NCBI GenBank assembly: GCA_903883985.1
Contig: CAISDD010000160.1
Span: 1 to 35,784 of the forward strand
Source: an uncultured Pseudomonadota bacterium
Lineage (GTDB): Bacteria; Pseudomonadota; Gammaproteobacteria; Burkholderiales; Thiobacillaceae
Reading direction: 5' to 3'
Length of the DNA: 35,784 nucleotides
Positions 1 through 35,784 of this stretch are shown piece by piece. The notes beneath the pieces were generated by a model, which was not told the origin of the DNA, made no database searches, and saw nothing but the letters and a program-made list of their open reading frames with translations. The translations under genes were made by a program, and so were the position numbers. Positions within the stretch are counted from its first letter, which is position 1; every line of letters begins with the position of its first letter.

Positions 1-246
1 CATGGCGAGCGCCCGCACCAGTCGCTAGGCCAACAGACGCCGGATGTCGTGTATCAACTCGCGCGGCCATCCATTCGATCTGGCATTCACCGCTTGTGCA
101 GCCTGGCGCCGATCCATGTTGTCGCGCACCTCCCCCATCCCGCCCAGGTAGCCACAGCAACAACGGTTCAACCGCCCGTAACCGGCGGAAAGATCGCAAC
201 CTCGTCATTCTCGTGCAGCAGCGCCTCCCCTTCGACCAGCTCCTGA
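1..246 (+). mobile_element. 3' end of a DDE (rve/integrase-core) transposase ORF, partial and possibly a truncated remnant
   Basis: Frame +1 is open from the window edge. Nt 1-54 translate to HGERPHQSLGQQTPDVVY, matching the conserved C-terminal RPHxxLGxxTPxxxY motif of IS3/IS481-type transposases. The frame stays open to 246, but that part overlaps moaD antisense, so the real 3' end is unknown. Confidence 0.4.
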
Positions 247-419
247 TTGACCGCGACCCGGTAGGCGCGGCCCGGAACGAGCTCCACGGCCCAGGGGCCG
301 CCACGCAGTCGCAGCCAATCCAGCAGTTCGGACAGGGTCCGAACAGGCGCCAGCGGCGTCTCCTCTGCCATGGCGAAGGCCTCACGCAGGCGGGCAAAAT
401 AACGCATGCGTAATTTCAT
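168..419 (-). CDS. moaD: Molybdopterin synthase sulfur-carrier subunit MoaD
   Basis: 83-aa ORF ending in FPPVTGG (C-terminal Gly-Gly). Colinear by eye with E. coli MoaD (AVNQ...DEVAFFPPVTGG). AAGGAG lies 6 nt upstream of the ATG. Confidence 0.9.
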   Translation of the reverse strand: MKLRMRYFARLREAFAMAEETPLAPVRTLSELLDWLRLRGGPWAVELVPGRAYRVAVNQELVEGEALLHENDEVAIFPPVTGG

Positions 420-653
420 TTCAGTCTCCTTCGACGGCGCGATTCATGGGCAATAGCGGGGTTTGAGGCGTTGAGGGCCACGTGCCCCACGCGGTAGAAT
501 TGCCAAGCTTTCAGAAACTGGAGTCCCATGATGTCCCTATTCAACAAATACAATCTCCCCATCACCTTGGTCGTAGGCCTGCTCGTCTGGTCCTGGTTCA
601 GCCTGTTCTCGGTGATCCTGAGCCCCCTGTTCTGATTCTGTCTCGGCAGGAGG

Positions 654-3494
654 TTACTTGCCACGCAGCCTCGCCAGCAGCGTTTGTGCCTCTGCCCGCT
701 GCGGGAAGGCTGCTTGACTGGCCAGCAACCGATCAAGTTCCTTACTGGCTTCGCTCTTGTTGCCGCTTTGGACCAGGGTCTCGGCCAAGTGCCAGCGCAT
801 CTCGCTGCTGTCGGGCTGGTTCTTGAGCGCCTCCAGCAACAAGGGTAGCGCCCGGGCGGTCTGCCCCGCCAGATTGAGCTGCCAGCCATAGGTATCGAGC
901 ACCGAGCTGTTTTTCGGCGCCAGCTTGTAGGCCTGCTCCGAGATCGCCAGGGCTTGGGGGTCCTTCAGTTCGCCCAGCGACCAGGCAAGATTGTTGTACG
1001 CCACCAGGTCGGCCGGATCGGCGCGGATCAGGATACGGTAGTTGGCGGCGGCTTCCCGCATGCGCCCGCCATTGAGCTGAGCCTGCGCCTGGACATGGCG
1101 CACGACCCGATCATCCGGGTGGGCCTTGAGCCACGACTCGAGCAAGCGCTCGCCCTCCCCGCCCTTCCCCGCAGCCACATAGGCCTGGTAGGCCCGCGCC
1201 ATGACCTGCCCCTGCCCGGCCAGTTGTGCCGCCTTGGCGAAAAGTCTGGCGGAGTCGAGAAAGTTTTTCCCGGCAAACTGGATGTCCGCCTCGGCAAGAT
1301 AGCCTATCGCCTGTGCTGGGCTGCGCGACTGTAGCGTGCGCGCGATCTTGATGCCGTCTGCGGCATTGCCCGTCTTCGCCAGGATCAGTGCCTTGCTGAG
1401 GCTGGCCTCGGAGAAACCAGGCCGCAAGGTCAGTGACTTGTCGAGCGACTTGAGCGCCCCCTGATCATCCTGGGAGAGACTCTGCGCCTGGGCCAGACGG
1501 AAGTGGGCATAAGGATTGTTGGGGCTGGCCTGGGCCCACTTGCCATAGGAAACCAGCGCATTGGCCATGTCGTTCTGCAGGAGTTGAGCCGCACCCATCA
1601 TGTCGAGGAAATCCGGCTTTCCCGTGGCGGTGAGCGCGGCACGCGCTTCGACCAGCGCCTTTCCGGCATCGCGCTTGTTCAGCCAGTAACGGACGATCAT
1701 CTGGCGCGCGATCGCGTTGGCGGGATCGGCCTTGATGGCCTGGTCAAGCAGCGAGAGGAATTCGGGCTCGTTCTTTTCCAGGCTGGCTAGCCCCGCCAGG
1801 GCAGTCAGGGCGTGGCTGTCCTTCGGATTCTTCTTCAACACAGTCTGATAACGCCCGCGAGCCGCCTTGATGTCCTTGTCGGCCAGATCCAGCCGCGCCA
1901 GATTGGCCGCCGCCGGAAAATAGCCTGGGTCGAGTTCCATCGCGTGAGCGAAGTGTCCGCGTGCCACTCCGGCATCGTTGCGTGACATGAACACGACGCC
2001 GCGCAGATTGCTGGCGAGCGCCAGCTTGGGAGCCTTGCGGTCGAGGTCGTCGATGACCTTCAGTGCGTCATCGTACCGCTTGTCCTTGACGAGCGTCATG
2101 ACCAGCAGCGCATCGGCCTGGTGAGTCGTGGTGTCCAGTGTGACCAGGCGGCCCAAGGCCTCGATCGTGCCGGGCTCGTCCCCGCTCGCCATGCGGCTGG
2201 CCGCCAGTTCCCGGATCAGCCTCTGATCCTTGGGAGCCAGCGCAGAGGCCTGCTCCAATTTCTTGCGTGCGTCGAGATAGTCGCCCTTGCTCAGGGCGAT
2301 ACCACCTTGCAGCGCAAGCAACTGAGCGTCGCCGTTGTCGTTCTTCATGTTGGCGATGATTTTCTGCGCCTGGTCCACTTGCCCCGATTCGAGCATGGCG
2401 CTCGCCAGCAGTTTGCGCGCGAGGCCATGATTCGGCGCCACTGCGAGCACGCGATTGAGCGCACTGATGGCGTTCTCGCGTTTTCCCTGGCCCAAGGCGA
2501 TAGCGCCCACCAGGAAATTGGCGGGTGCGAAATCGGGAGCGCCACGCAACACCTCCTGAAGTCTGCTACTGGCCGCCTCGATATGGTTACGGCGAAACTC
2601 GATCAGACCGTCGAGATAGCGCGCCATCAAGTTATTCGGCGCCTGGCCCTGCAGGGTCTTCAACTCGGCCTGCGCCTTGTCCAGGTCAGATTTCGCCAGG
2701 TAGAGCTGGGCGATAGCCAGCCGTGCCTGAATATTGCCAGGGTCGGACGCCAGCGCCTGACCGAAGGCGACAATCGCGTCGTCGTCGCGCTTTTGCGCGC
2801 GCAAGAGCTCCCCGCGCATGACCAGGATATCCGTGCGTTTTGGCCCCTTGCTCAGTGCCTTTTCCACCAGGGCCAGCGCTTCTTCTGGCCGCCCCTGGGT
2901 ATAAGCCAGGCCGGCGCGCACGGCCAGCGTATCGGGGTGCTCGGCCACGAGCAAGTCGGCCAGGCGCAAACTCTCGGCCATGCCCTCCTGGTTTCCCAAC
3001 TGCGATTGCGCCTGGGCCCGCAGGGCCAAAATCGCGGCATTGGCCTCGGCCGGACCGCCCTGCAGGGCTTGGACGTCATCCAGCAACTTCTGTGGCTGGC
3101 GCAACATCAGCAGGGTTCTCGCCAGCAGAACGGAGGTTTCCGCTGACTGGCCCTGCTGGCTCAGCGCTTTGCGCAACTCCTTTTCGGCATTCGCGAAGTC
3201 GTTGTTGGCGTAATAGATCCGACCGAGCAGGGCGCGAGCCTCGGCGTTGCCAGGCGCCATCTGCAAGGCATTCTTCAGTTCGATGGCCGCACCCTTATGG
3301 TTGCCCACCCGCTCCAGGTTGCGCGCGTTGGCCATGCGCATTTCCGGACTGGCGTGCCCACGCAGCACATAATAGGCGCCCCCTCCCGCGCCGGACAAAA
3401 GAACCACGACGGCCGCGGACAGCAGCACCTTGTGAGCAGCCAGACGCTGCATGAAGGAAAGCGTCCCCTCGGAATAAGGCTCTGTGTCGTACAT
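654..3494 (-). CDS. prsT: PEP-CTERM system TPR-repeat protein (PrsT-like), 946 aa
   Basis: N-terminal hydrophobic anchor (VLLSAAVVVLLSGAGGGAYYVL) followed by TPR-type repeats along the whole length (AxxxLxxALxxxPxNxxAxxxLG pattern). Size and architecture fit the PrsT family. A PEP-CTERM substrate gene lies nearby. GGGAG RBS upstream of the ATG. Confidence 0.8.
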   Translation of the reverse strand: MYDTEPYSEGTLSFMQRLAAHKVLLSAAVVVLLSGAGGGAYYVLRGHASPEMRMANARNLERVGNHKGAAIELKNALQMAPGNAEARALLGRIYYANNDFANAEKELRKALSQQGQSAETSVLLARTLLMLRQPQKLLDDVQALQGGPAEANAAILALRAQAQSQLGNQEGMAESLRLADLLVAEHPDTLAVRAGLAYTQGRPEEALALVEKALSKGPKRTDILVMRGELLRAQKRDDDAIVAFGQALASDPGNIQARLAIAQLYLAKSDLDKAQAELKTLQGQAPNNLMARYLDGLIEFRRNHIEAASSRLQEVLRGAPDFAPANFLVGAIALGQGKRENAISALNRVLAVAPNHGLARKLLASAMLESGQVDQAQKIIANMKNDNGDAQLLALQGGIALSKGDYLDARKKLEQASALAPKDQRLIRELAASRMASGDEPGTIEALGRLVTLDTTTHQADALLVMTLVKDKRYDDALKVIDDLDRKAPKLALASNLRGVVFMSRNDAGVARGHFAHAMELDPGYFPAAANLARLDLADKDIKAARGRYQTVLKKNPKDSHALTALAGLASLEKNEPEFLSLLDQAIKADPANAIARQMIVRYWLNKRDAGKALVEARAALTATGKPDFLDMMGAAQLLQNDMANALVSYGKWAQASPNNPYAHFRLAQAQSLSQDDQGALKSLDKSLTLRPGFSEASLSKALILAKTGNAADGIKIARTLQSRSPAQAIGYLAEADIQFAGKNFLDSARLFAKAAQLAGQGQVMARAYQAYVAAGKGGEGERLLESWLKAHPDDRVVRHVQAQAQLNGGRMREAAANYRILIRADPADLVAYNNLAWSLGELKDPQALAISEQAYKLAPKNSSVLDTYGWQLNLAGQTARALPLLLEALKNQPDSSEMRWHLAETLVQSGNKSEASKELDRLLASQAAFPQRAEAQTLLARLRGK

Positions 3495-3640
3495 ATTGGC
3501 TCCCTGTGTCGCGACTCGAGGCCCAGCATGGCCGCTACCTGCGAAGCGCGCATCTTACCGCGACACAGGACACCCGGCCCAAATCGCGGCCACAGAGAAG
3601 GGCTCGGGACGCCACACGCGGCTCGGCTCCCCTGCGACGC

Positions 3641-4405
3641 TCATTGCAACTTCTTGAGATAATCTTTGGAAAACACCTTGTCGGGCAGGTCGCGCAACTT
3701 CATCAGTTCGTATTCGAGCACGGACTGCTCTCCTGGGCGCAGAGCATCGACCATGACCAGGCGGGTGGGGCGCCGCCTACCCGCCTGGTCACGGAAATTT
3801 TCATAGGAACAGGTCTTCATCAAGCGGTTCGAGAGGGAATAGAACTCTGCTTTGCGCGGCCGATAATTGGCCTTGTTGATCCATAGCAAAGCACGGTGGT
3901 AGGTCACGCCGCGATCCACGGCCAGCAACTCGAGCACCTGGTAGTCCTCATCGTCAAGGCGTTCGCCACGTAGCAACCTGGGGGTGTAGTCGCCCGCGAA
4001 ATTGGTGCGCGCCAAGTCGCCGTTGGCCACCTGGCCTGTCAGTCTCTGCGCCAACCCCAAGCGTATAGGCTGCGACACGTTGGGCATGAAGACCCAAAGA
4101 TCGCGTCCCTTCATGAGTATGATCTGACCCCGCTCCGAGGCAGGTTCCAGTATCATTACCACCGTATTTTCATTGCCTTTGGAAAGGACACGGTATTTTC
4201 GCGTTTCCCTTTCCTCGCCAGGACGGATACTGGCGATGTTGACATCCACCTGGAAGCCTTCTCTCGGAAATCGAATCTCGTCCGAGCGCTCCAGCAGACT
4301 GCGCGCCAGAGCATCCTCGGACTGGGGATACTCCGCCAGGGCCAGGGAGGAACACAGTGCAAGGCACAGAAATATTGGACATAACCGCGTAAAAAGAACA
4401 GACAT
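3641..4405 (-). CDS. LolA-like outer-membrane lipoprotein-sorting family protein (secreted)
   Basis: Signal peptide (IFLCLALCSSLALA/EY). Body resembles the LolA_like family usually found next to MacB/FtsX-type ABC systems (LMKGRDLWVFMPNVSQPIRL...GDLARTNFAGDY). Confidence 0.65.
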   Translation of the reverse strand: MSVLFTRLCPIFLCLALCSSLALAEYPQSEDALARSLLERSDEIRFPREGFQVDVNIASIRPGEERETRKYRVLSKGNENTVVMILEPASERGQIILMKGRDLWVFMPNVSQPIRLGLAQRLTGQVANGDLARTNFAGDYTPRLLRGERLDDEDYQVLELLAVDRGVTYHRALLWINKANYRPRKAEFYSLSNRLMKTCSYENFRDQAGRRRPTRLVMVDALRPGEQSVLEYELMKLRDLPDKVFSKDYLKKLQ

Positions 4406-4449
4406 GTCAGTGACCCTTCAATGACGCAAATCTGTACGGAATCTTTGCC

Positions 4450-5202
4450 ATGAGCCTGGTCCGCATCGAGAGAGTATCCAAGGAGTACCAACTTGGGGAA
4501 CAAAGAGTCGTGGCGCTTAACGATATCACACTCTCCATCGAGGAAGGCGTGTTCCTGGCCATTGCCGGCCCCTCCGGCAGCGGCAAGACGACCCTGCTGA
4601 ACATCATCGGGTGCATCGACTCCCCCAGCCAGGGCAAGGTTTTCATCGACGGGAGGGAAGTCTCCGGCCTTTCCTCCAACGAACTGGCGGACCTGCGCGC
4701 CCGCGGCACGGGCTTCATCTTTCAGACCTTCAACCTCTTCCCCGTCCTCACGACCGCCGAAAATGTCGAATATCCTCTGCTGCAACTGCCAGAGATCGGC
4801 AAGGCGGAGCGCCGCAAACGGGTAGATCGCTACCTGTCTGTCGTGGGCCTGGAAAAATTCGCCCACCATACCCCCAACCAGTTGAGCGGCGGACAGCGCC
4901 AACGGGTGGCCATCGCACGAGCCCTGGCCATCCACCCGCGTATCGTGCTGGCGGACGAACCCACCGCCAACCTGGACAGCAAGACGGGCAAAAACATCCT
5001 GAGCTTGATGAAGCAGATCAATCGGGATCTTGGCACCACTTTCATCTTCTCCACCCACGACCGCCACGTCATGTCCATGGCCGACCGCCTCGTGCGGATC
5101 GAAGACGGGCAACTGGCCATGCTGGCCATGAAGGTGGACGATCGCTGGCAAGCTGCACGGGCCAAGAGACACGAATCCGAACACCGGGAGAACACGCCAT
5201 GA
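4450..5202 (+). CDS. ABC transporter ATP-binding protein (MacB/LolD-like subfamily)
   Basis: Walker A GPSGSGKTT, ABC signature LSGGQRQRVAIARAL, Walker B IVLADEPT, H-loop STHD. Confidence 0.92.
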   Translation: MSLVRIERVSKEYQLGEQRVVALNDITLSIEEGVFLAIAGPSGSGKTTLLNIIGCIDSPSQGKVFIDGREVSGLSSNELADLRARGTGFIFQTFNLFPVLTTAENVEYPLLQLPEIGKAERRKRVDRYLSVVGLEKFAHHTPNQLSGGQRQRVAIARALAIHPRIVLADEPTANLDSKTGKNILSLMKQINRDLGTTFIFSTHDRHVMSMADRLVRIEDGQLAMLAMKVDDRWQAARAKRHESEHRENTP

Positions 5203-6680
5203 ATTTTCGCCCCTACTGCGCACTGGTCGCGCTGATATGGCACCCCCCCCTGTGGGCTGCCGATCCTGACATTCCTCCAGTGGACGCTCGCATAACACTT
5301 ACGCAAGCGGCGACCGTGGATGCGCCGAATACGCCGGAAGCCGGCGCGACACTGCCAGCGTCGAAGGACGAGTTGTTCGGCGCCGATCCAGCCCCTAAGG
5401 AGGCCGGTGGGGAAATCGGCGTAGCGCCTCAGCCACAACAGCTCGATGTGGGCAACACCGCCACGACAGTGAACAAGCTGCATGGCTATGCCCGTGGTGA
5501 ACTGGCGAAAACCTATGCCAGCCCCGCGCATCTATCGAAGGCGCGGGGCACGCTGGAACTGGGTTCGCAAGGCGACTTCGGTCAGGGGGTACGCTGGAGG
5601 TTGGGGGGCCGAATCGACTACGACGCCGTCTATGGCCTGAATGATTTTTACCAGCCGTCCGCTCGCGACCGGGCCGATTTCCAGTTGCGGGAAACCTATC
5701 TAGACTGGTCCGCGGGCGGTCTCGACTGGCGACTTGGGCGGCAACAGATCGTCTGGGGGGAGATGGTGGGGATGTTCATAGCCGACGTGGTATCGGCCAA
5801 GGATCTGCGCGAATTCATCCTGCCCGACTTCGAGACACTGCGCATCCCGCAATGGGCCGCCCGCGGCGAATACTTCGACGCCGACTTCCACGCGGAGATG
5901 ATCTGGATCCCCCTGCCCGGCTATGACCGCGTCGGCAAGCCAACGGATTTCACGAGCACGGGATCGGGCACCGACTTCTACCCCTATCCGCCGGCGCCAA
6001 CACCGCGCATCCTGGACGAAGTCAAGCCTGGCAACCGTCCGGATCATGGGAATTTCGGAGTGAGGCTGAACCGGCTCACACGGGGCTGGGATCTGTCCGG
6101 GTTCTTCTATACCAGCATGAACCCCGCAGCGACCCTGTACCGTTCGGTGCCACTCGCGCCATACACTTATACGCCACACCACGACCGCATCTGGCAGACG
6201 GGCGGCACCTTGGGCAAGGACTTCGGCGACGCGGTTCTGAAGGCCGAGGCCGTCTACACCAGGGGGCGGCGTTTCAGCCTGATCGCCGATCCGGCGGATG
6301 CGGACGGCGTGGTCGAACAGGACACCCTGGACTGGGCCGTAGGCCTGGACTTTAGCCTGGGCGGCGACACCGGCTTGAATGGCCAGTTCTTCCAGCGATA
6401 TTTCTACGACCACAACCCGGGTATCGTCCCACAGCAGACGGAAAATGGCGTCTCGCTGCGCTTAAGTCACACCTTTCCCGGAAACTGGAAGGCGGAGACC
6501 CTGCTCGTGCGCAGCCTGAACCGCCGCGACTGGATGCTGCGCCCCAAGGCCAGTTGGGAATTTCGGACCAACTGGAAATGGAGCCTGGGTCTCGACGCAT
6601 TCAGCGGCCCGGCCACAGGATTATTCGGCCAGTACGACGCCCAGGATCGCGTCTACAGCGAAATCCGCCACGACTTCTGA
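5199..6680 (+). CDS. Outer-membrane beta-barrel protein, DUF1302-like
   Basis: The ATG at 5199 overlaps the ABC gene stop (ATGA). Signal peptide ALVALIWHPPLWA/AD. WRLGRQQIVWGE motif. Alternating beta-strand pattern and C-terminal ...IRHDF (terminal Phe typical of OM barrels). The ORF-track start at 4611 is an out-of-frame overlap with the ABC gene. Confidence 0.6.
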   Translation: MNFRPYCALVALIWHPPLWAADPDIPPVDARITLTQAATVDAPNTPEAGATLPASKDELFGADPAPKEAGGEIGVAPQPQQLDVGNTATTVNKLHGYARGELAKTYASPAHLSKARGTLELGSQGDFGQGVRWRLGGRIDYDAVYGLNDFYQPSARDRADFQLRETYLDWSAGGLDWRLGRQQIVWGEMVGMFIADVVSAKDLREFILPDFETLRIPQWAARGEYFDADFHAEMIWIPLPGYDRVGKPTDFTSTGSGTDFYPYPPAPTPRILDEVKPGNRPDHGNFGVRLNRLTRGWDLSGFFYTSMNPAATLYRSVPLAPYTYTPHHDRIWQTGGTLGKDFGDAVLKAEAVYTRGRRFSLIADPADADGVVEQDTLDWAVGLDFSLGGDTGLNGQFFQRYFYDHNPGIVPQQTENGVSLRLSHTFPGNWKAETLLVRSLNRRDWMLRPKASWEFRTNWKWSLGLDAFSGPATGLFGQYDAQDRVYSEIRHDF

Positions 6681-6918
6681 GCCTGTTTCCCTCACGCTAC
6701 ACGCCTGAAGCAGCGGCGGGCCAAAGGCCCATTCCATCCCAGCCTGGGGCAACGCCCCAGGACAGGAGGCCAACCCAGGGCTGAAAGCCCGCGCCATCGT
6801 TCAGCGCCGTGCCGCAATCGCTTTCTCGAAATGGCTAAAGACCCAATTCCAGAAAAGAGGGCCAAGCGCATTCCGGAATTTACCGCCTAAATCCCGGTCT
6901 GGATCAGGAAATCTGTAC

Positions 6919-7079
6919 TTAAGTAATGTCGCGTAACTTGCCTTCATTAAGCTGCCGGCGCAGGCCCTCATCCCCGGCCCTTCCACCGGAGGGGGAAGGG
7001 GGTGGAACCCTCTCCCTTCGGGAGAGGGCGGAGTGAGGGAGCCCGGTGGTAAGCCAAATTGGTTTCGACAAGTTACTTA
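6919..7079 (-). repeat. MITE-like nested-palindrome repeat, copy 1 of 6 (inverted relative to the other five)
   Basis: Near-identical to the copies at 8588, 17648, 29238, 31282 and 34011. Ends TAAGTAATGTCGCGTAAC ... GTTTCGACAAGTTACTTA form terminal inverted repeats. Internal hairpins CCCTCTCCC-ttc-GGGAGAGGG and a CCCTTCC..GGGAAGG stem. Confidence 0.85.
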
Positions 7080-8441
7080 GTCCAATGTCCTTTTCAGAGT
7101 GCGTTCGTTCTCCTGGCAAGTCTGACGGAATTCCGGGCTGATGCGAGTATCCCTTGCACACAGATGCCAATAGGTCACTGCCGCCCGGGCGGCTTCTCGC
7201 CACGCCGACTCTTCCCGTGGTAATGGCAGAGCCGGCACGTATTCACGCGCAGGGACTTCGCCGCCACGCAGAGGCGCATATCCCATGGGCAACATGTCGT
7301 AGACGGGCGCTAGCTTCAGGCCTGGAAGTAGGCTCAGGTTGCCCTCATGCATGTCTGTATTGGCAATCAGCCGGCCAAACCACCATATGTGGGCGGATTT
7401 CGTCACGTCAGACCGCTCCAGCCATCCGTTTTGCTCCATTGCCACGGCCAATGCAGGCCAGGGAACCCCCGCTTTCCCAAGCAAGGCCCCATTCAGGCTG
7501 GCCAGAGTGCATACGGGCAAGCGTCCCAGCGCACCCTGTCTGTCGAATCGGACCACTTCGAGAAATGTGCGGCCTCCATGTCGCCTGATGGAACTGCGGG
7601 CTGCGGCGATGCCCAACTCAGCGGACAACGTCTCCAGAGCGACGTGCTCACAGACCAGGAGGTCCGCCCACCTCCTGACTGCAGGAGAGTCCTCGGCGCC
7701 CGAGAATTTGACAATGACCGCAGTGGGTTCGCCCGCCAATTCAACTAGCGTGGTGAACTTGGGAAATTCCCCCGCGGCAGAGGAACCCGCCATGCCTTGG
7801 TTCAACGCCTGTACCGCCAGAGCCGGATAGGTTTCTGCGAGCCTGGCCGGATGGATTAAGCCTTGCTCCCAGTGACGCCTTGCATCCAGGTGTCGCTCAT
7901 AGGCCAGGTCACCGAGTATCAGGTCGCCGCTTTGGTCATGGCCGCGGGCGGACAACACTTGCACTACGTCATCGTCGGTCCAGTCATTCAGGCTTTCCGG
8001 CACTTCCAGGTCGCGCCCGTACTGATGAGCGAAATTTCGCCCCAAAAAGCCTTGTGGTCGGATATCGAGAATCGGGTAAGGAAGTCCCTCGAACCAGCCA
8101 TCCTGCATGGGACCCTTGTCGAGCGGCCAAGGAAAGGGCTCGGCGAAGGCCACCGCGCTACCCCCAGGGTAGAGCAGGTCCAGTGTCCCGACCGAATGGC
8201 CGCTTCCCTGCCCATCTATTCTGTACAAAGGTAGTCCGTCCTTGCTGCCACGCAACAACCGCCGCAGAGCATACCGTGAGTGATGCGTGCCACCCCGGCG
8301 GATGACCTCGCCAGGCATCTGCGAGACCAAACGCATCAGTGTGGACCGGTTGATGTCATTCAAGGCATGGCACAACTCAGCACTGGTGGCGCGAGGGTGG
8401 CGGACCAGATACACCCGGAGGTCGTTGGAACTGACTTTCAT
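7077..8441 (-). CDS. hipA: HipA-family Ser/Thr kinase toxin with fused N-terminal HTH domain (YjjJ/HipH-type)
   Basis: 454 aa. N-terminal wHTH-like segment (ATSAELCHALNDINRSTLMRLVSQM). C-terminal HipA catalytic region (IANTDMHEGNLSLL, LAPVYDMLPM). No hipB-like ORF on either side. Confidence 0.8.
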   Translation of the reverse strand: MKVSSNDLRVYLVRHPRATSAELCHALNDINRSTLMRLVSQMPGEVIRRGGTHHSRYALRRLLRGSKDGLPLYRIDGQGSGHSVGTLDLLYPGGSAVAFAEPFPWPLDKGPMQDGWFEGLPYPILDIRPQGFLGRNFAHQYGRDLEVPESLNDWTDDDVVQVLSARGHDQSGDLILGDLAYERHLDARRHWEQGLIHPARLAETYPALAVQALNQGMAGSSAAGEFPKFTTLVELAGEPTAVIVKFSGAEDSPAVRRWADLLVCEHVALETLSAELGIAAARSSIRRHGGRTFLEVVRFDRQGALGRLPVCTLASLNGALLGKAGVPWPALAVAMEQNGWLERSDVTKSAHIWWFGRLIANTDMHEGNLSLLPGLKLAPVYDMLPMGYAPLRGGEVPAREYVPALPLPREESAWREAARAAVTYWHLCARDTRISPEFRQTCQENERTLKRTLD

Positions 8442-8489
8442 AACCGAACAATGACATGACGCAACATATATTGCAACGAATACATGCGT

Positions 8490-8516
8490 ACAACATGTTA
8501 ATAATCAGCATGTTGT
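8490..8516. promoter_or_regulatory. Candidate operator: perfect 8-bp inverted repeat ACAACATG-N11-CATGTTGT in the AT-rich hipA upstream region
   Basis: Read directly from the sequence, 49-75 nt upstream of the hipA ATG (8441). The surrounding 8442-8587 stretch is markedly AT-rich and carries further CGCAACA/GCAACA half-site-like motifs. Confidence 0.3.
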
Positions 8517-8587
8517 CATATTATTCAGAACAAATTACGCAACAATTATGGTCATAAACATTGGTTGCAGCGCTGCACATAACTGCA

Positions 8588-8736
8588 TAAGTAAGCTGTC
8601 GAAACCAATTTGGCTTACCACCGGCCTCCCTCACCCTGCCCTCTCCCGAAGGGAGAGGGTTCCACCCCCTTCCCCCTCCGGGGGAAGGGCCGGGGACGAG
8701 GGCCTGCGCCGGCAGCTTAATGAAGGCAAGTTACGA
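8588..8736 (+). repeat. MITE-like repeat, copy 2 of 6 (right terminal repeat truncated)
   Basis: TAAGTAAGCTGTCGAAACCAATTTGGCTTACCACCGG...CCGGCAGCTTAATGAAGGCAAGTTACG. Hairpins at 8639-8659 (CCCTCTCCC gaa GGGAGAGGG) and 8667-8689 (CCCTTCCCC ctccg GGGGAAGGG). Lacks the final CGACATTACTTA. Confidence 0.85.
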
Positions 8737-8777
8737 CTGGATCAATCAAGAAGACTAAAGTTGTTCATTCGTGACGC

Positions 8778-9542
8778 CTAAAGCTTGCGCCGCACGCCGA
8801 AGAGCCCCGCGAAACCAAGGCCGAGGAGGGCAAGCGAGTCTGGCTCCGTGATTGCTCGGCTGAACACCACCACGTCCTGCGTAGCCCCACCCGGCGTGCC
8901 GTCATTCAGGAAACTGAGTTGGTAGTTGCCCGTGATCGCCGCCGTATTCAAATGGGTCAGCCACCCATTCGCCTCAACGATGGCCGCGGCTGCCGTATTG
9001 CTGCCGACGTTGAATCCGGGGTCGGTCGAGTTGATCTGATAGGTGCCGGAACTGCCCGGGGTACCGTAAGCGATCTCCCAAACAGCCAGTTGAAACGCCG
9101 CGGAATCGGTCAAGCTGCTGAGCGACCCATAGACCTCATCGGCCAACAAGATCAACTGGTTCACCCGGTTCGTGCCCGTGTCGGGCCCCGGACGCAGGGA
9201 GGTCAGCATGGCGGCGAGGTCGCCCGGCGTACCCACCGTGTAGCTGTAGGAATTCACCATCCAGTGGTAGATATCGACGCACCACGCGTTGAACTGCCCC
9301 GCGCTGGAGAAGCCATAGGAGGTATTGCTCGACGATAAGGAGTCGCCGCCGATGTAGACGTTGGCAGCCGTAGTCGGCGAATTGGGGTTGGGCGCCAGGT
9401 AGCCGGTGTCGTAGCCTACGGCACCCTGGCCGAAGTCGGCTGCACCTGTGTAAGAAATCTGTATGGTCGCCGCCAGGGCCGCGGGACTCGCCATCGCCGC
9501 GCCGACGCAAGCTGCCGCTGCCAGAAGTTGCTTGTAGTACAT
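8778..9542 (-). CDS. PEP-CTERM sorting-domain secreted protein
   Basis: Signal peptide MYYKQLLAAAACVGAAMASPAALA. C-terminal sorting tag TEPDSLALLGLGFAGLFGVRRKL (PEP-like motif, TM helix, basic tail). Start placed at the internal ATG 9542 with GAGGTG upstream; the ORF track starts at 9587. Confidence 0.8.
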   Translation of the reverse strand: MYYKQLLAAAACVGAAMASPAALAATIQISYTGAADFGQGAVGYDTGYLAPNPNSPTTAANVYIGGDSLSSSNTSYGFSSAGQFNAWCVDIYHWMVNSYSYTVGTPGDLAAMLTSLRPGPDTGTNRVNQLILLADEVYGSLSSLTDSAAFQLAVWEIAYGTPGSSGTYQINSTDPGFNVGSNTAAAAIVEANGWLTHLNTAAITGNYQLSFLNDGTPGGATQDVVVFSRAITEPDSLALLGLGFAGLFGVRRKL

Positions 9543-9790
9543 ACCCCACCTCAACACAGATATATTCTTAAATAAAGCATGAACCATGCCACAACGGATG
9601 TATACCTGGAATTGGTGTGAAACACGCCAGGCAGGAACGGCCCTTTGGCCGCAAACGACCGCCGCATCCAGTGCGAGGCGATGGTTTCATCCTCCGAGGT
9701 GGCGCCGGCCACCCAGATCGTTAGAACCGGTAAAAAGTGGGGAGCGCCTTGCGCCTTATTTCCGTCACTCTGGTCGAGTTTTCGACAGAA

Positions 9791-9811
9791 CCTGCCGATT
9801 TGAGCGGCAGG
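9791..9811 (-). terminator. Possible terminator hairpin after the SWIM gene
   Basis: CCTGCCG-atttgag-CGGCAGG, a 7-bp stem 10 nt downstream of the SWIM stop. Followed on the minus strand by TTCTGTCGAAAA, only a weak U-tract. Confidence 0.25.
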
Positions 9812-9820
9812 GGCACGGCG

Positions 9821-10816
9821 TCAGACGGGCTCAGACTTCCTTTTTCGCCGTACCGGGGTGTCGGGCACGCCCTGCTGCAAGGATTTTTTGGCAACAGCGG
9901 GTTTGGCCGCTTGGCGTTTCGGGGGCGGGGCGGGAGTCTTGGCTTCCAGGGGCGGTGGAGTCGCCGCTTCCTTCGCCTTTGCGGAAATCACCCTGGCAGC
10001 CGTCCTGGCTGGCGTACAGTTGGCTGGAGCCGGCGGCTCGATTGGCGTCTGCGCGGGGGGCTTCTGGAGCGTTCCGGTTTTCTTCTTCGCGACGGGTGGC
10101 GCTTCGGCTTTGGCCATCTCGATGCCGAAGACATCGGAAAGCAGCGCGTCGTCGAGCACCCGGCCCTTGGGCAGCACGTTCTTCTTGACGGGCAGCACCG
10201 CCGCCTGCGTCACCAGGTCATGGGCATCCACCTGGCGCAGCGTGAAGAGCAGGTCGGGCTGCGCATCCAGACGCGCGCCCACGCCATACAGCACGGCGGC
10301 GACGTGCTTGCACATCGTCGCCCAATCCGGACAGGAGCACTTGAGTTGAATGGCTTGCGGCGCGGGAAACAAACCCGTCGCAGGCATACAGACGCGCTCC
10401 ATCACGGCCTTTGATAGCCGGCCCTGCAAGAGTTCCACCAGCGAGGCGATGGAGCCGGTGCATTCCTTCACCAACGCCCTCCAGTGCGCATCCGGCACGG
10501 CGGCAATGCCGATTTCGACTGTGTAGAGATCGGATCCCATCACCTGCGCCTTCACCTTGCCCGGCTCAATTTTGAGATCGATGACCGAGCCGTTGCGTAC
10601 GTAGGTGCGTCCGCGCGGCAGGCGGTTCTCGTAGTCGCTGTAGGCCTCCAGATTGTCGCACCACGCGCGGCCCCAGAAGGTCTGGGCGATGGTTCGGCCT
10701 TCGATCACGACCGGGGCCATGCTCTGCCCGGTTTTCGCCGCCTTGGCGACCGTCTTTTCGGCCAGTGCCCGACGTTTGGCGACAGGCACGTAAGGTTTCC
10801 AGTTACCGTAACTCAT
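9821..10816 (-). CDS. SWIM zinc-finger protein with Pro/Ala/Lys-rich basic tail
   Basis: SWIM signature CSCPDWATMCKHVAAVLY (CxC...CxH). Start is 4 nt after the SNF2 stop. The last ~100 aa are low-complexity (KKKTGTLQKPPAQTP...PPPKRQAAKPAVAKK...RRKRKSEPV). Confidence 0.85.
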   Translation of the reverse strand: MSYGNWKPYVPVAKRRALAEKTVAKAAKTGQSMAPVVIEGRTIAQTFWGRAWCDNLEAYSDYENRLPRGRTYVRNGSVIDLKIEPGKVKAQVMGSDLYTVEIGIAAVPDAHWRALVKECTGSIASLVELLQGRLSKAVMERVCMPATGLFPAPQAIQLKCSCPDWATMCKHVAAVLYGVGARLDAQPDLLFTLRQVDAHDLVTQAAVLPVKKNVLPKGRVLDDALLSDVFGIEMAKAEAPPVAKKKTGTLQKPPAQTPIEPPAPANCTPARTAARVISAKAKEAATPPPLEAKTPAPPPKRQAAKPAVAKKSLQQGVPDTPVRRKRKSEPV

Positions 10817-10820
10817 GCGT

Positions 10821-13472
10821 TCATTCCCCGATGGAGTGAATATCGAGCTTGACCAGATCGAGCAATTCCGCGTCGCTCATCTCGGTCAGATTGATTTCCG
10901 CGCCTCCTTCGAGCACGTCCTTCACCAGTTGCTGCTTGGAGCGTATCAGGCCATCGATGCGTTCCTCGATGGTGCCACGGCAGACGAACTTGTGCGCCAG
11001 CACGTTGCGGTGCTGGCCGATGCGCCAGGCGCGGTCAGTCGCCTGGTTTTCCACGGCAGGATTCCACCAGCGGTCGAAGTGAATCACATGGGAAGCCGCG
11101 GTCAGGTTCAGCCCGGTTCCTCCCGCCTTGAGCGAGAGCACGAAGAAGGGCGTCTGCTCGTCCTCCTGGAAACGTTTGACCAGTTCGCGACGTTTGCCCA
11201 CCGGCGTGCCGCCATGCAGCACCAGCCCTTCGCGCCCGAAGAGGTTCCCCAGGAAAGCTGCCAGGGGCGCGGTGGTCTCGCGAAACTGGGTAAAGACCAG
11301 CAGTTTTTCCTGCCGGGCGGCGATGGTTTCCGCGATTTCCGCCAGCCGCGTGAACTTGCCGCTGTCTTGCGGCTTCCAGGCGCCATCGCCTAGCCAGTGC
11401 GAAGGATGGTTGCAAATCTGCTTGAAACGCATCAGGTAGGCCAGAACCAGCCCACGGCGCGCTATGCCCTCCGCCGACTCCAGGGAGGCGGCCAGTTCCT
11501 TGACCGCGCATTGATAGAGCACAGCCTGAGCGGGGTTGAGCGCGCACCAGGCCGTCATTTCCGTCTTGTCCGGCAGATCGTCGATGATGCGTTTGTCGCT
11601 CTTCAATCGGCGCAGGATGTAGGGATTGACGAGCGCGCGCAGCGGGCCGTAATGCGCCAGGTTCTTGGTGTATCCAGCAAACACTTTCTGCGATCCCAAC
11701 AGACCCGGATGGGTGAAATCGAACAGCGACCAGAGATCGGAGAGGCGGTTTTCCACCGGGGTGCCGGTGAGTGCAATGCGTGCGTCGGCCGTGAGCCTCT
11801 TGACCGCCTTCGTCTGCTTGGCCGCCGGGTTCTTGAGGGCCTGCGCCTCGTCGGCCACCACCAGGCGCCAACGCATCTCCATCAGCTTAGGCAGGCGTAT
11901 CAGTGTGCCATAGCTGGTGATGACCAGATCCACGTCCACCAGCCGTTCGACATCCAGCGCGCGCAATTCTTCCTGCGGCATCGCCGACGGGTGCGCGATG
12001 AGGCAGCGCAGGGTTGGGGTAAAGCGTTCGGCTTCCTGTTGCCAGTTGGCCAGCAGCGAGGCGGGGGCTACGAGCAGACTAGGCCGTCCTCGTTCGAGTG
12101 TGAGCAGCAAGGCGAGCACCTGAATCGTCTTGCCCAGGCCCATGTCGTCGGCGAGGCACGCGCCCAGCCCCATCCGGGTGAGCAGGTGCAACCAGCGCAC
12201 CCCCGCCTGCTGGTAGGGACGCAAAGTGGCTTTCAATTCCGGGCCGGGCGTGACGGCGGCCAAGCCCTCGGGGGAGCGCAAACCCCGGAGCAGGTCGGTC
12301 AGCCAGTCCCCGGCGACCACTTCCAGCCAGTCCGGATCGGAGGGGGCTGCGGGCGCGTCCGATGCGCCCGCCAGCAGTCGCATGGCCTGGCCGAAGGGCA
12401 GCCCGTCCGCCGCCGCGTCTTCGATGCCCTGAAAGCGGGCAATGAGATGGGCCAGCCGATCCCGATCCACCTCGACCCACTGACCGCGTATCCATTGCAG
12501 GCCCTCCTTGCTTGCGAGCAGGGCCGCAATTTCCTCGGAGGTCAGTGGTTTGCCGTCCAGCGTGACGTCCATGTGAAAGTCGAGCAGGGCATCCATGCCG
12601 AGCAGCGAGGGGGGCTTCGTGCCGACGCTGGCGGACACCCTGGGGCGAACGGGGCGATCTGCGGCCCAGGTCCGGGGCATGCGCACGACGATGCCGGCCG
12701 CGTCCAGCTTGGGCACATCCTTCAGGAAACGAAGGGCATCGCTCGCCTGCCAGCGCAGGGGGTGGTAAATCTCACCCTCACCGATCATCTCGGCCAGCCA
12801 TACGCAAGTTTCCGCCGCCTTTTGCACCGGCATGAGCAGTGACAGAAGCTGTGCCTTCTTCCTGCCGCCGGAGAACTCCGCCAGGGCTTGGGAGAGCGGC
12901 AGATGCTGGGCCGTGCCTGTGGCCGACAGACCGGACGTGTAGGTGGCGAGGAAGGCAAAGGGGCAGTCCGGGTCCTTGCGATTTTCCGCTAGGTTGAAAT
13001 GCACGCGCCCGACCAGATTCCAGGCCGGATGTTTCGCCTTGAGAAAATCCTGGAGCGACAGCTTCGAGGCCGTCAACTCTGCCTTCACGGCAGATTCGAT
13101 CTCTTTCCAGAGGGCGGCGAGCACCTCCGGTGTCAGGTATTCCGCACCCGCCATTGGCGGCGCATCGAGGCACAGGGTTTCATGGGTCAGCGTATCGGGC
13201 GTGGCCACCGCGATTTCGCCGCTCGAAGGCGTGGCGCTTTGTGTCGCAGTGAGCGCCGTCACGTAAAGCGCCGCAAAGTCGCGCCAGTAAGCCCAGAGGG
13301 CCGGCAGCGCGGTAGTGACTTCCGCTGCACCCAGGTGCAGCAGGCCGTGTCCGGCACCAAGAGCGAAGGCCGCCTCCAGACGCCCGGCGAGCGCATCCGG
13401 AAGCGACAGGGCATCCGGTGCCGCAGCCAAGCGAAGATGCCCCCTGGGTGTGAGATGCGCAGCCCAGGTCAT
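10821..13472 (-). CDS. SNF2-family helicase/ATPase with bacterial SNF2-associated N-terminal domain
   Basis: Motif I DDMGLGKT, motif II DEAQALKN, motif III LTGTPVEN, motif VI QATDRAWRIGQ. The ~400-aa N-terminal region is of the type usually paired with SWIM proteins. GAGGAGG RBS. Confidence 0.9.
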   Translation of the reverse strand: MTWAAHLTPRGHLRLAAAPDALSLPDALAGRLEAAFALGAGHGLLHLGAAEVTTALPALWAYWRDFAALYVTALTATQSATPSSGEIAVATPDTLTHETLCLDAPPMAGAEYLTPEVLAALWKEIESAVKAELTASKLSLQDFLKAKHPAWNLVGRVHFNLAENRKDPDCPFAFLATYTSGLSATGTAQHLPLSQALAEFSGGRKKAQLLSLLMPVQKAAETCVWLAEMIGEGEIYHPLRWQASDALRFLKDVPKLDAAGIVVRMPRTWAADRPVRPRVSASVGTKPPSLLGMDALLDFHMDVTLDGKPLTSEEIAALLASKEGLQWIRGQWVEVDRDRLAHLIARFQGIEDAAADGLPFGQAMRLLAGASDAPAAPSDPDWLEVVAGDWLTDLLRGLRSPEGLAAVTPGPELKATLRPYQQAGVRWLHLLTRMGLGACLADDMGLGKTIQVLALLLTLERGRPSLLVAPASLLANWQQEAERFTPTLRCLIAHPSAMPQEELRALDVERLVDVDLVITSYGTLIRLPKLMEMRWRLVVADEAQALKNPAAKQTKAVKRLTADARIALTGTPVENRLSDLWSLFDFTHPGLLGSQKVFAGYTKNLAHYGPLRALVNPYILRRLKSDKRIIDDLPDKTEMTAWCALNPAQAVLYQCAVKELAASLESAEGIARRGLVLAYLMRFKQICNHPSHWLGDGAWKPQDSGKFTRLAEIAETIAARQEKLLVFTQFRETTAPLAAFLGNLFGREGLVLHGGTPVGKRRELVKRFQEDEQTPFFVLSLKAGGTGLNLTAASHVIHFDRWWNPAVENQATDRAWRIGQHRNVLAHKFVCRGTIEERIDGLIRSKQQLVKDVLEGGAEINLTEMSDAELLDLVKLDIHSIGE

Positions 13473-13487
13473 GAGACCCCTCCTCTG

Positions 13488-16400
13488 TTAAATACGCCGC
13501 GCATCCAGCCATTTCAGCAGGACTGCGAGCAAGCACTCATAATCTACGGGCCTGCCAATAAAGTCATTCATCCCGGCTTCGCGGCAGCGTCGCTCATCCT
13601 CCGCGTACACATTGGCGGTCAAGGCGATGATGACAACGTCTGCGCTGGTGGCTTGCGCCGTGCCGGAGAATTTGCGAATTTGGCGCGTCGCTTCCAGACC
13701 ATCCATGTCGGGCATTTGGATATCCATCAGAATCGCATCATATGGCTTGAGCATCGCCATCTTCACGGCCTCGGAACCGGTCGATGCGACATGGACCACA
13801 AGCCCGGTTTCCTCGATCAGACTCTGGGCGATTTCCTGGTTCAGTAGGTCGTCCTCTGCGACCAGGATCATGGCGCCAGCGTGGCGGGCTTTCAGTTGGG
13901 CGCCTGCGGTATGCGTGCTGTCCACTCGCCCTGGCGGGGTGACAGGGCTGACCTTGCCCAAGCGCGCGGTAAACGAGAAGATACTGCCGAGGCCGATTTG
14001 GCTCTCGACGTCCATTTCGCCGCCCATCAACTTGACCAATCGCTTACTGATCGACAAACCCAGCCCGGTGCCGCCATATTTCCGGGTGCGGCTACCCTCG
14101 GCTTGTTCGAAGGCATTAAATATTCGCTTCTTATCCTCAGCCTCGATGCCAATACCGGTGTCGCAAACCTCGAAGCGTAGCAATATCCCGGAGGACTGAT
14201 CCTCGACCAGTGCCGCACGCAGGATGATCGAGCCCTGTGCCGTGAACTTGACCGCATTGGCTGCCAGATTGAGCAGAACCTGGCCCAGGCGCAGCGGATC
14301 GCCAATCAGCGTCAGCGCCGAGAGGGCGGGCGCGATCTCGACCCTCCATTCAAGTTTCTTACTGGCTGCCTGTTCGTGGGTCAGCGTGGTCACGTTGTCC
14401 ATCACGCTATCCAGGCTGAACTCGACCTGTTCCAGGGTAAGCTTGTTGGCCTCGATCCGGACGATATCGAGGATGTCGCTGATGAGGGCGAGCAGACGTT
14501 GAGATGCCAGGCTAACCTTGTTCAGTTGATCTATCTGTATGGGGTCGGTGGCACGACGCCTGGCCAGTTCGGTCATTCCCATGATGCCATTCAAGGGGGT
14601 CCGTAACTCATGGCTCATGGTGCTGAGGAAGACGCTCTTCGCTCGGGTGGCTGCCTCACTGACTTCCTTGGTGATGGAAAGGTCGGCCATACGCGCTTCG
14701 ACCATGCGCTCCAGATGACCACGGTAAAGTTGGAGCTCCACCTCCCGTTGCTTGCGTTCGGTGATGTCTCGGGCAATGCCCAAAACACCGATCAGGCATC
14801 CTTGCTCGTCGCGCACGGGCGCTTTAGTGACCTCCAGCAAGGCCTGATGGCCGTCTCTGACATAGGTGACCCACTCCTCGCTGACGATTGGGCCCACGGA
14901 CTCCAATGCATGGCGGTCACTCTGGAGGAATCGCTCGGCCAGCTCTATCGGCACGAGTTCATAATCGTTCTTGCCGACGATCTCGGCCGCGTCAGCGCCA
15001 AAATATCGTTCCACTCTGGCGTTAAGTACCAGGTAGAGGCCCTCTGGGTTCTTCATCCATACCATATCCGGCAGATTGTCGAGTAACGTTCGCAATTGGG
15101 CCCGTTGGCATGATAGGAGGGCCTCCTTTTCGCGCAGCTCCTCGATTTCGATCAATACACCCAGTTGCACCGCCGAAGCCAACTCCTCTGACGTCCAGGG
15201 CGGGCATTGCCCACGAATTTCTTGCAGGAACTGCTCAAATGATTTGCGTGGCGACAAGCGTCCGTTGGCATCGGCAATGTGCGCTTCACCAGGGTCGCCG
15301 CCCCAGCGTATCGACAGACACCGCTCCTCGCGAAACCAGATCATGGTATCGGCCGGTCTGGTGGGAACCGAGACGAACAGTGCCCCGGCAATCCCGTCGT
15401 TGGCCTCCTCCAAGCCGAGATCGCGGCTCAGGGCATCCGTGCTGAATAGGGTGGCCACGTCTGCGAGCTCCACTCGACGCGTCTGCAGCTCCCGAATTCG
15501 CTCGATATCCGGAGTTCTACCCGTGGTGTGGATGGCGCCATCGAGCAACAGGGCAAACCCATCTGCAGCGACGACGCCAAGCAGTTCTGCCGTGTCGCCA
15601 CTGCGCAGGAGGTCCTTGAAATCCATTTCCCGTATTGTTTCGATCAGGTTTTTTCGGCGCTTGCTCAAGTCATGCTTGCGCTTGTGCCTCTCCTTGGCCA
15701 GCGTGACTTCGAGCAGGGTGGAGAGGTCTTCAAACAACCACCCAAGTAAATCGCGGTCGGCCGGGCCGAAATACTTCGGCTCGCTCTTCTGCTGACAGGA
15801 CACCAGCCCCCAAAGGCGTCCTGAGACGATGAGGGGCCCCACCAGCGTGGCCCGAACACCCATGTTCCTGAGGTACTCGACATGCAACGGCGAGACGCTG
15901 CGCAGGATCGACGGCCCGAGGTCCAAGGCTCGAATGTCCCCGTGGGCGACCAGTGCCGAGGGGGTATACAGCGCATCGGGAATCTGGCGTACCCGGCTTT
16001 TCAGGAACCACTCGCGAACCTGCCTGGGGATGTCGCTGGCTGGGAAGTGCAGGCCCAGATACGGCTCTACACCATCGATACACGCCTCGGCCATGACCTC
16101 GCCATTCCATGCGTGGTCGAAGCGATACATCATCACCCGGTCGAAACCCGTCAGCTGGCGGATCAACACAACGGCTTGGGTTGCGATGGCCGCAGCGTCG
16201 CTCAATCGCCTCAGGGCGGCTATGGCCCGGCGACATTGGTACTGCACCCCAAGCACGGCGGCGCTTGATTCGGCGTCCTCGATGTCGACCAACACCTGGC
16301 CGGTCGCATTGATATTGGCTCTTGCACTCCACAACCGGCCGTTCAGCGAGCAAGACACCAGCGGTTGCAGGCCCTCACTTTGGCCGGACAGCAGTGCCTC

Positions 16401-16607
16401 TCCCGCAGAGACACCGAGCAGGGTAGCCAGTGGCTGGCCCAGCAGGGTTTCGGCGGCCACGCCAAGCAAGTCGGCGCAGGATACGCTGGCCGCCTCGATC
16501 ACAGCGGTCTCGGCATGGACCACGAGCAGCGCACCGTGGGGGAGTATGGAGCCCGTGAACCGTATCTGCTCCGACTCACAATTGTCTATCTTGTCGATGG
16601 CTGGCAT
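13488..16607 (-). CDS. bphP: Bacteriophytochrome hybrid sensor histidine kinase (PAS-GAF-PHY-PAS-HisKA-HATPase-REC)
   Basis: N-terminal NCESEQIRFTGSILPHGALL (cf. NCEREPIHIPGSIQPHGALL, including the biliverdin-binding Cys). GAF motifs FPASDIPRQVR and SPLHVEYLRNMGV. H-box SHELRTPLNGI. GTGLGLSI. C-terminal receiver ILVAEDD...LMDIQMPDMDG. Confidence 0.9.
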   Translation of the reverse strand: MPAIDKIDNCESEQIRFTGSILPHGALLVVHAETAVIEAASVSCADLLGVAAETLLGQPLATLLGVSAGEALLSGQSEGLQPLVSCSLNGRLWSARANINATGQVLVDIEDAESSAAVLGVQYQCRRAIAALRRLSDAAAIATQAVVLIRQLTGFDRVMMYRFDHAWNGEVMAEACIDGVEPYLGLHFPASDIPRQVREWFLKSRVRQIPDALYTPSALVAHGDIRALDLGPSILRSVSPLHVEYLRNMGVRATLVGPLIVSGRLWGLVSCQQKSEPKYFGPADRDLLGWLFEDLSTLLEVTLAKERHKRKHDLSKRRKNLIETIREMDFKDLLRSGDTAELLGVVAADGFALLLDGAIHTTGRTPDIERIRELQTRRVELADVATLFSTDALSRDLGLEEANDGIAGALFVSVPTRPADTMIWFREERCLSIRWGGDPGEAHIADANGRLSPRKSFEQFLQEIRGQCPPWTSEELASAVQLGVLIEIEELREKEALLSCQRAQLRTLLDNLPDMVWMKNPEGLYLVLNARVERYFGADAAEIVGKNDYELVPIELAERFLQSDRHALESVGPIVSEEWVTYVRDGHQALLEVTKAPVRDEQGCLIGVLGIARDITERKQREVELQLYRGHLERMVEARMADLSITKEVSEAATRAKSVFLSTMSHELRTPLNGIMGMTELARRRATDPIQIDQLNKVSLASQRLLALISDILDIVRIEANKLTLEQVEFSLDSVMDNVTTLTHEQAASKKLEWRVEIAPALSALTLIGDPLRLGQVLLNLAANAVKFTAQGSIILRAALVEDQSSGILLRFEVCDTGIGIEAEDKKRIFNAFEQAEGSRTRKYGGTGLGLSISKRLVKLMGGEMDVESQIGLGSIFSFTARLGKVSPVTPPGRVDSTHTAGAQLKARHAGAMILVAEDDLLNQEIAQSLIEETGLVVHVASTGSEAVKMAMLKPYDAILMDIQMPDMDGLEATRQIRKFSGTAQATSADVVIIALTANVYAEDERRCREAGMNDFIGRPVDYECLLAVLLKWLDARRI

Positions 16608-16613
16608 GTGTTC

Positions 16614-17315
16614 TTAACCGGGTTGCAAGGTCAATTGGTGGTAAACGAAGGCTCGCAGCAGCAAATCCGTCTCGGCGGGAACCTCGAAGAACAGGACACC
16701 ACAGCGATAGCCTGCCTTCTCGTCACCCGAAGACCACGCAATGGACGCGAAGACCGAAATTAGCTGCGTATGCGTCTCCAGGATGATGGGTATGCGAGCG
16801 GTGAGGAGTTCCCCGACTTCGCCCAGCGACACTGCCGAGACGACCATGGCGCCGGTGAGACTGATATCCAGGAGCATAGCCTCGTAGACCGTAGTATCGA
16901 CCCGCGTGACGTCCACGGGCAGCATCACCTGAATACGTGGACTATTCCGAGCTTGCCTGACCACGACCGATTCGGGATAGAGGAAGTGGATGTGCGGGTA
17001 GGGGGTGGTGCTGACGAAAATGGGATGGCAATGGATGGCGAAGGCATGCGTGTTGACCAGACCCCGCAGGATAAACATGTCGGTGGGCTTGATCCACAAG
17101 TCCTCCTGTCCCCTTGGCAGCGTCGTGATCAAGCTCTTGCTCGGCAGCGTCCCGATGTACAGGACTGGAAGATGTGACTTGGCGTTGGCAGGTTGCAAAT
17201 GGACGGGGTGACCCGGCATCAGGTTCAGATCCGCGAAAACCCACACCGAGGAGGGCGCGCCAAAGATTCTGGCTGTGCTTGGTGTGTTTGGTGCGTATTG
17301 AATATCCCCTCCCAT
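16614..17315 (-). CDS. YcgR-like PilZ-domain (c-di-GMP binding) protein
   Basis: PilZ motifs RNSPR (RxxxR) and DISLTGAMV (DxSxxG) in the C-terminal half, with a YcgR/PilZN-like N-terminal half. Stop is 6 nt before the bphP start. Start set at internal ATG 17315 because the ORF-track N-terminus (to 17426) is an Arg-rich, non-protein-like stretch. No clear RBS, so the start is uncertain. Confidence 0.7.
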   Translation of the reverse strand: MGGDIQYAPNTPSTARIFGAPSSVWVFADLNLMPGHPVHLQPANAKSHLPVLYIGTLPSKSLITTLPRGQEDLWIKPTDMFILRGLVNTHAFAIHCHPIFVSTTPYPHIHFLYPESVVVRQARNSPRIQVMLPVDVTRVDTTVYEAMLLDISLTGAMVVSAVSLGEVGELLTARIPIILETHTQLISVFASIAWSSGDEKAGYRCGVLFFEVPAETDLLLRAFVYHQLTLQPG

Positions 17316-17627
17316 ATAAAAATAGCCAGGCCGGCGCCGTTTTACGCGAGCATCCCTCCGTCCCGGGTGCGCCGAAGAGACTCGGCCAACTGAGGGTCGC
17401 GTCGGTTGCCTCCTTCCGATGAGCAAACAAGCTGTGGCGACCCGTCCCGGGCCGAACGCGACGGGAGCACCACAGGATGTCCCGTTCGTGGTGGTGTTTC
17501 AAGCGTACCCCACCCAGAAAGCAAAATACTTTGCCGATATTTGCATATTTGCCAATTCACGACTCGGGGCAAGCCTCTGCGTTGCGCTTCGCGGGACAGC
17601 GAGTATCGGCGCGATTCAACGGTGGCT

Positions 17628-17647
17628 ATCGCGGGCAAGCCCGCTCC
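17628..17647. repeat. REP-like unit (ATCGCGGGCAAGCCCGCTCC)
   Basis: Contains the self-complementary GCGGGCaaGCCCGC. Same unit as the arms of the doublet at 33444-33496. Abuts MITE copy 3. Confidence 0.5.
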
Positions 17648-17806
17648 TAAGTGATGCTGCGAAACAGATTTGGTTTGCCACCGGGCCCCTCACCCTGCTC
17701 TCTCCCGAAGGGAGTGGGTTCCACCCCCTTCCTCCTCCGGGGGAAGGGCCGGGGATGAGGGCCTGCGCCGGCAGCTTAATGAAGGCAAGTTACGCGACTT
17801 TACTTA
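17648..17806 (+). repeat. MITE-like repeat, copy 3 of 6
   Basis: TAAGTGATGCTGCGAAAC ... GTTACGCGACTTTACTTA with the same internal core. Translating it produces the false N-terminus MVCHRAPHPALSRR... of ORF 17670-20465. Confidence 0.85.
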
Positions 17807-18011
17807 CGACACGGCCAACAGCCAGCGTAGTAAGCCTGACTCGGCATTTGGCAAAGTTGCCCCTTTCTCGATGATGAAGTTATCCTTGCCACCCTGGAAT
17901 AGGTGGCAATCCAGTCCAACCACCCATCCTGATGGCGGCATGGTGCGGCTGGTGGACCAGCCCTTGCTTGTGGCCCGCCACTTGAACCTTGAAACCTCAC
18001 GCTGGAGTTCC

Positions 18012-20465
18012 ATGTCACGCAAGGCCAAAGCCAACCCGAAAATACCGCCCTCACCCCATGACATGGACAGCGCCGCGTTGGCCGCGCTGGCCGAGGCGGA
18101 ATTGGCGCTGTCTCGCCACAAAGAAGCGATCGATATCTACAAGGAACTGCTCAAGCGTGAGCGACGGCCCCTCTGGGTCGATGGCTTGGCCGCGTGTTAC
18201 GCCGGTCGCGCCCAGAGTCTGGCCGCCAAGGGCATGATCAAGGAAGCGTTGGTGTTGTGGCGTAACCGCCAACATATTTGCGGCAAACCGCTGGTCGAGG
18301 GGCCTTTCCTGACCTGGCTCCTGCAGGCGGGGGAGCAGGACGAGGCGGTGCGACTACTGGCCGATACCTCTCTGCCCGAAGCAGCGCGCGCCGAACTGGA
18401 GACTCGCTTCGCCGCCATACTGCTGGCCTGGCCGCAGGACAAGCCACTCCCCGATCTGCCCGCCGATAGCGCACTGCTGCGCCACCTACCGGCCGCTCTG
18501 GCAGCGTTGGTGGCGTACAGCCAGGGGGATATGGCCGCTCTCGGCGAACACCTCCAGGCGATCCCGTTTCGTTCGCCGTACCGCGATTTGAAACCGCAGC
18601 TCAAGGCACTGGCGCTGCTGACAACGGATCCCACTGCGGCGGCGGCAACCGAGGTGATTGCCCGCCTGCCGACCGACGGCCCCTTCGAGCGGTTAACCGT
18701 GGCATTGCGCTGCGCGGCCTTGCCCGCTGGCCTCTGGCTAAGGGCATTACACGATCTCGACGAGGACAGCCGTCAACTGGTGCTGGACATCAAAGGCTGT
18801 CCAGACCCCCTGCGCCCGCTGCTTCTGGGACTTGCAAAATTAGGCGCCCCCCCCAATCCCGGGCAGTTTTTCGATCTGCTCGCAAGCCACCGACGCGCCC
18901 TGCCAGAGGGTAAAGCGGAGAATTTCTGCCGGCAATTACTGCCCCATGCGGCGAATCGACTGAAGTCCCATGCCGACACCTTCGGCGCCCTGCCCGAAGT
19001 GGAACGATTTCACCTTGCCGCCTTGGCGGCCGAGGCGCGCGGCGAGCACGGCCTGGCCGTGCCCCACTGGAAGCGCATGGCTGAACTGCTGGGAGTCGAT
19101 GCCAACAGGAAGCGGCACGCTGCGCTGATCTGGCGGCGACTGTCGGGGATGGATATCGCGGCCCTGGGGGATGCCGGTGCACTGGACCCGGACGCTATCG
19201 TCTACCTGGAGCGCAGTGTCGATCTCGATCCCGATCAACGCGACACCCAGTTACGGCTGATCGGCGAGCTCCGCCACGCGGGTGCGCTCACTCAGGCGCG
19301 CGCCCGCCTTGACCATGCCTTGCCGCGTTTTCCCAAGGATGCCGAGCTATTGTTCGAAGCCGTACAGGTGGCGCTCACCGGCAAAGCCTTCAAGAAAGCA
19401 GTGGGGCTGGCTAAACAGGTGCTGGAGCTAGACCCCATCAATCCTAGTGTGCGGCGCTTGATCGGCCACGCTCATTTCTCCCACGCCCGCAAGCAGATCA
19501 AGGCGAAAAACCACGCATCGGCGCGCAAGGAGCTGGAAGCGGCGGCGGAATGGCTGCGCGGTTCGGAAGATGGCGCGACGCTGAACTTGCTGCGCGCCCT
19601 CGCCAGTGACGACCGGGTGAGTTCCGGCATCGCGATTCGTAACGCGGCAGCCGACCTGGGTGGTGGCTTGCTGGGTGGCTTCCATCTGGCCCTGGAAGCG
19701 GGCCGGATGGCACTGAATGTGGCCGACCTGCTGGAGCGAGGGAAGGTCAATCTGGCCGCCACGCCCGCCCCCGCGAAGGTGGTCGACCTGATCCGAATGA
19801 TCGAAGCCGTGCGCGATACCGACACCACCTTACACGACAAGACCGTGCGCTTCGCCTTGCATCCTTTTCGCCCGTCACTTAAGCGGGCGGCGAGCGGCCA
19901 ATACGCCGAAGCGGAGCTGCGCCTGATTTGCGAAGCCTGGCTGCGCCTCGAGGAATATGAACTGCTCCGCCTCTATGCCGATGCCGCGCTGAAACATTGG
20001 CCGGGACAACCCCTCTTCGTCTATTTCAAGGCCATGTCTCAATACGCCGACCAGCCGTACAACATGCCCGAGCATATACGATACAACCTCGAACGCGCTG
20101 CCGAGGCAGCCCACGCTCAGGCTGATCGGCGCACGCTCCAGCGCATCCAGGATCTGGTTTATCCGATCGAGCCGGATAGAGGCTTTCCGGAGGATGAGAA
20201 CGACTTCTTCGATATGCCGGGGCATGACGATCCGAGTGAGATGTTCGAGATGCTGCTGCACGTGGGTGGCGAGGAGATGCTGTTCAGCATTGCGCGCCAG
20301 GCGATGGGTAAGAAGTCGTTCGATCTCCTGCGCAAGAATATGGGTGGCAACGACCAAGAGTTCGCTCGCTCCCTGGTCGAATTGATGACGCAACAGGCGC
20401 GACTTGGCGTCGCGCCGGCTCCACGCAAATCCCAGGTTAAACCGAGGAGCCCGTTCGATGACTGA
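18012..20465 (+). CDS. Large (817 aa) all-helical TPR-like repeat protein, first gene of the Hsp70 module
   Basis: Start chosen at ATG 18012 (GGAG 5 nt upstream). Upstream in-frame codons run into the MITE. Leu/Ala-rich helical-repeat composition throughout. The 3' end overlaps the next gene's start by 8 nt. Confidence 0.7.
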   Translation: MSRKAKANPKIPPSPHDMDSAALAALAEAELALSRHKEAIDIYKELLKRERRPLWVDGLAACYAGRAQSLAAKGMIKEALVLWRNRQHICGKPLVEGPFLTWLLQAGEQDEAVRLLADTSLPEAARAELETRFAAILLAWPQDKPLPDLPADSALLRHLPAALAALVAYSQGDMAALGEHLQAIPFRSPYRDLKPQLKALALLTTDPTAAAATEVIARLPTDGPFERLTVALRCAALPAGLWLRALHDLDEDSRQLVLDIKGCPDPLRPLLLGLAKLGAPPNPGQFFDLLASHRRALPEGKAENFCRQLLPHAANRLKSHADTFGALPEVERFHLAALAAEARGEHGLAVPHWKRMAELLGVDANRKRHAALIWRRLSGMDIAALGDAGALDPDAIVYLERSVDLDPDQRDTQLRLIGELRHAGALTQARARLDHALPRFPKDAELLFEAVQVALTGKAFKKAVGLAKQVLELDPINPSVRRLIGHAHFSHARKQIKAKNHASARKELEAAAEWLRGSEDGATLNLLRALASDDRVSSGIAIRNAAADLGGGLLGGFHLALEAGRMALNVADLLERGKVNLAATPAPAKVVDLIRMIEAVRDTDTTLHDKTVRFALHPFRPSLKRAASGQYAEAELRLICEAWLRLEEYELLRLYADAALKHWPGQPLFVYFKAMSQYADQPYNMPEHIRYNLERAAEAAHAQADRRTLQRIQDLVYPIEPDRGFPEDENDFFDMPGHDDPSEMFEMLLHVGGEEMLFSIARQAMGKKSFDLLRKNMGGNDQEFARSLVELMTQQARLGVAPAPRKSQVKPRSPFDD

Positions 20466-20763
20466 TCCTTACCGCCTACTTGGCGTGCCCGCCACGGCCA
20501 ACGACGAAACCATACGCCTTGCCTATCTGGTGGCACTGCGCACTAGCCCGCCCGAGCGCGACCGGCAACGTTTCGAGCAGATACGCGCCGCCTATGAAGC
20601 CATATCCAGCGCCCAGGCGCGCCGATTCCATGCTCTGTTCGACGTCACGGCCCCGACGCCGGAAGACGTGCTGGAGTCGATCAGCGCTACATTCCAGCCG
20701 CGCCGTCCATCGGAGCTGCGGTTGCGCCGGGTGTTGGGCGACAAGTCGGGGAGCAAGGGATGA
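20458..20763 (+). CDS. Small J-domain-like protein lacking the HPD motif
   Basis: DPYRLLGVPATANDETIRLAYLVALRTSPPERDRQRFEQIRAAYEAIS follows the J-domain helix I-III pattern (DYYxxLGV...EIKKAYRKLAxKYHPDxN...FxEIxxAYEVLS), but PPE/SPP sits where HPD should be. 101 aa. The ORF-track start at 20404 would overlap the previous gene by 62 nt, so the ATG at 20458 (MTDPYRLLGV, 8-nt overlap) is preferred. Confidence 0.65.
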   Translation: MTDPYRLLGVPATANDETIRLAYLVALRTSPPERDRQRFEQIRAAYEAISSAQARRFHALFDVTAPTPEDVLESISATFQPRRPSELRLRRVLGDKSGSKG

Positions 20764-21437
20764 GGCTAGACCCCGCCAAAAGGGAAAGGATGCTTGAGGA
20801 ATTCCGCGCCTACTTGGACGAGTCGGTGGAAGACGAGGTAGAGGAAAGCGACACGGAGGCCGGCGACACCCAGGTCGATCTGCACAGCCTGCTAGTCGAA
20901 ATGGCCACGCTAAAGAACGAAATCCGCCTGGAGTCTCGCCAGTTCAAGGCCATGCTCGAGGAAATGCGCCAGTTCGGCGAGGTCCTGCGCGCACAGAACG
21001 AACGCTTGAATCGCGATCTGGAACGGGCACGCGAACAGGCCGCCGTAAGCAAGCGCCAGGCCGAACGCGGCCTGTTGCTCGGCCTGCTCGATCTACGCGA
21101 TCGCTTGGCAGCCGGAGTGGATGCTGGCACAGCGCACCGTCCCGGCATCCTGGCGCGACTGGCCCCGGCCGAGATGCGCTTCGCCGACAGCCTGGCGCAG
21201 GGCCTGGCGCTGACGCTGCGACGGGCGGATGAGTTGTTGGCAGGGCACCAGGTGCGTCCACTGGAAGCCGTCGGCCTGGCCCTAGACCCGAATCGGATGC
21301 GCGCGGTGGGCGTCGACGCAGTGCCTGACAAGCCCGATGGAGAAGTGCTGCGCGAGGTTCTGCGTGGGTATTACCAACACGGCGAGTTGCTGCGCGCCGC
21401 CGAAGTCATCGTCAACAAGAAGGCCAGTCAAACATGA
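20760..21437 (+). CDS. grpE: GrpE-family nucleotide exchange factor
   Basis: N-terminal coiled coil. C-terminal GrpE signature region (LEAVGLALDPNRMRAVGV...EVLRGYYQHGELLRAAEVIVNK). ATGA overlaps at both ends. Confidence 0.85.
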   Translation: MRLDPAKRERMLEEFRAYLDESVEDEVEESDTEAGDTQVDLHSLLVEMATLKNEIRLESRQFKAMLEEMRQFGEVLRAQNERLNRDLERAREQAAVSKRQAERGLLLGLLDLRDRLAAGVDAGTAHRPGILARLAPAEMRFADSLAQGLALTLRRADELLAGHQVRPLEAVGLALDPNRMRAVGVDAVPDKPDGEVLREVLRGYYQHGELLRAAEVIVNKKASQT

Positions 21438-23200
21438 GTGAAATCATCATCGGTATCGATCTGGGTACCACCAACTCCGAAGTTGCCGTGGTGCGTGACG
21501 GGCGTGTGGAAGTCATCGCCATCTCCGAGGGGGTGCGCATTCTGCCCTCGATGGTCGGCCTGGCCGACGACGGCAGCCTGCTGGTCGGCGAAGCCGCCCG
21601 CAATCAATATGTTCTGCGCCCGGAACGCACTGTGCGTTCGATCAAGCGGCGCATGGGCGAAACCAGCCGCATCGCCCTGGGCGACAAGGACTACAGCCCG
21701 CCGGAAATCTCCGCCATGATCCTGCGCCGGTTGAAGCAGATCGCCGAGAATCACTTGGGGCAGACGGTCAACAAGGCGGTCATTACCGTGCCGGCCTATT
21801 TTTCCGACGTGCAGCGCCAGGCGACCCGCGAAGCCGGTGAAATCGCCGGGCTGGAGGTCGTGCGCATCCTCAACGAACCCACCGCCGCCGCGCTGACCTA
21901 TGAAACCGGTCATCAGTGTGCGCGCAAAGCGCTGGTGTACGACCTGGGCGGCGGCACCTTCGACGTATCGCTGGTCAACCTGGAAGGCGATGTAGTGGAA
22001 GTGCTCGCCAGCCACGGTAACAACCATCTGGGCGGTGACGACTTCGACCAGAAAATTGTCGAATTCGCCCTGGACCATCTCCAGACGACCTACGGCGCCG
22101 AGGTCGCTGATGCCGCGCGCTTGTCCGCCGTCGCCCTGGCGCGCCTGCAACGCGCCGCCGAGGCCGCCAAGATCACGCTATCCGACCATCCCTACGCCAT
22201 GCTTGCCGAGGAATACCTGCTGCTGCATCAGGGCGACCCGGTACACCTGGCGGTGGAACTTTCGCGCGGCGACTACGAGGCGATGATAGCCCCCTACATA
22301 GCCGAGACGCTGGATGCCACCCATATCGCCCTCGCCGGGGCACATCTGACCGTGTCAGACATCGACGAAATCCTGCTGGTCGGAGGCGCCACCCGCACGC
22401 CCTTGGTGGCGCGCCGCCTGGAGGAGGCGCTGGGCCTGGTGCCGCGCGGCGAGTTGGATCCCGACCTGTGCGTGGCCATGGGCGCGGCCATCCAGGCGGG
22501 CGTCATCCATGGCGACCAGACCTCCAGGGTGTTGGTCGATGTCACCCCCTACACCTTCGGCACTGCCGCCATCGGCATGCTCGACGGAGAAGAATATCCC
22601 TACTGCTTCATCCCCCTGATCCGCAAGAACACACCGATCCCCGTCACCAAGAGCGAAGTTTTTTACACCGCCCAAGATGGCCAGGAACGGATCGACGTCG
22701 GTGTTTATCAAGGCGAAGATCGCGACGCGCTCAACAACGTCGAAATCGGCCAGTTCACCATAGACGGTCTGCGCCGCGACGCTCCCGCCGGCAGTCGCAT
22801 CGTCACCACCTTCTCGCTCGACCTCGATGGCATACTCCACGTCACCACGCGCGAAAAAGAAACCGGCCTGGAACACTCCATCACCATCGCCAACGCCCTG
22901 GCGCGCCAGGAAACCGACCAGCTCGACGCCGCGCGCGAACGAGTACGCACCCTGTTCGGCGAGGCACCCTCAACACCCGGCAGCGCGGATGGCGACGGCG
23001 CCGACCACCGCCGCCAACGCGTGGAAGCGCTGGCCCTCGTGGAAAAGGCGGAACGCCTGCTAGGAACGGCCGGTGCGGAAGACGGCGAAGACCTGGTGAA
23101 CGGCATCGAAGCCGTCAAGGACGTCCTCGATCAAGGAAAGGAAGGGTTGAAAGTGGCCATGGACAGCCTCGCCGATCTGCTCTACTACCTGGAGGCTTGA
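21434..23200 (+). CDS. Hsp70-family ATPase (non-canonical DnaK paralogue, 588 aa)
   Basis: IGIDLGTTNS, VYDLGGGTFDVSLV and ILLVGGATRTPLV nucleotide-binding motifs. VDVTPYTFG substrate-binding beta domain. Short helical lid with no EEVD-type tail. Confidence 0.93.
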   Translation: MSEIIIGIDLGTTNSEVAVVRDGRVEVIAISEGVRILPSMVGLADDGSLLVGEAARNQYVLRPERTVRSIKRRMGETSRIALGDKDYSPPEISAMILRRLKQIAENHLGQTVNKAVITVPAYFSDVQRQATREAGEIAGLEVVRILNEPTAAALTYETGHQCARKALVYDLGGGTFDVSLVNLEGDVVEVLASHGNNHLGGDDFDQKIVEFALDHLQTTYGAEVADAARLSAVALARLQRAAEAAKITLSDHPYAMLAEEYLLLHQGDPVHLAVELSRGDYEAMIAPYIAETLDATHIALAGAHLTVSDIDEILLVGGATRTPLVARRLEEALGLVPRGELDPDLCVAMGAAIQAGVIHGDQTSRVLVDVTPYTFGTAAIGMLDGEEYPYCFIPLIRKNTPIPVTKSEVFYTAQDGQERIDVGVYQGEDRDALNNVEIGQFTIDGLRRDAPAGSRIVTTFSLDLDGILHVTTREKETGLEHSITIANALARQETDQLDAARERVRTLFGEAPSTPGSADGDGADHRRQRVEALALVEKAERLLGTAGAEDGEDLVNGIEAVKDVLDQGKEGLKVAMDSLADLLYYLEA

Positions 23201-23202
23201 GC

Positions 23203-23463
23203 ATGGAGCGCTGTCCATCTTGCCGCGGCCGCCTGAATGAAAGCGCGCTCTGCCCACGCTGTGGCTGCGACCTCAGCCTGGTGACTTGTGTCGAGTCGCG
23301 GGCCGAAAACCTCGTCCGACTTGCCATCCGGGCCTGGGCCTATGGCCACCCGAAGCTGGCCGTGGCCCACGTCGACAAATCGCTGGCCTTGAAGGGTGGC
23401 TCGCTGGCCGAGACCTTGGCGCCCCTGCTGCGCAAGATCGCACTTGGTTGGACGGCGGAATAA
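23203..23463 (+). CDS. Small zinc-ribbon protein (86 aa), last gene of the Hsp70 module
   Basis: MERCPSCRGRLNESALCPRCGCDL gives CxxC-N10-CxxC, followed by a helical segment. The ATG is 2 nt after the Hsp70 stop. The rest of ORF 22468-23463 is an Arg/Pro-rich off-frame shadow of hsp70. Confidence 0.55.
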   Translation: MERCPSCRGRLNESALCPRCGCDLSLVTCVESRAENLVRLAIRAWAYGHPKLAVAHVDKSLALKGGSLAETLAPLLRKIALGWTAE

Positions 23464-23476
23464 ACGGCATTCCGCC
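23454..23476. terminator. Hairpin overlapping the zinc-ribbon gene stop codon
   Basis: GGCGGAA-taaacggca-TTCCGCC between convergent genes. No U-tract, so weak as an intrinsic terminator. Confidence 0.25.
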
Positions 23477-23644
23477 CTACGGGGCTGTCGAACTCGGGTG
23501 GACCGGTTAGGCCAAGGTGGGTCGCCGATCGAGTGATCGGCCATGCCCTCTGTCTGATGCTGGTGGCCAAGGCTTGAGAGCGTTGTGGCCGGGGCTACGC
23601 GCCTCTGCTCCCCACGAAAGAGGGCAGAGGTCGTCGTGAACCGA

Positions 23645-24352
23645 TCAGCAGCGGTCGGCGTCGACGGAGTACTTGGAAAGCAGCACGGCTTGCACGGTGC
23701 CTGCGGGCGCCTCGCGATACTTGCCGATGCCATATTCCTTGTTGAGGTTGCCCTTGAATTTCTTGAAGAAGTCCTCGATCATATCCGCGCCATACATGCC
23801 GGTGGCGTAGATTTCGTCGGTAGCGGCGTCGTGCTCCAGGCGGATGCCAGGTAGTGGCTGGGGAGCCTTGCCGATTACGACCCGACCACCGTCCGCTGGA
23901 TCGAATGCGCTGTTGTGGGAGCAACAGGTAATTGCGACTGCGCGACCGGCGGTTTCGCTATTCCCCGCGATATAGGCCATCACGCTGCCTTTCTTTTCGG
24001 GGTGTGCCAGTTGGTGCGTGCACACGGCCAGGTAGGCGACGACATTCTTTTTGCTGCCTACACCACCGGGGAAGCTGTATTCCTCGCCCGATTCGGTCTT
24101 GAGGGTGGCGCCAGCCGGAGCGGCCGAAGGCAGCGCGATCAGGAAGGACGGGGTGCCGACAAACGGGTACCCGAACACGTAGGCTTCGTCCTTGGATAGG
24201 CTGGAAGCCTTGAGGGGCTTGCCATTGGCATCCACGAGCTTGACACGGGCGAAATCCTTGACCGTGCCCGCGTACACGAGCTGGGTGTGAACTCCTGTGG
24301 CGAGTGCTGCGGCGCCGGCGCTACACACTTTGATGAAGTTGCGTCTATCCAT
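23645..24352 (-). CDS. Tat-exported Rieske [2Fe-2S] protein
   Basis: Twin-arginine leader MDRRNFIKVCSAGAAALA. Rieske ligand boxes CTHQLAH and CCSHNSAFD. AAGGAG RBS before ATG 24352; the ORF-track start at 24451 is upstream read-through. Confidence 0.8.
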   Translation of the reverse strand: MDRRNFIKVCSAGAAALATGVHTQLVYAGTVKDFARVKLVDANGKPLKASSLSKDEAYVFGYPFVGTPSFLIALPSAAPAGATLKTESGEEYSFPGGVGSKKNVVAYLAVCTHQLAHPEKKGSVMAYIAGNSETAGRAVAITCCSHNSAFDPADGGRVVIGKAPQPLPGIRLEHDAATDEIYATGMYGADMIEDFFKKFKGNLNKEYGIGKYREAPAGTVQAVLLSKYSVDADRC

Positions 24353-24411
24353 TGCATGACTCCTTGATTTTGGAAAGGGGCCAAGCCCCTTTCCTGGTTG
24401 AGGCGTGCCGG

Positions 24412-25773
24412 TTAGCCGCCGAACGTGTCGCGATAGATGCCCTGTGCCCATTCCAGGTAGGCGCGGCCCATGGCCTGGTCGCGGGTTTCCCAGGTCTTGG
24501 TGTCGGGAGAGAAGCCGGTGATGGCGTCCTTGGCCGCATCGTAGGTGTACTTGGCGTCTACCTTGATGGCCTCTGGGGGGAAGCCGTTAGTCATGGAGTA
24601 GCACACGGTTTCCGGAGACTCCCAGGCGATTTCCTTGCCTTGAGCGCGCGCAGCCAGCACCTTGGCGACGAACTGGCCTTCGGTATTGGAGGTATTCGCG
24701 CTCTTGGAGTAGGGATGATTACGGGAATCGCCGGTGACGTAGACATGGGGGTCGCCGATGACGTTGTAGAAGCGCACGTCGACGTTGGCTTCCTTTTGCA
24801 AGCTCTTGGGATCGACCAGTCCCATCTGCTCGATCAAGGTGCTCGCGCGGATGTTGGGATAGATCGAGGCATCGTCGAATGAGTACTGGTCAAACTCGGT
24901 CTTGATGATTTTCTTCTCGGTGTCTACACCGGTGACGGCCGAGGTCGGTTTCCACTCCAGAACGTCCTTGTACAGGGTGTCGAAGGCGTCGTGAAAGCCC
25001 TTCGCCTTGATGGTGACTTCGGGGTTGGCGTCCAGGATCAGAACCTTGCCCTTGATGCCGTTCTTCTTGATCCAGCCGGCCATCAGGCAGGCACGCTCAT
25101 AGGGGCCGGGCAGGCAGCGGTAGTTGCCGGAAGGCACGGTCTGGATGAAGGTGCCGCCTTCGAATTCCTGGAACTTGCGGCGCAGTGTGACGTGTTCCAT
25201 GGGGGAGATGAAGCCGCCCGGGAATTTTTGTTGCACGTTGTAGACATTTTCTGGATCGGTCACGCCGATCTTGGCCCAGTCGTAGGAGATGCCGGGGGCC
25301 AGGACCAGGAAGTCATAGTCGATGGCGCCGTTGTTGGTGTAGAGCTTGCGCGCTGCGCGGTCCAGGCCGGTCGCGGCCGCGTTCACAAAGATGTAGTTGT
25401 TGTTGACCGCAGCATCCAGGAAGCTGTGGGCGGCCAGGAACTCGAGGTTGATGATGCCGACGTACCACAGGCTGCTGTTGTAGCAAGAGGCAAACATGTC
25501 GCGCTTATCGACCACGACCACGTCGAAATTGGGGTAGGTCTTCTTGGCGTGGGCGGCGATGGTCATCCCGGAGGTGCCGGCACCGACGATGACCAGACGT
25601 GGGCCCTTGGCCTTGGGCAGTTTGAGATAGTCGATGGTGGAAATGGCGGCCGACACGCTGCCGGAACCGGCAACGGCCGAACCCGTAACGCCGGTCGCGC
25701 AGCCGGCAGTCCCTGCGGCCAGCACCGCGCCGCCCATTTTCAGAAAATTGCGTCTGTCGAGGTTTTCATTCAT
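24412..25773 (-). CDS. Tat-exported FAD-dependent oxidoreductase, FccB/SoxF (flavocytochrome c sulfide dehydrogenase flavoprotein)-like
   Basis: Leader MNENLDRRNFLKMGG. Dinucleotide fold LVIVGAGTSGMT. FASCYNSS (cf. the FccB FAD-linking Cys region YYTCYLSN). YRCLPGPYERA (cf. FRCPPGPYERA). C-terminal IYRDTFGG (cf. IVHDTFG). AGGAGA RBS before ATG 25773. Confidence 0.8.
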   Translation of the reverse strand: MNENLDRRNFLKMGGAVLAAGTAGCATGVTGSAVAGSGSVSAAISTIDYLKLPKAKGPRLVIVGAGTSGMTIAAHAKKTYPNFDVVVVDKRDMFASCYNSSLWYVGIINLEFLAAHSFLDAAVNNNYIFVNAAATGLDRAARKLYTNNGAIDYDFLVLAPGISYDWAKIGVTDPENVYNVQQKFPGGFISPMEHVTLRRKFQEFEGGTFIQTVPSGNYRCLPGPYERACLMAGWIKKNGIKGKVLILDANPEVTIKAKGFHDAFDTLYKDVLEWKPTSAVTGVDTEKKIIKTEFDQYSFDDASIYPNIRASTLIEQMGLVDPKSLQKEANVDVRFYNVIGDPHVYVTGDSRNHPYSKSANTSNTEGQFVAKVLAARAQGKEIAWESPETVCYSMTNGFPPEAIKVDAKYTYDAAKDAITGFSPDTKTWETRDQAMGRAYLEWAQGIYRDTFGG

Positions 25774-25903
25774 GAAGAGGTCTCCTGCCTTATATATTGG
25801 AAAACCCAACCCCGACTGAGCGGCATTCGTGCCATGGGAATGGGGCGCGGCTATGCTAAGCGTGCCAAGGTCAAGTCTGAGTTGTTGTTGGGTAAAGAAA
25901 TGG

Positions 25904-27142
25904 TTAGTTCGTCGGGACGGGCGCGGGAAACAAGAGGGAAACCTCTGTGCCCCGTCCCGGTACGCTTTCTATCCGCGCCTCCCATCCATTCAGTTCGCAG
26001 ATACGTTTGACCAGAGAGAGGCCGATGCCGGCACCGTTGGAATCCGAACTCCGGTGATGGCGTTCGAACACCTGGCTCAGATCGTGGGGCGCGATCCCCG
26101 TTCCGCTATCGCCTATGACCAGGCAATCCTGACGCAGCCGGATGTCGATCCGAGGTGTGCCGGCATGCTGCACGGCATTGCCCACCAGGTTGTCGACCAC
26201 CACGGCCGCCAGGATTCTGGCTACCGGCAGCAGAATTTCGTCAGGGATGTCCAGGTAGATATCCGGGGAGGGTTTCAGGTCCATTACTCGATATTTCTCC
26301 ACCGTCGAGCGCACGACCTCGGCCATGTCGCAGCCTTCCCCTTCCTCCAGCCGGGCGTTTTCCTCTCGTGCCAGGTGCAGCAGAGCGCTGGTCAGGCCGG
26401 TCATGTCCTCGCTGGCACGTTCGATGCGCGCAAGACGCTGGCGCTGTTCCGAGGTCAGCGCGGAGTCTTCATCCAGCACATCGAGCGCACCACGGATGAT
26501 GGCCAGGGGGGTGCGCAGTTCGTGGCTCACATTGGCGGTGAAATCGCGCTCCCGCGCCATGCAGCTCTGGATGCGGGCCAGGTATCGGTCGAACTGAAGA
26601 GCCAGCTTTGCCACCTCGTCCAGGTTCTGCCCTGCCGAGTCCAGCGGCAGCGCGCCCTCTGGCACGGCAGCGCCGACGCGGGCCACCAGAGCCTCTACCG
26701 GTGCGACGATGCGCCTGGCCAGCCAGTAGCCGCCCAGGGCGGAAATCAGGGTCATGACTGCTGCGCCGATGCTGAGGAAAATCAGGAACTGCCGCTCCCT
26801 CTGGCGTTGTAGCGATTCGTCGAACAGGAAGCGGCCTGGCATGTGTTCGGCGGCAGGCGCCCGGTACCAGACTCCCGCGAGCAGGACATCACGTCCCACG
26901 CCCGCGAACGCTTGCGCCCCCGTGAGGTCGCCATGTCTGGCCACGGAGCGGTCGGGCGCCCAAGCCTTGCCCCCCCACGTGGCGGGGCGATCCCGCATCG
27001 CGTCCTGCAGGGCCTCGTCCATAAGCCTCTGCCCCAGGTCGTGGGCAAAAAAATACGCTCCGCTGCATAGCAACAAGCTGATCAGGGCGCCAAAAGCGGT
27101 GAAATACAGGGCGACCCGGAAGCGGAAGCTACGGCGCGGCAT
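25904..27142 (-). CDS. Two-component sensor histidine kinase
   Basis: Two TM segments. H-box SHELRTPLAIIRGALDVL. N/G boxes (DNLVGNAVQH, DSGTGI, GAGIGLSLVKRI). Start taken at ATG 27142, a 14-nt overlap with the regulator gene. Confidence 0.85.
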   Translation of the reverse strand: MPRRSFRFRVALYFTAFGALISLLLCSGAYFFAHDLGQRLMDEALQDAMRDRPATWGGKAWAPDRSVARHGDLTGAQAFAGVGRDVLLAGVWYRAPAAEHMPGRFLFDESLQRQRERQFLIFLSIGAAVMTLISALGGYWLARRIVAPVEALVARVGAAVPEGALPLDSAGQNLDEVAKLALQFDRYLARIQSCMARERDFTANVSHELRTPLAIIRGALDVLDEDSALTSEQRQRLARIERASEDMTGLTSALLHLAREENARLEEGEGCDMAEVVRSTVEKYRVMDLKPSPDIYLDIPDEILLPVARILAAVVVDNLVGNAVQHAGTPRIDIRLRQDCLVIGDSGTGIAPHDLSQVFERHHRSSDSNGAGIGLSLVKRICELNGWEARIESVPGRGTEVSLLFPAPVPTN

Positions 27143-27815
27143 GAGGCTCGGTGAGTTGGTAGCCCACTCCACGAACCGTGCGCAGCAAATTCTTGTCGCC
27201 TGGCTTTTCGACGGAGTTGCGCAGGACGTGAAGGTGTGCCTTCAAGGCATCGCTGTCAGGCGGGCGGTCACCCCAGATGGCCGCCTCCATTTCCTTGCGG
27301 CTGACCACCTTGGGCGAGGCGCGCATGAGCAACTCCAGCAACTTGAGGCAAATAGGCGGCAATACGATGATGCGCTCGCCACGGGTAACCCAGTAGGTTT
27401 CCACGTCGAAGCAGAGGTCGGATACGCGCAGCTTGCTGGTCAGTCCCTGCGGCAGGGCGCGACGGGTGATGGTGCGCAGGCGCGCCTCGACCTCGCGCAG
27501 GGCGAATGGCTTGATGACGTAGTCGTCCGCCCCCGCTTCGAGGCCGCGCACCTTGTCATCCAGGGAATCCAGCGCGGTCAGGATCAGCACCGGGGTGCGG
27601 CGTCCGGCTTCGCCGCGCAACTTGCGGCATAGCGTGATGCCGTCCATGCCAGGCAGCAGGATGTCGAGTACGATGGCATCGTAGTCGTTGATCAGCGCGA
27701 GATGCAGTCCGCCCACCCCATCCCCGGCCAGATCGACCACATGACCGTGGGCCGAGAGGAAATCCATGAGATTGGCGGCGATGTCCCGGTTGTCTTCGAT
27801 AATCAGCAGGCGCAT
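27129..27815 (-). CDS. OmpR-family response regulator
   Basis: Receiver MRLLIIEDN...AIVLDILLPGMDG. Winged-helix output domain ...LRTVRGVGYQL. Confidence 0.92.
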   Translation of the reverse strand: MRLLIIEDNRDIAANLMDFLSAHGHVVDLAGDGVGGLHLALINDYDAIVLDILLPGMDGITLCRKLRGEAGRRTPVLILTALDSLDDKVRGLEAGADDYVIKPFALREVEARLRTITRRALPQGLTSKLRVSDLCFDVETYWVTRGERIIVLPPICLKLLELLMRASPKVVSRKEMEAAIWGDRPPDSDALKAHLHVLRNSVEKPGDKNLLRTVRGVGYQLTEPHAAP

Positions 27816-27912
27816 GCCGGAAAAGGCGAGAAGTCGAGAGGCGCTAGGATACCCTGCGGCGAGGGAAATGATGGAAACTAGCGTGACTTCAAGCTGGCAG
27901 ATCAGTGGTCAG

Positions 27913-28317
27913 TTACTCGGCTCCGGATTTTCTTCCTGCTTTCACCACCGCGCGCCTAGCCTTGCCTTCCAGACGCTTCGCGATCGAGGTCCGGGTCGGT
28001 CGGGTTGGTCGGCGCAGTTTCGGTACGGCGGCGACGGTGGCGACCATCGCCTCCAGTCTGCGCAGCGCCTCGGCACGGTTTTTTTCGAGACTGCGAAATT
28101 CCTGTGCCTTGATGATGACCACACCCTCCTTGCTGATGCGCCTGTCGCCTTGCATCAGAAGCCGCTCGCGTATCGCCTCTGGCAAGGACGATGCGGCGAT
28201 GTCGTAGCGCAGATGCACCGCGTTGGCCACCTTGTTGACGTTCTGTCCGCCGGCGCCTTGCGCGCGGATCGCAGTGATTTCAACCTCATCGGGCGAGATG
28301 GCGTAACGTGGGCGCAT
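27913..28317 (-). CDS. arfB: Alternative ribosome-rescue factor ArfB (peptidyl-tRNA hydrolase, YaeJ)
   Basis: EVEITAIRAQGAGGQNVNKV with the GGQ motif. Basic C-terminal tail RRPTRPTRTSIAKRLEGKARR. Colinear by eye with E. coli YaeJ. Start at ATG 28317 (MRPRYAIS). Confidence 0.9.
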   Translation of the reverse strand: MRPRYAISPDEVEITAIRAQGAGGQNVNKVANAVHLRYDIAASSLPEAIRERLLMQGDRRISKEGVVIIKAQEFRSLEKNRAEALRRLEAMVATVAAVPKLRRPTRPTRTSIAKRLEGKARRAVVKAGRKSGAE

Positions 28318-28594
28318 GGCAAGTCTGGCGTAGGATCGGGTCACCATTGTAGGGCCAGACCGAACGGGTCCGGTTGTCCGCAGCCTCCAGGTCGTGACGC
28401 CTGCGCGGCGTTCCAGCGACCGAAAGCACCAATTGCCTGAACGAACCTCTCCCTAGTAGGATTATGGTGGATATACTTACGGTCATGAAGCTTGCCATCG
28501 ATCTCCCACCGTCCCTGCCATGTGCCGCAATGTGGACGCCGTCTGAAGCGCACGCCGTGAGTGGCCTGTCCCGACCGATGCACCGCCGCATGAA

Positions 28595-29170
28595 ATGGCG
28601 CCCTGTGAAATGGATGTGACTGTGTTGCTTGCTTCCTTGCGCCAACAGGTTGGACTGCTTGCCCTGTGCCTGCTGGCAACTGCTACGCAGGCCGGACAGG
28701 CGCGCATCAAGGTCGATTCCGGACTCCTGGGGGTGAGGGTGGATGCCAGCGAAGTGGTCTATGCCGATGCCGCCACCGTTTGGAACACCATTACCGATTA
28801 CAACCGCCTCGCGGCCTTCATCCCCGACCTGATATCCAGTCGCATAATTTCCTCGCCTGGCTCGCCCAAGCGGGTAGAACAGGTCGCCAACGCCGGACTG
28901 TTCGCCTTTATCATGCCGGATCGGGTCGTGTTGGCGATGGAGGAGATTCCTGGCCGCGCCCTGCGCTTCAGGGCGGTGGGGGGCAAGGTGGCCAGCATGT
29001 CCGGGGAATGGCGCATCGTCGGCGATCGCGCCCCGGTGACGCTGCATTACCGAGCCCATGTGCTACCCATGACCCCGCTACCGCCCCTGGTTTCCGATTA
29101 TTTCATCGAAAGCGAGGTCCGTGCCCGCTTCGAAGCAGTAGGGAACGAGGCCGAGCGGCGGATGCGCTGA
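28595..29170 (+). CDS. Secreted SRPBCC (START/polyketide-cyclase-like) family protein
   Basis: Signal peptide ...LLALCLLATATQA. The body has the SRPBCC-type pattern (VWNTITDYNRLAAFIPDL...GEWRI). Start ambiguous (28595 or 28610). Confidence 0.55.
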   Translation: MAPCEMDVTVLLASLRQQVGLLALCLLATATQAGQARIKVDSGLLGVRVDASEVVYADAATVWNTITDYNRLAAFIPDLISSRIISSPGSPKRVEQVANAGLFAFIMPDRVVLAMEEIPGRALRFRAVGGKVASMSGEWRIVGDRAPVTLHYRAHVLPMTPLPPLVSDYFIESEVRARFEAVGNEAERRMR

Positions 29171-29237
29171 CTGCGACATTCCGGCACAGACGCCCTACGA
29201 GGCGGGGAGGGATAGCCCGTCCCGGGCTTAGGTGCAA

Positions 29238-29402
29238 TAAGTGAGTCTGCGAGACTGACTTTGTTTACCACCGGGCTCCCTCACCCTGCCCTCTCCCGAA
29301 GGGAAAGGGTTCCACTCCCTTCCCCCTCCGGGGGAAGGGCCGGGGATGAGGGCCAGCGCCGGCAGCTTAATGAAGGAAAAATCAGTTACGCAACATTTCT
29401 TA
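29238..29402 (+). repeat. MITE-like repeat, copy 4 of 6 (most diverged ends)
   Basis: TAAGTGAGTCTGCGAGAC ... GTTACGCAACATTTCTTA with the same CTCACCCTGCCCTCTCCCGAAGGGAAAGGG...CCGGCAGCTTAATGAAGG core. Confidence 0.8.
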
Positions 29403-29418
29403 TGTATTCGGAGAGAGC

Positions 29419-29808
29419 ATGAGAGCCATCCTGTTTGCCGTGTTAACGCTCCTGGTGGGCTGTGACCAGGTGCAGCATCGCATGGGGTTCCTCGATCCGG
29501 CTCAGGTAGAGGCCGATGGCAAGGCTGTCGGCGGCGCTTGCCGCAACGCCGGACGAGGCCTGGAAGACTGCTTCCACCTCAACCCCGATGCGTCCAAGGC
29601 TGCGGTTTTTGCCGGCTGGAAGGAAATGAGCGAGTACATGACCAAGAATAACCTTCAGATCCTGATTCCCACCGTTCCAGATACCAGCCTCACCGAGATG
29701 GTACCCAAGTCGAAGAAGGGGGACGACGAGGAAGCCGACGTGGTGAAACCACCCGGCACGAAGAAGCCCGCCGCCAAGAAGAAAACCGAAAGCGATGCCG
29801 GGAAGTGA
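29419..29808 (+). CDS. Lipoprotein of unknown function with Lys-rich tail
   Basis: Lipobox LLVGC at residues 11-15. GGAGAGAG RBS. C-terminal KKGDDEEADVVKPPGTKKPAAKKK. Confidence 0.65.
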   Translation: MRAILFAVLTLLVGCDQVQHRMGFLDPAQVEADGKAVGGACRNAGRGLEDCFHLNPDASKAAVFAGWKEMSEYMTKNNLQILIPTVPDTSLTEMVPKSKKGDDEEADVVKPPGTKKPAAKKKTESDAGK

Positions 29809-30141
29809 GCGTCTGCGATTCGTTCGGGTCGGTCGCTAAAGGGTTGCGTATCCCGCCAGGCCTGCGTGATTTCCAGTCTGGCGGAACTTCATACGCTTCG
29901 CCGGCATCGCTCAGCCAGAGGGCTTACACAGTATGTCTCGCGCACGCGTCTTCGTCTGACGAAATGGCCTTGATCTGCATGACCTTACGCCACGGCTCGT
30001 GCAGAGCGGGGAAGGCACCTGCGCTTGGTGAACACCAGGCCACCACCACGCGGATCAAGTATCTATGATCACAGGAGGGCCCGGTCGAAAGGACAGCCAA
30101 ACGACCGGTATCCAAGCGCGTTAACCCGAAAGGAGCCCCAC

Positions 30142-30744
30142 ATGAAAGTAAGCGTAGCCATTGAAACCCGTCGTGCCGTCAAGGTATTCGACCCCGAGCA
30201 CTGCATGACCCAGGCCGAGATCGACCGCCTGCTTGGTTTGGCCATGCTGGCCCCCACAGCCTTTAATATCCAGAACTGGCGTTTCGTTCTCGTCTCCGAT
30301 CCAGCCTTGCGCCAGCAAGTCCGAAAGGTGGCGTGGGATCAGGCACAGGTCACCGATGCCTCGTTGCTGATCGTGCTGACCGCTGACATCAAGGCATGGG
30401 AAAAGGAACCGCAGCGCTATTGGCGCTTGGCGGCTCAGCCAGTGCAGGAATACATGGCACTTGCCATTGATCAGTATTACCGGGGTCGCGAGCAAACCCA
30501 GCGCGATGAGGCCATGCGCTCCTGTGGAATCGCCGCCCAGACTCTGATGCTGGCTGCACGTGAAATGGGCTACGACAGCTGCCCCATGGACGGCTTCGAC
30601 TTCGACGCCGTGGCCAAGCTGATCAATCTGCCGGCAGATCATGCGATCGCCATGTTTGTCGTGGTCGGCAAAGCAATGAAGCCGGCGCATCCGCGCAGCG
30701 GCCCGCTGACCGCGGATGAAGTTGTCATCCATAACCATTTCTAG
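30142..30744 (+). CDS. Nitroreductase-family protein
   Basis: AIETRRAVKVFDP...APTAFNIQNWRFVLV...SCPMDGFD pattern of NAD(P)H nitroreductases. AGGAG RBS before ATG 30142; the ORF-track start at 30025 is upstream read-through. Confidence 0.85.
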   Translation: MKVSVAIETRRAVKVFDPEHCMTQAEIDRLLGLAMLAPTAFNIQNWRFVLVSDPALRQQVRKVAWDQAQVTDASLLIVLTADIKAWEKEPQRYWRLAAQPVQEYMALAIDQYYRGREQTQRDEAMRSCGIAAQTLMLAAREMGYDSCPMDGFDFDAVAKLINLPADHAIAMFVVVGKAMKPAHPRSGPLTADEVVIHNHF

Positions 30745-30753
30745 GAACACGCC

Positions 30754-31284
30754 ATGCCCCTGTTGAAAACAGTATCCCCAGAGACCGCAAGCGGAGAGCT
30801 TGCTGCGTTATATGACCAGATGAAAACCGCCTTCGGTGGTGTGCCCAACGCCCTGTCCATCTGGAGCGAGAGTCCACTGCTTCTAAAACAGCAGTTCGAA
30901 TTTATCGGTTATTACATGCAGCATCCCAGGCTGTCCGGAGCCTTGCTGGCGACGATCCGGTTGCTGGTCTCGGTAGACACGCAGTGCATCTACTGCGTCG
31001 AATTCAATGCCGGCATGTTGATCAACATGATGGGTTGGACACCGGAGCAGGTGGCCGCAACCAAGACCGACCCATCCGCCGCCAAGCTCTCCCTGCGAGA
31101 AAAAAACCTGCTGATCTGGGTGCTCAATACAGTAAAGGACGCGAACAAAGTGACTGCGGATGAACTTGACACCTTGCGCGACCAGGACTGGAGCGACCAG
31201 GACATCCTGGAAGCCTTGAATCACGGAGCTCGTATGGTCGCAGGCGACATCATTCTCAACGCATTCAAGGTTACGCGAGACTAA
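30754..31284 (+). CDS. AhpD-like / carboxymuconolactone decarboxylase family protein
   Basis: CMD/AhpD core with the CxxC motif (QCIYCVEFNAG). 176 aa. The stop TAA lies at the MITE copy 5 boundary. Confidence 0.8.
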   Translation: MPLLKTVSPETASGELAALYDQMKTAFGGVPNALSIWSESPLLLKQQFEFIGYYMQHPRLSGALLATIRLLVSVDTQCIYCVEFNAGMLINMMGWTPEQVAATKTDPSAAKLSLREKNLLIWVLNTVKDANKVTADELDTLRDQDWSDQDILEALNHGARMVAGDIILNAFKVTRD

Positions 31285-31436
31285 GTGATGCCGCGAAACA
31301 GATTTGGTTTGCCACCGGGCCCCTCACCCTGCCCTCTCCCGAAGAGGGTTCCACCCCCTTCCCCCTCCGGGGGAAGGGCCGGGGCTGAGGGCCTGCGCCG
31401 GCAGCTTAATGAAGGCAGGTTACGCGACATTACTTA
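31282..31436 (+). repeat. MITE-like repeat, copy 5 of 6
   Basis: TAAGTGATGCCGCGAAAC ... GTTACGCGACATTACTTA. The first internal hairpin carries a small deletion (CCCTCTCCCGAAGAGGG). Source of the false N-terminus of ORF 31304-32245. Confidence 0.85.
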
Positions 31437-31447
31437 ATTGGATATTA

Positions 31448-32245
31448 ATGAGCGTTGGACATGTGAGCGAGAAAGCAGCAACAAAACCACGTCATGACAA
31501 TTCCTTGCGCATCGCCAGTTACAACATCCACAAGGGCATGTCCTTCTTCAACCGCCGCGTGGTGTTGCACGACGTACGTGAACGCTTGCAAGGCATCGAT
31601 GCCGACATCGTGTTTCTCCAGGAGGTTCAGGGGCAGCACCTGCGCCAGGCGCGTCGCCACAGCAACTGGCCACAGGAGCCGCAACACGAGTTCCTCGCCG
31701 GTGGACACTGGCAGGGCATGGCCTATGGACGCAATGCCGTCTATAAGCTGGGCCATCACGGCAACGCCATCCTCTCGCACTATCCCATCCTCAAGTCCGA
31801 GAACATCGACATTTCGGCCCATGTCTTCGAAAGCCGGGGCATGCTCCATTGCGAAATAGATGTCGCCGGCCTGGAGCAGCCGCTGCATGCAATCTGCCTG
31901 CATCTGGCCCTGAATGAGGCGGGCCGCAGGAAACAGATGGAGCTGCTGGCGGAGCGGATCCGCGCCGTGGTTCCGGATGATGCGCCGCTGATCATCGCCG
32001 GCGATTTCAACGATTGGCGACGTCGCTCCTGCGGGTATCTCGATCGGGTACTCGGCTTACGCGAGGTGTTCGATCTCGCCTACGGGCAAACCGCGCGCAG
32101 CTTTCCCGCCGTGCTGCCCATGCTCTCCCTGGACCGCATTTATGTGCGCGGCTTCGGGGTGGTCTCCGCCCGGGTGCTCCATGGCGCGCTCTGGCGCCGG
32201 CTCTCCGATCATGCTGCGCTGACCGCGCAACTTCGCGCCTTATGA
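31448..32245 (+). CDS. Endonuclease/exonuclease/phosphatase (EEP) family protein, YbhP-like
   Basis: LRIASYNIHKG...DIVFLQEVQG...GDFNDW...SDHAAL motifs. ATGA overlap with the following PLD gene, the same pairing as E. coli ybhP-clsB. Confidence 0.85.
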   Translation: MSVGHVSEKAATKPRHDNSLRIASYNIHKGMSFFNRRVVLHDVRERLQGIDADIVFLQEVQGQHLRQARRHSNWPQEPQHEFLAGGHWQGMAYGRNAVYKLGHHGNAILSHYPILKSENIDISAHVFESRGMLHCEIDVAGLEQPLHAICLHLALNEAGRRKQMELLAERIRAVVPDDAPLIIAGDFNDWRRRSCGYLDRVLGLREVFDLAYGQTARSFPAVLPMLSLDRIYVRGFGVVSARVLHGALWRRLSDHAALTAQLRAL

Positions 32246-33414
32246 TCCGGTCGGGGAACCGGCTGACTCTGCTGGAGAACGGTGCGGAATACTTTCCCGC
32301 GCTGATCGCGGCGATCGACGCTGCGCAATACGAAGTCCACCTGGAAACCTACCTCTACGCGGCCGACAAGACCGGACTGGAAGTCGCCGCCGCCCTGATG
32401 CGCGCGGCTCGACGCGGCGTGGTCACGCGGCTGTTGCTCGATGGTTTCGGTTCGCGCGGCCTGACTGCGGAATTTCTGGGCAGGCTGGACGCCACCGGGG
32501 TGAGCGTGTTGTTCTATCGGCCAGGCAGCCTCTTTCCGCGGCGTTCCCGCTTGCGCCGCATGCACAGGAAACTGGCGGTGGTGGATGCGTGTATCGGTTT
32601 CTTGGGCGGCATCAATATCAACGACGACCACGCTCGCCACAAGCTGGCTGCCCCTCGCCAGGACTTCGCCGTCGAAGTGCGCGGCCCTCTGGTTGCCGAC
32701 CTCCACGCCGCCGCCCAGCGCCTCTGGCGCCTGCTGCTGTGGAGCCGCGTGGGCCTGCGCCGCAGCGGGGAGGTTTGGATCAAGGCCGACCCGCCAGCCA
32801 TGGGCGAGCAGCGTGCGGAATTGCTGACCCGCGATACCCTGCACCGGCGCCATGCCATCGAACGCGCCTATCTCCGTGCCATCAGCCATGCCCGCGAGGA
32901 AATCCTGATCGCCAACGCCTATTTCCTGCCAGGTCGCCGCTTTCGCCAGGCACTGGCTCAGGCGGCCCAGCGCGGCGTGCGCGTGATCCTGGTGATGCAA
33001 GGCCATACCGATCACCGTCTCTACCATGCAGCCAGTCGCGCGCTCTACCGCTTCTTTCTGGAAAACGGCATGGAAATCTACGAGTACCACGCCAGCGAAC
33101 TCCATGCCAAAGTGGCCGTGGTGGATAGCCTTTGGGCCACGGTGGGCTCAAGCAATATCGATCCGTTCAGCCTGCTGCTGGCCCGTGAAGCCAATCTGGT
33201 CACCCATGACCCAGCCTTCGCCAGGGACTTGCATGAACGCATCCTTGCCGCGCGCGACGGTGGCGCCCACCGCATCCACCATCAAGCCTGGCGCCACATT
33301 CCCTGGATCCTGCGCCTAGCCTCCTGGATGGCATACGGCTTGGTTCGGGGGCTGATGGGCTTGGCGGGCTATGCGCAGGCCTACGATGGGCGCGGTCGGC
33401 GACGTTCGCATTAA
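32242..33414 (+). CDS. clsB: Cardiolipin synthase B-type phospholipase D family protein
   Basis: Two HKD motifs (HRKLAVVD...GGININD and HAKVAVVD...GSSNID). No N-terminal TM helices. ~390 aa. Start at ATG 32242 (MIRSGNRLTLLENG). Confidence 0.85.
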   Translation: MIRSGNRLTLLENGAEYFPALIAAIDAAQYEVHLETYLYAADKTGLEVAAALMRAARRGVVTRLLLDGFGSRGLTAEFLGRLDATGVSVLFYRPGSLFPRRSRLRRMHRKLAVVDACIGFLGGININDDHARHKLAAPRQDFAVEVRGPLVADLHAAAQRLWRLLLWSRVGLRRSGEVWIKADPPAMGEQRAELLTRDTLHRRHAIERAYLRAISHAREEILIANAYFLPGRRFRQALAQAAQRGVRVILVMQGHTDHRLYHAASRALYRFFLENGMEIYEYHASELHAKVAVVDSLWATVGSSNIDPFSLLLAREANLVTHDPAFARDLHERILAARDGGAHRIHHQAWRHIPWILRLASWMAYGLVRGLMGLAGYAQAYDGRGRRRSH

Positions 33415-33443
33415 GCTATATTTCGCTGTTGGCCGTGCCGATA

Positions 33444-33496
33444 GGAGCGGGCTTGCCCGCGTATGCCACCGTTGTATCGCGGGCAAGCCCGCTTCC
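33444..33496. repeat. REPIN-like doublet: two inverted REP units
   Basis: GGAGCGGGCTTGCCCGCG - 16 nt - CGCGGGCAAGCCCGCTTCC. Each arm is itself a small palindrome (GCGGGC tt GCCCGC). Lies 30 nt after the clsB stop. Confidence 0.6.
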
Positions 33497-33666
33497 ACGA
33501 GGTTTGGGTTCAGCCGAGTGGTGAATGCCAACAAGGGCTCGGGCACCTGGATTCTTGAGTTGCTGCGGCATCCAGGCTTCAAGGTACAAGGATTAAAGTT
33601 TTCCCTTGAACCCGCCGATATGGGGTCGCATTTGCCGTGCCAGCCACCTCACCTTAATCGGAGTCC

Positions 33667-33947
33667 ATGATGTCAATCAGCCCTGTTTCAGCTGCACCTT
33701 TGCCCAGCAACCCATTGCCGAATCCCGTTCAGGCCAGGCCCAACAAGCCCGCCGCCAGTGCGCCACCGTCTCCACACTGGTGCAGACGGCGGCACAAGAA
33801 GCCGCCGAAACGCCCGCTCAAACCGCACAGGAAGCCAGTAAAGGCGACTCACAGGCGCAACGCTCGTTAGCGGCTCGCGCCGCGCCAGCGCCCACCGTTA
33901 ACACCAGCGGTCAAGCCATCGGCACGGTCGTCAACACCAAGGCTTAA
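33667..33947 (+). pseudogene. Small Ala/Gln/Thr-rich ORF with unresolved start or frame (possible frameshift)
   Basis: The best start signal (GGAG then ATGATG at 33667) is in one frame (MMSISPVSAAPLPSNPLPNPVQARPNKPAAS...). The protein-like tail (VSTLVQTAAQEAAETPAQTAQEASKGDSQAQRSLAARAAPAPTVNTSGQAIGTVVNTKA, stop 33947) is in the frame of ORF 33606-33947, which begins with TTG and has no RBS. Confidence 0.3.
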
Positions 33948-34010
33948 GCGCCCTGGTACTGCTGCGGGGGGCGGTATCACGGGGTCAGGTCTTTCCTTTT
34001 GCTCACACGC

Positions 34011-34176
34011 CAAGTAAAGCGGCGTAACAGATTTGGTTTACCACCGGGGTCCCTCACCCTGCCCTCTCCCGATGGGAGAGGGTTCCACCCCCTTCCCCAT
34101 CCGAGTGAAGGGCCGGGGATGAGGGGCTGCGCCGGCAGCTTAATGAAGCCATAATTTGTTGCGCGACATTACTTAA
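34011..34176 (+). repeat. MITE-like repeat, copy 6 of 6
   Basis: CAAGTAAAGCGGCGTAAC ... GTTGCGCGACATTACTTA. The second internal hairpin is degraded (CCCTTCCCCATCCGAGTGAAGGG). Confidence 0.85.
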
Positions 34177-34249
34177 TACCTTCGCGCCGAATTTTTTGCC
34201 GTAACACAATCCGCCTATAATCGCTCTCCATCCTTCGCCCTTGTCCGCC

Positions 34250-34630
34250 ATGCAACGCACCCTCCTAAAATCCAAGCTGCACCGCGTGCTTGTCACCGCC
34301 TCCGAGCTGGAATACGAGGGTTCGTGCGCGATCGACGACAATCTACTGGAAGCGGGAGACATCCACGAGTACGAGCGCATCGAGATCTACAACGTCAACA
34401 ATGGCGAGCGTTTCGCCACCTACGCCATTCGTGGTCAGCGCGGCTCCGGCATGATCTCGGTCAATGGCGCCGCAGCGCGCCGCGCGGCTGTGGGTGACGT
34501 CCTGATCATCGCCACCTACGCCATCCTCAACGAGATCGAGCTGGCCAACTTCGAGCCCAAGCTGGTCTATGTCGATGAAAAGAACCGCATCAAGCGCATC
34601 GGCGCACAGATTCCCGCTCAAGCAGCCTGA
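34250..34630 (+). CDS. panD: Aspartate 1-decarboxylase proenzyme
   Basis: [29 protein letters not shown] (self-cleavage G-S site) and GERFATYAI...ISVNGAAA, colinear by eye with E. coli PanD. The ORF-track start at 34241 is a TTG 3 codons upstream. Confidence 0.93.
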
Positions 34631-34638
34631 TCTTGTGT

Positions 34639-34663
34639 TTCGACCCCGCCTCGCTGGGTCGAA
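34639..34663 (+). terminator. Hairpin after panD
   Basis: TTCGACCC-cgcctcgct-GGGTCGAA, an 8-bp stem starting 9 nt after the panD stop. No U-tract. Confidence 0.25.
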
Positions 34664-34681
34664 CCGCACGCGGGGATAGGC

Positions 34682-35350
34682 ATGACCTACGTCGATCTCA
34701 CCCCGATCAATCAGCGTTTCACCCTCAGCGCAGCCCCCCCGCAAACGGTGCATCACGACCTCTCCGATGATTTGCCGATCCGCGCAGATTTGAAGAACAA
34801 GCTGAAACAGCAAAGCGACCAGGCGAAACGATTACAACAATCGATCCGAAATGGTTCCGGGCAAGGACAAGCCGACACACTGAAACGACAAATGCTGCGC
34901 GATCGATTGAGGCTGCTGCTGCAACAGGTCGCACTCATGAACAAACAGAGCGCCAAAGCAGCGATGGTCGAGGTCCAGCGCATCGCTGGCGAATTGCGAG
35001 AGATGTCGGCGCAACCGGCAACCACCCCCGTCAACGACGGTACGGCTACGCCAGGAGAGAAGCAAGACGTAAGCGTGACAGCAAGTTCTACGCAAGAGCC
35101 CGCTGAGCCGACCAACGCGCCAGCCCCAACCCAGACTGCGACCGCACCAAGCAGCCTAACTCAGAGCACGGACATCAAAGCGCCGAATCCGAAGGAGGAT
35201 GCCGGCAAGATTCAAGCCAGCGACGCAATGGCCGAACTCAAACAACTGCTCAAACGCGTCCTCCATGCCCTGGAAAAACGGCTGGAAAACGCACCCGACG
35301 ATCAGGCAAGCAGCACCACGACGGGCCGGTTCATCGACGTCCAGGTGTAA
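34682..35350 (+). CDS. Hypothetical protein, coiled-coil N-terminal part plus Thr/Pro/Ala/Gln-rich disordered region
   Basis: 222-aa ORF with an ATG start and a purine-rich stretch upstream. No recognisable motif. The 3' end overlaps convergent ampD by 20 nt. Confidence 0.5.
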   Translation: MTYVDLTPINQRFTLSAAPPQTVHHDLSDDLPIRADLKNKLKQQSDQAKRLQQSIRNGSGQGQADTLKRQMLRDRLRLLLQQVALMNKQSAKAAMVEVQRIAGELREMSAQPATTPVNDGTATPGEKQDVSVTASSTQEPAEPTNAPAPTQTATAPSSLTQSTDIKAPNPKEDAGKIQASDAMAELKQLLKRVLHALEKRLENAPDDQASSTTTGRFIDVQV

Positions 35351-35784
35351 CCGACAACCGCCCCCAGTCGAAACACGGTCCGGGATCGGTCTTACGTTCG
35401 GGGGCGATGTCGCTATGGCCGACCACGCTGGTGATCGGATAAGCCGTCCGCAGAGCGTCCAACAACTGATTCAACACGGCGTACTGGATATCGTCGTAGG
35501 GTGCATCGTCCGTGCCTTCCAACTCCACCCCGATGGAGAAGTCGTTGCAACCAGCACTTCCTTGCCAGTTCGATACGCCGGCGTGCCAGGCGCGGCGAGA
35601 GCAGGGCACGAACTGGATCAGTTCACCCTTCCGGCGGATGAAAAAATGCGCGGAGACCCGCAGCCCCTGGATCTCGGCGTAATAGGGATGTTCTTCCGGG
35701 TTCAGGCGATTCGTAAACAGTTGCTCGACCCCCGGCCCGCCAAACTGACCAGGCGGCAGACTGATGTTATGGACCACCAGCAGC
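35331..35784 (-). CDS. ampD: 1,6-anhydro-N-acetylmuramyl-L-alanine amidase AmpD (N-terminus outside the window)
   Basis: LLVVHNISLPPGQFGG...LRVSAHFFIRRKGELIQFVP...RAWHAGVS...CNDFSIGVELEG...GHSDIAPERKTDPGPCFDW, colinear by eye with E. coli AmpD. The frame is open to the window edge. Confidence 0.9.
   Translation of the reverse strand, partial: LLVVHNISLPPGQFGGPGVEQLFTNRLNPEEHPYYAEIQGLRVSAHFFIRRKGELIQFVPCSRRAWHAGVSNWQGSAGCNDFSIGVELEGTDDAPYDDIQYAVLNQLLDALRTAYPITSVVGHSDIAPERKTDPGPCFDWGRLSVTPGRR

What the first reader, a model, noticed from the sequence alone, without database searches (positions are those of the whole stretch)
18012..23463. Five-gene, translationally coupled non-canonical Hsp70 module (giant helical-repeat protein, HPD-less J-like protein, GrpE, Hsp70, zinc-ribbon protein)
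Five co-directional genes are packed with start/stop overlaps: an 8-nt overlap at 20458-20465, ATGA at 20760, ATGA at 21434, and a 2-nt gap at 23201-23202. That implies stoichiometric co-expression. The set has a complete Hsp70 (NBD and SBD motifs intact) and a bona fide GrpE. In place of a normal ~375-aa DnaJ it has a 101-aa J-like protein with no HPD and a separate 86-aa CxxC-CxxC zinc-ribbon protein. It is led by an 817-aa all-helical TPR-like protein. Gene order and content differ from the housekeeping grpE-dnaK-dnaJ locus. They also differ from the dedicated Hsp70 systems I know (HscA/HscB for Fe-S, HscC/DjlC, Myxococcus SglK/GrpS). The giant repeat protein could be the scaffold or adaptor, or the dedicated client. 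The locus sits in a repeat-rich region (MITE and REP directly upstream), 9.6 kb from the nearest toxin gene (hipA), so a stress or conflict function is possible but unproven. This is my best candidate for an undescribed system in the window.
Basis: partly seen in the sequence, partly recalled or inferred. Interest (0 to 1): 0.85.

Follow-up and report, generated by a model that had tools for sequence, protein, structure and literature searches.

The report
Self-contained five-gene specialised Hsp70 machine
Five tightly packed genes encode a second, specialised Hsp70 chaperone set (Hsp70, its own GrpE, a J-like partner lacking the usual HPD motif, a giant TPR scaffold and a small zinc-ribbon protein); the set recurs unchanged in many bacteria, has no name, and its scaffold often ends in a motif matching the DNA sliding-clamp docking signal.

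Summary
Five co-directional ORFs sit at 18012-23463 with the stated overlaps. They encode an 817-aa TPR solenoid, a 101-aa J-fold protein with PPE in place of HPD, a GrpE, a 588-aa Hsp70 and an 86-aa zinc-ribbon protein.

The adjacency is not random. The same five genes occur in the same order in essentially every one of about 150 related loci with enough sequence, across Beta-, Gamma- and Alphaproteobacteria and Nitrospirae. The flanking genes are not conserved. I found no copy on plasmids, phages or viral contigs, no PADLOC defence-model hit for the five proteins and no defence-island enrichment. Close relatives carry a canonical DnaK on the same contig, so this is an extra, dedicated system. 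Sources name the parts only generically, and the reviews I read do not describe it.

New points:
- HPD is replaced by PP[D/E] in every family member.
- The Hsp70 keeps all catalytic and J-contact residues, but has a conserved 8-aa insertion in the substrate-binding loop and a broken lid.
- The scaffold's disordered C-terminal tail ends in a Qx[D]LF motif in two thirds of the family, and many tails read QLDLF, the consensus beta-clamp-binding motif.

Best reading: a dedicated Hsp70 remodelling machine, possibly tethered to the sliding clamp. The clamp link is inferred, and the window's own tail (PRSPFDD) deviates from the motif.

The parts
18012..20465 (+). 817-aa TPR superhelical scaffold protein. 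It has a disordered acidic linker (about residues 722-737), a small three-helix C-terminal domain (741-797) and a disordered tail (801-817).
   Evidence: ORF. Pfam TPR_19, 37.3 bits. AlphaFold2 with 113 sequences gives pLDDT 90.7, all helices. Foldseek finds only generic TPR scaffolds: Ski3, Ctr9, APC subunits, IFT-A. The family has 530 representatives (50%-identity clusters) at E<=1e-30.
20442..20462 (+). C-terminal tail motif of the scaffold. In this window it reads P-R-S-P-F-D-D. This is the position where two thirds of the family carry Q-x-[D/G/N]-L-F(-D-D/E), often QLDLF, the beta-clamp-binding consensus.
   Evidence: Consensus motif taken from PMC11139829. The window's copy lacks the Gln and Leu of the motif.
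20458..20763 (+). 101-aa stand-alone J-like protein: a four-helix J fold plus two extra C-terminal helices.
   Evidence: Pfam DnaJ 30.5 bits against a cut-off of 27.8. AlphaFold2 pLDDT 86.8. All top Foldseek matches are J domains, including the DnaJ J-domain bound to DnaK, 5NRO_B.
20548..20556 (+). P-P-E (residues 31-33) at the position of the canonical HPD motif, in the loop between helices II and III.
   Evidence: Alignment with the E. coli DnaJ J domain. All 64 family members have PP[D/E]. P31 and E33 are invariant and P32 at least 90% conserved in 86 sequences.
20760..21437 (+). 225-aa GrpE-family nucleotide exchange factor. Its start overlaps the J-like stop (ATGA).
   Evidence: Pfam GrpE 71.1 bits, covering profile positions 9-165 of 165. 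It scores below all NCBIfam GrpE equivalog cut-offs.
21434..23200 (+). 588-aa Hsp70 paralogue (nucleotide-binding domain, linker, substrate-binding beta domain, shortened lid). Its start overlaps the GrpE stop (ATGA).
   Evidence: Pfam HSP70 470.9 bits. NCBIfam DnaK scores 525.5 against a cut-off of 648. It is 39% identical to E. coli DnaK. Catalytic and J-contact residues are invariant.
22580..22603 (+). Conserved 8-residue insertion (LDGEEYPY) in loop L1,2 of the substrate-binding beta domain.
   Evidence: Alignments to Geobacillus and E. coli DnaK. The insertion is conserved across the family.
22958..23008 (+). Gly/Ser/Asp-rich stretch that interrupts the helical lid, at the position where DnaK has helix B.
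   Evidence: Pairwise alignment with E. coli DnaK. That the stretch is disordered is my inference from its composition; no structure was predicted.
23174..23197 (+). Conserved Hsp70 C-terminus DLLYYLEA. The protein has no disordered tail after it. It aligns with lid helix E of DnaK.
   Evidence: Family alignment shows D-L-[LI]-[YF]-Y-L-[EQD]-x at the C-terminus in all clades.
23203..23463 (+). 86-aa zinc-ribbon protein (C4-x2-C7 ... C17-x2-C20) followed by a helical region whose sequence pattern looks TPR-like (no structure was predicted).
   Evidence: The four cysteines are conserved in all loci, including those that tblastn missed. It has no Pfam or NCBIfam family. The database search found only small stand-alone homologues.

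Best explanation
The five genes encode one self-contained, cytoplasmic, dedicated Hsp70 machine that works beside the housekeeping DnaK system.

Shown:
- The five genes are an autonomous, strictly co-conserved and translationally coupled unit.
- The Hsp70 keeps every catalytic residue, the hydrophobic linker, and the R167/N170/T173 surface that receives a J domain.
- Its client-binding half is remodelled, with an 8-aa insertion in loop L1,2 and an interrupted lid.
- The J-fold partner carries an invariant PP[D/E] instead of HPD.
- The 817-aa partner is a long TPR solenoid of the kind that scaffolds multi-protein complexes.

Inferred:
- The scaffold and the J-like protein have the most conserved gene overlap. 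Together they probably act as a two-subunit equivalent of a TPR-containing J protein, choosing the client and docking it on the Hsp70.
- The dedicated GrpE resets the cycle.
- The zinc-ribbon protein is a further adaptor subunit.

Most likely targeting step (inferred, about 35-40% on its own): the scaffold's long disordered tail ends in a short linear motif that in most family members matches the beta-sliding-clamp-binding motif QL[S/D]LF. Other members end in a polybasic tail. On this reading the machine is tethered to DNA-loaded clamps, or to DNA directly, and remodels or removes proteins bound there. The client is unknown.
For: Autonomy and co-conservation:
- The gene order is identical in all genome loci with enough flank, across four phylum- or class-level groups, and in 42 of 43 metagenome loci.
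- The overlaps are conserved.
- No flanking gene family occurs in more than 8 of 137 loci.
- A canonical DnaK coexists on the same contig in L001 and L003.

Hsp70:
- D8, K70, E171, D194, T199, D201, R167, N170, T173 and D393 are invariant in 60-61 of 61 sequences. The L1,2 insertion and the C-terminus are conserved.

J-like protein:
- It adopts a J fold with PP[D/E] in 64 of 64 sequences.
- It is always a stand-alone protein of about 96-107 aa.

Scaffold:
- pLDDT is 90.7 and the only structural matches are complex-scaffolding TPR proteins.

Tail motif:
- Qxx[LMF]F lies within the last 14 residues in 164 of 246 family proteins, against 3 of 2481 background ORFs.
- Composition by position: Q at position 1 and F at position 5 in every match (both are fixed by the search pattern Qxx[LMF]F); the informative positions are D 63% at position 3 and L 92% at position 4.
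- Many tails read exactly QLDLF, QLSLF or QLELF, at or within one residue of the C-terminus, and many of the QLDLF-type tails have acidic flanks.
- Q, L and F are kept through synonymous codon changes, with six different Leu codons in use. Selection therefore acts on the peptide, not on the overlapping J-like start or its ribosome-binding site.
- The tail is disordered in the model.
- A review gives QL(S/D)LF as the consensus and QLDLF as the strongest clamp binder, typically in disordered C-terminal tails with negative flanks (PMC11139829).
Against: - No experiment or complex prediction links any two of the five proteins, or links the tail to DnaN.
- The window's own scaffold ends in PRSPFDD, without the Gln and Leu.
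- The betaproteobacterial form (QKDLFDD) has Lys at position 2 and two extra residues after the Phe. Its clamp affinity is unknown.
- Alphaproteobacterial and Methylococcaceae members lack the motif, so clamp tethering cannot be the universal mode.
- No replication or repair gene is linked to the cassette beyond single occurrences.
- His33 of HPD is essential for ATPase stimulation in every canonical J domain tested (my own knowledge). The J-like protein may therefore regulate the Hsp70 rather than stimulate it.
- A few loci keep TPR-J-GrpE without an adjacent Hsp70 (L150, L100, L094-098).
Confidence: 0.6

Rival explanations
1. The conserved C-terminal motif is not a clamp-binding signal. It is an internal handle. 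One option is that it docks into a TPR groove of the same or a neighbouring scaffold molecule, as EEVD or PTS1 C-terminal peptides do with other TPR proteins, giving autoinhibition or head-to-tail oligomers. Another is that the cassette's own Hsp70, J-like protein or zinc-ribbon protein binds it. The machine would then act on a client unrelated to DNA.
For: TPR domains classically bind C-terminal peptides (my own knowledge). The betaproteobacterial tails end in F-D-D/E, with a terminal acidic carboxylate reminiscent of EEVD. The motif is missing in some clades while the rest of the cassette is unchanged. No replication genes are linked to the cassette.
Against: AlphaFold2 leaves the tail undocked, with pLDDT below 50. 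The non-beta consensus is exactly QLDLF-COOH, the optimal clamp ligand, and it lacks a terminal acidic residue. Many of the QLDLF-type tails have acidic flanks, which are unfavourable for a DnaK-type substrate site and typical of clamp-binding motifs.
Confidence: 0.22
2. The giant TPR protein is itself the client. It forms an assembly or lattice whose formation or disassembly is driven by the Hsp70, with the J-like protein as the recruiting factor, analogous to clathrin, auxilin and Hsc70.
For: The scaffold is by far the largest and most cassette-specific protein. It is always encoded first and overlaps the J-like gene. Its structural neighbours are subunits of large assemblies. No other client gene is linked.
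Against: Nothing indicates self-assembly. The model is a single confident solenoid. A client would not normally need a conserved, disordered tethering motif.
Confidence: 0.12
3. The cassette is an anti-phage or other conflict system in which the Hsp70 acts as a sensor or thresholding chaperone. This would resemble the HSP70/GrpE-containing GTPase systems of Kaur et al. 2020.
For: The distribution looks sparse (only 73 matching genome records in a pattern-limited scan of a collection of 185,579 species) and the genomic contexts vary. This window contains a hipA gene and repeats. HSP70-GrpE-DnaJ/TPR conflict systems have been proposed in Actinobacteria and Firmicutes (PMC7159879).
Against: No effector domain is present: no nuclease, protease, pore or NTPase other than the Hsp70. 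The five proteins give no significant PADLOC hits; the only hit is a marginal E=0.0098 match of GrpE to PbeC with no matched stretch. Flanks from 25 diverse loci are mostly housekeeping genes, with only single Cas3, Cas10 and PDC hits. No GTPase or other conserved neighbour is present. The cassette is absent from the plasmid, phage and viral-contig collections.
Confidence: 0.07
4. The cassette is simply a redundant or back-up heat-shock DnaK/GrpE set, and the extra genes are passengers.
For: The Hsp70 and GrpE are clearly DnaK-like and GrpE-like, and all catalytic residues are present.
Against: The 'passenger' genes are as strictly conserved as the Hsp70. The J partner never has HPD. The substrate-binding loop and the lid are altered. 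No sigma-32 or CIRCE pattern lies upstream in 67 loci. The Hsp70 and GrpE score below the DnaK and GrpE equivalog cut-offs.
Confidence: 0.05

Closest known systems
Housekeeping DnaK-DnaJ-GrpE system
   Same: It has an Hsp70 with an intact ATPase, linker and J-docking residues, a GrpE-family exchange factor and a J-fold partner. All are encoded together.
   Different: The Hsp70 is only 39% identical to E. coli DnaK. It lacks the 24-aa lobe-IB segment, has an L1,2 insertion and a broken, tail-less lid. The J partner is 101 aa, with PP[D/E] instead of HPD and no G/F, zinc-finger or C-terminal client-binding domains. Two extra obligatory genes are present. The gene order is different. The cassette coexists with a true DnaK.
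Dedicated bacterial Hsp70 systems HscA-HscB (Fe-S assembly) and HscC-DjlC/DjlB
   Same: The concept is the same: a second Hsp70 with its own specialised J partner, serving a narrow task alongside DnaK.
   Different: The HscA models score lower than the DnaK models and fall below their cut-offs (402.5 against 708.55). From my own knowledge, HscB, DjlB and DjlC keep HPD, and HscA and HscC do not use a dedicated GrpE. Neither system has a TPR scaffold or a zinc-ribbon subunit.
Myxococcus xanthus MxDnaK2 (SglK) with its GrpE MXAN_6672 (GrpS)
   Same: It is a non-essential DnaK paralogue encoded in an operon with its own GrpE, upstream of the Hsp70 gene (PMC11019930).
   Different: That operon is bicistronic and no J protein neighbours it. 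It has no TPR, J-like or zinc-ribbon genes.
GAP1-N2 GTPase-centred conflict systems with HSP70 and GrpE (Kaur, Burroughs, Iyer and Aravind 2020)
   Same: HSP70 and GrpE are encoded next to a protein carrying a DnaJ domain or TPR repeats (PMC7159879).
   Different: Those systems are built around GTPases and FNIII-repeat proteins and occur mainly in Actinobacteria and Firmicutes. Here no GTPase, FNIII protein or any other neighbour is conserved, and the hosts are mostly Proteobacteria.
Eukaryotic TPR-containing J proteins (DNAJC7/TPR2, DNAJC3/p58IPK) and the TPR co-chaperones Hop and CHIP
   Same: A TPR module and a J module cooperate with an Hsp70. In this cassette they are two translationally coupled polypeptides.
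   Different: This is analogy only. The eukaryotic proteins have a single chain, shorter TPR arrays and a true HPD, and they recognise the Hsp70 EEVD tail, which this Hsp70 lacks. No homology beyond the generic TPR and J folds was found.
J-like proteins without HPD (for example mitochondrial Pam16/Tim16)
   Same: They have a J fold with the HPD motif lost, and they function as Hsp70-cycle regulators rather than classical stimulators.
   Different: Pam16 works by pairing with an HPD-containing partner, Pam18. No HPD-containing J protein is encoded in this cassette. Here the replacement motif PP[D/E] is itself invariant and keeps the acidic residue that would face R167.
Beta-clamp-binding proteins carrying a terminal QL[S/D]LF motif (Pol II, Pol IV, Pol III alpha, Hda, MutS/L, transposases)
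   Same: The scaffold has a pentapeptide with Gln first, Leu/Met fourth and Phe fifth, at the end of a disordered tail; many of the QLDLF-type tails have acidic flanks. Many copies read exactly QLDLF or QLSLF.
   Different: None of the clamp partners covered in the review and papers I read is a chaperone component. Binding is untested here. The window's own copy (PRSPFDD) and the alphaproteobacterial copies deviate from the motif.

Membership tests
Hsp70 superfamily (Pfam PF00012) | Full-length match to the HSP70 profile above the gathering score | tested here: met
   470.9 bits against a cut-off of 20.6. The best PDB sequence matches are DnaK proteins, E=4e-117.
Hsp70 superfamily | Catalytic and allosteric residues (D8, K70, E171, D194, T199, D201; hydrophobic linker with D393) | tested here: met
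   All are invariant in 60-61 of 61 family sequences aligned to E. coli DnaK.
Canonical DnaK (NCBIfam equivalogs NF001413, TIGR02350) | Score at or above the curated equivalog cut-off | tested here: not met
   525.5 against 648, and 515.6 against 822.55. RefSeq names relatives 'Hsp70 family protein'. A true DnaK, 73% identical to E. coli DnaK, is present separately in L001 and L003.
HscA (TIGR01991) | Score at or above the curated cut-off | tested here: not met
   402.5 against 708.55.
GrpE (Pfam PF01025) | Match to the GrpE profile above the gathering score over its whole length | tested here: met
   71.1 bits against 25.8, covering profile positions 9-165 of 165. It is below all 14 matching NCBIfam GrpE equivalog cut-offs, best 38.3 against 266.
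J-domain proteins | Four-helix J fold | tested here: met
   Pfam DnaJ 30.5 bits against 27.8. The AlphaFold2 model has pLDDT 86.8, with helices at 4-8, 16-29, 36-48 and 52-61. All top Foldseek matches are J domains; 5NRO_B has target-normalised TM-score 0.78 and rmsd 2.0 A.
J-domain proteins | His-Pro-Asp (HPD) motif in the loop between helices II and III | tested here: not met
   The window has P-P-E, and all 64 locus-derived family members have PP[D/E]. P31 and E33 are invariant in 86 database sequences. The protein is therefore filed as J-like, not as a J-domain protein.
J-domain proteins | Stimulation of the Hsp70 ATPase | not testable with these tools
   This needs a biochemical assay.
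Type I DnaJ zinc-finger domain (CxxCxGxG repeats) | Homology of the 86-aa zinc-ribbon protein to the DnaJ cysteine-rich domain | tested here: not met
   No Pfam or NCBIfam hit to DnaJ_CXXCXGXG. The only hit is a sub-threshold Zn_ribbon_6 match, E=0.075. The protein has two CxxC pairs with no GxG.
TPR repeat proteins | TPR profile match and an alpha-solenoid fold | tested here: met
   TPR_19 scores 37.3 bits against 25. The model is all-helical with pLDDT 90.7. Foldseek probability is 1.0 for TPR scaffolds.
Beta-sliding-clamp binding partners | QL[S/D]LF-type pentapeptide in a disordered terminal or loop region | tested here: inconclusive
   For the family: 164 of 246 proteins have Qxx[LMF]F in the last 14 residues, 31 of them in the strict form Q[LMF][DSNEG][LMF]F, and the tail is disordered. 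The window's own protein reads PRSPFDD, without Gln and Leu.
Beta-sliding-clamp binding partners | Physical binding to the DnaN hydrophobic pocket | not testable with these tools
   No multimer prediction or binding assay is available here.
Known or candidate anti-phage defence systems (PADLOC-DB 2.0) | Match of any of the five proteins to a defence-system model | tested here: not met
   No hit except a marginal E=0.0098 match of GrpE to PbeC, with no matched stretch.
GAP1-N2 GTPase-HSP70-GrpE conflict systems (Kaur et al. 2020) | A linked TRAFAC GTPase gene and an FNIII-repeat protein gene | tested here: not met
   No conserved neighbour of any kind across 137 loci. No GTPase or FNIII family is among the 25 most frequent Pfam families listed for the 131 flanking ORFs.

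The most novel reading that the evidence does not exclude
This is a previously unrecognised class of replisome-associated chaperone. An autonomous Hsp70/GrpE/J-like machine is carried on an 800-aa TPR scaffold and is recruited to DNA-loaded beta sliding clamps through a C-terminal QLDLF-type motif, or to DNA through polybasic tails in some lineages. Once there it uses ATP to strip or remodel proteins parked on clamps or at forks. A PP[D/E] J-like domain provides a non-canonical way of controlling the Hsp70 ATPase.
Probability: 0.3. Interest if true: 0.88.

Novelty: new variant of a known kind. Interest (0 to 1): 0.72.

Why it matters
Bacterial Hsp70 paralogues other than HscA are largely uncharacterised. 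A 2026 review calls them 'dark matter'. This cassette offers a clean, widespread and genetically compact case to study. The family has at least 530 clusters at 50% identity and occurs in Accumulibacter and in cultured Variovorax, Massilia and Paraburkholderia.

It raises three testable questions:
- How does an Hsp70 with an intact J-docking surface work with a J fold whose catalytic His is always Pro?
- What do a giant TPR scaffold and a zinc-ribbon subunit add to an Hsp70 cycle in bacteria, where TPR co-chaperones are thought to be a eukaryotic speciality?
- Is a chaperone physically tethered to the sliding clamp? If it is, that would add protein remodelling to the clamp's tool-belt and give a new handle on how stalled or leftover clamp-bound complexes are cleared.

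Tried and rejected
- **Defence system:** The PADLOC scan of the five proteins gave only a marginal E=0.0098 GrpE match. A scan of 131 flanking ORFs from 25 diverse loci gave only single Cas3, Cas10 and PDC hits.
- **Mobile-element cargo:** tblastn of the scaffold found nothing in 72,556 plasmids or 50,697 phages, and the viral-contig scan found nothing.
- **A conserved sixth gene or linked client:** All-against-all clustering of flanking ORFs across 74 and then 137 loci found none. The Pfam summary of the flanks is heterogeneous housekeeping genes.
- **Specific structural homologue of the scaffold:** Foldseek against the PDB gave only generic TPR solenoids, TM-score at most about 0.25.
- **TPR-J fusion proteins:** The longer family members only have longer disordered tails.
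- **Fused or named homologues of the zinc-ribbon protein:** The search returned 12 small hypothetical proteins only.
- **Regulatory clues:**
  - No Rfam family matched.
  - Promoter- and terminator-like sites did not exceed the shuffled expectation.
  - No sigma-32, sigma-70, CIRCE or LexA pattern, and a single sigma-54-like match, in the 300 nt upstream of 67 loci.
- **Apparent different genomic context of an identical cassette (L075):** The break falls exactly at the 150-bp repeat at 17648. It is probably an assembly join or a recombination at the repeat, so it is not evidence of mobility.
- **The Hsp70 C-terminus DLLYYLE as an EEVD-like peptide:** It aligns with lid helix E of DnaK. It may simply be the last bundle helix, so I did not rely on it.
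- **Nucleotide-level constraint (overlap with the J-like start or its ribosome-binding site) as the cause of tail-motif conservation:** Rejected, because Q, L and F are kept through synonymous codon changes and through different junction geometries.
- **Literature:** Eight full-text searches found no description of this cassette.
- **First attempt at the flank scan:** It exceeded the residue limit and was repeated with fewer sequences.

Full report
**1. Observation.** The + strand between 18012 and 23463 carries five ORFs exactly as described:
- TPR protein, 18012-20465, 817 aa
- J-like protein, 20458-20763, 101 aa
- GrpE, 20760-21437, 225 aa
- Hsp70, 21434-23200, 588 aa
- zinc-ribbon protein, 23203-23463, 86 aa

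The junctions are an 8-nt overlap (ATGACTGA), two ATGA overlaps and a 2-nt gap. Four of the five starts follow a clear Shine-Dalgarno-like sequence; the Hsp70 start has only a weak AAGAAGG about 12 nt upstream. Public gene calls on identical contigs give the same five genes. They start the first gene at ATG 17940, but the family alignment, with Met1 and Ser2 nearly invariant, supports 18012. No internal promoter- or terminator-like sites exceed the shuffled expectation, and no Rfam family matches.

**2. What the proteins are.**
- Pfam assigns HSP70 (470.9 bits), GrpE (71.1), a DnaJ domain (30.5, just above the 27.8 cut-off) and TPR_19 (37.3). It assigns nothing to the fifth protein.
- The Hsp70 and GrpE fall below every NCBIfam DnaK, HscA and GrpE equivalog cut-off.
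- RefSeq and UniProt name relatives 'Hsp70 family protein', 'DnaJ domain-containing protein' and 'hypothetical protein'.
- PADLOC finds no significant defence model; the only hit is a marginal E=0.0098 match of GrpE to PbeC.

**3. Co-conservation.**
- A scan of one genome per GTDB species with a profile of the TPR protein returned 73 loci. They come from Betaproteobacteria (many Accumulibacter, including the complete genome NC_013194; Gallionella; Sulfuricellaceae; Nitrosomonadales; Rubrivivax; Variovorax paradoxus; Massilia glaciei; Paraburkholderia), Gammaproteobacteria (Chromatiaceae, Methylococcaceae), Alphaproteobacteria (Acetobacteraceae, Roseiarcus) and a Nitrospirae MAG.
- tblastn with the five window proteins found J-like, GrpE, Hsp70 and zinc-ribbon genes downstream of the TPR gene, in that order and on the same strand, in every locus that extends far enough. 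The few loci where tblastn missed the zinc-ribbon gene still contain a CxxC...CxxC ORF directly after the Hsp70.
- The junctions are conserved. TPR/J overlaps in 86% of loci (median -8 nt) and GrpE/Hsp70 in 82% (median -4 nt).
- A metagenome scan with a profile of more distant members gave 80 further loci. Of the 43 with at least 3.3 kb downstream, 42 have the full set.
- There are exceptions. L150, L100 and one lineage (L094-098) keep TPR-J-GrpE but are followed by unrelated genes.
- A profile search of 1.84 billion cluster representatives finds 530 family members at E<=1e-30. Nearly all are about 750-900 aa.

**4. Context.**
- All-against-all clustering of flanking ORFs found no family shared beyond close relatives. 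The maximum is 8 of 137 loci, all within Accumulibacter-like genomes.
- Pfam and PADLOC scans of 131 flanking ORFs from 25 diverse loci show mostly housekeeping genes (ilvD, dxs, DAHP synthase, dnaE, mutS, lgt and others) and only single defence hits.
- The TPR protein has no match in the plasmid, phage or viral-contig collections.
- The cassette is therefore an autonomous chromosomal unit, not part of a larger operon or a defence island.
- In L001 and L003, the named relatives closest to the window, a DnaK 72-73% identical to E. coli DnaK over its full length lies a few kb away on the same contig. The cassette is therefore an additional Hsp70 system.

**5. The Hsp70.**
- It is 39% identical to E. 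coli DnaK and most similar to the short Gram-positive form. It lacks the 24-residue lobe-IB segment.
- Across 61 family sequences the following are invariant: the catalytic residues (D8, K70, E171, D194, T199, D201), the J-domain contact residues (R167, N170, T173), and D393 in the conserved hydrophobic linker (VL[VI]D).
- The client-binding half differs from DnaK. An 8-residue insertion (LDGEEYPY here) in loop L1,2, which forms one wall of the peptide cleft, is conserved throughout the family. A Gly/Ser/Asp-rich stretch interrupts the lid where DnaK has helix B. The protein ends, with no disordered tail, in the conserved sequence DL[LI][YF]YL[EQD]x.
- I infer an active, allosterically coupled Hsp70 with an altered, probably narrow, client range.

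**6. The J-like protein.**
- AlphaFold2 (86 sequences, pLDDT 86.8) gives the four-helix J fold plus two additional C-terminal helices.
- All top Foldseek matches are J domains, including the DnaJ J domain in its complex with DnaK.
- At the HPD position every one of the 64 locus-derived members has PP[D/E]. P31 and E33 are invariant in 86 database homologues. The loop is thus under selection, but for a different motif. The acidic residue that would face the invariant R167 is kept, and the His is always Pro.
- The protein is always stand-alone, at about 96-107 aa.
- Its conserved C-terminal stretch (...RLRRVLG...) is a hydrophobic core with basic flanks. This resembles a typical Hsp70-binding peptide. 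I note it as a possibility only.

**7. The scaffold.**
- AlphaFold2 (113 sequences) gives a confident (pLDDT 90.7) all-helical solenoid. A disordered acidic linker (722-737), a three-helix domain (741-797) and a disordered tail (801-817) follow it.
- Foldseek finds only generic TPR scaffolds of large complexes (Ski3, Ctr9, APC/C subunits, IFT-A, TTC7, Naa15), with low TM-scores.
- Longer family members are not fusions with the J-like protein. They only have longer disordered tails.

**8. The tail motif, the main new finding.**
- The tails are otherwise unalignable, but they end in a conserved short motif.
- In the QLDLF-type branch, which includes the gammaproteobacterial genomes L039, L040, L067 and L070 and many metagenomic members, the C-terminus reads ...QLDLF, QLELF, QLSLF, QMDLF or QFDLF, sometimes with one more residue. 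The preceding residues are often acidic.
- Betaproteobacterial members read Q-[KRPT]-[DGN]-[LF]-F-D-[DE].
- Overall, 164 of 246 family proteins have Qxx[LMF]F within the last 14 residues, against 3 of 2481 background ORFs. Position 3 is Asp in 63% and position 4 is Leu in 92%.
- The residues are kept through synonymous changes: CAG/CAA, six Leu codons, TTC/TTT. They are also kept through different junction geometries. Selection therefore acts on the peptide and not on the overlapping J-like start.
- The motif matches the bacterial beta-sliding-clamp-binding motif. A review gives the consensus as QL(S/D)LF and QLDLF as the strongest binder. It states that such motifs typically sit in disordered C-terminal tails with negatively charged flanks, that position 2 is tolerant, and that position 3 slightly prefers Asp (PMC11139829).
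- Another 26 members end instead in polybasic tails. Alphaproteobacterial copies end in ...RRSPF...QRSLF or basic runs.
- The window's own protein ends in ...KPRSPFDD. This differs from its closest relatives (...NQRNLFDD) by Q-to-P and L-to-P changes, and it resembles the alphaproteobacterial RSPF endings. The clamp-type motif is therefore a family feature that this copy has lost or altered.

**9. The zinc-ribbon protein.** The four cysteines (CPxC...CxRC) are conserved in all clades. The following helical region has a TPR-like sequence pattern. It has no homology to the DnaJ zinc-finger domain, and its only database homologues are small stand-alone proteins. Its role is unknown. I treat it as an adaptor subunit.

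**10. Mechanism.**
- Shown:
  - The cassette is an autonomous, co-conserved, translationally coupled five-gene unit.
  - It is present in addition to DnaK.
  - It has an Hsp70 that should hydrolyse ATP and couple allosterically.
  - It has its own GrpE.
  - It has a J fold with an invariant non-HPD loop.
  - It has a scaffold-type TPR solenoid with a conserved terminal linear motif.
- Inferred:
  - The scaffold and the J-like protein form the client-selecting adaptor, a split analogue of TPR-J proteins.
  - The J-like domain docks at the retained R167/N170/T173 surface and controls the ATPase in a non-canonical way.
  - GrpE recycles the Hsp70.
  - The tail tethers the assembly to DNA-loaded clamps, or to DNA through the basic tails. 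There the machine would remodel or remove bound proteins.
- I put about 0.85 on 'one dedicated Hsp70 machine', about 0.35-0.4 on the clamp tether, and 0.6 on the combined statement as worded.

**11. Rivals.**
- The tail motif may instead be an internal handle, binding a TPR groove or another cassette subunit (0.22).
- The scaffold may be the client, as in the clathrin-auxilin analogy (0.12).
- The cassette may be a conflict system (0.07). Against this, it has no effector, no significant PADLOC hits, no island enrichment and no copies on mobile elements.
- It may be a redundant heat-shock set (0.05). Against this are the strict conservation of the extra genes, the altered client site, and the absence of sigma-32 or CIRCE patterns upstream in 67 loci.

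**12. Comparison with known systems.**
- It shares parts and logic with DnaK-DnaJ-GrpE, HscA-HscB, HscC-DjlC and the Myxococcus MxDnaK2-GrpE operon. It differs from all of them in the HPD-less J partner, the obligatory TPR and zinc-ribbon genes, and the modified substrate-binding domain.
- The HSP70-GrpE-DnaJ/TPR neighbourhoods of Kaur et al. 2020 are built around GAP1-N2 GTPases and FNIII proteins in Actinobacteria and Firmicutes. No such genes are linked here.
- The bacterial Hsp70 review by Mayer (2021) does not mention TPR partners. A 2026 review calls bacterial DnaK derivatives largely unexplored. Eight full-text searches found no description of this cassette, nor any chaperone-clamp link of this kind.

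**13. Verdict.** I classify it as a new variant of a known kind, a dedicated Hsp70 system. It has a non-trivial and testable new lead in the clamp-binding-type motif on the scaffold. The function and the client remain unproven.

Noticed in passing
window 17648-17794; also 31282-31436, 6920-7067 (inverted), 8588-8735, 29238-29376: A MITE-like repeat of about 150 bp has at least five copies in the window at 89-95% identity. One copy sits directly upstream of the cassette. A public contig with a nearly identical cassette (L075, 99.9% DNA identity) breaks synteny exactly at this repeat, which probably reflects an assembly join or a recombination at the repeat.
   Followed up: partly
L001 5104-7005 (-) and L003 2271-4190 (-): A canonical DnaK, 72-73% identical to E. 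coli DnaK over about 635 aa, lies 2-6 kb upstream of the cassette on the opposite strand in the two closest named relatives. No adjacent DnaJ was detected at E<=1e-10. The window itself has different genes at that position.
   Followed up: partly
L150 701-4247; L100 1887-5222; L094-L098 (for example L095 4080-7574): These are truncated cassettes. TPR, J-like and GrpE genes are intact, but unrelated genes follow instead of the Hsp70 and zinc-ribbon genes: an unannotated 172-aa ORF and then, on the opposite strand, ORFs that look like greA and carB (by eye, not family-searched) in L150; an ORF that looks like hemE in L100; a 98-aa ORF that looks like a nucleotidyltransferase in L095. They may be decaying copies, or versions that use another Hsp70.
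   Followed up: partly
window 20442-20462: The window's scaffold tail reads PRSPFDD, where its nearest relatives read QRNLFDD. The Q-to-P and L-to-P changes are each consistent with a single-base substitution, and the Q-to-P change helps create the strong GAGGAG Shine-Dalgarno sequence for the overlapping J-like gene.
   Followed up: partly
window 9821-13472 (-): An SNF2-family helicase with a DUF3670 domain (883 aa) is followed by a 331-aa protein with no Pfam family. The pair was not analysed further.
   Followed up: no
window 7077-8441 (-): A HipA-like kinase (HipA_C domain, 68 bits) lies next to one of the repeat copies. I did not look for a hipB partner.
   Followed up: no
window 654-3494 (-), 3641-4405 (-), 4611-6680 (+), 8778-9587 (-): A separate, classical 946-aa multi-TPR protein (TPR_19, 209.7 bits) lies near a LolA-like protein, a DUF1302 protein and a PEP-CTERM-tagged protein. 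This looks like an exosortase/EPS-type neighbourhood and is unrelated to the Hsp70 cassette.
   Followed up: no
window 13488-16607 (-) and 16614-17426 (-): A bacteriophytochrome-type hybrid histidine kinase (PAS_2-GAF-PHY-PAS-HisKA-HATPase) lies with a PilZ-domain protein, divergent from the cassette. These neighbours are not conserved in other loci.
   Followed up: partly
L049, L054, L055 (contigs of one Acetobacteraceae MAG, T1887 bin 15): Three different contigs of the same MAG each carry a homologue of the scaffold gene. This could mean paralogous cassettes in one genome or strain mixture in the bin.
   Followed up: no
window 20716-20739 (J-like residues 87-94, LRLRRVLG): The conserved C-terminal stretch of the J-like protein has a hydrophobic core flanked by basic residues, which resembles a typical DnaK-binding peptide. 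It lies in or next to the second extra helix (residues 86-92). It could be a pseudo-substrate or an autoinhibitory element.
   Followed up: no
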